NCBI GenBank assembly: GCA_041494685.1
Contig: JBGQBE010000008.1
Coordinates: forward strand, 21,241 to 85,240
Source: Dehalococcoidia bacterium
GTDB taxonomy: Bacteria; Chloroflexota; Dehalococcoidia; DSTF01; JACRBR01
Length of the DNA: 64,000 nucleotides
Direction: 5' to 3'
The notes under the pieces are model-generated. The model did no database searches and was not told the DNA's origin. It saw only the letters and a program-made list of their open reading frames with translations. Each line of letters starts with the position of its first letter. Position 1 is the stretch's first letter. The translations under genes and the position numbers were made by a program. Below, in pieces: positions 1-64,000 of this stretch.

Positions 1-150
1 CGTCATTCTGCTCGTTAGTTAGCGCAGACGGACGATCCAGCGGACGCCCTATATCCACTGAGTCTCCTCCGCCTTGTCCAACTGCTCTCAATCTCGCAAC
101 AGGTCCGTAGGTCGCGCCACGGTATCACGATCGCCACATGGTGCGCGCCG

Positions 151-351
151 CTAGGCCGGCTCCCGCGCGAGATTCAACGCCAAGAGCCGCGCCACGATCT
201 CGGCATCCGGCAGATCGTGCGGCGCCTCGGGCCACCCGTACGCGGCGAACACCGCCTCGTCCAGCTTTCGATGTGCGTCCGCCAGCCACGTCGGCCGCTT
301 GTTGTACAGATCTGTCAGCGTCCGTCTCGCCAGCTCCTTCGCGCCGATCAT
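151..351 (-). pseudogene. Detached C-terminal fragment of the MmeI-like methyltransferase (66 aa)
   Basis: AKELARRTLTDLYNKRPTWLADAHRKLDEAVFAAYGW...LLALNL matches the conserved C-terminal helix region of MmeI/PglX-type methyltransferases. Its ATG overlaps the stop of the upstream ORF (ATGA at 348-351). Confidence 0.7.
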
Positions 352-3005
352 GCCCGAGGATTGAGCCAGCCCGTGCGAAGATCATCGAGTTCTTTGGCCG
401 CGAGCCATATGGCACGCTGTTGCTCCTTTGTCGCCCGCGGGAACGGGAACGTGTCGAAGCAGGTTGTGTTGAGGTATGCCGGCCGATCCTCCAGTGTTGA
501 TCCCATTTTCCGCGCCCACACCGCGTGCACTCTGGATTGCAGGATGCCGAACATGAAGTCATCGCTTCGTGCAAAGACGAACAACCGGTGATCGGGGAGA
601 ACACCGTTATCGATCCAAGCGAAGAGATGGTGCTTTGCAACCGAGGCCGTGACGAGGTATCGCGCGAGACCAGCGATGGCGCCGCGCATCTCCGCACGCG
701 CCTCTCCATGAATCCACCAACGCTCGGCGTAGACCTTCCGAGCGTTCTTCACGCGCTCCGGCTTGACGTGCTTCTTGACAAACTCGAATGGCGCTTCGTA
801 CTTCGCAGCGTCCTGCTCACTCATCCCCGGCGGGAAGTCGATGATCCACATGCCGCGCGGCCGGCGCGTGATGTCCAGCCCGTTCACCCACGGACGGACC
901 ACGTCACTGTTCAGCCTCCCGTGCGGGTTCTGCTCCTCGAGCATCGCCTTGGCTTCGCGAGGCGGGATGTCGAACGGGCCCACCTTCGTATCGCCCATGA
1001 AGGAAATGCCAGCGTTCTCCTTCAGCCGCCGCGCCTTCGTGACGTCGGCCTCACATGTCAGGTTCGCGTTGATCGACGCCACCGGCCGCGCGCGGAAGAG
1101 CGCGTTCTTCGCATCGCCCTCTTTCTCTTCGTTGAGTAGCCGGTGGTGCTCGCTGCCGTCGTCGAATCCGACCATCGACACGCGCACCGCCACGCCGTCC
1201 TGAATCCACGGCCGATCCGCCTGCGCGTAGAAGATGTCGCCCGTCGCTTTGATACGTTCGAGCACCTTCCGGTTCTGCGACTGTCTGATGGAATTCGTTG
1301 CTAGCAGGCCTGCCCGCTTCGCCCGGCCTGCTTCGATCGCCGCCCGCGCCTTTTCGTACCAGTAGCAGCAGAGGTCGGACTCCCGCGCCACGCGCCCCTC
1401 GTACACCGCGAACAGCCGGTCGACGTAGTTGTCGCCAAGCTCCGTACGCAGCCGCTTTCCGCCGAGGAACGGCGGGTTCCCGACGATCACGTCCACCTTC
1501 GGCCACGCCGCCTCCTTCGGCTGCGTTGCCTGGTCGAGGTTCACGATCGCGTCCTTGTCATCGACCTGGTCGAGCGGCTGCAGGATCGGGATGTCCGGCG
1601 CCGCGCCCGGCTCGTTGCGGTTCTTCCACTGCAGGTAGCCGATCCAGATCACGATCGAGGCCAGCTCGTGCGCGTACGCGTTCGTCTCGATCCCGTGGAG
1701 TTGGCTCGGGTGGACGCGCGGCTTGAATGCCGCCTTCTGAGCGCCCGCGAACGCGATCACTTCTTTCTCCAACTCCTTGAGCAGCGCCAGCGACACGTAG
1801 AGAAAGTTCCCCGACCCGCACGCCGGGTCCAGCACCTGTATCGTCGCCAGCCGCTTCAGAAGCGGCGCGATCGCCGCCCGCACCCGTTCCCGCCGGGCCT
1901 CCGGCGTTGCCCGCTGCCCGGCGCGCGACTCAATGTATGCCGTGAGGCCCGCTCGGATGGCGTTCCACTGGCGGCGCAGCGGCTCCATCAGCACGGGCTG
2001 CACGATCAGTTCGATGTCGTCACGCGAGGTGTAGTGAAGCCCGAGGGGCTTCCGCCATTTCGGATCGATGATGCGCTCGAACAACGTGCCGAACACGGTC
2101 GGCTCCACGTCCGACCACTCCAAGTCGTCGAGCCGACCTAGGATATGGATCTCGTTGCCGCTGATGCGGTCTGGCACCTCGGAGTCGCGGAACAACATGC
2201 CATTGAACTGCGGCACCGTGTGCGGGGGGAATCTCCCGCCCTTGTCCATCTTCTTGAATAGGCGTGAAAGGTCCGCTCGGAACGCCTCGGCGTCGCCGCT
2301 CTCTTTGTGCACTCGGACGATCTCCGAGAACGTGCCGCGCGGTAATAGTCCTACGTCCGTCGCGAACATGCAGAACATCGTCTTCGTGATGAAGCGCGCG
2401 ATCCGCATGTCGTCGACGTGCCACTTCCGCAGCTCGTCGCTGATCTCGCCGAACATCTTCGCCGCGCTCTGGGTGATCTGCTCGCGCGTCCGCTCCGGCC
2501 GCAGCCGGTCCGGCTGTTCGAAGAGCGCTTTCAGCACCTGCAGCGCGGTCAGTTCCGGCGCGTCCTTCGCCCTCGCCCCCGAGATCGTCCGGACGTCGAC
2601 TGCGTCGCTCGTCGCGATGTCCGCGTTCCGAAAGTAGTAGATCCAGGTCTCGGTATTCCAGTTCGTGTGCACCTCGAACTTGTCGAGATCGCACACAACT
2701 AGCAGCGGCGGGTTCGCCAGCGACTCGCGGTAGCGCTGGAGTTGCACGTACGCGGCGACGAGGTCTTTGCGCTTTCCTTTGTATTCCCAGGCGAAGTGGC
2801 CCTGCTGCCACACGTCGGCAAACCCTTCACCGCCTGTGGACTTCGTCGCGCCCTTCTCGAACGCGTACCACTCGCCGGCCGGGTCTGCATCCGTCGGAGA
2901 CTGCGTGCCGAGGAGAATGCAAAGGTCAATGAAGTGGGACTGCGACGTCGCTCGTTCGCCGCCCTTCGATGCGGCCCACTTCTGGACGAATGCAGTAGGT
3001 TCCAT
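348..3005 (-). CDS. MmeI-family type IIL/IIG restriction-modification enzyme (N6-adenine DNA methyltransferase with an N-terminal PD-ExK-like motif), lacking its normal C-terminus
   Basis: 903-aa ORF. Probable start is ATG 3005 (MEPTAFVQKW). Motifs seen: D-x-EYK (FADVWQQGHFAWEYKGK), SAM-binding VLDPACGSGNFL, catalytic VGNPPFLGG. Confidence 0.8.
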   Translation of the reverse strand: MEPTAFVQKWAASKGGERATSQSHFIDLCILLGTQSPTDADPAGEWYAFEKGATKSTGGEGFADVWQQGHFAWEYKGKRKDLVAAYVQLQRYRESLANPPLLVVCDLDKFEVHTNWNTETWIYYFRNADIATSDAVDVRTISGARAKDAPELTALQVLKALFEQPDRLRPERTREQITQSAAKMFGEISDELRKWHVDDMRIARFITKTMFCMFATDVGLLPRGTFSEIVRVHKESGDAEAFRADLSRLFKKMDKGGRFPPHTVPQFNGMLFRDSEVPDRISGNEIHILGRLDDLEWSDVEPTVFGTLFERIIDPKWRKPLGLHYTSRDDIELIVQPVLMEPLRRQWNAIRAGLTAYIESRAGQRATPEARRERVRAAIAPLLKRLATIQVLDPACGSGNFLYVSLALLKELEKEVIAFAGAQKAAFKPRVHPSQLHGIETNAYAHELASIVIWIGYLQWKNRNEPGAAPDIPILQPLDQVDDKDAIVNLDQATQPKEAAWPKVDVIVGNPPFLGGKRLRTELGDNYVDRLFAVYEGRVARESDLCCYWYEKARAAIEAGRAKRAGLLATNSIRQSQNRKVLERIKATGDIFYAQADRPWIQDGVAVRVSMVGFDDGSEHHRLLNEEKEGDAKNALFRARPVASINANLTCEADVTKARRLKENAGISFMGDTKVGPFDIPPREAKAMLEEQNPHGRLNSDVVRPWVNGLDITRRPRGMWIIDFPPGMSEQDAAKYEAPFEFVKKHVKPERVKNARKVYAERWWIHGEARAEMRGAIAGLARYLVTASVAKHHLFAWIDNGVLPDHRLFVFARSDDFMFGILQSRVHAVWARKMGSTLEDRPAYLNTTCFDTFPFPRATKEQQRAIWLAAKELDDLRTGWLNPRA

Positions 3006-3012
3006 GGGCGTG

Positions 3013-3018
3013 ATTATA
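3013..3018 (-). promoter_or_regulatory. -10 box TATAAT, 7 nt upstream of the ATG at 3005 (leaderless-type promoter)
   Basis: The reverse strand reads CCATATAATCACGCCCATG. No Shine-Dalgarno sequence fits between the box and the ATG. Confidence 0.5.
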
Positions 3019-3080
3019 TGGCAAACTCGCCGTGCACCCCGCCCGTCGGGCGGTAACACGCCAAAGCGAATGTCCCACGG

Positions 3081-3983
3081 TCACCCACAGATCTCAGCGG
3101 GACGTTGGATCTCGTGCGCCACGTTGACGCCATTGATTCGCACCTCGGCAGGTGGACCCACGGTGCGACCAGAACTCACGGTCGCCGGGTACTGGAAGCC
3201 GATCGGGAAGAGCGTCCTGGTGTCCAACCATGCCGTGGAGGTCGTCTGGTCACCGTTCGGAACGTCGAAGGCGACGGCGTCTCGCCCGGCGAACGTAGCG
3301 GAGCGCACAGCGGCTCCCGCCAAGAAGGTGTCGACCACCCGCCGGAAATACTCGCGCTCAGCGAATGAGATAGGAATGCTAGCGGAGTCCTGATGGACGC
3401 ACCGCCATGCGATGCCCGTCTTGGTCCAGTCGTCGATGCTTACTCCATCCGAACGGAGATTCACAAACAGCTTCTTTTCCGAAGATCCGTCCTGAAGAAA
3501 AGCCATGTCCGGCCAGTCGGTTGTCACGTTTGTGGAAGATTGCTCACGTGCCGATAGAAGGGCATAGAGTTCGCCGTCCTTCGAGTACTGTTCAAAAATG
3601 TGCGCGGACCCTCCACCCGTTGAGGTGAGAGTTCGCTCAGTGTCGCTAACCGACATCAAATAGGCCTTCAACGACCCTTGGAGGAGCGCGAGCCGATCAT
3701 TCGGAGACATAGACAGTAGCCCGCCCGCACGTTGGGCATTCACAAGCCGCTCCCACTCCGCGGCGTCCATCCGCCCCGCGGGATGACTTGGCAAGGAGGC
3801 GTCGCCGTTCCAAAGGGCAAAGTACTTCTCCGGATCGAATGCATCGAGATTCACGACAGTTGCGGTCAGTGCCGGTGTCGCGGTAGCACGGTTCCCGCTC
3901 GAGCCTCCGCAACTCACAAGGAGAGCTACGGCCAGCGCGGGAAGCCACGCTCGCAGCGGTGACCTCGCTACCAACCGGTACAA
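3081..3983 (-). CDS. Hypothetical lipoprotein, possible immunity partner of the upstream Rhs-CT remnant
   Basis: Signal-peptide-like RSPLRAWLPALAVALLVSCGG with lipobox LVSC. The ORF is open from 4088, but a TTG at about 3983 gives a normal-length signal peptide. It lies directly downstream of the Rhs toxin fragment. Confidence 0.55.
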   Translation of the reverse strand: MYRLVARSPLRAWLPALAVALLVSCGGSSGNRATATPALTATVVNLDAFDPEKYFALWNGDASLPSHPAGRMDAAEWERLVNAQRAGGLLSMSPNDRLALLQGSLKAYLMSVSDTERTLTSTGGGSAHIFEQYSKDGELYALLSAREQSSTNVTTDWPDMAFLQDGSSEKKLFVNLRSDGVSIDDWTKTGIAWRCVHQDSASIPISFAEREYFRRVVDTFLAGAAVRSATFAGRDAVAFDVPNGDQTTSTAWLDTRTLFPIGFQYPATVSSGRTVGPPAEVRINGVNVAHEIQRPAEICG

Positions 3984-4928
3984 GCGAGCGGAGGCAAGCA
4001 GACGTCCAATGCGAGGGAGACGTCCTGCATCGCCGTGTTGGGGCTGGTGCAATGGTTCGGAAAGCCGCCGCAATCTCCGTTGCTCCACAATTCAAAGCCT
4101 CCATCGACCACGTCGCCAGGGGCAAACACATCTTGGTTGTCGTTCCTCATGACGATTCGGACGCCTGCCAGCCAAGCGCCGTTGAGCACCATCGGCTTCA
4201 GCTGAACCGCTCCATTCGCCATACAGAAGCAGTCCATGAATGGGTGTATCAACAGAACCGATTTTACTTGAGTGCCGATGTACACATTGTCAAGGGATCC
4301 ACTCGTGCGGCGCCAGCCCTGTTCGTTGAGCCATTCCGCCACCGCCCGGCCACCCAAGCTGAATCCGATCAGAAAATCGATGTCTGGCCGTTGCCTAACG
4401 TAGTCGTCGATGCCCTTTGCCCAACCCTGCACATCGCTGTCAGTCCACGACACAACACCGTTGAGACCGAGCGGACCAGACTTCGTAGGATCGGTGTTCA
4501 TGAACCCGACCCCGAAAGCATCGAGCGTGCGGAAGGCGTCCCAGCCGTAAACTTGAGATGGTGTACTTCATAATCTCGAATGCATCAGCTAGGTTGTAGG
4601 CTCCGAACGACATCCCCTTGGCACGCCAGTACGCCAATACATGCTCCCTATAGTCGTCAAGCTTCTGGCCGTGCTCGCAATCCTGCCCATACCTGCAACT
4701 GACGAGCGCGCTCAAGCCGGTCGGATCCACTTGCTTAAGCGGGTTGTTCAGGACGTAGGTATACCGGTTCAGACCGTCTTTCGTGATCGGATCCGCGCTC
4801 ACGAACCGTCCCAGCGTGGTGCTGTAGAAGCGCGCCTTGTAGTTGTACAAGCCGAGCGCGCTGTCCCCGGGCTCGTCCCGCTGGCCGGTGAACAGCTTGT
4901 CCGTCTGCAAGATGGCGCCGGAGCGCAC
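3968..4928 (-). pseudogene. Orphan Rhs/YD-repeat C-terminal fragment with an alpha/beta-hydrolase-like toxin domain, frameshifted
   Basis: LYNYKARFYSTTLGRFVSADPI...NRYTYVLNNPLKQVDPTGL is the Rhs core-end motif. Only about 55 aa of core remain, with an in-frame stop just upstream of 4928. The CT domain continues in another frame from about 4545-4560 and contains GFSLGG (GxSxG). Confidence 0.75.
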
Positions 4929-5224
4929 GGCGCGATCTGCACGATCTCACAGGCCGAGGCGGCGACCATCAGCCACGCAATCACACCGGGAGCATAATTG
5001 AGCGTGTCACTGGATCACCGCCCTTCCATTCAGCCCCGAAAGGGTATCGGATCGACCATCGCGTCAGAGAGCGGAGCCTTCGCGAAAATGCGATGTGCAG
5101 GCCATCACGCACACGATGTCTCATAGTGGCTTGGGCTCATGGCTGATCAGACGGGCGGAGTCCGCCTGATCAGGCCGCCTCGGTACCGGTGGCAGAGCCG
5201 ACGGCAGCGGCTAAGTCCTTCGGG

Positions 5225-5674
5225 CTAGGACTTCCAGAACTGCGCCAGCGCGTCAGCCACCGCACGGTGCTGCGCCGGGCTCAGGCGGCTCCCAAACTCA
5301 CGCTCGACGTCCGAGCGATGCAGCGCCATCGCGGCAACGAAGACGCGTTCTCCCTCTGGCGTCAGGATGACGAATACGCCCCGGCGGTCGCCGGGCACCG
5401 GCTCGCGGCGCACGAACCCGGCCTTTTCGATGCGATCGACCAGGCGAGTCATCCCGCTCCGGGTAAACAGCGATCGTTCCGAGAGTTCCTGCATCCGAAG
5501 CCGCCGCTCCGGCTCGTCGTAGAGCCGGCTCAGCACGTCAAGGAAGGCGAGCGACACGCCCGCGTGCTTCTGCAGGCCGGGCTCAACCGCCTGCAGCACG
5601 CGGGCATTCGCAAAGAGCACGCCCCGCCACGCATCCCACCACAGCGGGTCGGTATTGGTGCTGGATTCGGCCAT
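5225..5674 (-). CDS. MarR-family transcriptional regulator
   Basis: 149 aa. Winged-HTH pattern: LSERSLFTRSGMTRLVDRIEKAGFVRREPVPGDRRGVFVILTPEG. Confidence 0.85.
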   Translation of the reverse strand: MAESSTNTDPLWWDAWRGVLFANARVLQAVEPGLQKHAGVSLAFLDVLSRLYDEPERRLRMQELSERSLFTRSGMTRLVDRIEKAGFVRREPVPGDRRGVFVILTPEGERVFVAAMALHRSDVEREFGSRLSPAQHRAVADALAQFWKS

Positions 5675-5816
5675 GGTCGAAGGCTACAGCATTCTCCATG
5701 ACGAGGCAATTACTGTATTGGTGATTTCTGTTGCTACAGTAGTTGACAGATGAGATATTGCTGTGGCAGTATTCTGCCTAGCGAAATGGCGCCGAATTCA
5801 TCCAGGAGGAAACCCC

Positions 5817-6086
5817 ATGACAACACTGTTCGTCCGACACCAGGTAGCCGACTACGCCAAGTGGAAGCGGGTCTACGACGACTTCAAGCCGACGCAGAAG
5901 AAGCTCGGCGTAACGGCCGAAACGGTGTATCGCGCCGCCGACAACCCGAACGACGTGACCGTCACCCACGAGTTCGCGGCGCTCGACGCTGCGCAGAAGT
6001 TCGCGGCCAGCGACGATCTGCACACCGCCATGAACCAGGCCGGCATCGTCGGACAGCCGTCGATCTGGTTCGCCAGCCGCGCGTAG
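5817..6086 (+). CDS. Small conserved hypothetical protein (89 aa), divergent from marR
   Basis: AGGAGGA at 5804-5810 precedes ATG 5817. The ORF has high third-position GC. No recognisable catalytic motif. Confidence 0.6.
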   Translation: MTTLFVRHQVADYAKWKRVYDDFKPTQKKLGVTAETVYRAADNPNDVTVTHEFAALDAAQKFAASDDLHTAMNQAGIVGQPSIWFASRA

Positions 6087-6261
6087 CACGGGTACCGTCC
6101 GGAAATCTTGGAGAGGCCCCGGGGAACCGGGGCCTCCTCTTACATCCGCCCATCACCCGATGCGCAGCAATTCACAAGCACTGCCGACGGAACGCGACTC
6201 CGCGACGCCCCCGGGCGCGCATTCGCCAGCACGATGACCAACTCGTGTGTGGGTTGAGAAG

Positions 6262-7227
6262 TCAGGTGAGTGACGCGACGAACGAGCAGATGAGGTCGCG
6301 TGTGGCGGCGGCGTTCTCCATCCAGGGATAGTGCCCAGCCCTGGGAATGACTTCGAGCCGGGCGTTCGGCAAGACGTGCGAAAGCGCGTCGACAGCGGCC
6401 ACGGGTCGCGGATCGCCCTCACCGTGGAGGACGAGGATCGGAAGAGTGATCGATTCGAGTTGCTTCCGGCGCGCCGGATCGCGCCGTATAGCGTCCCAAT
6501 CGGCGTTCACGTTCCGGTTCGCGTCCCAATTCACGAGCAAGCCGGGTTCGAGCAGACGACTCGCGAGTCCGAGAGCCCGCGAGCGATCTGCGAAGTCTGT
6601 CGACCATTGCAGGAGGCAGTACCGGTCGTGAAGCTTGCGATCGCCCGGCTGGACGGCGAGCAGCGCTTGCAGCTGCTCGCGCTCGGCGCGCTGTTCGGCG
6701 GTGAGACGGGCGTCAGCGGCGGCATGGTAGGCATCGCGCCAGCGCGCCCAGTCGAGGCCGGTGCCGGAGATGTAGACGACGGCATCGGTGCGTGCCGGGA
6801 ATGTTGCCGCGTAGAGCAGCGCGAGCGCCGCGCCCGCCGAGTGGCCGCCGACGATCCAGCGCTCGACCTTCCAGGCGATACGTAGCGCCTCCAAGTCGTC
6901 GACAAGTTCCTGCATCGTGGTTGGCGATGGCCCGGCCGAGCGGCCACACGCGCGCTGATCGTAGCGATGGACGGTGGCGATGCCGGAGAGCATGCGGGCG
7001 ACATCACCGAGGTCGTCCCAGCACCCGGGTCCACCGTGGCAGAGAACGATGTGGCGGCCGGCGCCATCGCTTGCGGTCCAGACTCGATGACCGTTGATGG
7101 TGATGTACTGCTCGGACGGCATCTCAGCATCGTGCACGGTCCTCACCCTTGTGGCAATCGGAGCAGTTGCGCCGCTCGACAGCCGCAGCGGCACGATGGT
7201 GACATCGTGCGGCCTGTGAGTTTTCAC
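6262..7227 (-). CDS. Alpha/beta hydrolase (proline iminopeptidase-like)
   Basis: VLCHGGPGCWDD and nucleophile elbow GGHSAG. The start is uncertain; an internal ATG at 7122 (MPSEQYITINGH) is equally plausible. Confidence 0.8.
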   Translation of the reverse strand: MKTHRPHDVTIVPLRLSSGATAPIATRVRTVHDAEMPSEQYITINGHRVWTASDGAGRHIVLCHGGPGCWDDLGDVARMLSGIATVHRYDQRACGRSAGPSPTTMQELVDDLEALRIAWKVERWIVGGHSAGAALALLYAATFPARTDAVVYISGTGLDWARWRDAYHAAADARLTAEQRAEREQLQALLAVQPGDRKLHDRYCLLQWSTDFADRSRALGLASRLLEPGLLVNWDANRNVNADWDAIRRDPARRKQLESITLPILVLHGEGDPRPVAAVDALSHVLPNARLEVIPRAGHYPWMENAAATRDLICSFVASLT

Positions 7228-7284
7228 AAGCGGTCGGCGAGGGATGCGGCCGTGCGAGAGAGTGTGCCTGTGTCCTGACGCGTC

Positions 7285-8691
7285 CTACGCGGGGTCAATG
7301 GGTGTGATCACGCCCAGGCGCGCCTCGACCGCCTCCGCGGCGTCGAGGCAGAGATCTTCACGATACGGGCGCCCGATGATCTGCACGCCCTGCGGCAGGC
7401 CGCTCGCCACGCCGACGGGCACAGCCGCCGAGGGCAGGCCAAGGAGGTTCACGAGCCCCGTCAGCCGGAAGTCCCGGATGATCGCAGCCACCTGCTCGGC
7501 GCCGGCGATGTCGAATCCCACGGCGAACGGCTGGGCGGTGACGACCGGCCCGAGCACCAGCGGGTACCGCTCCATGAAGACGCTCCACGCGCGGGCGACC
7601 GCGCTTCGGCGCGCGAAGCCCGATACGTAGCCGGCGTAGTCGAACTCGGGGACGACGGAGAACACCAGGTCCAGAAATCGCACGGCGTCCGCAGAGGCGA
7701 CGGGTTTGAGCAACGGGTAGAGGACTGTCTTGAGGTCGGCTACCAGCAGGCCAGAGAACAGGTCGCGCGCCTCGGCGATCATCGGCGGCTCGACCTCCTC
7801 GACCTCGTAGCCGGCTTCGCGGAGGGCGGCGGCGGCCTTCCTCACTCCGGCCGCAACGTCGGGGTCGACGCCCTCGCCCGCGGGGTCGATGGTCACGGCG
7901 ACACGGACGGGGCTCGGCGGTGCCGAGCCGCTTAGCGGCGCTGGCGTCCAGCGAGGGTCGCGGGCGTCGGGCCCGCACATGCACGACAGCGCCAGGCGCA
8001 GGTCGCGCACGTGGCGGGCCATCGGCCCCTGGACGGACATCAACTGCATCACGATCGTCGAGTCCTCGGGCGGGATCGACGACGCCTGCGCTACGCGGCC
8101 GTAGGTCGTACGCAGCGCCGTCGTGCCGCAGCACTGTGACGGCCAGCGCAGTGAACCGCCAAGATCGTTCCCCATTCCCAAAGGAGTCATGCCGGTGGCG
8201 AGGGCAGCCGCCTCGCCGCCGCTTGAGCCGCCGGCCGTGCGCGTCGAATCCCAGGGGTTCCTGGTCGGCCCGCGCAGCGCGTTGTCGGTGTAATAGCGCA
8301 GCCCGAGGTCGGGCATGTTGGTGCGCGCCATCGGGATGGCGCCGGCGGCCCTGAGCTGCACGATGTGCGGCGCATCGAGCGGGGGCACGGCGTCCTTCAG
8401 CACCACCAGCCCCTGCGTCGTGGCGGAGCCGGCGACGTCGATGTTCTCCTTGACCGTGATCGGGACGCCGTGCAGCGGTCCGATGTCAGCGCCGCGGGCC
8501 AATGCGGTATCAGCCGCGTCGGCTGCGGCCAGCGCCTGCTCGGCGAGGACGACCGTCACGGCGTTCACCGCCGGGTTCACGGCCGCGATGCGCCCCAGGT
8601 GCGCCTCGACCACTTCGCGGCTCGACACGCGCTTCGCGCGGATCGCCGCCGCGAGGTCCGATGCCCCGCTACGCCACAGTTCGCCTTCCAT
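7285..8691 (-). CDS. Amidase (amidase-signature family)
   Basis: 468 aa with the AS-family motif GGSSGGEAAALA and a conserved GxDxGGSLRWP region. Confidence 0.85.
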   Translation of the reverse strand: MEGELWRSGASDLAAAIRAKRVSSREVVEAHLGRIAAVNPAVNAVTVVLAEQALAAADAADTALARGADIGPLHGVPITVKENIDVAGSATTQGLVVLKDAVPPLDAPHIVQLRAAGAIPMARTNMPDLGLRYYTDNALRGPTRNPWDSTRTAGGSSGGEAAALATGMTPLGMGNDLGGSLRWPSQCCGTTALRTTYGRVAQASSIPPEDSTIVMQLMSVQGPMARHVRDLRLALSCMCGPDARDPRWTPAPLSGSAPPSPVRVAVTIDPAGEGVDPDVAAGVRKAAAALREAGYEVEEVEPPMIAEARDLFSGLLVADLKTVLYPLLKPVASADAVRFLDLVFSVVPEFDYAGYVSGFARRSAVARAWSVFMERYPLVLGPVVTAQPFAVGFDIAGAEQVAAIIRDFRLTGLVNLLGLPSAAVPVGVASGLPQGVQIIGRPYREDLCLDAAEAVEARLGVITPIDPA

Positions 8692-8983
8692 CGACCCTCC
8701 TCAGGCCACGGTCGGCGGATGGTACGAGATTCCGGCCTGCTGGAGGTAGTGTCATCTGGCCCGTTCGAGGTTGGGCGCTCTCCGTCCGTTCATGGTCCGA
8801 CACGACGGCACAATAGCGTCGTCCAAGGGCGGTCTTTCTGCACTCACGCATGGACTTAGCCGAACGTCGCGGTCCAAACCTGCGAGATCTGTATCCCGCG
8901 AACGTCCCACGCCCGCACCGCAGTGATGCGTGCCGGCGCGTATAATTCCCGACGTCGCGCACGCCAGTTCGATAGGAGCAGCC

Positions 8984-9550
8984 ATGGACGCCGTCATGCT
9001 CATCACCCGCCAGCTCGAAGCCGAGTCGCAGGTCGGCCGCGGCCTCGCCGGGGAGATCACCGACGAGCTGTGGCAGCGCGCCGCGTACCCTGGCGCGAAC
9101 CCGCTCGGCTTCATCGCGTGGCACATGGTTGCCACCCGCGACTGGACGCTGCACACGGCCATCCAGGGCGTGCCCGACGTGCGCGAGCGCGCCCCCTTCG
9201 CCTCGTTCGCCGTCAACCCCGCGCATCCGCCTTTCGGGATGTCCGCCGCGGACGCCGTCGCCATCGCCGCCGCCGTCACGCGCGACGGCGTGCTCGCCTA
9301 CGCCGACGCCGTGCACACCGCGATGATGCAATGGCTCGGAAGCCTGACCCCAGAGGTGCTCGACCGCGTGCCGGATCTGCGCGCCAACGCGTCCCGCCTG
9401 TCCGCGTACCAGGTGCCGGGCTACGTCGCCGAGGTCGAAGACATGGCGGGGTACCCCGTGTGGGCGCTGCTCTCCGCCCCCTGCTTCGCGCACCAGCGCG
9501 AGCACGTCGGCGAGATCGTCACCGGCCGCGCCGCTCTCCGCGCGACTTAA
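8984..9550 (+). CDS. DinB-family protein
   Basis: DinB_2-like helical-bundle pattern with conserved His residues (WHMVATRDW, HQREHVGEI). TATAAT at 8941-8946 and TAGGAG at 8972-8977 precede ATG 8984. Confidence 0.6.
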   Translation: MDAVMLITRQLEAESQVGRGLAGEITDELWQRAAYPGANPLGFIAWHMVATRDWTLHTAIQGVPDVRERAPFASFAVNPAHPPFGMSAADAVAIAAAVTRDGVLAYADAVHTAMMQWLGSLTPEVLDRVPDLRANASRLSAYQVPGYVAEVEDMAGYPVWALLSAPCFAHQREHVGEIVTGRAALRAT

Positions 9551-9863
9551 CCGCCCGCCGCTGGTGCGGCCAGGCAGCCAGCACATGGGCGGACCGCTGG
9601 CCGGCGTGGACGGCAATCGAGACCAGTCGGTCGCGATCGTGTGCACACGACCTGGTCGCCGGAGTTCGAAGGCTTCGGCGGACACCATCGCAGAATAGCG
9701 TGTGGTCTTGACCTCCAATTGACCTTCGATCAGGCGGGAGTCGACGTTGACGGTGAGCCACCGGTCGCCGTCGCGTCGCGGTGCGCGAGCGTGGGGCCGA
9801 TCACGCGAGACATTGGGTGTGGGCGCCCATGTCAATTGGCCCGCCGCTGGGCGATACATCGAT

Positions 9864-11456
9864 GTGAAGTTCGTATTGGGCATTTGTTCCGCCTTGGTCG
9901 TCATGGCTGCCGCTTGCGGCGGGGATGGAACGACGAAAGGCCCTCCACCCGCCTCCGCGGTTGAAACCAGCATCAGCGCGAGCACCCCGACACCCGCGCT
10001 GGACACGACCCCTGAGCACAGCACGGCCGTGCTCGCCATCAACGCCAACGGCCTTGAGGAGTTCCCCGCCGCCGTATTCTGGATCGGGACAAGCGGACAG
10101 GCGCCGGTCCTGCCGTCCGGCTACTGGAACCTCGTCATACGCGATGCCGGAGGCGTGCGCCGCACGCTGCACGCGGTGCAGGCCTCCGGGACGGACCCGG
10201 TTCTGCTCGAACAGGCGACAGACACGCCGCCGGGTGATCCCGGCGAGGCGGATGCGGCGTTCACCACCTTGTCCACCTACATCGCCACCTATCACGAGTC
10301 GTTCGTCTTCAGCCTCAATGTCCTGAGCGGGGGGTTCACCACGGCTCCCTTCGCGCCGGGTGCCGTGGCCGACGGGGACAGTGCCAAGCAGCTGCGACTT
10401 GCGACCGGCGAACTCGACGCCAGCACGGACCGCGCCGCGACCGCGGCCGAAGTGCTTGGTCGCCAGCGCTTCGCGAGCCGGGTGCCCGGCCCATCCGCGG
10501 GGATCTTCGACTTCCTGAAGGACAAGATAAAGGACCCGATCAAGGCGCAGGAAAGCGCCACACGCGCGCGGCGCGACCTTGAGCTTGCGTTCGGGCGGAT
10601 GACGATACAGCAGCAGCAAGAGGCCTTTCGTCAGTTGAAGGACGCAAGGGGCCTCGCTGTCGATGCACCGGATGCGGCAACGTTCGTTGAGCAGCTCGCA
10701 GCGGGCGATTACGACAACGAGGCGGCCCAGGCCCGGAATTTCCTCCAGAACCACGAGGACTACTTCGAGTTCTTCGATCTCCGCAACATTCAGACCGCGC
10801 GGGAGGAGGGAGCGAAGCTCGTGTCCGAGGGCGCGCAGTTCTACGCCCAGGCGCTCAAGGAGGTCCTTGTCAAGCAGTTCCCCGGGCTCGAGCAGGGTTG
10901 GGACGCAGTGACGAAGCTCGAGGAAAAGCTTCAGCGGCTCCAGCACCCGGAGATCAAGCCCGAGGATGTCCAGGCGTTGATGAAGGAGTTGGGCTACGAG
11001 ATCTCGATCGACGAGGCGCGCGGCATCGTGCAGCTCGCGGACTACTCGTACCAGTTGCTCCGCTCGAAGGCGAACGGGCCGGCCGCCAGGCCGACAGCGG
11101 AAGCCGCGACGATCGAGGGCGGCTGGGCCGTGTACGATCTCGCGCCGATCGAGAACGTGCGGAACGGCAAACTGGGGCTGCTGGTCGCGGAAGTAGACAA
11201 GGTGTCGTCGATCAAGATGTGCTCGCTTGATGGAGGCGGCCTCTGTCAGGGAGCCAATGCGGCGTCGACCATCGGCGACGCGGGCGGCGCCACGCGCGTG
11301 TTGGGGCCGTTCGAGACGCGCGGCGAGGCTCTAAAGGCGTTCTGCGACAATATCGTGCCGGGCTCCATCTACAACTCGACGTTCTGGGGCTTGATGGCGA
11401 AGATGCAGTACGACGGCCAGCTGCACGGCATCTTCAACGCCCCTTCCTGCAACTAG
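9864..11456 (+). CDS. Hypothetical secreted lipoprotein
   Basis: In-frame GTG at 9864 gives KFVLGICSALVVMAAACGG (signal peptide plus Cys). There is a long coiled region and a Cys-containing C-terminus. No known domain recognised. Confidence 0.55.
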   Translation: MKFVLGICSALVVMAAACGGDGTTKGPPPASAVETSISASTPTPALDTTPEHSTAVLAINANGLEEFPAAVFWIGTSGQAPVLPSGYWNLVIRDAGGVRRTLHAVQASGTDPVLLEQATDTPPGDPGEADAAFTTLSTYIATYHESFVFSLNVLSGGFTTAPFAPGAVADGDSAKQLRLATGELDASTDRAATAAEVLGRQRFASRVPGPSAGIFDFLKDKIKDPIKAQESATRARRDLELAFGRMTIQQQQEAFRQLKDARGLAVDAPDAATFVEQLAAGDYDNEAAQARNFLQNHEDYFEFFDLRNIQTAREEGAKLVSEGAQFYAQALKEVLVKQFPGLEQGWDAVTKLEEKLQRLQHPEIKPEDVQALMKELGYEISIDEARGIVQLADYSYQLLRSKANGPAARPTAEAATIEGGWAVYDLAPIENVRNGKLGLLVAEVDKVSSIKMCSLDGGGLCQGANAASTIGDAGGATRVLGPFETRGEALKAFCDNIVPGSIYNSTFWGLMAKMQYDGQLHGIFNAPSCN

Positions 11457-11702
11457 CACGCGGCAAACATAAGCTCCTAGCGGATACAGGCGATTGCACC
11501 GGCTCGCGTGCCGTTGTCAGATTGACAGGCACGCGCACGTCAGCAGCCCCTGGCGGCCCACCATCGGTGGCGGTCCGAGACGCCCCCATGATGTGTGTGC
11601 CGCATCGGTTCTTGAGCGAACGAATCTTCACAAGCCACCCGGCAAGAGACCTCCGCAGGCGTGCGCGATCGATAGGTAACCGCGTCTCCCAATGGAGATG
11701 GC

Positions 11703-11733
11703 TTGACTCTCCCGCCGCGGGAGGCCCTACAGT
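11703..11733 (+). promoter_or_regulatory. MerR-type promoter: TTGACT, 19-bp spacer with a perfect 7-bp dyad, TACAGT
   Basis: TTGACT at 11703-11708. The spacer CTCCCGC-C-GCGGGAG-GCCC is 19 nt. TACAGT at 11728-11733. The ATG at 11740 lies 6 nt after the -10 box. Confidence 0.65.
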
Positions 11734-11739
11734 TCCCCC

Positions 11740-12558
11740 ATGCTCAAGATCGGAGACTTCGCCCGCCTCAGCCATGTGCCTGTGAAAACGCTGCGCTACT
11801 ACGATGATCTGGGACTCATCACGCCCGCGCACGTCGATGCCTTCACGGGCTACCGCTACTACTCGGTTGAGCAGCTTCCTCGCTTCAACCGGTTGCTCGC
11901 CCTAAGGGATCTCGGCCTCTCGCTCGAACAGATCGCCCGAGTCCTGAACGAACGCGTCACGCACGAGCAGCTGCGTGGAATGTTGATGCTCAAGCGCGCG
12001 GAAGCGGAGAATCAACTGAAGGAGGATCAGGGTCGGATGGCCCGCATTGAAGCCCGACTGAGGGATATCGAACTGGAGGACAGCTTGCCTGAATACGACG
12101 TCGCGCTCAAGACCGTACAGCCCGTGCTGGTCGCAGCTTGCCGCATTCGCATCCCAAAGAATGACATGGTGCCCGCCCTACTCGGCACAGCGTACAAACA
12201 GACGTACGACCACATTCGCTCGCACGGCGGTAAGGATCTAGAGCCATGCATGGCCCTGTGGCACACGACGGCGGACACCTACGCGGACGAAGACGCTGAG
12301 GCCATCGTGCCGATAGATCGCGTGCTGCCAGACAGTGACCGAGTGAAGGTGTACGAACTTCCCGGAGGCACCTTCGCCGCCGCCGTCCATCACGGAGACT
12401 TCGCCGAATTCACGCAACTGCATCCCGCGCTGCTGCGCTGGATCGAGGCGAACGGCTACCGCATCATCGGTCCATCCCGAGAGATCTACGTCCAGGACGA
12501 AGCCCGGCATCCTCGCAACAGCGTGACCGAAGTGCAGTACCCCGTAGAGAGGGCGTGA
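11740..12558 (+). CDS. MerR-family regulator with a GyrI-like effector-binding domain (BmrR-like)
   Basis: N-terminus MLKIGDFARLSHVPVKTLRYYDDLGLITP is a MerR HTH. It is followed by a coiled coil and a C-terminal GyrI-like region. Confidence 0.85.
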   Translation: MLKIGDFARLSHVPVKTLRYYDDLGLITPAHVDAFTGYRYYSVEQLPRFNRLLALRDLGLSLEQIARVLNERVTHEQLRGMLMLKRAEAENQLKEDQGRMARIEARLRDIELEDSLPEYDVALKTVQPVLVAACRIRIPKNDMVPALLGTAYKQTYDHIRSHGGKDLEPCMALWHTTADTYADEDAEAIVPIDRVLPDSDRVKVYELPGGTFAAAVHHGDFAEFTQLHPALLRWIEANGYRIIGPSREIYVQDEARHPRNSVTEVQYPVERA

Positions 12559-12736
12559 TCTGGAATCTGTGCCAACGGCGAGATGCGATCTACGCACACG
12601 ATGACCACGTCGTGTGCGGTGGGCAATCGGCAGAGCACCCGATTAGCGTGGGAAGATCACCTCACCTGCGACGAAGCACAGAGCCAACACTCGCTCGCTT
12701 CGAGCTGTCGGCCGACATCTTCCAACTCTCCGCGGG

Positions 12737-13780
12737 TCAGCGGAGTCGGGTCGTACCCCGGCAGAAATCTGCAATGCTGCGCGCTGTCTCGCGGCTCGTC
12801 TCGGGGCAGGTCATCGGGAAGATCTCGGTCCCGTGGATCGTTCCCATCACCTGCCGGCACAGGGCGGGCACTCCTGCGCTCATCAGCAGCCTATAGAAGT
12901 TGATGCCTTCGTCGCGCAGCGGGTCGCATTCGTTCACGCTGATCATCGTCGGCGGCAAGCCCCGCACGTCGTCAACCGTGGCGAACCCGGGCCAGGCCAG
13001 CGGATTGCGGCGCTTCAACTCGTCGATGCCGTATGCCATCGCGCCGTTGTTGTTGTGCAGGTCCAGCAGGATGCCGTTGTTCTCAATCGACGACGGGTTC
13101 TGCTCCAACGGCCAGATGCCGGCGATGTACGGACACAACGCGTACAACCCCTGGATCAGGTCCAGGCGTCCCTCGCGCTTCAGCCTCAGCCCGGTCGCGA
13201 GTGTGAGATTGCCGCCGCCGCTTTCGCCGGCAACGATGATTGCGTCGGGGTTGATCCCGAGGCTGGCACCGTTGGCGGACACCCACTTCAGGCCGGACAC
13301 GCAGTCGTTCAGACCGGCGGGATAGGGGGCGACCTCAGGCACCGATGAGGGCGTCAGCGCGTTGCGAAAATCGACCATCGCCACGGCAACGCCCTGCTGC
13401 GCGATGATCCGACCCCATGCCTTGTAGTTGCCGTAGAAGCATGACATCGTCGTCATGCCGCCGCCGTGGATGTAGTACACGCATGGCAGAGGTTCGCTGG
13501 ACCGCGGGCGTATGAACTGAATATTGATGGTGTTGCCGTCGGGCTCCGACGCGAGCGTGAGCGTCGTGACGGTAAGGCCCGTCGAGGGAGCTAGTTCTTC
13601 GGTGTCGGCGGCGTCCAGGAAGCTCCGCAACCCCTCCCTCAAGGCGACGGCTTCAGGGCTGCTTGCGGCTGCCAACAACTCCTCACGGCTGCTCACGTCC
13701 TCGGGTGCGGGGAACTCAAGCGCGCCAAACAGTGCCTTGATGCGCGGGTCGATGCGGGGATCGTCGGTGATCTTGCTCAT
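12737..13780 (-). CDS. Alpha/beta-hydrolase fold-3 esterase/lipase (HSL family)
   Basis: HGGG box (YYIHGGGM) and GESGGGN nucleophile elbow. GGAGGAG precedes the ATG at 13780. Confidence 0.85.
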   Translation of the reverse strand: MSKITDDPRIDPRIKALFGALEFPAPEDVSSREELLAAASSPEAVALREGLRSFLDAADTEELAPSTGLTVTTLTLASEPDGNTINIQFIRPRSSEPLPCVYYIHGGGMTTMSCFYGNYKAWGRIIAQQGVAVAMVDFRNALTPSSVPEVAPYPAGLNDCVSGLKWVSANGASLGINPDAIIVAGESGGGNLTLATGLRLKREGRLDLIQGLYALCPYIAGIWPLEQNPSSIENNGILLDLHNNNGAMAYGIDELKRRNPLAWPGFATVDDVRGLPPTMISVNECDPLRDEGINFYRLLMSAGVPALCRQVMGTIHGTEIFPMTCPETSRETARSIADFCRGTTRLR

Positions 13781-13909
13781 CTCGTCTCCTCCATGGTCCA
13801 ATCCCTTACCAGCGGTCTTGACCGGGCGGACCATGCTTCCCACGCGGCGACCAGTCACTCAGGGCCGAGCGTACGCGAGTGGCGCTGCGTGCCGGGCAAG
13901 TATAGCCGC

Positions 13910-14140
13910 CTACCCCGGCTCGTCGTCCCGTCCGCGATGCTGGGTCCGCCAGGTATCCTGCGGCGCTCGTTGCTCGCCCATCGCCCGCTCGAAGAAGAGA
14001 TAGAGGCGCACGTTGAGCGCGCCCGAGTTGACCGCCGTGCTGGTCACAAGGCGCCAGCCGTCCGCAGCCATCTGATTACAGATGTCCTCAATGTCGCCGG
14101 TTCCGCTCGTCTCGGGGGCGCGTACACGGTATTCAAACAT
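13910..14140 (-). CDS. DUF4177-like small protein
   Basis: MFEYRVRAPETSGTGDIEDICNQMAADGWRLVTSTAV resembles the DUF4177 pattern. The start is taken at the internal ATG 14140. Confidence 0.45.
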   Translation of the reverse strand: MFEYRVRAPETSGTGDIEDICNQMAADGWRLVTSTAVNSGALNVRLYLFFERAMGEQRAPQDTWRTQHRGRDDEPG

Positions 14141-14291
14141 GTGCGGCCGGCTTTCTGGCGATCCCCTGCGTTGTCGACCTCGTTGGTGGCGCGGGCATGG
14201 TACAACGTGTCGCGGATGAACGGGACGCTGGCGCCGACGCCAATGGTCAGCAGGAGCCAGCACACTCGATTAACGCGTCTGACTCGTTCTC

Positions 14292-14996
14292 CTACCGCAC
14301 GGGCACGTGTTTGACCTCGTTGTCGACGATGTGCTGCACCATCGCGCGGAGTTCGTCGTCGGGCTCGGGCAGCTCGAACGGCCCGGTGTACTCCTGCACC
14401 TGCCCATGCAGCTCGATGAGCATCGCCTTCGCCTCGTCGAAGCTCGCGCGGAACCGTGCGTGCAGCACATCTTCGCCGCCGAAGTCCTCCGTGATCGACT
14501 CGACCTGCTCCTCGACCGCACGCAGCTCCCGCCAGTTCTCCTGGACGCCGCTGCGGACTGACACGGCGAGGATGCGGGCCATCTCCGGGCCGAAGCCCCT
14601 TTCTGGAGGCTCCACCGCCAGCGGCGACTCCATGTCCAGCGGCAGGTCGAGCTTGCAGGCGCCGCGGTCGAGCAAGCGGCGGATGAACTCGTGGTCGCCG
14701 CGCTCCAGGGCCACCTCGCGTTCGCGATCGTCGGGCCGCACCTCGAAGTCGCGGCCCATCTCGGGGATCACGGGCACGGGCTTCCCGAGCCAGTCGTAGA
14801 ACGCCCCGCACTGGATCTGCAGCCGCCGGCCCTTGCCTCTGCCCGTGAGCGTGCCGGCAGCCCCCAGCGCGCGCAGCTCCTCGATCTTCTGGTCGCGCAC
14901 GCGGTACCAGGCGTCGTCCGTCGGGCACCGCTCGCCATTCTCATCGATCTCGCAGTCCGCATCGTCCCAATCCTGGCGCTCCTCGGTGAGGGTCAT
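14292..14996 (-). CDS. Hypothetical protein (mobile-element cargo)
   Basis: 234 aa from ATG 14996 (MTLTEERQDWDD), acidic. No known domain. Overlaps the upstream ORF by 56 nt, so a frameshift cannot be excluded. Confidence 0.45.
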   Translation of the reverse strand: MTLTEERQDWDDADCEIDENGERCPTDDAWYRVRDQKIEELRALGAAGTLTGRGKGRRLQIQCGAFYDWLGKPVPVIPEMGRDFEVRPDDREREVALERGDHEFIRRLLDRGACKLDLPLDMESPLAVEPPERGFGPEMARILAVSVRSGVQENWRELRAVEEQVESITEDFGGEDVLHARFRASFDEAKAMLIELHGQVQEYTGPFELPEPDDELRAMVQHIVDNEVKHVPVR

Positions 14997-15795
14997 CGCG
15001 CACTCGTCCACCGGGGAGCATTTCGCTGCGGGCCTCCTGCTCGCGCTTGCGGTACTCGCTCTCGGTGACGGGCTCGCGGGCGCAGACGTAAAAGCGCGCC
15101 CGTACGGCCCACATCTCCAGCGCGCAGAGGCGTGCCCACGCAAGCCAGCCGAAGCGCAGGTCCTCCTGCCGCACCCGCTCGCGGATGATGGCGATGAGGT
15201 GGGCCAGGTCGCCGTTGGCGGCGTTCATCAGGCCGATCAGGCGATTGAGTTCCGGGGTCTGCCGGTCGGGCGCGGTGTTCAGGAGCTGGCGGTCCTGGGG
15301 CTTCTCCGATTTGAGGTCGCGGAGCATCAGGACCGCGCGCTCCTGCGGGCTGAGCGCGGGCAGCAGGCGATCGAGGCGTTGCTCGCCGCTCATCGCCGGC
15401 CGCCCGTCTTGACCAGGCGGGGGCTTCAACGTCGCCTCGACCGCCTCCAGCCGCTGCTCCAATTCGCCGACCTCCAGCAGCTTGGTGAGCGCCTGAGCCG
15501 CCGCGATCAGCAAACGACCTCGGGCGACCGAATTGCCCTCCATGCCGAGGCCGTCGAACGTGACGATCTCCAGCACGCGGCGGATGCCGGCGACGCTGTC
15601 GAGGCCGTCGACGTCGAAGGCTCCGGCGAGGGTGGACTCGCGGCGCCGGCGCTGACCGCCCAGCTTGCGCGCCGCGGCGGCTTCCTCGGTGTGTTCGGGC
15701 GAGTGCCAGAAGCAGAAGTCGCCGTCGTGCATCGGCGCGGAGCTACAGCGATCGCCGTTCTGCTTGTACGCGGTACAGGTTCGAATCAGTACCAA
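14941..15795 (-). CDS. Hypothetical protein with an N-terminal Cys/His zinc-ribbon-like motif
   Basis: CTAYKQNGDRCSSAPMHDGDFCFWH at the N-terminus, a pattern seen in phage and integrative-element proteins. Confidence 0.45.
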   Translation of the reverse strand: MVLIRTCTAYKQNGDRCSSAPMHDGDFCFWHSPEHTEEAAAARKLGGQRRRRESTLAGAFDVDGLDSVAGIRRVLEIVTFDGLGMEGNSVARGRLLIAAAQALTKLLEVGELEQRLEAVEATLKPPPGQDGRPAMSGEQRLDRLLPALSPQERAVLMLRDLKSEKPQDRQLLNTAPDRQTPELNRLIGLMNAANGDLAHLIAIIRERVRQEDLRFGWLAWARLCALEMWAVRARFYVCAREPVTESEYRKREQEARSEMLPGGRVRDDPHRGAPGLGRCGLRDR

Positions 15796-15952
15796 TCAGT
15801 ACCTCTGCTTGTCACGGGCGGTTGGTACTCCGACCATCGCTATCTACCCATGGTGTGCGCCGGCCAAACGCTGCCTCGGCCGCTTGACATCGGATTGCCG
15901 GTGGCGCAGACTCCGTCTCACCTTTGGAACGTACGTCAGCAAGGAGGGTGCC

Positions 15953-16309
15953 ATGGCTGCCGCCGAGAAGAAGAGTCTGGGATCGCCTGATGAGGTCCGC
16001 AAGTTCAAGAATGGCCAGATCGAGGTCGTCAACATCGGCGGTGGCACCGTCGGAAAGGCCACGTTCCAGCCGGGCTGGAAGTGGTCGAACGACGTGAAGC
16101 CCATCGCCGGGACGGAGCTCTGCCAGGCGCCGCACTTCGGATACCAGGTCGCGGGGCGGATGCGCGTCGTGATGGCCGATGGCAGCGAATTCGAGTCCGG
16201 TCCGGGCGACGTGATTGCCATCCCGCCGGGGCACGACGCGTGGATCGTCGGCAATGAAGCGTGCGTCCTGATCGACTGGAGCGGTGCAGCGAACTACGCG
16301 AAGAGCTGA
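15953..16309 (+). CDS. Cupin-domain protein
   Basis: AAGGAGG at 15941-15947 precedes ATG 15953. Beta-barrel cupin pattern: GYQVAGRMRVVMADGSEFESGPGDVIAIPPGHDAW. Confidence 0.75.
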   Translation: MAAAEKKSLGSPDEVRKFKNGQIEVVNIGGGTVGKATFQPGWKWSNDVKPIAGTELCQAPHFGYQVAGRMRVVMADGSEFESGPGDVIAIPPGHDAWIVGNEACVLIDWSGAANYAKS

Positions 16310-16374
16310 GCCGGCCGACAACGACAGCAGGCTCCGTGAGGGAGCCCGCTGTGCTTCGTGAACGTCGCCGCTGG

Positions 16375-16836
16375 TTAGCTGGTGTGCGTCAGGGCGTGCG
16401 CCGTCGCCGCCTTCATCGTCGGGAACGTCTCGGCGCAGACGCCGCAGCCGTACGAATTGGCCTTCTTCGCCGCTCGCTGCGCATTCGGCTTCTTCGCGCT
16501 CTTGGCCTTGGCGCTCTTCTTCGGGGCGGCCTTCGTCTTCGCCACCGGCTTCTTCGCGGCGGGCTCCTTCTCGGCCTTCGCCAGCTTGTTGGCAGTGGCC
16601 TTCGGTTCGCGCTTCGGCGTTTCCGTGCCCTGGATGCTCCAGAAGCGCCAGCCGTTGCACGCGACGCCGCCCATCGCCGCCTTCCCCGCCGACGACGGGC
16701 TCTTGTGCTCCGTCCCGTCGTCGAGCTTGTAGCGCAGCCCGTTGTCGGTCTGCACCACCTCGCACGTCCGCTCCGTCTTCTTGTACCGCGCCACCAGGCG
16801 CGTCCCCGCCGCTAGTTCCCTGTTCTCGATCGGCAT
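16375..16836 (-). CDS. DUF2924-like N-domain, Lys/Ala/Pro-rich linker and a C-terminal C2H2 zinc finger
   Basis: AAGGAG precedes ATG 16836. N-terminus reads GTRLVARYKK...SPSSAGKAAMGGVACNGWRFW. The linker is KKPVAKTKAAPKKSAKAKSAKKP. The C-terminus CGVCAETFPTMKAATAHALTH fits C-x2-C-x12-H-x3-H. Confidence 0.55.
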   Translation of the reverse strand: MPIENRELAAGTRLVARYKKTERTCEVVQTDNGLRYKLDDGTEHKSPSSAGKAAMGGVACNGWRFWSIQGTETPKREPKATANKLAKAEKEPAAKKPVAKTKAAPKKSAKAKSAKKPNAQRAAKKANSYGCGVCAETFPTMKAATAHALTHTS

Positions 16837-17153
16837 GTTGCCGCTCCTTTCGCTGGCCCTCGCGCGAGGGCGTCTCGTTGGTAGCGGCATACATCGCTCT
16901 GCGGCGATCCGAAGTCAACGACTCACCCTCCATCGTCTTTCCTCTTCCTCTCGCACGGTAGGCAGTACGATCGACGTGCCACAACCGGCCTCGATGCAGC
17001 CGCCGCACGCGCCGTCATCGCGCCCACGCACGTGGATCAGCGAGCCGCGGGCGTCGCGCTTGATGGCGAAGAGTTTCTGGCGCATCTCTGACCCGCTCAA
17101 TTACCCTGCCAATCTGCAATGCGCGCGCCGACGATGGCGGAGAGGTCTTCGAC

Positions 17154-17516
17154 ATGCAAGTCAATCAAGTCATTCTCAACATCAACAGCGAACAGCCGCA
17201 GGAACTCCTTCGTTTCTACCTCGACACGGTGGGCCTGCCGCGGCACCCTGACCCTAACCGTGAAAGCACGCTCCTCGCCGGACCGTTGGAACTGGTGTTT
17301 GACAGCCATAGCAACGTCAGCGGCAAGTCGTTGCAACCGGAGAGGTTGCTGCTCAATCTCTTCGTCGATAGCGTCGAAGAGGAGCAGGCGCGGATCGAAG
17401 GGCACGGCGTGGCGTTCATCAGGTCGGCCGGCAGAGAGGAGTGGGGCGGCGTGATTTCCACATTCCTCGATCCCGACGGCAACTACTGCCAGCTCATCGA
17501 ATTCAAGCCGGACTAA
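17154..17516 (+). CDS. VOC/glyoxalase-family protein
   Basis: 120 aa. ...WGGVISTFLDPDGNYCQLIEF is a typical VOC C-terminal strand motif. Confidence 0.7.
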   Translation: MQVNQVILNINSEQPQELLRFYLDTVGLPRHPDPNRESTLLAGPLELVFDSHSNVSGKSLQPERLLLNLFVDSVEEEQARIEGHGVAFIRSAGREEWGGVISTFLDPDGNYCQLIEFKPD

Positions 17517-17563
17517 GTGTCGCGACTGCGACCCCAGAGACGTGTTCCGTCGATGCACAATCA

Positions 17564-18808
17564 TCAAGACTTGCTGATGCATACGGCCTCCTTGCCGGAG
17601 AACGATTCCCAGCGAGCCAACACGACGCTGCCATAGTGCGGGTCCAGTTCCATGCCGTAGCAGACGCGCCCGGTGCGCTCCGCGGCGATCAGCGTCGTCC
17701 CCGAGCCGAGGAAGAGGTCGAGCACGACGTCGCCCGCTGACGAGGAGTTGCGAATCGCCTTCTCGACGAGCGCGAGCGGCTTCATCGTCGGATGCGCGTC
17801 GCTGTCAGACGGCCGTTCGATGCGCCAGACGTCGTCTTGCGTCCTGCCGCCGTGCCACTGATGCTTCGTTCCGTCGCTCCAACCGTAGAAGACGGGCTCG
17901 AACGATCGCTGGTAGTCCGCGCGCCCAGGAACGAAGCGATCCTTCGCCCAGATGATCGAGTCGGACCAGTGCGCTCCGAGGTCCGTAAGGATGGCGCACA
18001 TCGTCGGCCACTCGCGGGTGCTCATGCAGATGTAGAGCGCGCCATCCACCGAGGCGAGAAGGTTGCCGCCCCAGCCTCGCACGAAACGATCCCATTCCTC
18101 GGGGCTCAGGCAGTGGTTCTGGATGGTGCGTTTGTTTCGCCGCACGGCGAACGAGCCGCCGCCCTTCCCGTAGTCCACGTTGTAGGGCGGGTCGGTGAAG
18201 CACATCTGGGCGTGCTTGCCGTCGAGCAGCCGCTGTACGGCCGCCGCGTCGGTTGCGTCGCCGATGAGGAGCCGATGGTCGCCCAGAGCCCACAACTCGC
18301 CACGTTTCGCGCGTGTGGCCGCACGTGCGGCCTGCAGCGCCGCCTCCACGTCGAACGACTCCGCCCGCTCGCGCTTCTCCCGCACGTCCAGGCTCTTGAG
18401 CAGCTTGCTCAGCTCGTCCTCGGTGAACCCGGAGAGCGACAGGTCGAGACCATCGACCGGCTGCAGGTCGGCGAGCATGCGGGCGAGCAGCTCGTCGTCC
18501 CACGAGCCGCTGATCTTGTTGAGGGCGAGGTTCAGCACACGGGCCTGCTCCGGCGTCAGATCGACGAAGATCACCGGCACGGTCTTCATGCCGAGCCGGC
18601 GCGCGGCGAGCAGCCGCTGGTGGCCACCGATCACGGTGCTGTCCTCCCTGCGGACCAGCACCGGCTGCACGAACCCGAACTCCTGCAAGCTCCGTGTCAG
18701 CGCCTCCAGGTCGGCGTCCGAGATCCGGCGGGGGTTGGCGGGGTCCGGCCGTAGGTCGTCGATGGCGAATTGCTCGATGACGATCGGCTTCTCGGTTGCT
18801 GTAGTCAT
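17564..18808 (-). CDS. ParB-like nuclease domain fused to a DNA methyltransferase (DPPY type, N4-C/N6-A)
   Basis: N-terminus IDDLRPDPANPRRI...GGHQRLLAARRLG is a ParB/Srx fold. The methyltransferase motif is CFTDPPYNVDYG, and the C-terminal SAM motif is VLDLFLGSGTT. Confidence 0.85.
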   Translation of the reverse strand: MTTATEKPIVIEQFAIDDLRPDPANPRRISDADLEALTRSLQEFGFVQPVLVRREDSTVIGGHQRLLAARRLGMKTVPVIFVDLTPEQARVLNLALNKISGSWDDELLARMLADLQPVDGLDLSLSGFTEDELSKLLKSLDVREKRERAESFDVEAALQAARAATRAKRGELWALGDHRLLIGDATDAAAVQRLLDGKHAQMCFTDPPYNVDYGKGGGSFAVRRNKRTIQNHCLSPEEWDRFVRGWGGNLLASVDGALYICMSTREWPTMCAILTDLGAHWSDSIIWAKDRFVPGRADYQRSFEPVFYGWSDGTKHQWHGGRTQDDVWRIERPSDSDAHPTMKPLALVEKAIRNSSSAGDVVLDLFLGSGTTLIAAERTGRVCYGMELDPHYGSVVLARWESFSGKEAVCISKS

Positions 18809-19081
18809 GCCCTGTCTCCTTGATTGGTGCCAGTCACCGCGCGATCACACACCTCAGTGCGCGCGGTGTTAGGATCTGGACATGGAGATCCTCGCCGCGC
18901 TCTTCTCCGAGTCCCTGTTCGACAGCTTCCTCAGCGTGTGGTGGCTGTGGGCGTTGCTCATCGGCGGTGGACTCGCGTTCGTCTGGTGGATCGACCGGCT
19001 GGACGCGACGCCCAGCTGGCGCCGCCCTCCCCGCCGCCGCCGATAGGCTAGGCCGCACGATTCGGTCATGGTGCCTGGTCA

Positions 19082-19534
19082 TCACGATCCCGTTCGTGCT
19101 TCGGCGAGCACACGCGCGATGTCCATTCTCAGCTCGCGCGAATCGACGGCTCGCCAATCAAGGACGACGTTCCGTCCATCGGTCGTGACGACGCGGAGCA
19201 GGATGCGATTTCCACCCGGCTGGTGTTCTTCAACGATCTGGCGGAGTCGATGGAGCAGCGTGAAGTCACGCTCGGTGTCGCCGGTTTCCCTGACGGTGAA
19301 CCGCACGAACGGCAAGACTGAAGATGCATACGCCACAAGCGCTGAGGCTTGTCGGACGCTGCGCTGGGCGTCCTCTTCGAGCGCGGCAAGGATCTCAGGC
19401 TTGCTCTCGGTGAGCACGGCGCGGAGATCGTCGGTGAGAGCGCCGGCAGGTGCATCGATCAGCAGGCGCTCCCCGCACGCCGATACGCGAATGTCGTGCT
19501 CTCGAAGCTTGGCCAGGACGGCGCGGGCGTTCAT
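19082..19534 (-). CDS. Hypothetical phage/element protein
   Basis: 150-aa ORF with an ATGA-type overlap to the upstream ORF. No known domain recognised. Confidence 0.4.
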   Translation of the reverse strand: MNARAVLAKLREHDIRVSACGERLLIDAPAGALTDDLRAVLTESKPEILAALEEDAQRSVRQASALVAYASSVLPFVRFTVRETGDTERDFTLLHRLRQIVEEHQPGGNRILLRVVTTDGRNVVLDWRAVDSRELRMDIARVLAEARTGS

Positions 19535-20243
19535 ATGGTCAGCATCTCGCGTGGCTGTGTGTCGAGGGGGCCCGGTTTCGGCAAAGTAGCGACGGTAGCG
19601 TCGGTAGCGTCGGCGCGAACATGGCGCAGCGGCTTCAGCCCGTCGCTACCGACGCTACCGTCGCTAGTCTCGGAAGACACGGGGCGCATGGTGATCACGA
19701 TGGTCCGCGCGTCGCCCCGAGCCTGCTGGATGTAGATGCCAAGGTCCGCGAGGTTGCTACGGACCTCGTTGAGCCTGCGTGTGAGGATGTGGGGCGCTCC
19801 GGGCCACCCCTTCGCGTCGACCTTGCCGTTCGCGCTCCGCCGGAACAGACGGGCCGCTTCGCCAGCGGTTTCCAGGGCGCCGAGCAGCTCTGCGGGCGTC
19901 CCGACCCATTCGTCGCGGTCGCTCATCAACTGAAGCACAGCGGCCCCAACGACGTGCCCCTGGACGGCGCGCCGTCTGGGCGCTGACATTGCCGGAGTAT
20001 GCGGCGAGGAACTCCTCGGCCGAGTGCCCCAGGGCGATCGCGATCGCGGCGCCGAAGCGCGTGTAGTCCGCCATGCGCGGGCACCTTCTGCTGGTTCTGC
20101 CCGAAGCCGAGGTCCTTCAACTCCTGCTTCTTCTCGACGGTGCGGTAGCCACGGCGTTCTATGACCGCTGGCGCGATACCGGAGCTAACCACGAGAACGT
20201 GGCGATGCGGCGCGGAGAGGACGGGGGCATTCGGTGCCGTCAT
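19531..20243 (-). pseudogene. Remnants of a primase/helicase-type replication gene: DUF3854-like N-terminus joined to a C-terminal tail across three frames
   Basis: Three overlapping ORFs in different frames (19926-20243, 19757-20074, 19531-19989). VVSSGIAPAVIERRGYRTV...LKDLGF resembles DUF3854 N-termini. The central catalytic region is absent. Confidence 0.45.
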
Positions 20244-20425
20244 GCCGCACCTCCGTCATTCTGTTGGCGGAGGTGTCGCACGAACTCGTGGAGATCCGCG
20301 AACAGAATGCGGCGCGCTCCACCGATCTTCAGGGATGGCAGGTCGCCGGTTTGGATGAACCGACATGTCAGGGATCGTCCGAGCCCGAGTCTGCGGGCTG
20401 CTTCATTCACGGTGAGCAGAATCAT
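20240..20425 (-). CDS. xis: Excisionase-family HTH DNA-binding protein
   Basis: MILLTVNEAARRLGLGRSLTCRFIQTGDLPSLKIGGARRI is the typical excisionase/MerR-like HTH. Confidence 0.7.
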   Translation of the reverse strand: MILLTVNEAARRLGLGRSLTCRFIQTGDLPSLKIGGARRILFADLHEFVRHLRQQNDGGAA

Positions 20426-20442
20426 TCACGGTGATCAGAATC
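20405..20442. repeat. 19-bp tandem duplication (ATTCACGGTGA[G/T]CAGAATC x2) at the 5' end of xis
   Basis: Units at 20405-20423 and 20424-20442 differ at one base. The junction creates the ATG now used by the xis ORF. The upstream ATG at 20453 (MSDEILITVN) now runs into a stop. Confidence 0.85.
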
Positions 20443-20928
20443 TCGTCAGACATCGGAGCGGAGCCCTTCAGGCGACTCGTCTCCGGATTCGATCCGGAAC
20501 AGGCGATCGAAGTCGTCGATGCGCAAGAACCGCGCTCGCGCCGGCGCGTGGACCTGACGCGGGCAGGATTGGCGGCGCTCCGCCAGCACCGGGCGAGACA
20601 GACTGAAGAGCGGCCGGGCCTGGGCGCCGCATGGCAGAAGAGCGACATGGTGTTCACGGACGAGGCCGGGAAGCCGATAGACGTCACGAAGTTCCTGCGG
20701 AACTCGTTCGCGCCGCTACTCAAACGCGCCGGCCTGCCGCCGATGCGGTTCCATGACCTTCGCCACACCGTCGCGACCCTCCTCCTCGGCCGCGGCATCC
20801 ACGCCAAGATCGTCTCGGAGATGCTGGGCCACAGCCAGATCGGCATCACGCTCGATCTCTACAGCCACGTCACGCCGACGATGCAGCGCGAGGCGACGGC
20901 CGCGATGGACGCGATCGTCGGCGGGTGA
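20431..20928 (+). pseudogene. 5'-truncated tyrosine recombinase (C-terminal catalytic part only)
   Basis: MRFHDLRHTVATLLLGRGIHAKIVSEMLGHSQIGITLDLYSHV contains the HxxR and Y catalytic boxes. The N-terminal arm/SAM domains and the first Arg box are missing. Confidence 0.8.
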
Positions 20929-21010
20929 GGTGCTCAGACTGGCCAACCGCCGTTGCGGCGTCAACGGACGGCAGCGCGGAGCCGTCGCCCGCGCGTATCG
21001 AGGACCTAGG

Positions 21011-21979
21011 TTATCCGTCCTCTGCGCCAAACTCGCGGTAAATGGTGGCGAGCACGTCTCCAAATGCAGCGGCTATGTTGCCGCGATCGAAGCGGATCTG
21101 CTGCAGCCCGGCTATGTTGCTGAACTCACCACAGCCTCGTTCTAGGAGCACGATCGCCTTCTCAAACCCAATCCGGCCTTGGAAGAGACCCGTTTCGTGG
21201 ATCACGTTGAGTCGAGCGTGCGAGTCTCCGGAAGCATCAATGTCTTCCGCCGTATGAACCAGCAGAGCGAAAGATGCTGTATTCGCCAGCTGCTCGAGGA
21301 TCTTGATCGCGGTGTAGCCGGCGCGGGCCCCCGTCTCATAAGCGGAAACCCGAAAGCCGTGCTGGTCCGTCAGATGGCTCTTGAGGTCCTGCCATTGGCG
21401 GTCACGGCCGTGTCCGATGAAGATGGTCAAGTCTCGCTTCAGATTGCTCTTGACGGTGTCGATCGGGAGCAAGCATCGGTCGACAGCGGAATCGAACACA
21501 GCGATGACGCCCTTCGTGTCCGCGTCGCTCCTCATTTTGACCGTGACCTCCGTGTTTTGGTGGGAGGCCGTGAACTCTAGCGTTTCGTAGTTGTGAGCAG
21601 CGCTGAGCGACATGGTGGCGAGGTCGCAGGGCGCATGCCCGTAGTCGACGAGGAACTCGGACAATGTCTCGGGCCACCACCGCTCATCTCCGACGCTGAT
21701 CATCGCGTCTTTGAGCGCGTAACCTTCGGGGTGGGCCCAGACGTTGAAGTCGTACGTCCTCTGCCTGTGAAGACTGTCCTCCTCGAGAGGGCGCTCGCCG
21801 ATCTCCAACATGGTACGCCACGTCTCCACGGCGTTACGGATGACGTCGGGAGTGAATCGGACGTTTCGATAGATGTGCTGCCGTCTCACCGTGATCCCAA
21901 CGAAGTTAATCGGAGCCCGGTCCCGCGGGCATGATAGCAGTAGGGCTGAGCGCTTCGAATTGTCCATGCGCGTCCACAA
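21011..21979 (-). CDS. Protein with an unknown N-domain and a C-terminal TIR-like (Cap12/pfam10137-type) domain
   Basis: The C-terminus TIFIGHGRDRQW...FALLVHTAEDID...ARLNVIHETGLFQGRIGFEKAIVLLERG...SNIAGLQQIRF follows the FIxHGxD...TxDD...ARxNVxxExGxFxG pattern of the bacterial TIR-like family. Confidence 0.65.
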   Translation of the reverse strand: MWTRMDNSKRSALLLSCPRDRAPINFVGITVRRQHIYRNVRFTPDVIRNAVETWRTMLEIGERPLEEDSLHRQRTYDFNVWAHPEGYALKDAMISVGDERWWPETLSEFLVDYGHAPCDLATMSLSAAHNYETLEFTASHQNTEVTVKMRSDADTKGVIAVFDSAVDRCLLPIDTVKSNLKRDLTIFIGHGRDRQWQDLKSHLTDQHGFRVSAYETGARAGYTAIKILEQLANTASFALLVHTAEDIDASGDSHARLNVIHETGLFQGRIGFEKAIVLLERGCGEFSNIAGLQQIRFDRGNIAAAFGDVLATIYREFGAEDG

Positions 21980-22071
21980 GAGTCCGTATTGGTTGCTGTC
22001 AGCGTTGCTGTCAAACCGAGTGCAAACGGCTCGATGGCGAGCAGAACTCAGCCCGATCTAGGTTCAGAATT

Positions 22072-22128
22072 GGTGCCGAAGGTGGGATTCGAACCCACAT
22101 GACCGTTGCCGGCCAACGGTTTTTGAGT
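22072..22128 (-). other. Partial tRNA-Leu copy, 3' half from the anticodon loop to CCA (attR-type island boundary)
   Basis: The 57 nt match 39444-39500 except at 3 positions. Two of the three differences are compensatory within the variable-arm stem. Confidence 0.85.
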
Positions 22129-22228
22129 TCAGCCAGCTTCGTCCCAACTGGTCCCAACAACTGCCGTCAGGACTCGATTCGTACTTGATTTCGGTGCCTA
22201 CGTTGCGTTGCGTGCCGTCATTTCGCGG

Positions 22229-22265
22229 TTGTTCACAACAAGAGCGTGAACAAAAGGTGAACAAA
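22229..22265 (+). promoter_or_regulatory. Candidate integrase arm-type sites (GTGAACAA x3: one inverted, two direct at 11-bp spacing)
   Basis: TTGTTCAC at 22229-22236, GTGAACAAAAG at 22246 and GTGAACAAACG at 22257. The same tandem motif occurs at 39369-39388 at the other island end. Confidence 0.5.
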
Positions 22266-22460
22266 CGCCCGCAGCGCTGTCCAGCGTGTTCGCCCCGCGA
22301 TACCCGTCTAAGATGGGGCTTCGAAATCCGACGGGAGGAGGTTCAAACCCCGCCGGTCATGCCACCGCCTCCGCTGAAAGCGGTATTCTGGCGTGCCACT
22401 GTTTCGCTCGATGTCGCGGCGCGAAATTCGCCGACAACCTTTGCCGTGAGGTGGAAGAGA

Positions 22461-23801
22461 ATGAGCTCCGTCGTTCTCACCCATTGGGATGGCGATGCAT
22501 TCCCCTTCACAGGAACGCCTGATCAAGTTGCTAGTCAAGTCCTCTCCGAACTCGTGTTCGCTTGCCTGCTGAACGAGCACGTCCTGATCAAGGACGTGGA
22601 CCTGGCGATGACGCCAGAGATCCAACACATCGTTACACACCCCCGCCATTCTCAGGTCCTGCGCGAACTCTGCGAGAGTGGCGCTCTCGTCCTAAATCGG
22701 ATGCCAGCAGACCACTACCAGGATGATGACCTGCGCCAGCAGAGCGCGATACATCCACTCCTTTCTCGCGCGATGAATCTTCAGCGGAACAGCACATTGC
22801 GGTCCGCGAAATGGATCATGCCGCCAGACCTCCGCAACGTGTGTGACATCGTCGATGGCTGGGTGGCCGGAGGCGTCCTTCGCGCTCGGTTCCAGGTCGG
22901 TGTCATCAGCATTGCTGAGACCTTCCCGCGCGAGTTCGCAGCAACGATGGGGGCGGCCGATACGCTAGAGAACCGCGATGACTATCCCGGACTCACGAAG
23001 GAAACTCTTCGAGCGTTTGAACAATTCGCACTCGATCCTGAGCGCGCGAACGATGTCCTGCGACGTAGAGGTCTGCTTGAACGTGAGCAACAGCAATTCA
23101 CTCGGTCGCTCCTCTATCAGTTGACTGAACTCGAGGAATATCGGCGTGAACAGGCGAGTTTACGCTCGCTGGGCCAGTCGATCTTTGCGAGTGTCTATTG
23201 CGCATCCGAGAACGCCGAGGGACGATGGGGCGAAAAACTGCCTGAGCGCCCACTGCTTGGGCCGCGGATTACCGGTCCGACGCACGAACGCATCATCTAC
23301 GAACCCGTCTTGACTTCACCCGTTGCGCTTGGCCCCGGCATAGGGCTGGCTGTCAAGACAGCCAGAGACACCGACGCCTTCGTCGAGTTGGTGAGAGCGC
23401 TAAACGGCCGTCAGGTGGGTAGTTCACTGCGCAAGACATTTGAAGGCGTAGTGCGAGTTTTCGTTGACGCGCTTCCGGCGGCCCCCGAGAAGAGCATTCT
23501 TGCTGGACCAGTTTGGGTGTTCGCCGAGGCCGCCAGCGTGGCAGCCGGGACGCTCGGTCTTGTTCTGCAACAAAGAGGAGCAGATCAACCAGCGGTGTTG
23601 GGGAGCGGGGCAGCGGCGCTATTCATACGGGCAGCGAAAGTGACCGACGAGCTGGTCTCGTGGCTGGCCGATCAACGTTGGCGAACTAGGCTGACGCATC
23701 GGTACTCCGACGTTCTTTCAGTCCGGTATGCTCGTATTCCACTCCTCACGATCCCTCCGGCTGACGCGCCGACTTTGAGAGAGCAAACCGATCCTAGCTA
23801 A
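22461..23801 (+). CDS. Hypothetical protein with C-terminal hydrophobic (TM-like) segments
   Basis: Probable start at ATG 22461 (MSSVVLTHWDG). C-terminal hydrophobic segments are ILAGPVWVFAEAASVAAGTLGLVL and AVLGSGAAALFI. No known domain recognised. Confidence 0.5.
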   Translation: MSSVVLTHWDGDAFPFTGTPDQVASQVLSELVFACLLNEHVLIKDVDLAMTPEIQHIVTHPRHSQVLRELCESGALVLNRMPADHYQDDDLRQQSAIHPLLSRAMNLQRNSTLRSAKWIMPPDLRNVCDIVDGWVAGGVLRARFQVGVISIAETFPREFAATMGAADTLENRDDYPGLTKETLRAFEQFALDPERANDVLRRRGLLEREQQQFTRSLLYQLTELEEYRREQASLRSLGQSIFASVYCASENAEGRWGEKLPERPLLGPRITGPTHERIIYEPVLTSPVALGPGIGLAVKTARDTDAFVELVRALNGRQVGSSLRKTFEGVVRVFVDALPAAPEKSILAGPVWVFAEAASVAAGTLGLVLQQRGADQPAVLGSGAAALFIRAAKVTDELVSWLADQRWRTRLTHRYSDVLSVRYARIPLLTIPPADAPTLREQTDPS

Positions 23802-24090
23802 GGTGCTGCGACTTCGAATGCGAAGGTCCACCCCCAACTGCCGATGGCAGGTTGCGCTGTGCCGTCTGGCCGCAACTCACAACGGGCGGCGCTCCGATGA
23901 AGCGCCGGGCGGGGAACCTGACAGACTCGTTCAACCTTCGTCAGGTTGACTTCGATGCGAGTGCCCTTGGACGGTCAGTAGTCGTTAGCCCGCTTGACGA
24001 ATTCATCCAGCTTCGAAGCGGAGTCGCGATTGCTGTGGAGGATCCCGCATCGTTGAGGGCCCGCGCCAGTGCTTCAGCACCCCCCGAACT

Positions 24091-24498
24091 CTACGGCGAC
24101 GTCGGGCGATAGATCTGCAGCTCGGGGATATCGGTGTAGTCGGGCAGATTTCTTGTGACGAGCGTCAGGCCATGCTCGATGGCCGTGGATGCGATGATCA
24201 GGTCGAAGGCGCGGCTGTTGACGCGCTTGCCGGTCTGCTTGAGGGCGTGTCGCACGGCCGCGCAACGACGGGCCACTGATCTGGAAAGTGGGAGGAGCGG
24301 GATGGCGTCCAGCAGGGCGTCCAAGTGACGTTCGCTGGCCGGTCGATCCTCGCTCCTCAGGACGCCCTGATAGAGCTCAAGGTAAGTGATGATGCTGACG
24401 GCGATCCCTTCTGACGAGAGTGTGTCAAGCAGAGCTGCCGCCTCGGGGACGTCATCGAGGCGGTCGATCATCCAGTCCGTATCGATCAAATACGGCAT
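24091..24498 (-). CDS. vapC: VapC-type PIN-domain toxin
   Basis: MPYLIDTDWMID...SIITYLELYQG...FDLIIASTAIEHGLTLVTRN shows the PIN acidic residues. Confidence 0.85.
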   Translation of the reverse strand: MPYLIDTDWMIDRLDDVPEAAALLDTLSSEGIAVSIITYLELYQGVLRSEDRPASERHLDALLDAIPLLPLSRSVARRCAAVRHALKQTGKRVNSRAFDLIIASTAIEHGLTLVTRNLPDYTDIPELQIYRPTSP

Positions 24499-24501
24499 TC
24501 G

Positions 24502-24816
24502 TCAGTCAGGTCGTCCGGCGCTAGCTTGCCCGCGGGCCTCATGGATATCACGGAGAAGCTCCTCGCGGTCGACGCCGGCCAGCGCACCGACGCCGGCACG
24601 TAGCGCCGCGCGCGCTCGCTGCGGATCATAGTTGACCCAGAGATCAGCGTCGCGGTCGTAATCGATGGCCGCGTAGTCCTCGGGGCTGAGGAGCACGGCA
24701 ATGGTCTCACCGTCACGTACAAGGAGCCTCGGCGCTCTGTCAGCGATCACGCCGTCCACCGCCCGGTGCAGGTCCTGATCCTTCTCGATTCTGATCTTCC
24801 GAGGATGTCTGAGCAT
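24502..24816 (-). CDS. Antitoxin (Phd/YefM-like) paired with vapC
   Basis: Lies 3 nt upstream of vapC. LLVRDGETIAVLLSPEDY is the typical Phd/YefM N-terminal pattern. Confidence 0.7.
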   Translation of the reverse strand: MLRHPRKIRIEKDQDLHRAVDGVIADRAPRLLVRDGETIAVLLSPEDYAAIDYDRDADLWVNYDPQRARAALRAGVGALAGVDREELLRDIHEARGQASAGRPD

Positions 24817-25154
24817 GGCGCCGTTACCTCCTTTCGATGTACCTCTTCACCGGCACCCGCCGCGACAATGCTGACGCGCCGGATCACTGCTGGTTCTCCG
24901 CGTCATTGTACTACTCGGGTCAACGATCAAGCTTGGGTCGATGGGCGTTCGCGGAACCCGGGTCCCGGTTCCTGAGCGGTGTCGCTGTCACTCGAGGTTC
25001 ACCGGCGCATCCAGTTGACACGCTGTGCGGTAGGTCGGGTTGCGGAACGTTAAGCCGCGCCTGGAGGGGTAGCAAGAGATCGGCCTGCATTCGAGCGGGC
25101 GGTACCTGTCGCGGCTTGACGGGCTATCATGGCCTCTGAAGGAGGTGTCCCGCT

Positions 25155-25676
25155 GTGCCAAGACCGACCCCCGCCCCATCACCCACGTTCATGGATCCGG
25201 CGTTGCTGCCCTGGGCGCTGATCAGCGAAGTCCATTGGATGTCCTGGAAGCTTCTTGAACGCCGCCTCTATCATCTCGGCGTCTCGGCTTCACAGGCGCG
25301 CGTGCTCACGGTGCTCTACTACTCGGACGCGCCGATCAAGCCGAGCGCCGTGGCGACGCTCCTGTTCCAGGAGACGCAGAGCATCACTGGCATCCTCCAT
25401 CGCATCGAGGCGCGCGGCTGGGTACAGCGGACACCGGACCCGAATGACCGCCGGGCGGTCGGGCTGGGACTGACGGGTGACGGACGCAAGCTCACGGCAG
25501 AGATCGTCGAGATCTCGAAAGAACTCTACGCGGAGCTCTTTGCGTCCGCGCTGACGACCGCGGACAAGCGCCAGCTTGAAACCCTTCTCAAGAAGGTGCG
25601 GGCCTTGGGCTTCAAGTTGCCGGAGACCGACTTCAAACTCCGGCGCGCGCAGCAGTACGCGATCTGGAAGGACTAG
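25155..25676 (+). CDS. MarR-family transcriptional regulator
   Basis: GTG start 9 nt after GAAGGAGG. Winged-HTH pattern: LFQETQSITGILHRIEARGWVQRTPDPNDRRAVGLGLTGDG. Confidence 0.85.
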   Translation: MPRPTPAPSPTFMDPALLPWALISEVHWMSWKLLERRLYHLGVSASQARVLTVLYYSDAPIKPSAVATLLFQETQSITGILHRIEARGWVQRTPDPNDRRAVGLGLTGDGRKLTAEIVEISKELYAELFASALTTADKRQLETLLKKVRALGFKLPETDFKLRRAQQYAIWKD

Positions 25677-26152
25677 CACCGGCGCAGTCGGTGCACCAGT
25701 TCGTGTTGAGGGACAGCTCTGTTGCGCGACGTACGTCGCGCTGACGGGCCCGAGCTTCGCGTTGGCGGTCGTCTCGACGGCCTACGCCGCCGCCAGCGGG
25801 CCTCAGGCTTCCGGCAACAGCCAACGAAGGATCCGCGTTGACGCTGGCCACCGACGAAGAGATCGACGACGACTGACAGCGCGCCCGGAATGCGGCGCGC
25901 GAAGGCAGGACGCTGGCGTGGAACGCGTGTGTATCTTGTGAGGGAAGGACGCCACGGGCGACGACGATGAACAGCCGTTCGACAACGGCTGGATCGATGC
26001 GCTGCGCATGTTCCTGGTCCAGTTCCCGCTTTCGACGAAGCCGCGAATCCTGCGAGTGTTGCGGATATGGCTCGCGTGCAACTATACTCGCCTCTGCCTC
26101 CTGCGCGAAGCGTTCGAAGAGGTCACCTGTGGCCTGTAACAACACCCTGAGC

Positions 26153-26365
26153 TTGTCGGAAGCCAACTGGCTGATCGCCTCGGCAAAGGCCCTTGGGCAT
26201 CCAGCGATGCGTGTCGGGGGGACCGTCCACGTCCTGTACCGCGGCTCGTTCGGCGAAGGGCGCTCGGCGGACATTACGGCCGAGGCACGCGAATGGAACG
26301 ACGCTGCCGAGCAACTCGAGCGGGAGGCGGCCGACGAGGAGGAGGGGTCAAGCGATGAGGACTGA
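26153..26365 (+). CDS. Possible small acidic protein (about 70 aa), or the 3' part of a frameshifted gene, directly upstream of the helicase operon
   Basis: High third-position GC in this frame from about 26141. TTG at 26153 or ATG at 26207 could be the start. An adjacent upstream segment (25942-26139) has a coding-like signal in a different frame. Confidence 0.3.
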   Translation: MSEANWLIASAKALGHPAMRVGGTVHVLYRGSFGEGRSADITAEAREWNDAAEQLEREAADEEEGSSDED

Positions 26366-26389
26366 ATCCAGGGTGGCTGCTGCCGCCCG

Positions 26390-27901
26390 ATGACAACCTC
26401 GAAGGATCGCGAAGGTGACTTCGGCGAGCTCGAACAGAGCTTGCAGTTGTCGCTGCCGCAGGATCTGCGGGATCTGTATTGCGGCGCGTTCCCGGCAAAC
26501 GTCTCCGACTTGGTGTATCGGCCAGCGGGCGATCCTGCCAAGCCTCCGCACGTCCTCTGGGCGCTCGACGCAATGCGCCATGGCGCCCAGGCTCCCGATG
26601 CCGATCTGGTTCCGGTTATGCCGGTGGATGATGCGTCGTTCGCGTGCCTCGTGTGTGCGCGAGAGGACGGCGGCGGTCCTGCCGATCTCGGAACGGTTGT
26701 ACGTTGGCATCTCGGCGCCGTGCCGGCGCGGGCACAGCGCCAGATCCTCGACGTCGGGTTGGCTCAGTACGTTGCGACTGCAGCAGCAGACCTGCGCGCG
26801 CGCGGCCCGGGACTGGAGGCGATGAAGCGCATCGCCGCAGCCTTTTCCGTGCACGATGACGATGGCACGAGGGCGAAGCTCTACGAGGTCCGACCGATTC
26901 GGCTCGCTGTTCAGAACGTCGTAATCGGACTCGCCGCCGTGCGCCAAGAATCGACTTATGACGCGCTCGCCGCTGATGCTTGGCAGACTTGCGAAGCGCC
27001 CCACGTGAATGCGCACGAAGGCGCACGGGGCCTTCTCGCGCTGACGCTGACCGAGGCGTTCCGCGCGGGCGGAACGATGGAGATTCGCTTCGACAGGCAC
27101 CCGGAACGGCGCGTGCCGGCGATGATACAGCAGTTCGCCCGTGTTCAGCGCGTGGACTTGGCCATGAGCGATCCTGTCAGCATTGCGCCAGCGGAAGCAC
27201 GGCAGCTGTTCTTCGCGGTTACGCGCGTGCCGGATGTCCTCCGAAGTCGAATAGACATCGCGACGAGGGCGCAGGCGATCACACCCGAACGTGCCTGCTT
27301 TCTGATTCTCGCCAAGATATGGTCGCCCATCGAGATGGACATGATCCTCGGCTTGAGTGAACGCGCGCCCTCGATACTCAAGGGCGGTGCGGATCCGCTC
27401 GAGCGGCTAGCCGCCCAGGCGGAGGGCGATGTCTGTCGCGCTGCCCGGATGATCGGAATGCTCTGGGCAAGGCTTTCGAACGCCGAGACTGAGACAGACT
27501 CAGCGACGAGGTTCATGGAGGATGCTCGAGTGTTGGTCGACTGGGTGATTGACGAGGAAGAAGGCGCGATTGTCTTCACGTCGTCGCGCCCTTGCAGCGT
27601 TCCCTGGGTCGTGTGCGGGCCGCCCGTAGTTGTCCCGGCTGGCGTGCCACTCGTTGTCGTTCCGAGGGCATTCGCGAACGAACAGTCTGCCGCAGTGGCA
27701 GAGCGCGTCGCGAAACGAATCGCTGGTCCGAGCGGAGCGCTCGCGCCGGTTGCCGCGACGCTTCAACCGCGAGACCAGACGTCGACGGCGGCCCGCGACG
27801 GTTCTTCGCCGGTCCTCGAGCTGGTCTGCCCCGATAACTTGGCCGAACTCGATCGCGAAGTGGAGGCCAAGCTTCAGAAGTGCCGGGTCGGACGAGCGTG
27901 A
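26390..27901 (+). CDS. Operon gene 1: SUKH/SMI1-KNR4-like N-domain protein (503 aa)
   Basis: N-terminus LEQSLQLSLPQDLRDLY...LVPVMPVDDASFACLVC...VVRWHLG follows the SMI1/KNR4 (SUKH-1) pattern. About 350 aa of unknown sequence follow. The stop overlaps the next start (TGATG). Confidence 0.6.
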   Translation: MTTSKDREGDFGELEQSLQLSLPQDLRDLYCGAFPANVSDLVYRPAGDPAKPPHVLWALDAMRHGAQAPDADLVPVMPVDDASFACLVCAREDGGGPADLGTVVRWHLGAVPARAQRQILDVGLAQYVATAAADLRARGPGLEAMKRIAAAFSVHDDDGTRAKLYEVRPIRLAVQNVVIGLAAVRQESTYDALAADAWQTCEAPHVNAHEGARGLLALTLTEAFRAGGTMEIRFDRHPERRVPAMIQQFARVQRVDLAMSDPVSIAPAEARQLFFAVTRVPDVLRSRIDIATRAQAITPERACFLILAKIWSPIEMDMILGLSERAPSILKGGADPLERLAAQAEGDVCRAARMIGMLWARLSNAETETDSATRFMEDARVLVDWVIDEEEGAIVFTSSRPCSVPWVVCGPPVVVPAGVPLVVVPRAFANEQSAAVAERVAKRIAGPSGALAPVAATLQPRDQTSTAARDGSSPVLELVCPDNLAELDREVEAKLQKCRVGRA

Positions 27902-28941
27902 TGCGAGAAACTGCCCGTTTCGTGTACCTATCCGCCGACGAATGGGCGAAGCTGGCGCTTCTGGCAGAACTCGCCGACGATGCCCGCCGACGTCAAGAGA
28001 AGGCCGCGTTCGGCGACAGGCGCGAAGCGATCCGGTTTGCAGGGTTGTGCACCGAAATAGAGAGGGCGGCGTGGCGATGCGTCCAGACTGGCGCTCCTAT
28101 GGTGATAACGGCTCCGGACAGCGAGCCGGCCGCCGGCATGCCTTGGATCACGTCGCCCCAAGACCTGCGCCAGCGCGGCGGGTCATCGACCGCGCCGCTC
28201 AAAAGACTACTTGAACGAGGTGGCGGTGCAGTCGTCGAGGTGCGTGACGCCTTCGGCCGCGGCCCTGCCCTCGCGCCTTTAGCCTCGCAACCTGAATGGG
28301 AGCCGCCGCCCCCCGCGGAAGTTTGGCGTGGTCCATCGGGCGCAAGGGGCCGTGCGGCTGACGAAGCGCGGTGGCTGGCGCAGCTGCACGCGGCGGCGAC
28401 GGACGGCAGCGCGCCCATCGTTCCGAGTGGGATCGGAAACAGGGTGATCACAGAAGGCCTGCGGCAGTTCGCGGCGAGATCTCGGGACTGCCAAGACCGA
28501 CCGGCACGGGTTGTATACCGAGACGGTTCCGAGGCCGATCCGTTTCCCCTGTCAGCCGTGAACCTCGTCGAGCATGAAGGCATGTCCGGCGTGCGACGGC
28601 TTCGCCTCGCCCTGATCTCGATGCGCCATCCGGAGATGGATGCAGATGTGGATGGGTGTTGGTTCAGGAATCGCGACGTTAGCCAGTCACGCCCTTCCGC
28701 GGACACCGACCGCTTCGCGACGAAGAGCTCGCGCGAACAACTCACATGTCTCGCGGCGGAAGGCCCGATGGTGATCGAGATGTACCAAACAGGTCTGGAA
28801 CCAGCAGTGGTGGGGTTCTATCGCGCGCTCGCCACGCACCTGAAGAGATCTCCCGGGTCAGTTGTCGTAGTGCCACGTTACTTCGACCGCGATCGCCCCG
28901 ACGACTATTCTCGAGGGACCACGTGGGCGTCACCGAAGTGA
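27901..28941 (+). CDS. Operon gene 2: unknown protein (346 aa)
   Basis: ATG 27901 overlaps the stop of gene 1. High GC3. No motif recognised. The stop TGA at 28939-28941 overlaps a GTG at 28938 in the helicase frame. Confidence 0.6.
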   Translation: MRETARFVYLSADEWAKLALLAELADDARRRQEKAAFGDRREAIRFAGLCTEIERAAWRCVQTGAPMVITAPDSEPAAGMPWITSPQDLRQRGGSSTAPLKRLLERGGGAVVEVRDAFGRGPALAPLASQPEWEPPPPAEVWRGPSGARGRAADEARWLAQLHAAATDGSAPIVPSGIGNRVITEGLRQFAARSRDCQDRPARVVYRDGSEADPFPLSAVNLVEHEGMSGVRRLRLALISMRHPEMDADVDGCWFRNRDVSQSRPSADTDRFATKSSREQLTCLAAEGPMVIEMYQTGLEPAVVGFYRALATHLKRSPGSVVVVPRYFDRDRPDDYSRGTTWASPK

Positions 28942-31900
28942 ACGAACCCCCCGCCACACCGCCTAAGACTACGCGGTGGAAGGCCGTCTGCAAAGACTGC
29001 CTGCGCGAACAGGGCGATGTTCGCGCAGCCGATGATCGTCGATACGACTCTCGCGACCTCTCGCCGGCACACGGTACCGCGCGACGCCGCGAAACCGCTG
29101 CGGACCCGCCTGACGACGGCGGACGCCAAGCCGGTGCGTTCGAGTACCCGGATCGCTGGCTGAGAAACGTCAGTGAACGTGGCGGCACGCGATCTGATCG
29201 CTGCCCCGCCCATCGGAACAAACACCGCCTGGATGCGCTGCAACTGGCGGCCCCCTACGTGGACATCGACACAATTGACGTCGTCGCGGACCCCGCGGAC
29301 CCCCGCGGGCCGCTCGGCGGCCTCGGTCCACTGCCGCTGGACCATGAGCGACGCGAGGTCACGTCCGGCCTCGATCCAAGCAAGTTCGCGATGCGGGACG
29401 ACGACGTGCTGAAGCTCCTGAAGGAACTCAGCACAAAGCAAGTGGCGCTGGTCGTCGCGGGCACCGGCAGCGGCAAGTCCCGGTTTCTTCCATATCGGTT
29501 GCTCGTGCCGCCAGACGGCGCCGCGATGCGCCTTGCTGATCGCGGCCCGATCATCGTGACGCAGCCGAGACGAACGGCTGCGACCGAGAACGCGGCGTGG
29601 ATCGCCAAGAACCTTCACAAGAGCGATGTCGGTCCGGGATCAGACATCGGATACAAGATAAAGGGCGGGAACAAGTTCGATGTCAACTGCGGCTTGGCGT
29701 TCGTCACCGACGGGAGCCTGATCAACTGGTTGCGGGATGGCACCTTCACGCGGTTCGGGGCGATCATCGTCGACGAGGCGCACGAGCGAAACACGAACAT
29801 CGACGTTATCCTGGGCTTTCTTCGCGCGAACCTCTGGCGATACCCGGAACTGCGTCTGATCATCGTCAGCGCCACTATTGACGCCGAATTCTTTCTCCAG
29901 TATTTCGGCGAGGGGGATCGCGTGTTCCTCCTTAGCTGCGAGGGGCAGAAGCAGTGGGGCTACGGCACGCCTCTGTGGCCGGGCGCCGGCATCGACGAGG
30001 CGTTCTTGAGCGCTTGGCAGGGCGACTCGCCCTCGGGAGAGCCGCTGCAGGATCTGACCGCCAGGTACGCGAAGCTCCGCGTCATGACCGGCGCCACACC
30101 TGTGGAGCGCTGGCGAGAAGAGATGTCGGGGGCTGTCGCGGCGCAGGTCATCCGGCTCCTCGAAGAAACGGAGCGGGGAGATATCCTCGGATTCCTGCCG
30201 AATCGCCGCCTGATCGACGATGCCTGCGCGTCGATCCGCCGGTGGGCGATCCAGCACGGCGGTGCGCATCAAGTCGACGTGCTGCCGTTGCTGAGCAGTT
30301 CGCCGGCTGACATTCAACGTAGGGCCTGCGCGGAAGCGAATCCTCATGGCCCGCGCCGCGTAATCATAGCGACCAATGTCGCCGAAACATCGCTCACCAT
30401 CAGCGGGATCAGGTTCGTGGTCGACTCGGGCCTCATCTCCCAGTCGGACTGGGATGTGGAGACCGTGCGAGGACGGGTTCCGACCGAACCTCATTCGCAG
30501 GACGGCCTTCGCCAGCGGTGGGGTCGCGTGGGACGCAATGAGCCGGGATGGGTGTTCCCGCTCTACACCGAAGAGCAGTTCAGCGACGAGCGGATCTGCG
30601 TTCCGCACACTCCTCCGGAAGCGACGCGGGCGAACCTCGAGCAGTTTCTGATGACCGCCACGGCGGCGGGCATTGCCCGACCGGAAACGTATCAGTGGCC
30701 GGCGACATTCCTCAGGGAGGGCGCGGACAGCGCCAGCGCCGAGCGGGCGGTCGCGTTCAGGAGCGAGGTCGCCCGCGCGCGAACCGCGCTGGTGCAGCGG
30801 GGAGCCGTCGACGACAAGGGGGATCTGACTGCGCTCGGGCTTGAACTGGAACGGTTCTCCTGTGCGCCGGAGATCGCCGCAGCGTTGATCCTAGCCGACC
30901 GCCTCGCCTGCGCGATCGAGGCAGCGACCGCGCTCGCGGTGCTGCCCGAACGAAACGTCATAGGATCGCTTCTGCTCTTCGACAAGAACTGGACAGCGGA
31001 ACGCCGCAGCCGGGCGCGCACGCTGCACATCTCGATGGCGCAAGGCTGCACCGACGAGCTTGAACTCCTGCTCAAGGTCTACGGATTGTGGGAGACAGCG
31101 GAGGACCCGGCGGCCTGGGCGCGAGAGCGGATGATCAGCGATACGTTGCTGCGGGACGCGAAGGCGCAGCGAGGTGAACTGCTCCGCCAGTTGACGCCGG
31201 CGGTGAACTGGACGCGGCCGCGGCCGGTGCGGCCGGACCTCGCCCCGCGCGTACGCGCGGTGTTGGCTCGAGCGATGCCCGACGCGGCATTTCAGCGCGA
31301 CGGTCGCGAGTGGACAAGCATCGCACGCTCGGAGCCGATCGCGGCCCAGCGAGGAGGCACCGCCTGCCTGCCGGATCCCGACGTCGCTCTGGCCTTCGCG
31401 CGATGGAAAGACGACAGCGGTATCCGGATTGCCAATCTCGTCAGGGCGCCCCTCTGGGCGCTGCATGCGACGTACGAACCAATAACCTTCATCCAGCGGG
31501 TCAGCACAGAGTCGGATCATGAAGCGCACTCTTCCCTGTCGGAACATCGGGCTCTCCACGACTGGCGTATCGGCGAATGCTACAACGTCACGATAGCGGC
31601 CGACGCCGCCGGACAGCTTGTTGCCGTCGGCGGGTTGGTGCGTTCGGGCGGCGGCCTCGACAACGACCGCCGGAAGGGCGCACGGGCTGGGGCGCACATC
31701 GCGAGCGGGGTGGCTCTCGACATTGTAGAGGCCGATGCGGTTCGCGATGACCCGGCCGGTGCGGCTCACGCGCTTGCCGACGCCGGCAATGATTTCTTGG
31801 TCGAGCCCGACGTCGACGGCGCGACCGGCGTCAGCGAAGGCGAAGAAGAGTACCTTCAAGGACCGAGGATCGATGCGGAAGACGGCCCTGAACAAGTCGC

Positions 31901-33929
31901 TGTTGGAGACGGGCCCACTCGAAGCAGCGCCGTTGAGGCGCCGCACGCAGCGAAAGTGGTCGCGTTCGGCGGGGGAGATCTGCGCGGCGGCAGCGGGCCG
32001 ATCGTCGTGCTCGGATACGAAGGTATCGGCGAATCCGCGCGCCTCGTCGTCGCTCAGGTCGCCTCGCTCGGCGTACTGCCCGACGAGCGGCGGCGCGAGG
32101 TACGCGTCTTGGAATCGGTCCACGGTTGGGGCCCGCCGTTCTTACGCGTCCTCGATGAACGAGTTGGTGAAGAGTTCGCGGTGGACGGATCCGAACTCTC
32201 GCTCGACGCGAAGAGTGACGACGCTGTTGACCGTATCGAGCCAGGGAGCCGATTCGAAATTGAGCTGCTGGGAGGCGGCCGCGCCATACCCTGCCAGATC
32301 CTCGACCAAAGCGTCTCGCGGCTGCAGTCAGTGTTGGCTGGACAGAAGGGGCCGACCTTCGAGGCATCGGGCCGCATCGTCGACAGCTCTGGATGGATGA
32401 AGGTCGCGCTCGGCGGCGACGGGACCGCGGATAGCGTCGTGTTTAGCTGCCCTGGGAAGTTCGCGAAGGGATTGCTGCAATCAGTCGGGGCGCCCGTCAC
32501 CGTGAGGCTCCGGCTGCCAGACGGCGCTGCCGAGGTATCGGTGAAGCTGGATGAAGATGTGCCGTCGCACTCACCGCGTCAGTGGCAGGCAGCGGCTCGA
32601 TGGAACCCGCAGGACCGGACGCTCTGCGCAGCGCCCCTTATGCCCGCGTCCGCACGCGATGAGATGCTGGCACTCGATCCACGTGTTCGATGGCGAAGCG
32701 CCGTGTGGGATCTCTGGTGCGCGAGCAACGTGCTCGAGGTCGTTTCACTGGCGACCCCCTCGCCGGAGCAATTGTCCGCATTCCTGCCGCGCGAGATCGC
32801 ACGCCTCAACGAGGTATATGCGGGACGGCGGATCGACGGTGTCGTGAATAGCGTCGAGGAGGGGCGGATCTTCGTCACGGGGCCGGAGAACACGAGGATC
32901 TTGGTTCCACGGGAAAGAATTGGTCCCGATGGGGCGCTTTGGCCGGCGCAATACCTCAAGGTGGAGCAACCGGTCGTGGTGTTCGTGAACACCGTTCGCG
33001 ACGATGGCGGGAAGATAGCATTTGACGCGCGTATTGAAATAGCCCTGCCGTCGCGTTCGCAGCAGGCCAAACTGCTCATGCCGGTACGGCAGACGGTCAT
33101 AGGAACAGTGCTCAAGGTGTTGGAGCGCGGCGATGTGCGCGTGTCGCTGCCGTATTCGCTCCAAGGGCAAGTCAAGCGAGGGCTTCTGCGACCGGGCCAG
33201 TCGCTGAGTGAAGGTAGCCCGGTCGAACTGGTCGTTCAAGACGTCCGGCCGGGGACCTTTTGGCCGCAGATCGATTTGATACCTGCGCCGGTACCGGTGG
33301 CCGCTCGTGTTCCCGCGGCGCAGCCGGCGGCCCCAACGCGGCGCCGGGAGGCAGCGCCGACGCCCGAGCGCGTCGCTGCGACACGAAGGCCGGCAGCGAC
33401 ATCTGTGCGAGAAAGGATGGCCCCGTTAGTCCTCCTCTTCGCTCTGGCGCTCGGGGTGGCGTCGAGCCTCTTCATAGCGTTCCATTTTGTTCGAAGCTGG
33501 CAGGTTCAGGCATGGGAATGGGCAGGGCGGCATTCGTACGATGGCATCGTCCGCGCGATTGATACGAGTTCGTTCGGTCCGTTCGACTGGGCAGAATGGG
33601 CAATTGGCGGCGTCGCGGCAACGCTGTTCCTACTGCTAGTCTCTGCGGCCCTTCTGCGTCGACATTCACGGCCGCGCCGCACGTTGGGCGCGGCACTTAT
33701 GGGCTCCGGCGCGCTGTTGGGCGGAGCCTCAGTCTGTCTCTGGTTGTTCTTCCAGATCGACGACTGGCAAGGCCAGGTAATTCGCTGGGCCTGGCGGCAC
33801 GAGTACTGGGGCATCGCGGTGAGCGTGCGAACCGGAGCATACGCGGACATCAGCTGGGCGCATTGGGCAATCGGCGGAGCCGCCGTCGCGGCAACACTCA
33901 GCGTCGCCGCCCGCGCAGTGCGGCGCTGA
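28938..33929 (+). CDS. Operon gene 3: giant DEAH/RHA (HrpA-like) helicase with an N-terminal Cys/His motif, C-terminal S1-like OB domains and four TM helices
   Basis: Walker A VAGTGSGKS (about 29460). DEAH box IIVDEAHERN (29772-29783). Motif VIIATNVAETSLTI. QRWGRVGR. HA2-like APEIAAALILA...ELELLLKVYGLW. S1-like RIDGVVNSVEEGRIFV and VIGTVLKVLERGDVRV. TM tail from 33417. The start is GTG 28938 or 28923. Confidence 0.8.
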   Translation: MNEPPATPPKTTRWKAVCKDCLREQGDVRAADDRRYDSRDLSPAHGTARRRETAADPPDDGGRQAGAFEYPDRWLRNVSERGGTRSDRCPAHRNKHRLDALQLAAPYVDIDTIDVVADPADPRGPLGGLGPLPLDHERREVTSGLDPSKFAMRDDDVLKLLKELSTKQVALVVAGTGSGKSRFLPYRLLVPPDGAAMRLADRGPIIVTQPRRTAATENAAWIAKNLHKSDVGPGSDIGYKIKGGNKFDVNCGLAFVTDGSLINWLRDGTFTRFGAIIVDEAHERNTNIDVILGFLRANLWRYPELRLIIVSATIDAEFFLQYFGEGDRVFLLSCEGQKQWGYGTPLWPGAGIDEAFLSAWQGDSPSGEPLQDLTARYAKLRVMTGATPVERWREEMSGAVAAQVIRLLEETERGDILGFLPNRRLIDDACASIRRWAIQHGGAHQVDVLPLLSSSPADIQRRACAEANPHGPRRVIIATNVAETSLTISGIRFVVDSGLISQSDWDVETVRGRVPTEPHSQDGLRQRWGRVGRNEPGWVFPLYTEEQFSDERICVPHTPPEATRANLEQFLMTATAAGIARPETYQWPATFLREGADSASAERAVAFRSEVARARTALVQRGAVDDKGDLTALGLELERFSCAPEIAAALILADRLACAIEAATALAVLPERNVIGSLLLFDKNWTAERRSRARTLHISMAQGCTDELELLLKVYGLWETAEDPAAWARERMISDTLLRDAKAQRGELLRQLTPAVNWTRPRPVRPDLAPRVRAVLARAMPDAAFQRDGREWTSIARSEPIAAQRGGTACLPDPDVALAFARWKDDSGIRIANLVRAPLWALHATYEPITFIQRVSTESDHEAHSSLSEHRALHDWRIGECYNVTIAADAAGQLVAVGGLVRSGGGLDNDRRKGARAGAHIASGVALDIVEADAVRDDPAGAAHALADAGNDFLVEPDVDGATGVSEGEEEYLQGPRIDAEDGPEQVAVGDGPTRSSAVEAPHAAKVVAFGGGDLRGGSGPIVVLGYEGIGESARLVVAQVASLGVLPDERRREVRVLESVHGWGPPFLRVLDERVGEEFAVDGSELSLDAKSDDAVDRIEPGSRFEIELLGGGRAIPCQILDQSVSRLQSVLAGQKGPTFEASGRIVDSSGWMKVALGGDGTADSVVFSCPGKFAKGLLQSVGAPVTVRLRLPDGAAEVSVKLDEDVPSHSPRQWQAAARWNPQDRTLCAAPLMPASARDEMLALDPRVRWRSAVWDLWCASNVLEVVSLATPSPEQLSAFLPREIARLNEVYAGRRIDGVVNSVEEGRIFVTGPENTRILVPRERIGPDGALWPAQYLKVEQPVVVFVNTVRDDGGKIAFDARIEIALPSRSQQAKLLMPVRQTVIGTVLKVLERGDVRVSLPYSLQGQVKRGLLRPGQSLSEGSPVELVVQDVRPGTFWPQIDLIPAPVPVAARVPAAQPAAPTRRREAAPTPERVAATRRPAATSVRERMAPLVLLFALALGVASSLFIAFHFVRSWQVQAWEWAGRHSYDGIVRAIDTSSFGPFDWAEWAIGGVAATLFLLLVSAALLRRHSRPRRTLGAALMGSGALLGGASVCLWLFFQIDDWQGQVIRWAWRHEYWGIAVSVRTGAYADISWAHWAIGGAAVAATLSVAARAVRR

Positions 33930-34261
33930 GGCGACTCCGCCTCGCGCGCGAGGTCTGAGGTCGCGCGACTTCGTCGATCGCGATTCCGGCACACCCTTGC
34001 CGCCAATGTTGACGCTCCGGTGGCTGCTGCTGGGACCTGATTCAACAAGGGGCGTTCGTCATCGCGACTCACCACAATGACATGGTGCAAACCATCATTA
34101 CTAGGGCGGGCGTTGCAGGCGACGAGTCCGAGCGCCAGAGCATCTTCGCACAAGTCCACGCAAGCGGACTGGAAGCTCTCGTAATCGATTAACAGCACAG
34201 GAATCGAGGTTTGTGAGTTTGCAGATCGAGTCGCCATCGCAGTAGCTTCGTCTATACTAGG

Positions 34262-34840
34262 ATGTTCTCGATCGGCTACGGCGCCTGGAATGGCATCGCG
34301 AGTAGGCCAAGGCTCAAGTTCTCGAACTACGCTATCTGCTACGAAGGCATACAACGCGTGTATCGCAATGCTGTCGTCCGCGTGTTACGCGAGAACCTCC
34401 AGTCTACCTACCCGAACGATTGGGAAGAGCGGCTCAAGAAGCCGTTCCTGCATGCATGGGATGGCATAGTCGAGAGTGCCGAGGAACGTCGAAAGACGGG
34501 CGAATTGAGTCTGCCGGTTCGCGACCAGTTTGACTACCTGGGTGTCAACCACTTCTTCAATCTCTTCGACGTCTATTTCGATTGCTGTTTTCCCGCGGAG
34601 GTTCAGCTCCCGGACTCCGCACGTCAGCGGGAGAAGCAGGCGGTTCTTGGCTGGGCCAGAGAGATCAAGGCGCTGCGGGACCCTACGTCACATCGCGCGG
34701 AGGATGACCTCGCCGATCGCGATGCCTTCCGAATGCTCGACGCGGCGCATCGAATCCTGCGCAAGCTTGATAGCGAAGCGGCGGCCAATGAGCTGCACCC
34801 TGAAAAACTGACCATGCTTTGTGGGAATCGACTGGGGTAA
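34262..34840 (+). CDS. Swt1-like HEPN-domain protein, with its 3' end replaced by IS3 sequence
   Basis: IKALRDPTSHRAEDDLADRDAFRMLDAAHRIL carries an Rx4H HEPN motif in a Swt1-like context. The last 6 codons and the stop lie inside the IS3 left end. Confidence 0.6.
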   Translation: MFSIGYGAWNGIASRPRLKFSNYAICYEGIQRVYRNAVVRVLRENLQSTYPNDWEERLKKPFLHAWDGIVESAEERRKTGELSLPVRDQFDYLGVNHFFNLFDVYFDCCFPAEVQLPDSARQREKQAVLGWAREIKALRDPTSHRAEDDLADRDAFRMLDAAHRILRKLDSEAAANELHPEKLTMLCGNRLG

Positions 34841-34861
34841 GAAAATAGCCCAGGAGGAGCC

Positions 34862-35128
34862 ATGAAGAAGAGCAGGTTCACGGAAGAGCAGATCGTCGGG
34901 ATGCTGCGGGAGCACGAGCGCGGGACGGCCACGGACGAGCTGTGCCGCCGGCACGGCATCAGCCAGCAGACGCTGTACCGCTGGAAGGCGAAGTACGGCG
35001 GGCTCGGCGTCTCGGACGCACAGCGATTGAAGGCCCTGGAGAATGAGAACCGCCGGCTGAAGAAGCTGGTGGCGGAGCAGGCGTTGGACAACGCCGCGCT
35101 GAAGGATGTCCTGTCGCGAAACTGGTGA
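34862..35128 (+). CDS. IS3-family transposase OrfA (HTH)
   Basis: [21 protein letters not shown]...[15 protein letters not shown]...[20 protein letters not shown] precedes the ATG. Confidence 0.9.
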
Positions 35129-35985
35129 CGCCCGCCGCGCGGAAGCCGGTCGTGCAGCACCTCCGTGCGGAGTGGCGCATGAGCGAGCGGCGCGCGTGCG
35201 GGCTGTTCGAGCTCAGCCGGATTGCGGTGCGCTACACGTCGCGGCGCGACGACAGCGTGATCCGCCTGCGCCTGCGGGAACTGGCGGCGCTGCGGAGACG
35301 CTGGGGCTACCGGCGGCTGCGGGTGCTGCTGCTCAGGGAGGGCCTGGTCGTGAACCACAAGCGGGTCTACCGGATCTACCGGGAGGAAGGGCTCTCCGTG
35401 CGCAAACGGAAGCGGAAGCGCGCGGTGAGCGCGGCACGGACACCGCTGCTGCGGCCGACACGGTCCAACGAGGTGTGGGGGCTGGACTTCGTCAGCGACG
35501 CCATCTGGTCGGGGCGGAAGCTGCGGATGCTCACGGTGGTGGATCTCTACACGCGGGAGGCGCTGGCGATCGAGGTTGACACGTCGCTCTCCGGCGGGCG
35601 CGTCGCCCGCGTCCTGGAGCAGGTGATCGCGGAGCGCGGCCAGGCGCCCGAGGCGATCGTGATGGACAACGGCCCGGAGCTGACGAGCAAGGCGCTGGAT
35701 CAGTGGGCCTACGGCCGCGGCGTGCGGCTGCACTTCATCCACCCGGGGAAGCCGATCCAGAACTGCTTCGTCGAGAGCTTCAACGGCACCCTGCGCGACG
35801 AGTGCCTGAACGACCACTGGTTTACGAGCCTGTACGACGCGCGCCAGATCGTGGAGACCTGGCGCGTCGACTACAACCGGGTGCGTCCCCATAGCTCGCT
35901 GGACGACCGCACGCCGGAGGAGTTTCGGGCGGCTGCGGCCGCCCGGCCTGGAGAGGGGACAAGGCCAGCGATTTTCTCACAATGA
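35125..35985 (+). CDS. IS3-family transposase OrfB (DDE/rve), probably expressed as an OrfAB frameshift fusion
   Basis: rve-domain pattern: WGLDFVSD...[11 protein letters not shown]...MDNGPELTS...[17 protein letters not shown]. Overlaps orfA in the -1 frame. Confidence 0.9.
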
Positions 35986-37150
35986 GTGGAAGAATTCGGG
36001 GGGCAGCTCAGTCAGACAGCGAGCCAAGGGTTCCTGGACCGTCGTCATCAACCTCGGTCCGGATCCTGTCACGGGCAAACGGCGTCAGCTGACGCGTACC
36101 GTTCGCGGCTCGCGCCGTGAGGCTGACGCGCATTGCGTCCAGCTGCTGCACGAGCGCGACTCAGGACTGCACCAGTCTCCCAATCGCATCACCGTCGCCG
36201 AGTACCTTCGCCATTGGCTGGCGGCATACGCCGAGCCGAACACCGCGCCGCGCACGTACGCCAGGTATGAAGAGATCGTCCGCGTGCACCTCATTCCCGC
36301 GCTGGGACGCTATGCCCTCTCGCGCTTGCACCCGACGCGGATACAGACGTACTACGCCGCGGCGCTCAAGTCCGGTCGAGCGGATGGGCGCGGGGGATTG
36401 AGCGCGCAGACGGTTGTTCACCATCACCGTGTTCTTCGAGCGGCTCTCGAGCAGGCCGTGAAGTGGCAGATTCTGGTGCGCAATCCCGCGGACGCCGTGA
36501 CGCCACCGCGACCAGTTCGACGAGAGATGCGCTTCCTCAACCCGAAGGACATCGCGATCCTCCTCGACGCATGTGAGGACGATGACCTCCGGACGCTGAT
36601 CTTTGTGGCGCTGTCGAGCGGGCTGCGTGAGGGAGAACTCCTGGCGCTGCGCTGGTCCGACCTCGACCTGAAGGCCGGCCGTCTGCAGGTGACACGCACG
36701 TTGCATTACCTCGGGAAGGGCGGGTTGCAGTTCGGCGAACCGAAGACGAGACGGAGCCGGCGCCGTGTCTCAATGTCGAAGGAGACTGCTCGTGTCCTGA
36801 CGTTGCATCGCACGCGCCAGCTCGAGCGCCGTCTGCTGCTTGGAAGCGCGTACGTCGACACCGACCTTGTGTTCGCGACCGAGACCGGTGAGCCGATTCG
36901 GCCGTACACCATCGCGCCGCGATTCGTACGGGTCGTGCGAGCCGCCGGGCTCGCGCACATGCGCTTCCACGACCTCAGGCACACGAGCGCATCGCTGCTG
37001 CTCGCGGCAGGCATCCACCCGAAGGTCGTCTCCGAACGCCTCGGCCATTCGACCGTGAACCTGACGCTGGACACGTACAGCCACGTGCTGCCGGGGCTGC
37101 AAGAGCAAGCTGCGCAGTCTATGGATGCCTACCTACCGAAGGCGAAGTGA
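35982..37150 (+). pseudogene. int: Tyrosine integrase of the island. The N-terminal 100 codons have no usable start, pointing to a frameshift in a G6 tract right after the ATG
   Basis: The frame of 36284-37150 (LRHTSASLLLAAGIHPKVVSERLGHSTVNLTLDTYSHV) stays open upstream to 35981 and encodes VRQRAKGSWTVVINLGPDPVTGKRRQ (arm-binding domain). It has no ATG, GTG or TTG. ATG 35982 would be in frame if the G6 tract at 35998-36003 were G7. Confidence 0.7.
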
Positions 37151-37214
37151 AGCCCACGGCGAACAACTCTGGCGCACCTGACCCGGAGCCGCGATCACGT
37201 CCGACTGGTATGCT

Positions 37215-37287
<73 letters not shown>

Positions 37288-37338
37288 TGGCGCCCGATGC
37301 CAAGATAGACCGTCTGCCGATACGCTCGTGCTGCGAGG

Positions 37339-39324
37339 ATGCCAGTGCCAGAGTCTCTGCCCTTACGTGCGACCGCCAAGCTCTACACGGAGCGGCTCGG
37401 GCGTGACCTTTACGCGCCCGCACAAGCCTTGGCCCAGCTCGTCGCGAACTCACTCGATGCCGACGCGCACCGAGTTCGCATAACTCTGGACGAAACAGAA
37501 CTCCAAACCGTTGAGCGGATCACGGTGGAAGACGACGGACAAGGTATTTCGCCGGAGCGGTTCGAGCGGCACTTCCTTGATGTCGGTGTGCATTACGAGG
37601 AGCAGACTGACGCAGCTCGCTCCTCCCGGGTGATGGGATCGAAAGGCATTGGGCGCCTCGCCTCGTTTAGGTTGGGCTACAGCTCCGTTTGGAGAAGTGT
37701 GTCGGAGGCGAACGGCAAGCGCGTACGTCTCACCTGGGCGATGACAACCGACAACCCATCGCCGCACGAGTTCGAACGGACCGATGACCCGCCACAAAGA
37801 AACGGCACGAGGATCGAGATCTATGTGCATCCGGCGGACCCGCAGCTTCATCGGTTCCTTAATGAACAGCTCATCCTCCGCGAACTGTTCAACACATTTG
37901 CCTCCCGCCTTCTTCAGGATGACAAGCAGCGAGAGATCACGGTCAACGGCCACGTCTTGGACCTAAAGAGTTTTGTCGACGAAGAGTCGATCGAGAATCT
38001 TCCTGCAGACGCCGAGGCCGACCGCCCGGCGGCGACCCTACATCATCTGGTCGTCACGAATCAGGTGAAGATGGACCACTCAGCGGTGATCTTCGTCGCG
38101 GGTGATAGGTGGACATACGAGACGCTCCCACTTCAAGGTCCGAGCCTCCCCAGTCGGCGCTACGTCGGTATTCTCGAGTCAGACTACGTGACAGCTCACT
38201 CGAGGACTGCAAAGAACGAGCTCGTGGAGGACCGGCGAATAGAGGCTTTGAAGTCTTTCGCGTCTGGCCGAGCGACCGATTTCATCCAGCATCGGCGCGC
38301 GGAGCGCCAACAAAGCTTCATTGAGCAAGCACGGAAAGAGCCCAGCTACCCGTTCAAAGCGCCGCCTCGCACGGCCGTAGAGAGAGTCGAACAGGGCATC
38401 TACGACCAAGTGCTGACGTTGATGAATGAGGTCGCGGATGTTGCGGGTGCACAACCCGCTATGCGCCAAATGCTGATGAGGCTCGCGAAGGCTGTCCTAC
38501 ATGCAGACGAAGATCTCGCCACAGTCATTGGAGAGGTGCTCGGACTAAATGAGCCTCAAGTTCAGGAGTTCGCCGACCTTCTGCGTCGCACTGATCTCCC
38601 ATCAATTATTCGAGTCGCGGGACTCGTAGTAGACCGCCTCGAGTTCTTGAAGGTTCTAGACGACGTGCTCTATGGCCGACCCGAACTTAAGGTCAGCGAG
38701 CGTCGACACCTTCAGAAGATGCTCGAACGGAACCCTTGGGTGTTCGGCGACGGCTGGCAGCTCACGACGGCTGATAAGAGCGTCGCAACGATAGTCGAAG
38801 CAGTGACCAAACGTTTAGGCCTTCAACCGGACGAAGATCCAGACGCGAGAACGGACGTCTCATCAGCCCTGCGCCTGATTCCGGACTTCTATCTCGTACA
38901 GAATCGCCAAGAGCGGGGGGTCGTCGATCACCTGGCGGTCGAGATAAAGGCGCCAGGCGTTCGCATTACTGATGCGCACATCCAAAAGTTAGAGAGGTAC
39001 GCCGAGGCGCTCGTAGAGCAGCCGGTATTCGGCCAAGGGCACCATCGATTCACGTTTGTTTTGACTTCCTCTGACGTCGTGGAACGGGTGGAGAGAATGC
39101 GGCTGGAGCAGACAAACCAACCTTATGGCTACATTTCAAGCCCTGGCCTCCGGCATCCTACGACCCTCTGGGCGTTTAGGTGGTCGAAGATCCTGGATGA
39201 CAGGCGCGCCGACCTCGAATACCTACAGCGTCAAATCGAACTCCGTGAAGACCCCGAAGCCACGCTTTACTTGCGTTCGAAGTTCCCGGAGCTGTTCGGA
39301 ACCACCCCGAACCCCGCGTCCTGA
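37339..39324 (+). CDS. GHKL (HATPase_c/MORC-like) ATPase fused to a Shedu/DUF4263-like PD-(D/E)xK nuclease domain
   Basis: N-terminus: LAQLVANSLDADA (N box), VEDDGQGIS (G1), GSKGIGRLA (G2). C-terminus: NPWVFGDGWQL...IPDFYLV...DHLAVEIKAPG...KLERYAEAL resembles the DUF4263 nuclease core. Confidence 0.65.
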   Translation: MPVPESLPLRATAKLYTERLGRDLYAPAQALAQLVANSLDADAHRVRITLDETELQTVERITVEDDGQGISPERFERHFLDVGVHYEEQTDAARSSRVMGSKGIGRLASFRLGYSSVWRSVSEANGKRVRLTWAMTTDNPSPHEFERTDDPPQRNGTRIEIYVHPADPQLHRFLNEQLILRELFNTFASRLLQDDKQREITVNGHVLDLKSFVDEESIENLPADAEADRPAATLHHLVVTNQVKMDHSAVIFVAGDRWTYETLPLQGPSLPSRRYVGILESDYVTAHSRTAKNELVEDRRIEALKSFASGRATDFIQHRRAERQQSFIEQARKEPSYPFKAPPRTAVERVEQGIYDQVLTLMNEVADVAGAQPAMRQMLMRLAKAVLHADEDLATVIGEVLGLNEPQVQEFADLLRRTDLPSIIRVAGLVVDRLEFLKVLDDVLYGRPELKVSERRHLQKMLERNPWVFGDGWQLTTADKSVATIVEAVTKRLGLQPDEDPDARTDVSSALRLIPDFYLVQNRQERGVVDHLAVEIKAPGVRITDAHIQKLERYAEALVEQPVFGQGHHRFTFVLTSSDVVERVERMRLEQTNQPYGYISSPGLRHPTTLWAFRWSKILDDRRADLEYLQRQIELREDPEATLYLRSKFPELFGTTPNPAS

Positions 39325-39368
39325 GCTAGGGGTTTGGCTTAGCCCAAGAGCTCCTCGTGCGACGACAG

Positions 39369-39388
39369 GTGAACAAAAAGTGAGCAAA
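39369..39388 (+). promoter_or_regulatory. Candidate integrase arm-type sites (GTGAACAAAAA GTGAGCAAA)
   Basis: Tandem 11-bp-spaced copies of the motif also found at 22246-22265. They lie about 55 bp inside the island from the tRNA 3' end. Confidence 0.5.
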
Positions 39389-39443
39389 TGCTAAGGCGTG
39401 CAACAATTGATGTCGCGGCTGCGAGCCACGTTAGATTCAGAAC

Positions 39444-39531
39444 TGGTGCCGAAGGTGGGATTCGAACCCACACGAGCGTTGCCGCCCAACGGTTTTTGAG
39501 ACCGTCGCGTCTGCCATTCCGCCACTTCGGC
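39444..39531 (-). tRNA. tRNA-Leu(CAA), class II with a long variable arm and encoded CCA
   Basis: The reverse strand reads GCCGAAGTGGCGGAATGGCAGACGCGACGGTCTCAAAAACCGTTGGGCGGCAACGCTCGTGTGGGTTCGAATCCCACCTTCGGCACCA. The acceptor stem pairs. Anticodon stem-loop ACGGT-CTCAAAA-ACCGT. T-loop GGTTCGAATCC. Confidence 0.9.
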
Positions 39532-39576
39532 CCGCTGGCACGCAGTGTAGCCGCTCGCGCGGCGCGCGGCGACACG
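39496..39576 (-). repeat. Direct repeat copy 1: tRNA-Leu 5' half plus about 45 nt of upstream promoter region
   Basis: 81 nt match 43365-43445 with 1 mismatch. Includes a TACACT -10-like box 12 nt upstream of tRNA position 1. Confidence 0.9.
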
Positions 39577-39729
39577 GTTTGCGGCGCACCACGGGCCCCG
39601 CGCGCCCGTGCCATACTCGGTCCGGCGCTTCCGCCTTGAGGCGATGCCTTGCCATGTGCGCGGCTGAACGGGAACGCCCCGGCTCACGGTTCGAGCGCGG
39701 GGCGTCTCTGTGCGCGGACGCACTCATCG

Positions 39730-40140
39730 CTAGTCGGCCGCCAAGAAGTCCTCTATCTCGTTGGTATTGAGAAACATTGAGAACCCGTAGTCCGAAGTGC
39801 GAACTAGCGAGCCGCCATTTGCGCCTTCGACAAACACGGGGACTGCCTTCTCGAACCGTTCCCTGGCCGGAGTACCGTTCATGTCCACGTAATGGACGAG
39901 ATGCTTCTTCGAGCCGTCGATGACTGAGGCGATCTCGTTCAGCAGATCATCATCGAGTCCGCTCGTTCCAATGATTAGATACTTGTGACAGTCCGCGACA
40001 AACGCTCGCATCGCGGCACGGTGATCATCGGGACACCGGAAGGTCTTTCCGCGCACAGGCGCTGTAAGCCACGGGTACGCCTTATAGCGCTCGTTGTTCA
40101 CGATCAGTTGCGTCTCGTCCGTGGTTTGATTGAACTCGAT
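39730..40140 (-). pseudogene. SIR2-like (SIR2_2) gene, C-terminal fragment separated by the IS insertion
   Basis: CHKYLIIGTSGLDDDLLNEI matches the SIR2_2 C-terminal GySlxDxdl motif. After in-silico removal of the IS and one TSD copy, the frame is continuous with 42586-43217 (344-aa product). Confidence 0.7.
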
Positions 40141-40194
40141 GGTAAGTATCCCTTCTCTGCCGAAAAGGAGTTACCATTGCAATCGCTTGGAAGG

Positions 40195-41031
40195 CTAGCG
40201 CCGGATATAGGGCTGCATCTGGCGGAGGATGTCCCGTACCTGCCGAATCGATCCGAGCATGAGGTGCCGGATCTCAATGAAATCAGGAGGTCGATTCCCG
40301 TCGGGGTGAGATACCTCGACATATACCATTGGGGTGGCGTGGAGCTGCACGCTCACTTCGGCGTCGCTGAGCGGCGGGGTGTGAGTGTCGGTAAATTCCA
40401 CGACTACTGCATCAGCTTGGACGAATCGGCCAGCGGGAGTGGCGTTCTGTTCCTCGTACCAGTCGCGCGTCTGGACGCTGACTTGCGTATTTCTAGCCCC
40501 AGTAGCGACAACAACGAGTTCCCTGTGCTTATCGCGGTTGTTCAGCCGCGAGATGATGCCGATCGGCTGCCCCTGCGGAACAGGCGATTCCCACGGCTGA
40601 AAACTTACGACGATTGCCTGTGCGTCGAAGCGAAGCCCGCTCAACGAATGGACGAAACTTTGCCGCGCTTTAGCGTCCGCCCCTTCAAGGAAGACATTCT
40701 TGTAGACGATGGGGAAAGATCGCTGTTCGCGCCGATTCGGGGCGCAGGCGGAGATCATGTGGTCGAGCGCGGAGCGCAGATCGAACAGGAAATCTCCGAG
40801 CATCGCAGCGATCATGGGATTGGGCTGCTCCGTCAATTCGAGTTTGTAACTCCAGACATTTCGCTTTCGTTTTCCGTGTGTGATCCTGACGGGGCGATAG
40901 GCGTGCTTCTCCGTGTAGCGCCGAATCTCGACTTCAATCTCTATCATGTGGCGTTGCGCCCGCTTGACCTTGAGCCACCAAGATTGAGGCATGAGGTAGA
41001 CTCCGATCATGAAGGACAAACAGTCCGACAA
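40195..41031 (-). CDS. IS passenger: hypothetical protein with HEPN-like motifs
   Basis: FLFDLRSALDHMISA (Rx4H) and ISRLNNRDKHRELV. The start is possibly ATG 40992 (MPQSWWLKVKRAQRH). No transposition function recognised. Confidence 0.5.
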   Translation of the reverse strand: MSDCLSFMIGVYLMPQSWWLKVKRAQRHMIEIEVEIRRYTEKHAYRPVRITHGKRKRNVWSYKLELTEQPNPMIAAMLGDFLFDLRSALDHMISACAPNRREQRSFPIVYKNVFLEGADAKARQSFVHSLSGLRFDAQAIVVSFQPWESPVPQGQPIGIISRLNNRDKHRELVVVATGARNTQVSVQTRDWYEEQNATPAGRFVQADAVVVEFTDTHTPPLSDAEVSVQLHATPMVYVEVSHPDGNRPPDFIEIRHLMLGSIRQVRDILRQMQPYIRR

Positions 41032-41176
41032 GACACAGACGACGCCGAAGGGCTACGAGATTCCGATCCCAAAGCGGACGGACTTCGACCGCCTCATCAA
41101 GAAGGCGGCCACGACGCCCGTTCCAGACTCAAAGAAGCCCCTACGGGGCCGGAGTCCGCGCCGCCCGAAGAAGTAG
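41009..41176 (+). CDS. IS passenger: small Lys-rich protein (55 aa), divergent from the HEPN-like gene
   Basis: Below the ORF-track size cutoff. MKDKQSDKTQTTPKGYEIPIPKRTDFDRLIKKAATTPVPDSKKPLRGRSPRRPKK has very high third-position GC. GAGG lies 12 nt upstream. Overlaps the transposase 3' end by 36 nt, convergently. Confidence 0.4.
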   Translation: MKDKQSDKTQTTPKGYEIPIPKRTDFDRLIKKAATTPVPDSKKPLRGRSPRRPKK

Positions 41177-42523
41177 CGTCTCAAACTGCGCCCGCTCGTC
41201 AGAGCGATGGTTGTACCGCCACGTGTACTCATTCAGGTAGCCCTGAAGATGCTTAGCAGACACGGCGTGGTACACCCCATCGATCCCGCGCTTCATGAGC
41301 GACCAGAACCCTTCGATGGTGTTCGTGTGCACGTCCCCGCTCACGTACACGTGCTCCGAATGGCTCACGCGGTCGTGGTGGTATCCGGCCTTCGCCAGCG
41401 GGTTGTACGACCGGAGTTCGTCGGTGTAGATGATCGACGCTGGAAGCACGCGCTCCTGGATGTGCGGCATGAGCGTCGCCTTCTTGACGTTCGGCACGGT
41501 CACGGCCATGACGTTGCCCTGGCGCTCGACCATGCCGAACACGGTGGCCTTGTTGGAGTCGGGACCGGGACGCCCGCGCCGACCGCCGCGCTTGATCGAG
41601 CGGCGCCCGCCGATGTACGTCTCGTCCATTTCGACCGTACCGCCCATCGGCTCGCCATCCGTCGTCATGAGGTACGTGCGGATGCGGTGCGCCATGCGCC
41701 ACGCGGTCTTGTAGGTCACGCCAAGCTCTCGCTCTAGTTGCTTTGCGGAAATGCCGCAACGAGTGCTGGTCATGAGGTACATGGCGTAGAACCACAGGTG
41801 CAGCGACGTAGACGACTTGTGGAAGATCGTCCCGGCGGTCGGATACAGGTACTCGCCGCAGTGCGTGCAGTTCCACGCTTGGCGCTGTTGCTTCGTCTCG
41901 TAACGCGCGAACATGCGCACCTCTTGGCACCGAGGGCACTGGGCGTTCGTGCCGTCCGGCGAGTAGCGGTTGCGCCAAAGCGACTGAAGGCACGACTCAT
42001 CGTCCGGGTACGCTCGCACGAACTCCATGAGGGAGAAAGTGGACTCGGAAGAGGCGGCGCGGGTCGGGTTCTTGCGGTTGACTGGTGGCATTTCAATTCT
42101 CCGAGGATCTTTGCTATGGACGATAACATCGAACGGCAGGGAGCTAACCGGACTGCCGTCCAGCGACAGGTGAATCCAGCCGAGGCCGCTCTCAATACCG
42201 GGGACGGGATCGATGGTGACCAGCATGGTTTGGTGGTGCAACCCGCCCCGACCATCGAAACGCAGTGGGTCATTCTTGAAATTTCCCATAGCGACGCCCG
42301 GCAACTCAAAGCGAGAGCCGAGGATGCGCGGCGTAGGCTCTGCTTGCATGTCCATGACCCAGATGGTTGCGTAGAAATCGATCGCGTAATGCCCGTCTGG
42401 ATACAGGTAGCAGTGGAGCTTGGGCATGACATTCTTCAACGCGGCGCGCCCCTCATCCGTGACGCCAGCCCACGTAGAAAGGATGGCAGTAATGAATCTG
42501 TTACCGGACGGATCTTGGTTCAT
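41141..42523 (-). CDS. IS1595-family (ISXO2-like) transposase with an N-terminal extension of about 175 aa
   Basis: FSLMEFVRAYPDDESCLQSLW...CPRCQE (zinc ribbon). DDE region: VEMDETYIGG...IIYTDELRSYN...NTIEGFWSLMKRGI. The residues before FSLMEF have no counterpart that I recognise in this family. Confidence 0.85.
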   Translation of the reverse strand: MNQDPSGNRFITAILSTWAGVTDEGRAALKNVMPKLHCYLYPDGHYAIDFYATIWVMDMQAEPTPRILGSRFELPGVAMGNFKNDPLRFDGRGGLHHQTMLVTIDPVPGIESGLGWIHLSLDGSPVSSLPFDVIVHSKDPRRIEMPPVNRKNPTRAASSESTFSLMEFVRAYPDDESCLQSLWRNRYSPDGTNAQCPRCQEVRMFARYETKQQRQAWNCTHCGEYLYPTAGTIFHKSSTSLHLWFYAMYLMTSTRCGISAKQLERELGVTYKTAWRMAHRIRTYLMTTDGEPMGGTVEMDETYIGGRRSIKRGGRRGRPGPDSNKATVFGMVERQGNVMAVTVPNVKKATLMPHIQERVLPASIIYTDELRSYNPLAKAGYHHDRVSHSEHVYVSGDVHTNTIEGFWSLMKRGIDGVYHAVSAKHLQGYLNEYTWRYNHRSDERAQFETLLLRAARTPAP

Positions 42524-42585
42524 CTGGAAGCCGACCTCAACGACATCATGCCATAGGCGGCTTCGGCAGTCAAGGGATACTTACC

Positions 42586-43217
42586 AACTCGATTACTTGA
42601 AGGTTCACGATATCCTCGGGCTCCGGCTCGTAACGGGACGCTGCCATTAGCCAAGGTTCGTTCTGGCTGGCGGGGATCGGCACGAGCCAACTTGTAGACC
42701 CATGCACCTTGATAACCTGTGCCGACGGATCCTGGGTGTATTGCGTCAAGTTCTTAAAGTGGAATCGGGAGGAGTCGTACGTCCTTAGCGCAACCTCAAG
42801 CATTGTGTCGTAGTTCAGCACTACAAACATGATCTCATGAGAGAGCGGGTCTAAGAGACGCGACACCAACCGAATGTAATTTGCTGGCGCTGGCACATAG
42901 GCTGTTGCGCAGAACACGAGCACGTCTCGAAGATAGCCCGGCACGTGCCGATAGTTCGCCAGCATCTGCGGGTTGGTGCTCTCCGCGTACCTTGTTAGCT
43001 GCTGCTCAAGATCAAAGGGATCGGGCTGCGTCGCCAATGCGCCCAGCTCCGATCCAACGACTGCGGCACCTGGGTACCTCTGTCGCTGCTGCCAGAACCG
43101 GGACTCGAAGAGTTCGCGGGCGAGCGGCGGTTGCGCCCGATCGTTTGTGATAGGTACCGAAGCGTTGTGCACGTCATACGATGCCCCGGCACCCAAGATC
43201 ACGACGGCGCGTTTCAT
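42586..43217 (-). pseudogene. SIR2-like (SIR2_2) gene, N-terminal fragment
   Basis: MKRAVVILGAGASYD...FVVLNYDTMLE...VIKVHGS follows the GAGxS / NYD / HGS motif order of SIR2_2. The reading frame runs into the IS right end. Confidence 0.7.
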
Positions 43218-43364
43218 ACCTTCACCGACGCCAGCCGTCTAACAGGCCGGCTGTGTCCCCGTGTCTTTCGACACTTCCGCCGCTCCGGATGAGACCCAAT
43301 TCAGATACCAAATTTGGCGCCAACGAGACCCGTTAGACCCCGACGATCCTCACGTGGCCTGATC

Positions 43365-43445
43365 TTGAGACCGTCGCGTCTGCCATTCCGCCACTTCGGC
43401 CCGCTGGCACGCAGTGTAGCCGCTCCCGCGGCGCGCGGCGACACG
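43365..43445 (-). repeat. Direct repeat copy 2: tRNA-Leu promoter plus 5' half, ending in the anticodon loop, with no 3' half
   Basis: Matches 39496-39576. It diverges immediately after CTCAA of the anticodon loop. Confidence 0.9.
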
Positions 43446-43933
43446 CCCTTGCGGCGCGCCACCGCCCGCGCGATATACTCGGCGCAGCGCATCCGCCACT
43501 TGCGAATCGCTCTGGAAAGCAGGGTATTGATGTCCGCGCACACGCCCACTGCCATGACGGCGATCATCGTCGCGCGTGCCGCCCTGCCCGTCCGCTAAGA
43601 CTCCCTCTCGGCATACGGTCCACGGCCACGGGCGCGGCGGCGCCTGTGGCCTTTTCGTCGGCTGCGATGCAGTGACGGTGGCGTGACGTTGTGCCCGATG
43701 CGGGCCGGCAGCTTTCGCCCGATCAGCGGCGCGGAACCGGCGCGATGCACGGCCACAGGACTCGATCCTGCGGCCGTTTCTTGTGTTTCGAACAGCAGCC
43801 CCCCGCAGTGAGCGGGGATGGAACAGGAGTAGCAACATGCGTACACCCCTTGCGACGACACGGTCCTTCGGCATCCAGGCGATGAGCGCGCGCGCCCGCG
43901 TGCGGACGCGCGCCCCGGAACGGAGAGACACCC

Positions 43934-44317
43934 GTGTCAAAGAGCTATCGCGGCCGCCAGCGAGAACGGCGGTTCGCGGGGAAGCGTGATGAATTTCGCT
44001 GCCGGCACTGCCGCACGTTCGTTGGGCCGCTGCCCTCGGGCGGGCGGTTCCGCAACCACTGCCCGAACTGCCTCTACTCGCGGCACGTCGACGGGCGCAC
44101 GCCCGGCGACCGCGCCAGCGACTGCGGCGCGTCGATGGCGCCCGCGGGCACGTTCCTGCTGCGCAACGGCGAGCACGTGCTGGTCCACCGCTGCGACGGC
44201 TGCGGCGTCGAGCGGCACAACCGCATCGCGGCGGACGACGACTTCGTGCTGGTGCTGCGGCTCCCCCGCGTCGACCGCCACGACGCGGCGGCGGAGGAGC
44301 GGGAGATGACGGCGTAG
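43934..44317 (+). CDS. RNHCP-domain zinc-ribbon protein
   Basis: FRCRHCRTFVGP...GRFRNHCPNCLYSRHVD...HRCDGCG. The RNHCP signature is present literally. Confidence 0.8.
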   Translation: MSKSYRGRQRERRFAGKRDEFRCRHCRTFVGPLPSGGRFRNHCPNCLYSRHVDGRTPGDRASDCGASMAPAGTFLLRNGEHVLVHRCDGCGVERHNRIAADDDFVLVLRLPRVDRHDAAAEEREMTA

Positions 44318-44481
44318 CGTCGGACCAGGCGCAGGGCGGGATGCGGGGAAGCCCGCGTCCCGCGCTGCGTGCCGTTCTGACAAGCTGACCGGCTGGCGAG
44401 CTCATCCAGTCCAGCTCTCCCGCCACCGATCATAACGATCCTACGCCGTCGCGAAGCGCGCCGGTACAATGACCGCGCACC

Positions 44482-45711
44482 ATGACCGATCTCCCGGCAC
44501 CTACGCTGCGCAAGACCGCGCTCTTCGACCTGCACGAGCGGCAGGGCGGCCGCATCGTGCCGTTCGCGGGATGGGCGATGCCGGTGCAGTACCGCGGCAT
44601 CGTCGACGAGCACAACGCGGTCCGGCAGCGCGCGGGCGTCTTCGACGTCTCGCACATGGGGCGGCTGTTCGTCGTGGGCGCGGACGCGGAGCGGCTGCTG
44701 CGCAGCGCCGTCACCTACAACGTCGCGAAGATCCGCGAGGGCCGCGGCCACTACACGCTGCTCTGCAACGACGCCGGCGGCATCATCGACGACCCGTACA
44801 TCTACCGCCTCGACAGCCAGCGCTTCCTCGTCGTGGGCAACGCGTCGAACGCGGACCGCGACACCGAGCGCGTGCGCTCGTTCGTCGCCGCCGGCATGGA
44901 CGCGGAGCTGCTGGACCGCCAGGAGCAGACGGTGATGCTGGCGGTCCAGGGGCCGGCGGCGAGCGGCCACATGGCGCGCGTCATCGGGCCGGAGGTGGCG
45001 GCGCTGGAGAAGCGCGCCTGCACCGAGCTGCCGTTCCTGCAGTACAAGCTGTTCGTCTCGCGCACGGGCTACACCGGCGAGGATGGCTTCGAGATCGTCA
45101 CCTCCATCGAGGCCGGCCGCGCGATCTGGCGGCAGCTGCTGGCCGAGGGCGTCGAGCCGTGCGGGCTGGGCGCGCGCGACACGCTGCGACTGGAGGCGGC
45201 GCTGCCGCTCTGGGGCCACGACATCGACGAGACGACGGACCCGTACGAAGCAGGCCTCGGCTGGGTCGTCAGCCTGGACGATGGCGCGGACTTCGCCGGC
45301 CGCGCCGCGCTGGAGCTGATCAAGGCGGCCGGCCCGTCACGCAAGCTCGCGCACGTGCAGGCGCTGGACCGAGGCGTCATCCGCGACGGTTGCCCGGTGC
45401 TGCGCGGCGGCGCGGCGATCGGCGCGGTCACGAGCGGCGGCTTCTCGCCGACGCTCGGCACGAGCATCGCGATGGCGTATCTGCCGCGCGACGCGGCGGC
45501 CATCGGCACGGAGCTGAGCGTGGACGTGCGCGGCCGGGCGATGCGGGTCGTGGTGGTGGGGCGGCCCTTCGTGCCGCCAGCAAACGGCAAACAGCAAACA
45601 GCAAAGGGCGCCGCTGGAACAGAGAACAGACGAGCGACGACAGACAACAGACAACAGGCGCCGACAGCAGACAACAGACAACAGACAACAGATGGTGGCG
45701 CAGGCGCGTAG
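44482..45711 (+). CDS. gcvT: Glycine cleavage system aminomethyltransferase GcvT with a repeat-encoded tail of about 45 aa
   Basis: TALFDLHERQGGRIVPFAGWAMPVQY...GVFDVSHMGR. The conserved body ends near VVVVGRPFVPP (about 45575). The remainder is encoded by heptamer repeats. Confidence 0.92.
   Translation: MTDLPAPTLRKTALFDLHERQGGRIVPFAGWAMPVQYRGIVDEHNAVRQRAGVFDVSHMGRLFVVGADAERLLRSAVTYNVAKIREGRGHYTLLCNDAGGIIDDPYIYRLDSQRFLVVGNASNADRDTERVRSFVAAGMDAELLDRQEQTVMLAVQGPAASGHMARVIGPEVAALEKRACTELPFLQYKLFVSRTGYTGEDGFEIVTSIEAGRAIWRQLLAEGVEPCGLGARDTLRLEAALPLWGHDIDETTDPYEAGLGWVVSLDDGADFAGRAALELIKAAGPSRKLAHVQALDRGVIRDGCPVLRGGAAIGAVTSGGFSPTLGTSIAMAYLPRDAAAIGTELSVDVRGRAMRVVVVGRPFVPPANGKQQTAKGAAGTENRRATTDNRQQAPTADNRQQTTDGGAGA
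45587..45695 (+). repeat. Heptanucleotide tandem repeats (GCAAACA, then CAGACAA)
   Basis: GCAAACA x2-3 at 45587-45607. CAGACAA at 45641, 45648, 45668, 45675 and 45682, with degenerate flanking units. Confidence 0.9.
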
Positions 45712-45747
45712 GGCGTCCAGCAGGAGAGAGTTTCGGAAAGGGAGCAG

Positions 45748-46137
45748 ATGGCAGCGAGCCCCGACGACCGGAAGTATTCGAAAGAGCACGAGTGGCTGAA
45801 GATCGATGGCGACGCCGCCACGATCGGCATCACGGACTACGCGCAGCACCAGCTGGGCGACGTCGTGTACGTCGATCTGCCGGAGCCGGGCGCCACGATC
45901 GCGCAGTTCGAGAAAATGGGCGAGATCGAGTCGGTGAAGGCGGTCAGCGATCTCTTCACGCCCGCTTCCGGCGAGGTGCTGGAGGTGAACCAGGCGGTCG
46001 TCGAGAAACCGGAAGTGGTGAACAGCGACCCGCACGGCGCGGGCTGGCTGCTCCGCGTGCGCCTCGCCGACGCTTCGGAGGCGGAGAAGCTGCTCTCGGC
46101 CGCGGAATACGACGCGTTCATCGCGCAGAGCTCGTAG
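45748..46137 (+). CDS. gcvH: Glycine cleavage system H protein
   Basis: YSKEHEWLKIDGDAATIGITDYAQ...GEIESVKAVSDL. The lipoyl-Lys motif ESVKA is present. Confidence 0.95.
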   Translation: MAASPDDRKYSKEHEWLKIDGDAATIGITDYAQHQLGDVVYVDLPEPGATIAQFEKMGEIESVKAVSDLFTPASGEVLEVNQAVVEKPEVVNSDPHGAGWLLRVRLADASEAEKLLSAAEYDAFIAQSS

Positions 46138-46151
46138 GCTGGCGGTGAGAA

Positions 46152-46246
46152 CAGACAACAGACAACAGATGCTGACGCACAACGAACGGCAAACAGCAAG
46201 CAAGCCGGCGCGCGGCCCCTTGCTGCTTGATGTTTGCTGTTTGCCG
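46152..46246 (+). repeat. CAGACAA heptamers followed by an imperfect inverted repeat built from GCAAACA-type units
   Basis: CAGACAA at 46152 and 46159. CGGCAAACAGCAAGCAAG...CTTGCTGCTTGATGTTTGCTGTTTGCCG can fold as a bulged hairpin. Confidence 0.8.
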
Positions 46247-46308
46247 TGGTCGCGCCGGAGGGAGCCGCATCATTGACGATCGAAGCACGCACCGCACAGG
46301 CACCCGCC

Positions 46309-47622
46309 ATGACTGACGCACACCCCTACATCCCGCTCACCGACGACGACCGCGCGGCGATGCTGGCCGCGGTCGGCGCGGCATCGACCGGGGCGCTCTT
46401 CGCCGACATCCCGGCGGCGTACCGGGACCCTGAGCTGCGGCTGCCGGACCCGCTCTCGGAGCTGGAGTTGCTGGACGAGGCGCGTACGCTGGCGGCGCGG
46501 AATCGCACGGCGGCGGAGTACGCCTGCTTCCTCGGCGCGGGCGCCTACCGCCACTTCCGGCCGTCGCTGGTGGAGCCGCTGGTGATGCGCGGCGAGTTCC
46601 TGACCAGCTACACGCCGTACCAGCCCGAGGTCTCGCAGGGCACGCTGCAGACGATCTTCGAGTTCCAGTCGCTGGTGTGCGAGCTGACCGGCATGGACGT
46701 CGCGAACGCCGGCATGTACGACGGCGCGTCGGCGCTGGCCGAGGCGTGCCTGATGGCGTGCGCCGTCACGGGGCGGCGGCGGGTCGCCGTGTCCGAGCGC
46801 GTGCACCCGAACTGGCTCGCCGTGGTGCAGGGGTACGCCCACGGCCGCGGCATCGCCGTGGACGTACAGCCGCACGGCGCGTTCGCGCTGACCGGTGAGC
46901 ACGCCTGCCTGGCGGTCGCGCAGCCCGACTTCTTCGGGCGCGTGTCGGCCGATGCGGCTGCGTGGGGCGAGGCGGCGCACGCCGCCGGCGCGCTGTACGT
47001 CGTCGCCGCGGATCCGATCAGCCTGGGGCTGTACCGGCCGCCGGCGCGCTACGGCGCGGACATCGTCGTGTCGGAAGGGCAGTCGCTGGGCGTGCCGCTG
47101 AGCTTCGGCGGGCCGTATGTCGGGCTCTTCGCCTGCCGCGAGAAGTACATCCGCCAGATGCCGGGCCGCATCGTCGGCCGCACCGCCGATCTCGAAGGGC
47201 GCACCGGCTACGTGCTGACGCTGCAGACGCGCGAGCAGCACATCCGCCGCGAGCGCGCGACGAGCAACATCTGCACGAGCCAGCAGCTCATCGCGCTGTC
47301 GGCGTCGGTGTACCTGGCGGCGTTGGGGCCGCGCGGCCTGCGGCGCGTCGCGGAACTCTGCTACGAGAAGGCGCACTTCGCGGCGGAGCGCATCGACGCC
47401 CTGCCGGGGTTCAGCGTGGAGCGCGGCGAGCCGTGGTTCCACGAGTTCGTCGTGCGGACGCCGAAGCCGCCGGCCGAGATCAACCGGGCGCTGATCGCGC
47501 GGCGGATCATCGGCGGGCTCGACGTATCGGACCTGCTGCACAACCGGATGCTGCTGTGCGCGACCGAGATGAACTCGCGCGCCGAGATCGACGCGCTGGT
47601 CGAGGCGCTGGCGGACGTGTAG
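46309..47622 (+). CDS. gcvPA: Glycine dehydrogenase (decarboxylating) subunit 1
   Basis: HPYIPLTDDDRAAML...FLGAGAYRHF...TPYQPEVSQGTLQ. The start is taken at ATG 46309; the ORF is open from 46234. Confidence 0.92.
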   Translation: MTDAHPYIPLTDDDRAAMLAAVGAASTGALFADIPAAYRDPELRLPDPLSELELLDEARTLAARNRTAAEYACFLGAGAYRHFRPSLVEPLVMRGEFLTSYTPYQPEVSQGTLQTIFEFQSLVCELTGMDVANAGMYDGASALAEACLMACAVTGRRRVAVSERVHPNWLAVVQGYAHGRGIAVDVQPHGAFALTGEHACLAVAQPDFFGRVSADAAAWGEAAHAAGALYVVAADPISLGLYRPPARYGADIVVSEGQSLGVPLSFGGPYVGLFACREKYIRQMPGRIVGRTADLEGRTGYVLTLQTREQHIRRERATSNICTSQQLIALSASVYLAALGPRGLRRVAELCYEKAHFAAERIDALPGFSVERGEPWFHEFVVRTPKPPAEINRALIARRIIGGLDVSDLLHNRMLLCATEMNSRAEIDALVEALADV

Positions 47623-47704
47623 GACGTAGGATCCAGAACCTAGAACTTGGAACCTAGGACCTGGAACCTGGAACCTAGGATCTGGAACTTAGAACTTAGC
47701 AGGA
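47621..47704 (+). repeat. Twelve tandem heptamers of consensus GGAACCT/AGAACTT
   Basis: AGGACGT AGGATCC AGAACCT AGAACTT GGAACCT AGGACCT GGAACCT GGAACCT AGGATCT GGAACTT AGAACTT AGCAGGA. Fills the gcvPA-gcvPB spacer. Confidence 0.95.
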
Positions 47705-47714
47705 TGTTGACGAC

Positions 47715-49169
47715 ATGGTTGACCGCGGGAAGACGATCGAACCGACGCTGATGGAGCTGTCGCACGCGGGGCGCATGGGCGTGACGCTGCCGGCGTCCGA
47801 CGTGCCGGCGTCGGCCGACGCGATCCCGCCGGAGATGCTGCGCGGCGACCTGCGCCTGCCGGAGCTGTCGCAGCTCGACGTCGTGCGGCACTACACGCGG
47901 CTCTCGCAGCTCAACTGGTCGATCGACACGCACATGTACCCGCTGGGCTCCTGCACGATGAAGCTCAACCCGAAGGTGAACGACGCCATCGCCGCCATGC
48001 CCGGCTTCGCCGAGGCGCACCCGATGCAGCCCGCCGAGGACGTGCAGGGCGCGCTGGCGGTGATGCACGGTCTGCAGCGCGCGCTCGCCGAGATCACGGG
48101 CATGGCGGACGCGTCGCTGGCGCCGCTGGCGGGCGCGCAGGGCGAACTGGCGGGCGTGCTGGTGATCAAGGCGTACCTGGAGTCGCTCGGCGAGCACCGG
48201 ACGACGATCGTCGTGCCGGACTCCGCGCACGGCACGAACCCGGCGACCGCGTCCATGGCCGGGTTCGACGTGGTGACGGTGAAGCCGCAGCCGGACGGCG
48301 ACATGGACCTCGACGCGCTGCGGGCGGCGTTGGAAGTGCACGGGCCGACCGTGGCGGCGCTGATGATCACGCTGCCCAGCACGCTCGGCCTCTTCGACCG
48401 GAACATCGTCCAGATCGCGGAGATGGTGCACGCGCACGGCGCGCTGATGTACGGCGACGGCGCGAACCTGAACGCCATGCTCGGGCAGGTGAAGCCGGGC
48501 GACCTCGGGTTCGACGTGATGCACATCAACCTGCACAAGACGTTCAGCCAGCCGCACGGCGGCGGCGGCCCCGGCGCTGGCCCGATCGTCGTGAAGGAGC
48601 ACCTCCTGCCGTTCCTGCCGTCGCCGCACGTCGTGCGCGAAGGCGACCTGTACCGTCTGGTCGATCCGGAGCGGAGCATCGGGCGGCTGGGGGCGTTCCA
48701 GGGGAACTTCGGCGTGCTGCTGCGCGCGTACGCGTACATCCGCGCGCTCGGGGCGGACGGTCTGCGCGCGATCAGCGAGGCGGCGGTGCTGAACGCCAAC
48801 TACGTGCAGGCGCGGCTGCGCGGCGCCTACGACCTGGCGCACGACCGCACCTGCATGCACGAGGTGCTGTTCTCCGGCCGCCGCCAGAAGGCGCAGGGCG
48901 CGAAGACGCTCGACATCGCGAAGCGGATGATCGATTACGGCTACCACCCGCCGACGATCTACTTCCCGCTGGTCGTGGACGAGGCGCTGATGATCGAGCC
49001 GACGGAGAGCGAGTCGAAAGAGACGCTGGACGCGTTCTGCGAGGCGATGCTGGCGATCGCGCACGAGGCGGAGACGCAGCCGGAGCTGCTGCGCGACGCC
49101 CCGCACACCGCGCCCGTCCGCCGCCTCGACGAGGCTACCGCCGCGCGGAAGCCGGTGCTTCGCTGGTGA
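47715..49169 (+). CDS. gcvPB: Glycine dehydrogenase (decarboxylating) subunit 2
   Basis: YPLGSCTMKLNPK...HINLHKTFSQPHGGGGPG. The PLP-Lys motif NLHKTF is present. Confidence 0.95.
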   Translation: MVDRGKTIEPTLMELSHAGRMGVTLPASDVPASADAIPPEMLRGDLRLPELSQLDVVRHYTRLSQLNWSIDTHMYPLGSCTMKLNPKVNDAIAAMPGFAEAHPMQPAEDVQGALAVMHGLQRALAEITGMADASLAPLAGAQGELAGVLVIKAYLESLGEHRTTIVVPDSAHGTNPATASMAGFDVVTVKPQPDGDMDLDALRAALEVHGPTVAALMITLPSTLGLFDRNIVQIAEMVHAHGALMYGDGANLNAMLGQVKPGDLGFDVMHINLHKTFSQPHGGGGPGAGPIVVKEHLLPFLPSPHVVREGDLYRLVDPERSIGRLGAFQGNFGVLLRAYAYIRALGADGLRAISEAAVLNANYVQARLRGAYDLAHDRTCMHEVLFSGRRQKAQGAKTLDIAKRMIDYGYHPPTIYFPLVVDEALMIEPTESESKETLDAFCEAMLAIAHEAETQPELLRDAPHTAPVRRLDEATAARKPVLRW

Positions 49170-49206
49170 CGTTGGTCCGGCGCTTGATTCGCTCACGGAG
49201 ACGCTG

Positions 49207-50120
49207 ATGTCCGCTGGCAAGATGCATGCCGACGAGGTGGACATCGACGCAACTCTCGTCCGCCGCTTGCTCGTCGCGCAGTTTCCGCAATGGGCAGACC
49301 TTCCCGTCGAGCCGGTCCTCTCCGCTGGGACGGACAACGCGATCTATCGGCTCGGCGACGACATGGCCGTGCGACTGCCTCGCATCGCCGGGGCGATCCC
49401 GCAGGTGGAGAAGGAGCATCGCTGGCTCCCGACGCTTGCGCCGCACCTGCCGCTTGCCGTCCTGTTCCGCTGGCGAAGGGAAGCCCCGGTGAGGGGTACC
49501 CGTGGTACTGGTCCGTTTACCGATGGCTCGAAGGCGAGGACGCGACCACCGGGCGCATCGCCGATCTCAATCAGGCGGCGACCGATCTGGCGCAGTTCGT
49601 GGCGGCTTTGCAACGGATCGATCCTGCGGGCGGGCTGGCCCCCGGGCCGGACAACTTCTTCCGCGGCGTACCGCTCGCACAGCGAGATGCCGCCACCCGC
49701 AGTGCGATCGCGAGCCTCGACGGCGTGGTCGATGCCGATGCGGTGACGGCAGAGTGGGAAGCGGCACTCAAGGCACCAGGATGGGAAGATGCGCCCGTCT
49801 GGATCCACGGCGACCTGTCATCCGGAAACCTGCTGGTCGAAGGAGGCCGCTTGACCGCCGTCATCGATTTCGGATGTCTGGGGGTGGGCGATCCGGCATC
49901 CGACGTGGCGGTCGCGTGGACGCTCTTCTCGGGCGAAAGCCGGGACGTGTTCCGCGCAGCGCTGTCGGTGGATGACGCGACTTGGGAGCGAGGCCGCGGT
50001 TGGGCGCTGTCGTGGGCGCTAATCTTCATCCCGTACTACCTGGACACCAACCCCGTGGGCGTCGCGAGCGCCCGGCGCACGATCGCCGAAGTGCTCGCCG
50101 ATGGCCGGCCCGGTGCGTGA
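49207..50120 (+). pseudogene. Aminoglycoside/hydroxyurea-type phosphotransferase (APH family), frameshifted near 49461
   Basis: The N-part (49207 frame) reads ...GTDNAIYRLGDDMAVRLPR...LAPHLPLAV. The C-part (49290 frame) reads PVPLAKGSPGEGYPWYWSVYRWLEG...WIHGDLSSGNLLV...VIDFG. One extra C in GTCC(C)TG would join the two frames. Confidence 0.8.
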
Positions 50121-50205
50121 CACGGGCGTAGGACACCCCTCGCTCCTGTTTCCAGAAATCTGTAAATACTGGTATTCTGGTGCCGACATAGATAGGGAGG
50201 TACGC

Positions 50206-50496
50206 ATGTCCGACACACGGATCGTCCGGCAACTGCGAAATGGCCAGATCACCATCCCCAAGCGCTTTCGCGAGGCGCTTGGACTGCGCGATGACGACCT
50301 GCTCTCGATCTCGCTTTCCGGCGACAAGCTTGAACTCGCGTCGGTGCGGGTGAGCGAGAAGCCGTCCGACGCCGCGTGGCTACGCGAGCTGTACGACCTG
50401 TATGCTCCGGTGCGCGAGAGCCTCAAGGGCGAGAGCGAAGCCGAGATTAACAAGACGATCGACGCCGCGGTGCGGGGTGTGCGCTCGCGGCGATGA
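50206..50496 (+). CDS. AbrB/SpoVT-type antitoxin
   Basis: GGGAGG precedes ATG 50206. The swapped-hairpin motif RNGQITIPKRFREALGL is present. ATGA overlap with the PIN gene. Confidence 0.8.
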   Translation: MSDTRIVRQLRNGQITIPKRFREALGLRDDDLLSISLSGDKLELASVRVSEKPSDAAWLRELYDLYAPVRESLKGESEAEINKTIDAAVRGVRSRR

Positions 50497-50906
50497 GAGC
50501 CGTCCTCGACACGGTCGTCTTCGTCCGCGCCCTGATCAACCCTGCGGGCATCTGGAGCCGCGTGCTCCAGGCGAGTGATCGCTACGAACTCGTCATCTCG
50601 CCCGACATCATGGTGGAGATCGTGAGCGTGCTGAATCGGCCTGAGCTGCGCCGGCGCTTTCCGCGCATCTCGTCGCTGCCCGACGCGCGGCGGGTCCTGG
50701 CGGCGATCGAGAAGGCGCATTTCGTGACGCCCGAGGCGGTCGAGCCGGTGTGCCGCGACGGCAACGACGACAAGTTCTTCGCCTGTGCTGTGGCTGGCGG
50801 GGCTCAGTACATCGTCAGTGAGGACAAGGACATTCTCGTGATCCGCGAGTACCGCGGCGTTCGGACGATAACCGCCGCGGACTTCCTCGCGCTGATTGGC
50901 GCTTGA
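50493..50906 (+). CDS. PIN-family toxin (putative toxin-antitoxin system toxin component)
   Basis: MRAVLDTVVFVRALI...CRDGNDDKFFACAVAGGAQYIVSEDKD. Confidence 0.8.
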   Translation: MRAVLDTVVFVRALINPAGIWSRVLQASDRYELVISPDIMVEIVSVLNRPELRRRFPRISSLPDARRVLAAIEKAHFVTPEAVEPVCRDGNDDKFFACAVAGGAQYIVSEDKDILVIREYRGVRTITAADFLALIGA

Positions 50907-50913
50907 GCCGCCC

Positions 50914-53280
50914 TTACCGCTGCGCCACCACGCTCGACGCGAGCAGCGACGCGATCCGGTCGTCGCGGACGCCGAACTGGCGTAGCACCTCTGTGGTGTG
51001 CTCGCCGAGGCCGGGCGCGCGGGGGCCGAGGCGCATCGGACGGTCGTGCCAGCGGACGGCCGCGCCGGGCTGCTTCAGGTGGCCCCAGCGCGGGTAGTCG
51101 GCCTCCCACCACAGATCGTTCGCGGCCAGATGCTCGTCCGCGAACGTCTCCATGATCGTCACGCACGGCGCGGCCGGCACGCCGGCCCCGCGCAGCAGCG
51201 ATAGCCAGTGCGCGCGCGGCCGATGCTCCAGCAGCGTGGCGATCTCGCCGGCGACGTCACCGTAGCGGTCGTGGGTAAGCGCGTCGCCCAGCGGCAGTGC
51301 AACGCCCAGCGCGTCGGCGGCGCGCGCGGCGTGTTCGGGCGTGGTGCAGGCGATCGTGAGCGAGCCGTCGGCGGCGTCGTAGATGCGGTACAGCGCGTGC
51401 AGGCCGCGCAGGTCGCGGCCGCCGGGCGGGTCGTCGGGGCGGCCCTCGTAGAAGATGAACTCGCCCGCCTGCACGGTGAACGCGCTGTTCAGCAGGCAGG
51501 TCTCGACGCGCTGCCCGCGCCCCGTGCGCTCGCGCGCCGACAGCGCGGCCATCACGCCGTACGCGGCGGAGAGGGCGGTCGTGTAGTCGCAGAGCGAGAT
51601 CTGCAGGTACACCGGCTCGCCGTGCGGCTCGCCCTGCGCGCGCATCAGGCCGGAGCGCGCCTGGAACAGCGGGTCGAAGCCGGGCAGGTGCGCGTACGGG
51701 CCGTCGGGCCCGTAGCCGGTGACCGAGCAGTGGATCAGGCGCGGGTTGCGCGCGCGCAGGGCGTCCCAGGTCAGCCCCAGGCGGTCCATCACGCCGGCGC
51801 GGAAGTTGTCCATCACCACGTCGGCGCGCGCCGCCAGCTCCAGCACGAGGTCGCGCCCCTCCGGCCGCTTCAGGTCGATGGCGATGCCGCGCTTGCCGCG
51901 GTTGCAGCCCAGGAACGCCAGCCCGGACGTGCGCCAGCCGTCGCCGTCCAGGCTCTCCACTTTGATCACGTCCGCGCCCATGTCGGCCAGCAGCATGCTG
52001 CCGCTCGCCCCCGCGATGAACCCGGTGAGATCGACGATCGTCACCCCGTCCAGCGGCGCACGGTGCGTCGCGGGCGCGCTCTGTTGCCTGCTGTCTGCTG
52101 TCTGCTCCCGCGCGGCACCCTGTTGTCTGCTGTCTGTTGTCTGTTCTTGTCGAAGCAGCGCCTGGTGCTCGCCGAGGCGCGGCGCGGGGCCGCGGACGCG
52201 GCCGGGCGTATCGCGCAGCCACACGGCCACGTTCATCTGGCGCGTGCGCCCCAGCTCGGGGTCGTCCAGGTCGATCATCATGCCGTTGTGCGCGACCTGC
52301 TCGTCGCGCGCGAACTCCTCGCGCGAGAGCACCGGCCCGCGCGGCACGTTCGCCTCTTCCAGGATGCGCAGCCACTCGTCGCGCGGGCGCGCCGTGTACG
52401 CCGCATCGACGCGGCGCGCCAGCTCGGCGCGGTCGTCCGGGTCGGCGACGGCCATCGGCGCGCCGGCGAAGCGCGGGTCGACGAGGCAGTCCTCCAGCCC
52501 GGCCGCGACGGCCATGCTGGCCCAGAAGCCCGGTGTTAGCGCGCCCGCGAAGAGCCAGTCGTCGGACGCCCGCACGAGGCGGTAGGTGGGGATCGGGCCG
52601 TGCGGGTCGACGCGTCCGGAGCGGCGCATGACCGCGTCGCCCTCGAGGTACGCGATCGTCTGCATCGCGAAGATCGCGCTGACGCCCGAGACCTCGAAGC
52701 TGTCGCCGCGGCCGCCGCGGGCGCGCGCGTACAGCGTCGCCGCCACGGCGTTCGAGGCGACGATCGCCTGCGCGTAGCCGGCCAGCGGCAGGTTCAGGAA
52801 GACGGGCGGCTCGTCGTAGCGGTACTGCGCGTCGTTCGCGGCGGACACCGCCTGCACCAGCGCCTCGTCGGGCGGCAGGTCCGCGTGCGGGCCGCGCGAG
52901 CCGTACGCGGGCAGGTAGCCGACGATCAGCCGCGGCTGCGCGGCGCGCAGCGCTTCGGGCTCGAAGCCAAGGCGTGCGTCCTCGCCCGGCGTCCAGTCGT
53001 AGAGGAAGACGTCGGCGCCCGCGACGAGACGACGCAGGTCCGCGCGCCCGGCCGCGGTCTCGAGATCGAGCACGACGCCGCGCTTGCCGCGGTTCACGAC
53101 GTGGAACGCGGGCGTGCCGCGCTGGCGGTCGCCGCCCGGCGGCTCCACCTTGATCACGTCGGCGCCGTGGTCGGCGAGCAGCATCGCGGTGTACGGGCCG
53201 CCGATGCCCTGCGTGGCGTCGATCACGCGCAGGCCGTCGAACGCGGGCGCGTGGTCGGGCGAGTCGTCGGGTGCGGTCAT
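50914..53280 (-). CDS. Two family-III (CaiB/BaiF) CoA-transferase units in one 788-aa ORF, joined by a repeat-encoded linker
   Basis: Unit 1: FDGLRVIDATQGIGGPYTAMLLADHGADVIKVEPPGGD. Unit 2: LDGVTIVDLTGFIAGASGSMLLADMGADVIKVESLDGD. Linker: RQEQTTDSRQQGAAREQTADSRQQ, from the heptamers at 52081-52148. Confidence 0.85.
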   Translation of the reverse strand: MTAPDDSPDHAPAFDGLRVIDATQGIGGPYTAMLLADHGADVIKVEPPGGDRQRGTPAFHVVNRGKRGVVLDLETAAGRADLRRLVAGADVFLYDWTPGEDARLGFEPEALRAAQPRLIVGYLPAYGSRGPHADLPPDEALVQAVSAANDAQYRYDEPPVFLNLPLAGYAQAIVASNAVAATLYARARGGRGDSFEVSGVSAIFAMQTIAYLEGDAVMRRSGRVDPHGPIPTYRLVRASDDWLFAGALTPGFWASMAVAAGLEDCLVDPRFAGAPMAVADPDDRAELARRVDAAYTARPRDEWLRILEEANVPRGPVLSREEFARDEQVAHNGMMIDLDDPELGRTRQMNVAVWLRDTPGRVRGPAPRLGEHQALLRQEQTTDSRQQGAAREQTADSRQQSAPATHRAPLDGVTIVDLTGFIAGASGSMLLADMGADVIKVESLDGDGWRTSGLAFLGCNRGKRGIAIDLKRPEGRDLVLELAARADVVMDNFRAGVMDRLGLTWDALRARNPRLIHCSVTGYGPDGPYAHLPGFDPLFQARSGLMRAQGEPHGEPVYLQISLCDYTTALSAAYGVMAALSARERTGRGQRVETCLLNSAFTVQAGEFIFYEGRPDDPPGGRDLRGLHALYRIYDAADGSLTIACTTPEHAARAADALGVALPLGDALTHDRYGDVAGEIATLLEHRPRAHWLSLLRGAGVPAAPCVTIMETFADEHLAANDLWWEADYPRWGHLKQPGAAVRWHDRPMRLGPRAPGLGEHTTEVLRQFGVRDDRIASLLASSVVAQR
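52081..52148 (-). repeat. CAGACAA/CAGCAGA heptamer repeats (sense orientation of the minus-strand gene)
   Basis: The plus strand reads CTGTTGC CTGCTGT CTGCTGT CTGCTCC ... TTGTCTG CTGTCTG TTGTCTG. Confidence 0.9.
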
Positions 53281-53350
53281 GGGTGGTTGATACGGGAGTG
53301 GCCGCGGTGCGTCAAGCCGGGCGGCGCGTCACGGCGGGGAGACGTTTGTC

Positions 53351-53379
53351 CACAGATGACACAGATGGACACAGATGAT
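53351..53379. repeat. Three tandem copies of CACAGATG(A/GA)
   Basis: CACAGATGA CACAGATGGA CACAGATGAT, in the spacer between larA and the CoA-transferase gene. Confidence 0.85.
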
Positions 53380-53422
53380 GGGTGGGGTGAGCCAGTTGGC
53401 CGGGAGACGGTGAGGAGGCGAA

Positions 53423-54706
53423 CTACCCGCCAGCGACGACCGGCACGGTGAGCTGGCCGTAGGGCAGCACGCACACCGCCGGCTCGCGGCGGAGCGCTGT
53501 GCGCCGCTCGGCGATGATCGTCGCGAGCGTGGCGTCGACGTCCGGGGCGTAGCGCAGGTGCGCGCGCTCGACCGTCTCGCGCGGGAGGGCGGAGTGCAGC
53601 CAGACGTCGCAGCGCGCCTGCACCATCGCCTGCACCTGCACCTGCCACTGGTCGAACACCGTCTCGTGCGCGCCGTCCTGGATGCGCTCCAGCAGCGCCC
53701 GCGGCGACGCCTCGCTCGCCAGCATGCCCGCGTACTCGCCGGCGCCGACGCCTTCGCGGCACTCGGCGACGAGCAGGATCGTGCCGCCCGGCGCGCACGC
53801 CTGCGCCGCGACGGACATCCCCTTCACGGACTGGTAGAGCACCAGGTCGGCCGGATAGCCCATGTTCGTCGCGACGACGATGTCGAAGGCGCGCGGGATG
53901 GGGCGCACGGCCTGGCGCGCGGCCTGCGCGATCGCCGCGTCGTGCGCGGCGGCCATCTCTCCCGCGAAGACGCCCGTGATGCGCTTTTTTTCGTCGAGCG
54001 TGACGTTGACGGTGAACGACGGGTTGGACTTCAGCGCGGCGTCGCGCATCTGCTCGAAGATCGGGTTGCCGTCCGTGACGCACCAGGTGGCCTTCGCGTG
54101 GCCGATCATGCGCGCGTCGTGGTTGGCCATGATCGCCCGCGCGCCGGCGATGCCCGGCAGCACGGCCTTGCCGCCGCCGGAGTAGCCCGCGAACAGGTGC
54201 GGCTCGACGAAGCCGGTGACGATGCGCAGGTCCGCGGCCAGGTAGTCGCGGTTGAGCCAGACGCCCGCGCCGTCCGGCCCCGTCGCCAGGAACGCGTGCT
54301 GCGCGGCGTCGCGCGCGTCGTGGTCGACGATGCGGTAGCGCGACAGGATCCCGTCGCCCAGGATGCGGCGGCGCTCGTCGTGGCGCGACGGGCGGTGCAG
54401 GCCGGTGCCGATGACGATCGTCACGTCGTCGCGCGCCACGCCGGCCGCTTCGATGGTTTCGAGCAGCGGCGGCAGGATCACCTGGTTCGGCACGGGGCGC
54501 GTTACGTCGGAGACGATAATCGCGGCCTTCTGCCCCGCACGCGCGATGCGGCGCAGCGGCGCGCTGCCGATCGGCGCGTCGATCGCGGCGCGGACGGCTG
54601 CGGCGGCGTCGGCAAGCGGGGGCGTGCGCTCCGGCAGCAGCACGGTCGCGCTGTCCGGCACCTCGGCGTCGATGCCGCGTTCACCGTACGGCAGGTGGAT
54701 CTTCAC
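53423..54706 (-). CDS. larA: Nickel-dependent lactate racemase family protein (LarA/DUF2088)
   Basis: IIVSDVTRPVP...VIGTGLHRP...GFVEPHLFAGYSGGGK... Confidence 0.85.
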   Translation of the reverse strand: MKIHLPYGERGIDAEVPDSATVLLPERTPPLADAAAAVRAAIDAPIGSAPLRRIARAGQKAAIIVSDVTRPVPNQVILPPLLETIEAAGVARDDVTIVIGTGLHRPSRHDERRRILGDGILSRYRIVDHDARDAAQHAFLATGPDGAGVWLNRDYLAADLRIVTGFVEPHLFAGYSGGGKAVLPGIAGARAIMANHDARMIGHAKATWCVTDGNPIFEQMRDAALKSNPSFTVNVTLDEKKRITGVFAGEMAAAHDAAIAQAARQAVRPIPRAFDIVVATNMGYPADLVLYQSVKGMSVAAQACAPGGTILLVAECREGVGAGEYAGMLASEASPRALLERIQDGAHETVFDQWQVQVQAMVQARCDVWLHSALPRETVERAHLRYAPDVDATLATIIAERRTALRREPAVCVLPYGQLTVPVVAGG

Positions 54707-54722
54707 AGCTATCCGTTCACGG

Positions 54723-54986
54723 CTAACCGCCGGCCCGGCGCTCGTGGCGGCGGATGAACGTGCCGATCAGGATCGTGCCGACGCCGCCGAACGCGGCCGA
54801 CGCCAGCAGCGCCCAGATCATCCGCGTGTGCCAGCCGAACCAGAGGAAGTTGATGTCGGCCGACTGCAGGTTCTGCAGCAAGAAGAGCACCAGCAGCGCG
54901 ATCGCCGCGATGCCGGCGCCCAGCTTGACGCGCTGCCACGTGTTGGGTGCTTCTTCCGGTAGTTGCGTCGTCGGGTGTTGTGTCAT
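54723..54986 (-). CDS. Small membrane protein (LapA/DUF1049-like)
   Basis: Two TM segments separated by NLQSADINFLWFGW. Confidence 0.6.
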   Translation of the reverse strand: MTQHPTTQLPEEAPNTWQRVKLGAGIAAIALLVLFLLQNLQSADINFLWFGWHTRMIWALLASAAFGGVGTILIGTFIRRHERRAGG

Positions 54987-55004
54987 GGTGCGTCCCCCCG
55001 CGTG

Positions 55005-56840
55005 CTAGTCGCTCTCCATGCGGCCCCCGCGCGGGCCTGCCAGCGGTTCCGATGGGCGCGTGGCCTCGTACGCCTGCCGCGTCTTCTGCACGATGCCAAA
55101 GAGATCATCGGCCGTCGTGACCGGGGCTGAGCAGAGCGTGCCGTAGCAGACGTACGCCGCCGGCGCCGGATGCGGCGGCAGCCCCTCGTCGGCGAGCGCG
55201 GCATCGCCCACGTGCAGCACGCGCACGACGCGGTCGGGCAGCGGCAGCGCCAGCGCGGCGGCGTGCAGCACGCCGGCATGCTCGCCCGCGGGCGCGACGA
55301 TCTTCACGTCGGCGCCGGGGTTCAGCAGCAGGTCGACGGCCTTGGCGTAGTCGGCGGCGAAGTAGCCCTGCGACTCGGCGACGCCGGCGTACGGTTGCAG
55401 CGCGCGCCGGGCGATCTCCTCGTAGTGGGCGTCGTGGGTGTAGCGCGCCAGTCGGATGAACAGCGTGGCTGCGATGGCGTTCTCCTTCACGGGCTTCTGG
55501 CGCGCCGAGAGGCGGCCCAGGGTCTCGTGATCGGCCGGCGTGTCGAAGAAGCCGCCGTGCTCATCGCCGAGCCGCTGCGTCATGAACGCCGCCAGTTCGC
55601 GCGCGCGTTCGATGTCCCGGGGCCGGCCCGCCACCTCGTACGCGTCCAGGCAAGCGAGCGCGGCCCACGCCTGGTCGCCCAGCAGGCCGGCGATCCGCGG
55701 CCCGTCCGGCGAGAGGAAGCGGCACATGCCGCCGTCCGGGCTCCGCAGCCGCTCCCACAGGAAGTCCAGCGCTCGCAGCGCGCGCTCGCGCAGGTCCGGG
55801 CGGCCGCGCGTCCACGACGCCTCCAGGTAGGCGCTGATCGCCAGCGCGTTCCAGGACGTATAGACGGTGTGGTCGACGTAAGGCGGCGCGAACTTCTTGC
55901 GCTCCTCGGCGGGCAGCGGGTAGAGCGCCTCGTCCGCGTCCTGCGAGCCGTAGAACGCGCCCGTGTCGGGGTCGCTCAGCCAGCGGTCCATGAACTCGAC
56001 CGTGAAGTCGATGTAACGTCGGTGTTCGGCGTCGTCGCTGGCGCGGTAGAGCTTCAGGAGGTTGCGGAGCAGCAGCGCGTTGTCCTCCAGCATCTTCTCG
56101 TAGTGCGGGATGCTCCAGTCGCGCTTGGTCGAGTAGCGGAAGAATCCGCCCCACTCCTGGTCGTAGGTGCCGCCGCCGCACATCTTCTCCAGCGTCTTGC
56201 GCGCCATGTGCAGCGCGTCGCGGTCGCCGTCGCGAAGGTACGCGTGCAGCAGCAGGTCGATGGCGTCCGGGTGCGGAAACTTCGGCTCGTTGCCGAAGCC
56301 GCCGTGCACGGGGTCGTACGCGTCGGACGTGGCGTTCAGCACGTCGCGCAGGATCTGGCCGCTCAGCGCACCGGCGGTGTGTCCGGCCGCGGCGACCTGC
56401 TCGCGGCTCGCCAGGATCTCGGCGAGCTTCTCGTCGATGGCGGCGCGGTTGTCGCGGTAGTAGCCGCTGACCTGCTGGAGGATGTCGCGCATCTGGTCGG
56501 GCGGAATGTAGGTCATGCCTGCCATCACCTCGCCCTGCGGCGTGAGGAAGGCGGTCGTGGGCCAGCCGCCCATGTTGTAGCGGGCGTTGATGTCGGGGCG
56601 CTGGTCGTTATCGACGCGGATCGCCACGAAGCGCTCGTTGACCAGCGCGATCACGGCGTCGTCGGAGTACGACGTCTCGTCCATGACGTGGCACCAGTGG
56701 CACCAGACGGCGGAGATGCCAAGCAGCACCGGCTTGTCGTCGAGCCGCGCCCGCTCGAAGGCCTCGGCGCTCCATTCTTGCCAGGCGATCTCGTGCGCGC
56801 GGTTGGGGCGTGGGGAGAAGTGGAACGCTGCCGCGGACAT
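55005..56840 (-). CDS. Thioredoxin-domain protein (DUF255/YyaL family, N-acylglucosamine-epimerase-like C-domain)
   Basis: WQEWSAEAFERARLDDKPVLLGISAVWCHWCHVMD. Confidence 0.85.
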   Translation of the reverse strand: MSAAAFHFSPRPNRAHEIAWQEWSAEAFERARLDDKPVLLGISAVWCHWCHVMDETSYSDDAVIALVNERFVAIRVDNDQRPDINARYNMGGWPTTAFLTPQGEVMAGMTYIPPDQMRDILQQVSGYYRDNRAAIDEKLAEILASREQVAAAGHTAGALSGQILRDVLNATSDAYDPVHGGFGNEPKFPHPDAIDLLLHAYLRDGDRDALHMARKTLEKMCGGGTYDQEWGGFFRYSTKRDWSIPHYEKMLEDNALLLRNLLKLYRASDDAEHRRYIDFTVEFMDRWLSDPDTGAFYGSQDADEALYPLPAEERKKFAPPYVDHTVYTSWNALAISAYLEASWTRGRPDLRERALRALDFLWERLRSPDGGMCRFLSPDGPRIAGLLGDQAWAALACLDAYEVAGRPRDIERARELAAFMTQRLGDEHGGFFDTPADHETLGRLSARQKPVKENAIAATLFIRLARYTHDAHYEEIARRALQPYAGVAESQGYFAADYAKAVDLLLNPGADVKIVAPAGEHAGVLHAAALALPLPDRVVRVLHVGDAALADEGLPPHPAPAAYVCYGTLCSAPVTTADDLFGIVQKTRQAYEATRPSEPLAGPRGGRMESD

Positions 56841-56899
56841 GCCTACGCCTTTCAGTTTGCTGCGTGCATCCTAGCAGGCAAGGGCCCGCTGGGCCCCAC

Positions 56900-58471
56900 T
56901 CACCAGCCCGCGGCGGCGCCTTCGCCGCGGGCGTCGCTGCCGGCGATCATGGTGCCGCTCTCGTCGACGACGATCGCCTGCGCGCGGCCCATCGGCGCCG
57001 TGACGCGCGGCACCGGCCGCACGGCGTGGCCTCGCCGCGCCAGCTCCTGCTGCGTCGCCGCGGGCATCTCCTCCTCGACGAGCAGGCCGCCGGGCGCGTC
57101 GCCCCAGCGCGCCGCGTCGATCGCCGCCTGCGGGTCGAGGCCGTAGTCGATGATGCCCGTGATCACCTGCAGGTTCGTCTGCACCTGGAAGTCCGCGCCC
57201 GGCGTGTTGCCGACGATGTACGGCCGGCCGTCGCGGAAGACGAGGTAGGTGTTCAGCGTGTGCATCGTCCGCTTGCCGGGCGCCAGCACGTTGGGCGACG
57301 CGGGATCGAGCGAGAAGCCGGCCATCCGGTTGTTCATGATCACGCCGGTGCCCTCGACGGCCAGCGCCGCGCCCCAGTTCGCAAAGATGCTCTGGATGAA
57401 CGAGCAGACGTTGCCCGCCGCGTCCGCCACGACGAACGACGTCGTGTCGTGCGACGGCGCGGGCTGCGGGACGCTGCGCGCGCGCGTCGGGTCGATCGTG
57501 ACCCGCCGCTGCGCCGCCCACTCCTTCGTCAGCAGCCGCCGTGGCTCGAAGTCCGCGAACGCCGGGTCGCCCGCGAAGCGGTGCCGGTCCTCGAACGCCA
57601 GCTTCTTCGCCTCGACCATGTGGTGCACGGCGTCGGGCGACAGGTGCCCCCATGCGCCCAGATCGTAGCCCTCGACGATGTTCAACTCTTCGAGCAGGAT
57701 CACGCCCTGCGAGTTCGGCGGCGTCTCGTACACCGTGCAGCCGCGGTACTCCGTGCTCAGCGGCTCCAGCACGTCGGCGCGGTGCCCCGCCAGATCCTCC
57801 GCCGTCACGTAGCCGCCCGACGCCTGCACCGCCGCAGCGATGCGCTCCGCGATCGCGCCGCGGTAGAACGCGTCGCGGCCGCTCTGCGCGATCGCGTCGA
57901 GCGTATCCGCCAGCGCCGGCTGCCGGTACGGCGCGCCGAATGCCGGCGCCGCGCCGTCGCGGTAGAGCGCCGCCGCCATCGTCGGGTACTTCGCGAAGAG
58001 CAAGCGCGCCGCCGCGAGCGAGAGCGCCAGCTCGCGCGACGCCGGGAAGCCGTCGCGCGCGTAACCGATCGCCGGCGCCAGCAGGTCGGCGCGCGGCATG
58101 CCGCACCAGCGCGCGTGGAACTCCTGCCACGCGTCGACCAGCCCCGGCACGGCGACCGCGCCGCCGCCGTGCGCCGGTATGCCGCCGGCGTAGCGGTCGG
58201 GCGTCGCCGCCGCGGGCGCGCGCCCGCCCGAGCAGATCGCCGTGACGCGGCCCTCCCTGCGCGGATAGACCAGGATGTAGGCGTCGCCGCCCAGGTGGTT
58301 GCGGTGCGGCTTCACGACGGGCAGCAGCGCCGACATCGCCAGCGCCGCGTCGAAGGCGTTGCCGCCGCGGCGCAGCACGTCCACCCCCGTCTGCGAGACG
58401 AGCGGGTACTCCGACGCGACCATGCCGTGCGTGCCGAGCACCGGTCCGCGCGCGGGCGGGGCGTCCGTCAT
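56900..58471 (-). CDS. ggt: Gamma-glutamyltransferase
   Basis: GMVASEYPLVSQTGVDVLRRGGNAFDAALA. The autoprocessing site is HDTTSFVVAD. Confidence 0.9.
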   Translation of the reverse strand: MTDAPPARGPVLGTHGMVASEYPLVSQTGVDVLRRGGNAFDAALAMSALLPVVKPHRNHLGGDAYILVYPRREGRVTAICSGGRAPAAATPDRYAGGIPAHGGGAVAVPGLVDAWQEFHARWCGMPRADLLAPAIGYARDGFPASRELALSLAAARLLFAKYPTMAAALYRDGAAPAFGAPYRQPALADTLDAIAQSGRDAFYRGAIAERIAAAVQASGGYVTAEDLAGHRADVLEPLSTEYRGCTVYETPPNSQGVILLEELNIVEGYDLGAWGHLSPDAVHHMVEAKKLAFEDRHRFAGDPAFADFEPRRLLTKEWAAQRRVTIDPTRARSVPQPAPSHDTTSFVVADAAGNVCSFIQSIFANWGAALAVEGTGVIMNNRMAGFSLDPASPNVLAPGKRTMHTLNTYLVFRDGRPYIVGNTPGADFQVQTNLQVITGIIDYGLDPQAAIDAARWGDAPGGLLVEEEMPAATQQELARRGHAVRPVPRVTAPMGRAQAIVVDESGTMIAGSDARGEGAAAGW

Positions 58472-58923
58472 CGTGTGCCTCCTTCAGCCGCGATGCGCTC
58501 AAGCGCCTCGCGGGCCAGCGCCACCATGCGGCGCTCGTCCTTGAACGCGAGCGCGCGCTCCGCCTCGGCGATCTCGTGCCAGCGCGCCTCCACGACCTCG
58601 TGATCGTGGTCGTCCGTGCTGCCGCCGAGGTAGCGCAGCAGGTACATGTGCACGGTCTTGCGCACGCGCGCCGGCTCCGCCTCGAAGCGCGACACGTACG
58701 TGTAGGCTACGTCGCCCAGCGGCACGACGATCTCGGCGTCCACGCCGGCCTCCTCGCGTACCTCGCGCACCGCCGCCCGCTCGGCCGGCTCGCCGTCTTC
58801 GATCCAGCCTTTCGGCAGTTGCCAGCGGTGCTCGTGCGTGCGGATCAGCGCCACCTCGAAGCCGCCGCCCGCGCGCTCGCGGTACACCACGCCGCCGGCC
58901 GACACCTCGACGCGCGTCCTCAT
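58468..58923 (-). CDS. NUDIX hydrolase
   Basis: Nudix box GWIEDGEPAERAAVREVREEAGV. Confidence 0.85.
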   Translation of the reverse strand: MRTRVEVSAGGVVYRERAGGGFEVALIRTHEHRWQLPKGWIEDGEPAERAAVREVREEAGVDAEIVVPLGDVAYTYVSRFEAEPARVRKTVHMYLLRYLGGSTDDHDHEVVEARWHEIAEAERALAFKDERRMVALAREALERIAAEGGTR

Positions 58924-61436
58924 CGCCGCGGAGGGCGCTCTTTCTTCGCGGGCTTGCGGGAGCGCTCCGCCGGCTTCGCGCCCTTTCCCCCGTTCGGCGA
59001 GACGCTCGTCGGCGCGATGGTCTCGCGCGTCCCGCGGTTCACCTCCATCGCCCGCTTGGTCATCGCTTCGAGGGCCTCGGTGACCTTGCGGAAGAGCGTG
59101 CCCGGCGCGTACGTGCCGCCGGCGCGGAGCTTGCCCGCGGGCGTGCCTGTCAGCAGCTCGATGCCCTGTTCGATGCCGGCGACGGACCAGACGTGGAAGC
59201 GCCCCGCCTTCACCGCCTCCACGACCTCCGGCTTGAGCATCAGGTTGCGCACGTTGTCGCGCGGGATCATCACGCCCTGCTCGCCGGTCAGCCCCTTCGC
59301 CTTGCAGACGGCGTAGAAGCCCTCGATCTTCTCGTTCGCGCCGCCGATCGCCTGCACCTCGCCGAGCTGGTTCACGGAGCCGGTGACGGCGATGCCCTGC
59401 TTCAGCGGCGCGTCGGCGATCGCCGAGAGCAGCGCGTACAGCTCCGTCGACGAGGCGCTGTCGCCATCGACCTCGTCGTATACCTGCTCGAACGTCAGGC
59501 TGGCGGAGAACGAGAGCGGCTGCCGCTGGGCGAACTTACCGTTCAGGTAGCCCTGCAAGATCAGAAAGCCCTTGCTGTGCGACGGCCCGCTCTTCTGGAT
59601 CTCGCGCTCGAGGTTGATCACCTGCCCGCGGCCCATGCTCACGCGCGCGGTGATGCGCGACGGCCGCCCGAAGGCGTAGTCGCCCAGGTCGTACACGGAC
59701 AGACCGTTCACCTGCCCGGTCACCGCGCCATCCACATCGACCTTGATCGTGCCGTTGGCGATGAACTCCTGCACGCGGTCCTCGACGAGGCTGGATCGGT
59801 ACACCTTCTGATCGATCGCCTGGTCCACGTGCGCCGCGGTGACGGTGCCGGCGCCCGCGTCGCACGCCCAGTAGTCGGATTCGACCACGAGATCCACGAT
59901 GTCGATCATGCGCAGTGAGAGCTTCTGCTGGTCCGAGACCATGCGGCTGCTCTGCTCGATGATGCGCGCGACCGCGCCGCGATCGAAGGGCCGCGTGCCC
60001 AGCTCCTTCACCTCGTGCGCGATGAAGCGCGCGTACAGCAGCGCGTGCTCGTCGGTGCGTTCGACGTCGATCGTGAAGTCGGCCTTCGCCTTGAACAGCT
60101 TGCGGAAGTCGTCGTCCAGGGTCTGCAGGATCTGGTAGACGGCGTTGGTGCCGATCATCGCGACTTTGACGTTGAGCGGGATCGGCTCGGGCGAGAGCGT
60201 GACCGTGGGGATGACGCTGAACTGGTCACCCATGTTCTCCAGGCGCACCTGCTGGTTGCGCAGCGCGCGCTTCAGCGTCTCCCACACCAGCGGCGCCGTC
60301 AGCACATCCAGGGCGCGCACGACGAGGAAGCCGCCGTTCGCGCGGTGCAGGTCGCCGGGCTTGATCAGCGTGTGGTCCGTGACCATGGAGCCGAAGCTCG
60401 AGCGATAGTCGACGCGCCCGAACAGGTGGTAGAACGTCGGCGAGTCGGCGATGACGACCGGCGCGTGTGCGTCCTGCGCGTGCGTGACGATCACGTTGAC
60501 CTTGTAGCGGTCGAAGACGCCGTCGCGGGGCATCATCGGCAGGCCCGGGATGATCGGCTGCTGCTGTTCCTCCGGCGACCGGAAGTCGCCGATGTGCGTC
60601 AGCAGGTCCGCGCCGAGGGCCTCCAGGTACGCGACGACCGCGGCCTCGTCCTTGAAGTCGCGCTTCAGCTCGTCGAGCCGCGGGGTAAGCAGCGCGAGCA
60701 TGAGCTGGCGGTCCAGCTCGCTGAGCAGCTGTCCGGCTTCGCGGTCCAGGCGGCGCAGCTGCGGCGCCATCTGCGCGATGATCGAGTCGAGTTCGGCGGT
60801 GTGCCCCTGGATCTGCTGCTTGCGCTCGTCCGTGAGCAGGTCGTACTGCTCCTTCGTAATCGGCTTAGCGTCGAGCAGCGGCACGGTCGTGATGCCCATC
60901 GGCGTGACGCTGACCGCCATCTCGCGCGCCTTCGCCTCGGTCTCCAGCGCCTCGAAGAAGCGCTCGCGCTGGGTCTGCACCTCGCGGTTCACCTGGTCGT
61001 GGCGGCGCGCGTACTCGTCGCTCTCGAACGCGCGCGGCACGTCACGGCGCAGAGCCGTCACGAGGTCCTCGACCTCGGTGCTGAGCTGGTGGCCGCGGTC
61101 GGGCGGAAGGCTCAGCGCGCGCGGCCGCGCCGGCTCGGAGAAGTTGAAGACGTAGCACCAGTCGCGGGGCGCCGGGCGCGTCGCGGCGATGCGATCGAGC
61201 TGCGTCCGCACTTCCGTCGAGCGGCCCGTGCCCGGTATGCCGGCGACGTAGACGTTGTAGCCGGCGGCCTCGATGCCAAGGCCGAAGTCCAGCGCGCGGA
61301 CGGCGCGGTCCTGGCCGACCGTCCCTTCCAGGGGCTGAAGCTCCGCCGTCGTGCGGAACGGCAACGTGCGCGGATCGCACGCGCGTCGCAGGGCGTTCGG
61401 GGCGACGCGCAGGGACCGTTTCGGGGCGGCTGTCAT
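58920..61436 (-). CDS. Lon-related ATP-dependent protease (LonB/COG1067-like)
   Basis: GGAGG precedes ATG 61436. Walker A VAGIPGTGRS. C-terminal S16 domain with VDGDSASSTELYALLSA and a downstream Lys. Confidence 0.85.
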   Translation of the reverse strand: MTAAPKRSLRVAPNALRRACDPRTLPFRTTAELQPLEGTVGQDRAVRALDFGLGIEAAGYNVYVAGIPGTGRSTEVRTQLDRIAATRPAPRDWCYVFNFSEPARPRALSLPPDRGHQLSTEVEDLVTALRRDVPRAFESDEYARRHDQVNREVQTQRERFFEALETEAKAREMAVSVTPMGITTVPLLDAKPITKEQYDLLTDERKQQIQGHTAELDSIIAQMAPQLRRLDREAGQLLSELDRQLMLALLTPRLDELKRDFKDEAAVVAYLEALGADLLTHIGDFRSPEEQQQPIIPGLPMMPRDGVFDRYKVNVIVTHAQDAHAPVVIADSPTFYHLFGRVDYRSSFGSMVTDHTLIKPGDLHRANGGFLVVRALDVLTAPLVWETLKRALRNQQVRLENMGDQFSVIPTVTLSPEPIPLNVKVAMIGTNAVYQILQTLDDDFRKLFKAKADFTIDVERTDEHALLYARFIAHEVKELGTRPFDRGAVARIIEQSSRMVSDQQKLSLRMIDIVDLVVESDYWACDAGAGTVTAAHVDQAIDQKVYRSSLVEDRVQEFIANGTIKVDVDGAVTGQVNGLSVYDLGDYAFGRPSRITARVSMGRGQVINLEREIQKSGPSHSKGFLILQGYLNGKFAQRQPLSFSASLTFEQVYDEVDGDSASSTELYALLSAIADAPLKQGIAVTGSVNQLGEVQAIGGANEKIEGFYAVCKAKGLTGEQGVMIPRDNVRNLMLKPEVVEAVKAGRFHVWSVAGIEQGIELLTGTPAGKLRAGGTYAPGTLFRKVTEALEAMTKRAMEVNRGTRETIAPTSVSPNGGKGAKPAERSRKPAKKERPPRR

Positions 61437-61554
61437 GGTGCCTCCTTCCGCTCGTCCACATCGTAGCGCGGGGCGGCCGCGGGCGGGCGGTTCGATGGGT
61501 ACACGCGCCGCGTAGCCATTATGATGGCCGCATAGCGAACGCAGGGAGCCACGA

Positions 61555-63231
61555 TTGACCAACGAATCCGGGACGGCGGAGGAGCGCGGGCCGGGCCGGC
61601 GCATCGCCGGCAGCGAGGCGCTTCGCAGGTGGCTCCGCCGCCTGGGCGCGTCCGCGCGGGCGGCGCGCGTCGACATCGCCGTCGTCGCCTCGATCACTCT
61701 GCTGGCGGCCGTGCTGCGGCTCTGGCACCTGGGTACGGTGCCGCTGGGCCTGCACGGCGACGAGGCCTGGACCGGCCTCGACGCCCGCCGCATCCTCCGT
61801 GAGGGCTGGATCGGCCCGTACGTCGGCAGCGCCCTCGGCCAGCCGGCAGGCCCCCTTTACTTCACGGCGCTGCTGTTCAAGTTCATGCCCGAGACCACGT
61901 TCACGGCGCGCTTCTCGATGGCGCTCTTCGGCATCGCGACGGTGCCCGTCATGTACCTGGCGTTCGCGTCGATGTTCAACCGCACGGTGGCGGCGTTCTC
62001 GGCGCTGCTGCTGACGGTGATGATGTGGCACCTGCATCTGAGCCGCACCGCCTTCATGGTGACGGCCTGGCCGTTCATGGAGATGCTGGTGCTGTGGCTG
62101 TTGTGGGCGGCGATGCGCCGCCGCGGCGTCTGGCTGTTCGTGCTCGCCGGCGCCGTCCACGGCCTCGGCCTGTACAGCTACAACGCGTACACGCTCTTCA
62201 TGCCGGTGCCGTTCGTCGCGCTGCTCTGGTGGTTCTTCGATCGCCCGACGCCTCTGCTGCGGCGTCACTGGCTGCGACTGACGCTCGCCTTCAGCATCGC
62301 CGCGCTGCTCGCGGCGCTGCCGCTGATCCGGTACGTGCACGACCACGGCGACGTCTATCGCACGCACCAGCAAGTGGTCGCGCTCACGTATCAGGACTCG
62401 TGGAAGCAGGCGGACGTGCTGGGCAAGACAGAGCTCATCTGGGATCGCGCGCGCGAGTGGGGGAGCGGTCTGATCTACGGCGACCGCCCGGACATGGGCG
62501 ACGGTCTCGCCACGCAGGGTCATCCGGTGGTTGACCCGATCGTGGTCGGCCTCGCGCTCGTGGGATTGGCCGTGGCTGTCTGGAACATCCGCAAGCGTGA
62601 GTATGCCGTGGTGTTGGCGGTCACGGTGCTGTTACCGTGGGGCGCGCTGCTCACGGTGCGCGACGGACTGTTCCGGCGGACGCTGGGGCTGGCGCCGTTC
62701 GTCGCGTTGCTGGCGGCGCTGGTGCTGGCGCGGCTGTGGGACTACGGCTGGCGCAGGAGAGACCGGTGGCGCTACGTGTACCTGGCCGTCGCGGCGGGCG
62801 TCGTGCTGTTCGTCGGCTCGCACGCCGTCTGGCAGTACTTCGGGCCGGTGCAGGACGACGTCTATCTGCAGTACGTCTACCCCTACCAGCTGGATGCCGC
62901 GTCGCGCTACATCGACACGCTGCCGCCTGACACGTACGTCTACTTCTGGAGCGACCGGTGGCCTTTTCGCTATGAGACGCGGCGCTTCCTCGCGCCTCAT
63001 GCGATGGGCAGCGACCGCTCGTCGGAGTACCAGGAGGCGGCCATTCCGCCCGGAGGCTCCGGCTTTGACGCTGACCCCGCCTACGCGCGCGTCGCGTTCG
63101 TCTTCCTGGGCAACTACCTGGACGATGTCACGAGCGTGGAAGCGACGTACCCCGACGGACAACTCACGGAACGGAAGCGCGGCGACGAAGTGCTGTTTCG
63201 CGCGTACTACGTGGAGCGCCCCCAGAACTGA
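61555..63231 (+). CDS. Membrane glycosyltransferase (GT39/ArnT-PMT-like)
   Basis: Multi-pass membrane protein. LRLWHLGTVPLGLHGDEAWTGLDA lies in the first loop. TTG start after GGGAG. Confidence 0.7.
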   Translation: MTNESGTAEERGPGRRIAGSEALRRWLRRLGASARAARVDIAVVASITLLAAVLRLWHLGTVPLGLHGDEAWTGLDARRILREGWIGPYVGSALGQPAGPLYFTALLFKFMPETTFTARFSMALFGIATVPVMYLAFASMFNRTVAAFSALLLTVMMWHLHLSRTAFMVTAWPFMEMLVLWLLWAAMRRRGVWLFVLAGAVHGLGLYSYNAYTLFMPVPFVALLWWFFDRPTPLLRRHWLRLTLAFSIAALLAALPLIRYVHDHGDVYRTHQQVVALTYQDSWKQADVLGKTELIWDRAREWGSGLIYGDRPDMGDGLATQGHPVVDPIVVGLALVGLAVAVWNIRKREYAVVLAVTVLLPWGALLTVRDGLFRRTLGLAPFVALLAALVLARLWDYGWRRRDRWRYVYLAVAAGVVLFVGSHAVWQYFGPVQDDVYLQYVYPYQLDAASRYIDTLPPDTYVYFWSDRWPFRYETRRFLAPHAMGSDRSSEYQEAAIPPGGSGFDADPAYARVAFVFLGNYLDDVTSVEATYPDGQLTERKRGDEVLFRAYYVERPQN

Positions 63232-63242
63232 CGCGCACGGTG

Positions 63243-64000
63243 TCAGCCGCCCGCCTGGCCCACGCCGCGCGGTTCGACGCGCGGCGGCGGCTCCTGTGCC
63301 TGTCGCGGCGGTGGCGCACCGCCCGCATCGACCGGCAGCGTGAACGCGAACGTCGTACCGCGGCCGGGCGTCGACTCGACCCGGATCTCGCCCCCGTGCG
63401 CCCGCACGATCTCGCGCGAGATCGTGAGCCCCAGCCCGGCGCCGGTGCCCTGCTTCTCGCCGCTGCTGCGATAGAAGCGGTCGAAGACGTGCGGCAGCTC
63501 CTCGGCGTCGATGCCGTTGCCGCTGTCCGTCACGTAGAACTCGAGGAATCCGCCGCCCGCCCGCCGCACGCCCGCATCGACGCGTCCGCCGCGCGGCGTG
63601 TGCCGGAAGGCGTTGTCGAGCAGGTTGCCCAGCACCTGTTCGATCCGATCGAAGTCGGCGACGACGAACGCGTCGGCGTCGGTGCCGGCGGGCGTACGTA
63701 CGTCCAGCGTCACGCCTTCGTCCTCCGCACGTATCGAGAACACGTCGCGCACGTGCGCCAGCAGCTCCAACGCGCGGACGTCTGCCAGGCTCATCGCCTG
63801 CTGCCCGGACTCGATGCGCGAGAGGTCCAGCAGCTCGCCCACCAGGTGGAGCAGGCGCCGTGACTCGAAGTCGATCACACGGGCGGCGCGCGTGCGCTCG
63901 TCTTCGGTGTCGAGCGTGCCGTCCAGCATCGCCTGGGAGAAGCCGCGGATCGACGTCAGCGGCGTCTTCAGCTCGTGCGAGACGTTGGCCAGAAACTCGC
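63243..64000 (-). CDS. Sensor histidine kinase, 3' part; the gene continues beyond the window end
   Basis: H-box SHELKTPLTSIRGF is read from the last 70 nt. HATPase_c N, G1 and G2 boxes: LLDNAFRHT, DSGNGI, GTGAGLGLTI. Confidence 0.85.
   Translation of the reverse strand, partial: EFLANVSHELKTPLTSIRGFSQAMLDGTLDTEDERTRAARVIDFESRRLLHLVGELLDLSRIESGQQAMSLADVRALELLAHVRDVFSIRAEDEGVTLDVRTPAGTDADAFVVADFDRIEQVLGNLLDNAFRHTPRGGRVDAGVRRAGGGFLEFYVTDSGNGIDAEELPHVFDRFYRSSGEKQGTGAGLGLTISREIVRAHGGEIRVESTPGRGTTFAFTLPVDAGGAPPPRQAQEPPPRVEPRGVGQAGG

Follow-up and report, generated by a model that had tools for sequence, protein, structure and literature searches.

This locus raises the question of what a tightly packed operon built around a giant helicase does within a tRNA-associated island of a Dehalococcoidia bacterium, and whether the operon belongs to any known system. 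An earlier note on the 64,000-nt stretch of contig JBGQBE010000008.1 analyzed here (the window) had described three ORFs linked by overlapping stop and start codons and forming one coupled module. Both junctions were found as described, with TGATG at 27899-27903 between genes 1 and 2 and GTGA at 28938-28941 between genes 2 and 3 (Table 1), and the public gene calls on identical contigs, which start gene 3 15 nt earlier, keep the overlap with gene 2.

Table 1 Features of the cassette and its island (coordinates in the window)
Feature	Position	Strand	Basis
Left attachment-site copy of the island	22059..22127		69-nt direct repeat, 93% identical to 39432-39500
Gene 0, truncated tagged effector, 78 aa, starts V(M)-A-C-N-N	26129..26365	+	public gene calls, N-terminal alignment
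Gene 1, 503 aa	26390..27901	+	ORF list of the window
Gene 1, SUKH domain, ~aa 6-138	26405..26803	+	family profile match
Gene 1, conserved core, ~aa 155-503, no family assignment	26852..27898	+	comparison of family members
Gene 2, stand-alone two-lobed SAVED/CARF-like protein, 346 aa	27901..28941	+	structure model and Foldseek; ORF list of the window
Gene 3, giant DEAH/RHA helicase, 1663 aa; alternative start GTG 28923	28938..33929	+	homology; ORF list of the window
Gene 3, N-terminal zinc ribbon or treble clef, CxxC ... CxxH	28980..29222	+	invariant Cys
Gene 3, DEAH core: two RecA domains, winged helix, part of ratchet domain	29385..31187	+	motifs, PDB matches
Gene 3, S1-like OB-fold repeats	32820..33257	+	Pfam S1; second repeat read by eye
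Gene 3, C-terminal membrane tail, two copies of a two-helix hairpin unit	33390..33926	+	hydropathy, repeat
tRNA-Leu(CAA), 39444-39531, and right attachment-site copy, 39432-39500	39432..39531	-	tRNA call, direct repeat

Related loci were found in 57 of 185,579 species genomes, spread over about eight phyla. The helicase is present in all 57 and gene 1 in 52, with the order gene 1-2-3 in every one of those 52 and in essentially every related locus with enough flank, which bears out the proposed synteny across genomes. In 53 of 62 related loci there is a start codon that could overlap the gene 1 stop by 4 nt, and in four more there is one that could do so by 1 nt; this count is permissive because it takes the start nearest the gene 1 stop in each locus. 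The gene 1 core and gene 2 are naturally fused in the proteins P0232, P0242 and P0243; judged from these sequences, genes 1 and 2 are coupled in translation and sometimes form one fused protein. The same data bear on the reading that the adjacency and overlaps are due to chance, or that the long ORFs are among the many spurious ones that high-GC DNA yields. Against this reading stand 88 clusters of gene 2 homologues, 419 representatives of gene 1 homologues, confident structure models, and an order and junctions kept across GC contents and phyla; the homologue numbers and the conserved gene order refute it, leaving it practically no probability.

While the coupling of the three genes stood, the limit to three genes did not, as the earlier note had missed a small tagged gene upstream of gene 1, and the unit is four genes. 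Immediately upstream of gene 1, 40 of the 57 loci carry a gene whose Met-(Ala/Gly)-Cys start is invariant and whose C-terminal end is interchangeable, compared with 3 of 46 in a downstream control; 17 loci lack such a gene as defined, five of them carrying an MSQCC or MGQCC variant. By sequence, the C-terminal ends are toxic-looking, either nuclease-like, with an Endonuclea_NS_2 match (E 1.4e-9), weak UPF0102, NOV_C and Mrr_cat matches and PD-(D/E)xK-like motifs, or short hydrophobic membrane peptides. In the window, the GTG start of gene 0 is preceded by AGAGG 7 nt upstream, and public assemblies call the same gene, with a 24-nt gap to gene 1. Over its N-terminal region it can be aligned with the MACNN/VACNN effectors from the two nearest loci (pairwise E 7e-5; 39% identity over 46 aa), and a search with the Actinomycetota effector HMM gave no significant match. 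The window gene still has the tag region at its N-terminus and an acidic tail but is devoid of a nuclease domain, and no remnant of an effector C-terminal domain was found in the window; as its effector is truncated, the window copy of the cassette may be inactive. The four-gene cassette is rare and scattered across phyla in the same gene order; complete examples are carried by Rhodococcus sp. KRD162, Roseovarius conchicola and the Paenarthrobacter plasmid pB. Its flanks held no further conserved partner, 149 flanking ORFs matching 127 different Pfam families.

The N-terminal SUKH domain previously assigned to gene 1 was recovered at the family level: the window protein alone had no Pfam match, and the family profile, over positions 6-138, matched YobK (E 2.6e-6) and Lin2918, both SUKH proteins, with SMI1_KNR4, SUKH_5 and SUKH_6 matches in 39, 37 and 34 of 90 family members, respectively. 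Many members consist of the core only and others carry two SUKH domains; by this comparison, SUKH is an accessory domain of gene 1 and the core is the universal part. An AlphaFold model of gene 1 (pLDDT 85.9, pTM 0.84) returned nothing with E < 0.1 when searched whole with Foldseek, which gave weak SUKH matches and weak local GNAT-like matches and no recognizable fold relative of the core. The structural search that the earlier note had proposed was fruitless for this core and informative for gene 2, in which the note had recognized no motif.

The confident model of gene 2 (pLDDT 90.9) matched SAVED or CARF structures almost throughout the top 45 PDB matches, with Cap5 as the best (E 1.6e-4, probability 1.0), and TM-scores to SAVED were low, near 0.3, because the two lobes are placed differently. 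The model thus matches a SAVED/CARF-like fold, a likeness at the fold level only, and sequence searches of Pfam (including the SAVED family), PADLOC, NCBIfam and PDB gave no match. The C-terminal lobe holds all of the invariant polar motifs (YRDGS, SxRHxEMD, WxRN and QTGLE), and their clustering in the model suggests a specific pocket that would include R242, H243 and Q296-G298. Closest in fold are the SAVED/CARF effectors of CBASS and type III CRISPR (Cap4, Cap5, TIR-SAVED, SAVED-CHAT and Csm6), and control of a toxic effector by a sensor domain would be the shared logic. By contrast with those systems, no CD-NTase, Cas10, cyclase or other signal-making enzyme was linked in the cassette or its flanks. 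The conserved polar pocket and the lack of a linked cyclase would suit a gene 2 protein acting as a genuine SAVED receptor, its ligand being a cyclic oligonucleotide or other nucleotide made elsewhere, by an unlinked CBASS, type III CRISPR or host enzyme. This ligand would switch on the helicase, itself the effector, which might strip or sequester RNA, with the upstream gene being optional; a 2025 preprint reports on a TIR-SAVED effector that works via a host signal that is conserved (doi 10.1101/2025.06.19.660554). We regard this arrangement as rather unlikely, given that known SAVED receptors are fused to their effectors whereas gene 2 is a separate protein or is joined only to the gene 1 core, that a sequence search of gene 2 against the Pfam SAVED family found nothing, and that the tagged gene occurs in most loci and in distant phyla, which argues for a core part of the cassette.

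For gene 3, the description as a DEAH helicase with an N-terminal zinc motif and S1-like domains was upheld. It matches DHX8, Prp22, Prp43 and HrpA (E ~1e-53, the PDB matches reaching ~aa 750), and motifs I, II, III and VI are intact, with GSGKS, DEAHER, SAT and QRxGRxGR invariant. Residues C18, C21 and C89 are invariant across 29 homologues, which read CxxC ... CxxC and five of which match Pfam zf_Tbcl. A weak Pfam S1 match in the window protein (aa 1295-1362, E 0.0017) is accompanied by S1 in 20 of the 29 homologues (best E 3.5e-54), KH in eight and also Jag_N; the helicase measures 1500-2150 aa in most loci, with long, variable S1/KH tails, and the window protein has no HA2, OB_NTP_bind or DUF3418 Pfam match. 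Gene 3 shares the core motifs and winged-helix/ratchet region of HrpA/HrpB, DHX8/Prp22, Prp43/DHX15 and DHX36 and, by analogy, is expected to be a 3'-to-5' RNA translocase; from family and domains only, we infer RNA rather than DNA as its substrate. In eukaryotes, innate sensing of RNA involves several DExH/DEAH helicases.

A core nearest to HrpA, HrpB and spliceosomal DEAH helicases, together with S1 and KH domains typical of RNA metabolism, would also fit a housekeeping HrpA/HrpB-like RNA-processing operon. However, gene 3 scores far under the equivalog cut-offs (217 against 723 bits for HrpA, 193 against 546 for HrpB), and it adds the zinc ribbon and the long variable tails to the HrpA/HrpB and eukaryotic DEAH/RHA plan. 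Its context is mobile rather than housekeeping, on islands and plasmids with toxin-like and sensor-like partners, in few genomes scattered across phyla. No conserved chromosomal placement among ribosome or RNA-decay genes appeared in the flank sample for most carriers, and we consider a housekeeping role very improbable.

The membrane anchor attributed to the helicase holds for the window protein and not for the homologues checked. Within its last 180 residues, three hydrophobic segments exceed the hydropathy threshold, with peaks at aa 1493, 1551 and 1583, whereas the fourth of the four transmembrane helices claimed is read by eye only. The tail is duplicated internally, as also seen in the DNA repeat D16 with a 273-nt spacing. 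In the complete homologues checked in loci L001-L057, L066 and L067, hydrophobic segments do not cluster at the C-terminus, and a comparison of the tail with plasmids gave no match; as judged from these proteins, the membrane tail occurs only in the window copy.

The cassette lies inside a 17.4-kb island bounded by the direct repeat, in keeping with the proposed tRNA integration, and the neighbors in the window include a PIN toxin with a Phd-type antitoxin, a MarR regulator, an HEPN_Swt1 protein, an IS3 element, an integrase and a GHKL protein. Of the TIR-like and SIR2-like genes placed earlier in the adjoining elements, a TIR protein was found and the SIR2-like match was weak. Elsewhere, related cassettes sit on a conjugative plasmid or on a replicon that also carries a RepC initiator gene, BrxR and toxin-antitoxin genes, are flanked on both sides by insertion sequences, or adjoin BREX genes, a RES toxin and a restriction enzyme, or a NACHT protein. 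Nonetheless, the enrichment near defense genes that the earlier note had suggested checking could not be shown in the sample of 149 nearest flanking ORFs, in which miscellaneous genes dominate.

SUKH is a classic immunity domain against nuclease toxins, and Endonuclea_NS_2 is a typical polymorphic-toxin domain. Their presence in the cassette, and its location on a conjugative plasmid, a RepC replicon and tRNA islands, would be consistent with an addiction or competition module in which the tagged nuclease and SUKH form a toxin-immunity pair, with the helicase as an accessory, to keep plasmids and islands stable or shut out rival elements, and not to defend against phages. The SUKH domain with its YobK profile match, beside nuclease-type toxin domains, indeed recalls polymorphic toxin-SUKH pairs such as YobL-YobK. 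By contrast with those pairs, the cassette toxins have a short Met-(Ala/Gly)-Cys N-terminal tag in place of trafficking or secretion domains, the SUKH domain is fused to a large core, and the pair comes tied to a giant helicase and a SAVED-like protein. Many family members without SUKH, for example in Patescibacteria loci, keep the effector, and an ATP-driven helicase of 1500-2100 aa with a SAVED-like sensor far exceeds the needs of a toxin-antitoxin system, making a pure addiction role a minor prospect in our estimate; defense and addiction roles are not mutually exclusive.

Among helicase-based defense systems, Hachiman comprises the HamA nuclease and the superfamily-2 helicase HamB, a proposed sensor of nucleic-acid states that would license HamA, and Mokosh, a candidate RNA-directed defense, comprises an Upf1-like superfamily-1 RNA helicase and a PLD nuclease. 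The cassette resembles Hachiman in pairing a large superfamily-2 helicase with a PD-(D/E)xK-type nuclease effector in a compact mobile unit, and Mokosh in pairing a large RNA helicase with a nuclease. It differs from Hachiman in its DEAH/RHA helicase with a zinc ribbon and S1 or KH arrays, in the additional gene 1 core and SAVED-like gene 2, both family-less, and in a swappable, N-terminally tagged effector, and from Mokosh in having a DEAH rather than an Upf1-like helicase, no PLD domain, and SAVED-like and SUKH partners. PADLOC models of Hachiman matched no cassette protein, and those of Mokosh gave no match. No PADLOC v2, Pfam or NCBIfam model covers gene 1 or gene 2, both labeled hypothetical in RefSeq, and we found no description of a system with this gene composition in the literature, in agreement with the earlier note.

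Taking sequence and model evidence together, we favor, with slightly better than even confidence, the reading that the four genes make up a self-contained conflict cassette that moves horizontally, most probably directed against phages or mobile elements and of the abortive-infection type. It is built like an immune system for which we could find no described match, and we infer a role in defense. We propose that the DEAH helicase would be an ATP-driven sensor tracking along RNA, such as invader transcripts or replication intermediates, and that the gene 1 core, an adaptor by our guess, and the SAVED-like gene 2 would form a regulatory sub-complex on it, gripping the effector through the conserved N-terminal tag. 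The effector would be freed or activated once the helicase reports infection, or, alternatively, once a nucleotide or RNA-end ligand in the SAVED-like pocket does so, and the SUKH domain, where present, could clamp the toxin further or serve as a decoy for a phage protein. In the window, the tagged gene has lost its nuclease domain, and the helicase has instead acquired a four-helix membrane tail of its own; this tail may stand in for the effector, or it may be the sign of a decaying copy.

The three ORFs of the operon (table below) lie where the earlier note had placed them and are joined by TGATG at 27899-27903 and GTGA at 28938-28941; in public gene calls on contigs with identical proteins, gene 3 starts at GTG 28923, 15 nt earlier, and the overlap with gene 2 remains. 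To establish how widely this arrangement is kept, we scanned one genome per species, 185,579 species in all, with the two best motifs of gene 2 and found 57 loci. The helicase gene was directly downstream of gene 2 in all 57 and gene 1 directly upstream in 52, with constant order and strand, and the five loci in which gene 1 was not detected include two with too little upstream sequence. A start codon giving a 4-nt overlap at the gene 1/gene 2 junction was available in 53 of 62 loci, and one giving a 1-nt overlap in four more; the same junctions appear in the gene calls of nine independently annotated contigs. In addition, three of the 419 representatives of the gene-1 family (P0232, P0242 and P0243) are natural fusions of the gene-1 core to gene 2, which is therefore strong evidence that both proteins act as one unit. 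The genes thus co-occur obligately and in fixed order, genes 1 and 2 being coupled and occasionally fused, and the synteny across genomes by which the proposed operon was to be judged identifies the trio as a real, conserved module. Since gene order is kept across 57 loci, chance adjacency is effectively excluded.

Features of the cassette and its surroundings (window positions)
Feature	Position	Strand	Description
ParB_N-DNA methyltransferase fusion	17564-18808	-	
Integrase fragment	20431-20928		
TIR protein	21011-21979	-	
69-nt direct repeat	22059-22127 and 39432-39500		
538-aa ORF	22185-23801	+	
Gene 0	26129-26365		78 aa; GTG start, AGAGG 7 nt upstream; begins VACNNTLSLSE
Gene 1	26390-27901	+	503 aa ORF
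Gene 2	27901-28941	+	346 aa ORF
Gene 3	28938-33929	+	1663 aa ORF
Gene 3 membrane tail	33390-33926 (aa 1485-1663)		internally duplicated pair of two-helix hairpins
Island integrase	36284-37150		
(CGGAGC)n array	37203-37298		
GHKL protein	37339-39324	+	
tRNA-Leu(CAA)	39444-39531		
81-nt direct repeat	39496-39576 and 43365-43445		
IS1595 transposase	41141-42523		in ~3.9-kb element
Weak SIR2-like ORF	42570-43217		in ~3.9-kb element

Word-index searches for gene 1, even with a profile query, gave just 12-13 clusters, and it was an exhaustive profile search that reached the 419 representatives. The window protein alone matched nothing in Pfam, PADLOC or NCBIfam. A profile of 96 relatives matched YobK (2prv, E 2.6e-6) and Lin2918 (2icg, E 8.7e-5) over positions 6-138, SMI1_KNR4 was matched by 39 of 90 relatives, with similar numbers for SUKH_5 and SUKH_6, and Foldseek gave weak listings of Knr4 and Lin2918. 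The SUKH N-domain attributed to gene 1 is therefore present by family profile, but it is not the defining part: some relatives have an additional SUKH domain ahead of the first, many consist of the core alone (~380-420 aa), and sequence comparison places the universal part in the core (~aa 155-503), with SUKH as an accessory. In L067, the locus closest to the window, the gene-1 homologue (8197-9982) is split in two, with the SUKH domains in one ORF and the core in the other. The core belongs to no Pfam, NCBIfam or PADLOC family, and the structure model of gene 1 (pLDDT 85.9, pTM 0.84) gave no significant whole-protein Foldseek match in PDB or viral structures. A weak local resemblance of ~66 core residues to GNAT acyltransferases, including the N-terminal acetyltransferase RimI, recurred in Foldseek and is treated as a lead from modelling; profile comparison lent it no support (probability 0.35%, with an approximate RimI query sequence). 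Genes 1 and 2 are not related to each other by hhalign.

Gene 2, in which no motif had been recognised from the sequence, yielded a confident structure model (pLDDT 90.9) with a SAVED/CARF-like fold. Almost all of its top 45 Foldseek matches in the PDB were SAVED or CARF sensors, led by Cap5 (E 1.6e-4, probability 1.0) and including 3TM-SAVED, SAVED-CHAT, Cap4, TIR-SAVED and Csm6. The TM-scores against these structures were just ~0.3 because the two lobes are placed differently, and no sequence-level match was found in Pfam, PADLOC or NCBIfam, or for the gene 2 profile against PDB sequences; we therefore call the modelled protein SAVED-like instead of a member of the SAVED family. Its 88 homologous clusters are all unnamed and lack Pfam domains. 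The invariant polar residues (YRDGS, SxRHxEMD, WxRN, SxxR, TD and QTGLE) all fall in the C-terminal lobe, a distribution that would suit a specific ligand pocket or active site. Gene 2 is a stand-alone protein, and its sole fusions seen are those to the gene-1 core.

Gene 3 matches DHX8, Prp16, Prp43 and HrpA at E 1e-47 to 1e-53 through ~residue 750, and its motifs I, II (DEAH), III and VI are invariant (GSGKS, DEAHER, SAT and QRxGRxGR), so that both the superfamily motifs and the similarity to solved members bear out its assignment as a DEAH/RHA helicase. The N-terminal zinc-type Cys motif likewise holds, as C18, C21 and C89 do not vary; the motif in relatives is CxxC...CxxC, and 5 of 29 give treble-clef matches. 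Homologues are mostly giants of 1470-2150 aa; some ten shorter ones, of 860-1200 aa, belong chiefly to Patescibacteria, Ktedonobacteria and Pseudomonadales metagenome bins. In the variable tails of the homologues there are S1 (20 of 29, in agreement with the S1-like domains first described), KH (8 of 29) or Jag_N domains, and these tails point to RNA as the substrate of a helicase with intact ATPase motifs and RNA-binding arrays. Could the operon simply be a housekeeping one of HrpA type? The HrpA/HrpB equivalog models match the helicase core only, at 216.6 bits for TIGR01967 (cut-off 722.75) and 193.2 bits for TIGR01970 (cut-off 546.15); scores so far below the cut-offs, together with a presence in 57 of 185,579 species, effectively exclude this reading. 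The description of the helicase as membrane-anchored by four TM helices is right for the window copy but does not extend to its homologues, the tail being peculiar to the window. Its repeat unit consists of a W-x-W-x-x-R-H-x-Y motif followed by W-A-I-G-G and a hydrophobic helix; no complete helicase homologue of the related loci L001-L057, L066 and L067 has a C-terminal hydrophobic cluster like it, no homologues of the tail were found in plasmids, and the C-terminal half of gene 3 matched no PDB sequence.

A fourth gene belongs to the cassette. In 40 of the 57 loci, gene 1 is immediately preceded, on its own strand, by an ORF that encodes Ala-Cys or Gly-Cys right after the start codon, and the same test was positive in 3 of 46 downstream and 13 of 57 antisense controls; about three of the 40 look like chance matches. 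The tag peptide reads MACGNNHVSRxYLSSQP in Actinomycetota, MAC(A/G)KPPDP in Alphaproteobacteria, MGC... in Chloroflexota and, in L066 and L067 as the window's two closest loci, MACNN or VACNN; five Patescibacteria-type loci, outside the 40, have MSQCCGKIP (four) or MGQCC (one). The tagged proteins span 110-380 aa and end in nuclease-like or hydrophobic C-termini: one form is an Endonuclea_NS_2 nuclease (E 1.4e-9), several have D...E-x-K motifs with weak UPF0102, NOV_C or Mrr_cat matches, and others comprise a 'HVHVIH' form of unassigned fold, a ~365-aa family and short proteins with a hydrophobic helix at the end. A conserved docking tag with swappable toxic domains is the usual build of conflict-system effectors, and the tagged gene is modular and toxin-like, with an interchangeable remainder. 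Just upstream of the tagged gene in L059 (Rhodococcus sp. KRD162) lies a cytidine/MafB19-like deaminase gene (7311-7910), which may be additional toxin-type cargo. An intact 153-aa MACGNNHVSR... ORF lies directly upstream of the gene-1 homologue at 9969-10430 of L065 (Paenarthrobacter plasmid pB, NZ_CP094491.1). The NZ_CP094491 feature list omits this tagged gene despite the intact ORF and names the other three cassette genes 'hypothetical protein' or 'S1 RNA-binding domain-containing protein'; tagged effector genes are probably under-annotated in general.

The window counterpart is gene 0, which public assemblies call as the same 78-aa gene. Over its N-terminus it can be aligned to the MACNN/VACNN effectors of L066 and L067 (pairwise E 7e-5; 39% over 46 aa), a link that comes only from pairwise comparison with these two closest loci, the match to the Actinomycetota effector HMM not being significant. 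Gene 0 is without the nuclease-like domain of the L066/L067 effectors, no remnant of which was found in the window. With its truncated effector and unique membrane tail, the window allele may have shifted killing to the membrane; equally possibly, it may be decaying.

The cassette is rare, patchy and mobile. Its loci are found in Actinomycetota, Alpha- and Gammaproteobacteria (Pseudomonadota), Chloroflexota, Planctomycetota, Patescibacteria, Thermodesulfobacteriota, Bacteroidota and one unclassified metagenome bin; none was found in 50,697 phage genomes. Settings include a tRNA island in the window, a conjugative Paenarthrobacter plasmid, a large Streptomyces plasmid, a replicon carrying RelB/ParE, Fic and BrxR together with a RepC initiator, and a site between two IS3 copies. 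One cassette adjoins the coupling protein of a type IV secretion system, one a RES toxin plus a restriction enzyme, another a NACHT STAND protein along with an ISL3 element, and another an Upf1-like helicase. The L067 cassette adjoins the BREX genes BrxB and a PglX-like methylase. Given such settings, a rival reading takes the cassette for a module that serves mobile elements in addiction or competition. Of the ORFs flanking the cassette, the nearest 149, from ~50 loci, fell into 127 Pfam families, and no family occurred in more than four of these ORFs; this indicates no further conserved partner, and the enrichment near defence genes expected from the defence-island context could not be demonstrated in this census.

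In the window, a 69-nt direct repeat (93% identical), the duplicated 3′ half of tRNA-Leu(CAA), bounds an integrated 17.4-kb island containing the operon. GC content is 0.59-0.65 in the operon region versus 0.70-0.74 beyond 44 kb and mixed (0.61-0.70) in the upstream 20 kb, and a scan for promoters and terminators gave nothing above chance level. When the neighbours were checked, the island proved to hold a PIN toxin with a Phd-type antitoxin, a HEPN_Swt1 protein and a GHKL ATPase, along with a MarR regulator, an IS3 element and a tyrosine integrase, and the TIR-like gene encodes a CAP12/Pycsar-type protein directly outside the left repeat; the SIR2-like ORF is present across the tRNA in the other element, but its match is weak. 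The HEPN and MarR genes were excluded as system parts because they are not conserved with the trio.

Several further features of this region were recorded. An 81-nt direct repeat (99% identical), spanning the tRNA-Leu 5′ half and its upstream flank, brackets a second inserted element of ~3.9 kb that also holds two ORFs without family match; with repeats on either side, the tRNA-Leu therefore carries insertions on both sides. The 538-aa ORF, which begins 58 nt inside the left attachment repeat and has no Pfam or PADLOC match, is unexplained cargo. Between the island integrase and the GHKL gene runs a perfect (CGGAGC)n hexanucleotide tandem array, which could be a slippage-prone tract in the GHKL promoter region. 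Over its N-terminal 115 residues, the GHKL (HATPase_c_3) protein resembles Type II restriction-enzyme models of PADLOC (E 7e-12); a search for its partner gene found none. The TIR gene, just outside the island, adjoins an integrase fragment, and its product also matches the PADLOC candidate system PDC-S35 (E 5e-13). The ParB_N-DNA methyltransferase fusion is a full-length match to a Type II methyltransferase model (E 2e-119).

By analogy, the cassette would work most like the Hachiman/Mokosh-type helicase-plus-nuclease cassettes and the SAVED/CARF-gated effectors, and it matches none of the Hachiman, Mokosh or SAVED/CARF-gated definitions in full. Hachiman pairs HamA (DUF1837) with the HamB helicase, whereas no PADLOC match to it appeared in genes 1-3, 37 gene-2 relatives or 90 gene-1 relatives; Mokosh joins the Upf1-like helicase MkoA to a PLD nuclease, whereas the cassette helicase is DEAH/RHA and both a PLD domain and a PADLOC match are absent. 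CBASS needs an operon-encoded CD-NTase cyclase, and no such (SMODS) cyclase was present in the cassette, in 11 annotated contexts or among the 25 most frequent Pfam families of the flanking ORFs. SAVED effectors of CBASS and type III CRISPR fuse the sensor to a nuclease, TIR, protease or membrane-spanning effector, whereas gene 2 stands alone and resembles their SAVED/CARF sensors at fold level, at TM ~0.3 and with no sequence match. HrpA and HrpB differ from gene 3 in their full-length equivalog architecture, and polymorphic toxins in their N-terminal trafficking or secretion domains (RHS, LXG, filamentous haemagglutinin), where the tagged proteins start with Met-(Ala/Gly)-Cys instead. In PADLOC-DB v2.0.0, including its PDC candidate systems, genes 1 and 2 had no match at E<0.1 and gene 3 matched solely Cas3 (E 0.011); the 37 gene-2 relatives had no match, and the 90 gene-1 relatives gave just two PDC-M40A, one PDC-M20B and one CSD_V. 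The view that no named system has this composition agrees with PADLOC v2, in which genes 1-3 and the gene-2 relatives match no system-specific model. Neither the literature found by full-text searching nor the 2020 survey of NTP-dependent conflict systems describes the gene set, an earlier description being possible. With four genes, a phylum-spanning distribution, two proteins that belong to no family and an effector tag not noticed before, the cassette is apparently undescribed, and we rate it among helicase-centred modular conflict systems.

Taking these observations together, we consider a defence function plausible and reasonably probable. In the model we prefer, the helicase would serve as sensor and motor on invader RNA, while the gene-1 core and the SAVED-like protein would form a regulatory adaptor that grips the effector by its N-terminal tag and frees or activates it, either on a signal from the helicase or when the SAVED-like pocket binds a nucleotide or an RNA end as ligand; in proteins that have it, SUKH might add toxin clamping or phage-protein sensing. 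A rival arrangement has gene 2 as an orphan SAVED receptor and the helicase itself as the effector. A bolder version of the adaptor model, which we regard as a long shot, holds that the Met-(Ala/Gly)-Cys start is a site of covalent modification or loading (e.g. acylation of the N-terminus or the thiol by the gene-1 core through its weakly GNAT-like part) that charges interchangeable toxins onto a SAVED-gated DEAH RNA-helicase immune machine. If so, it would be a new effector-tagging principle in bacterial immunity, and a prokaryotic counterpart of eukaryotic DExH/DEAH RNA sensors and Met-Gly-Cys acylation motifs.

The DEAH/RHA family is known in bacteria mainly through the housekeeping HrpA and HrpB and serves in eukaryotes in splicing and innate RNA sensing. 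If the cassette works as proposed, it would be an immune system centred on a DEAH/RHA RNA helicase, and both the gene-1 core and the SAVED-like sensor, which stands alone without a linked cyclase, would be new protein families. The cassette is compact (~8 kb), self-contained and present in culturable Streptomyces, Rhodococcus, Nocardia, Roseovarius and Paenarthrobacter, which makes these proposals testable. It would also reveal a previously unnoticed three-residue N-terminal tag common to unrelated nuclease and membrane effectors, pointing to a general way to dock or modify swappable toxins.
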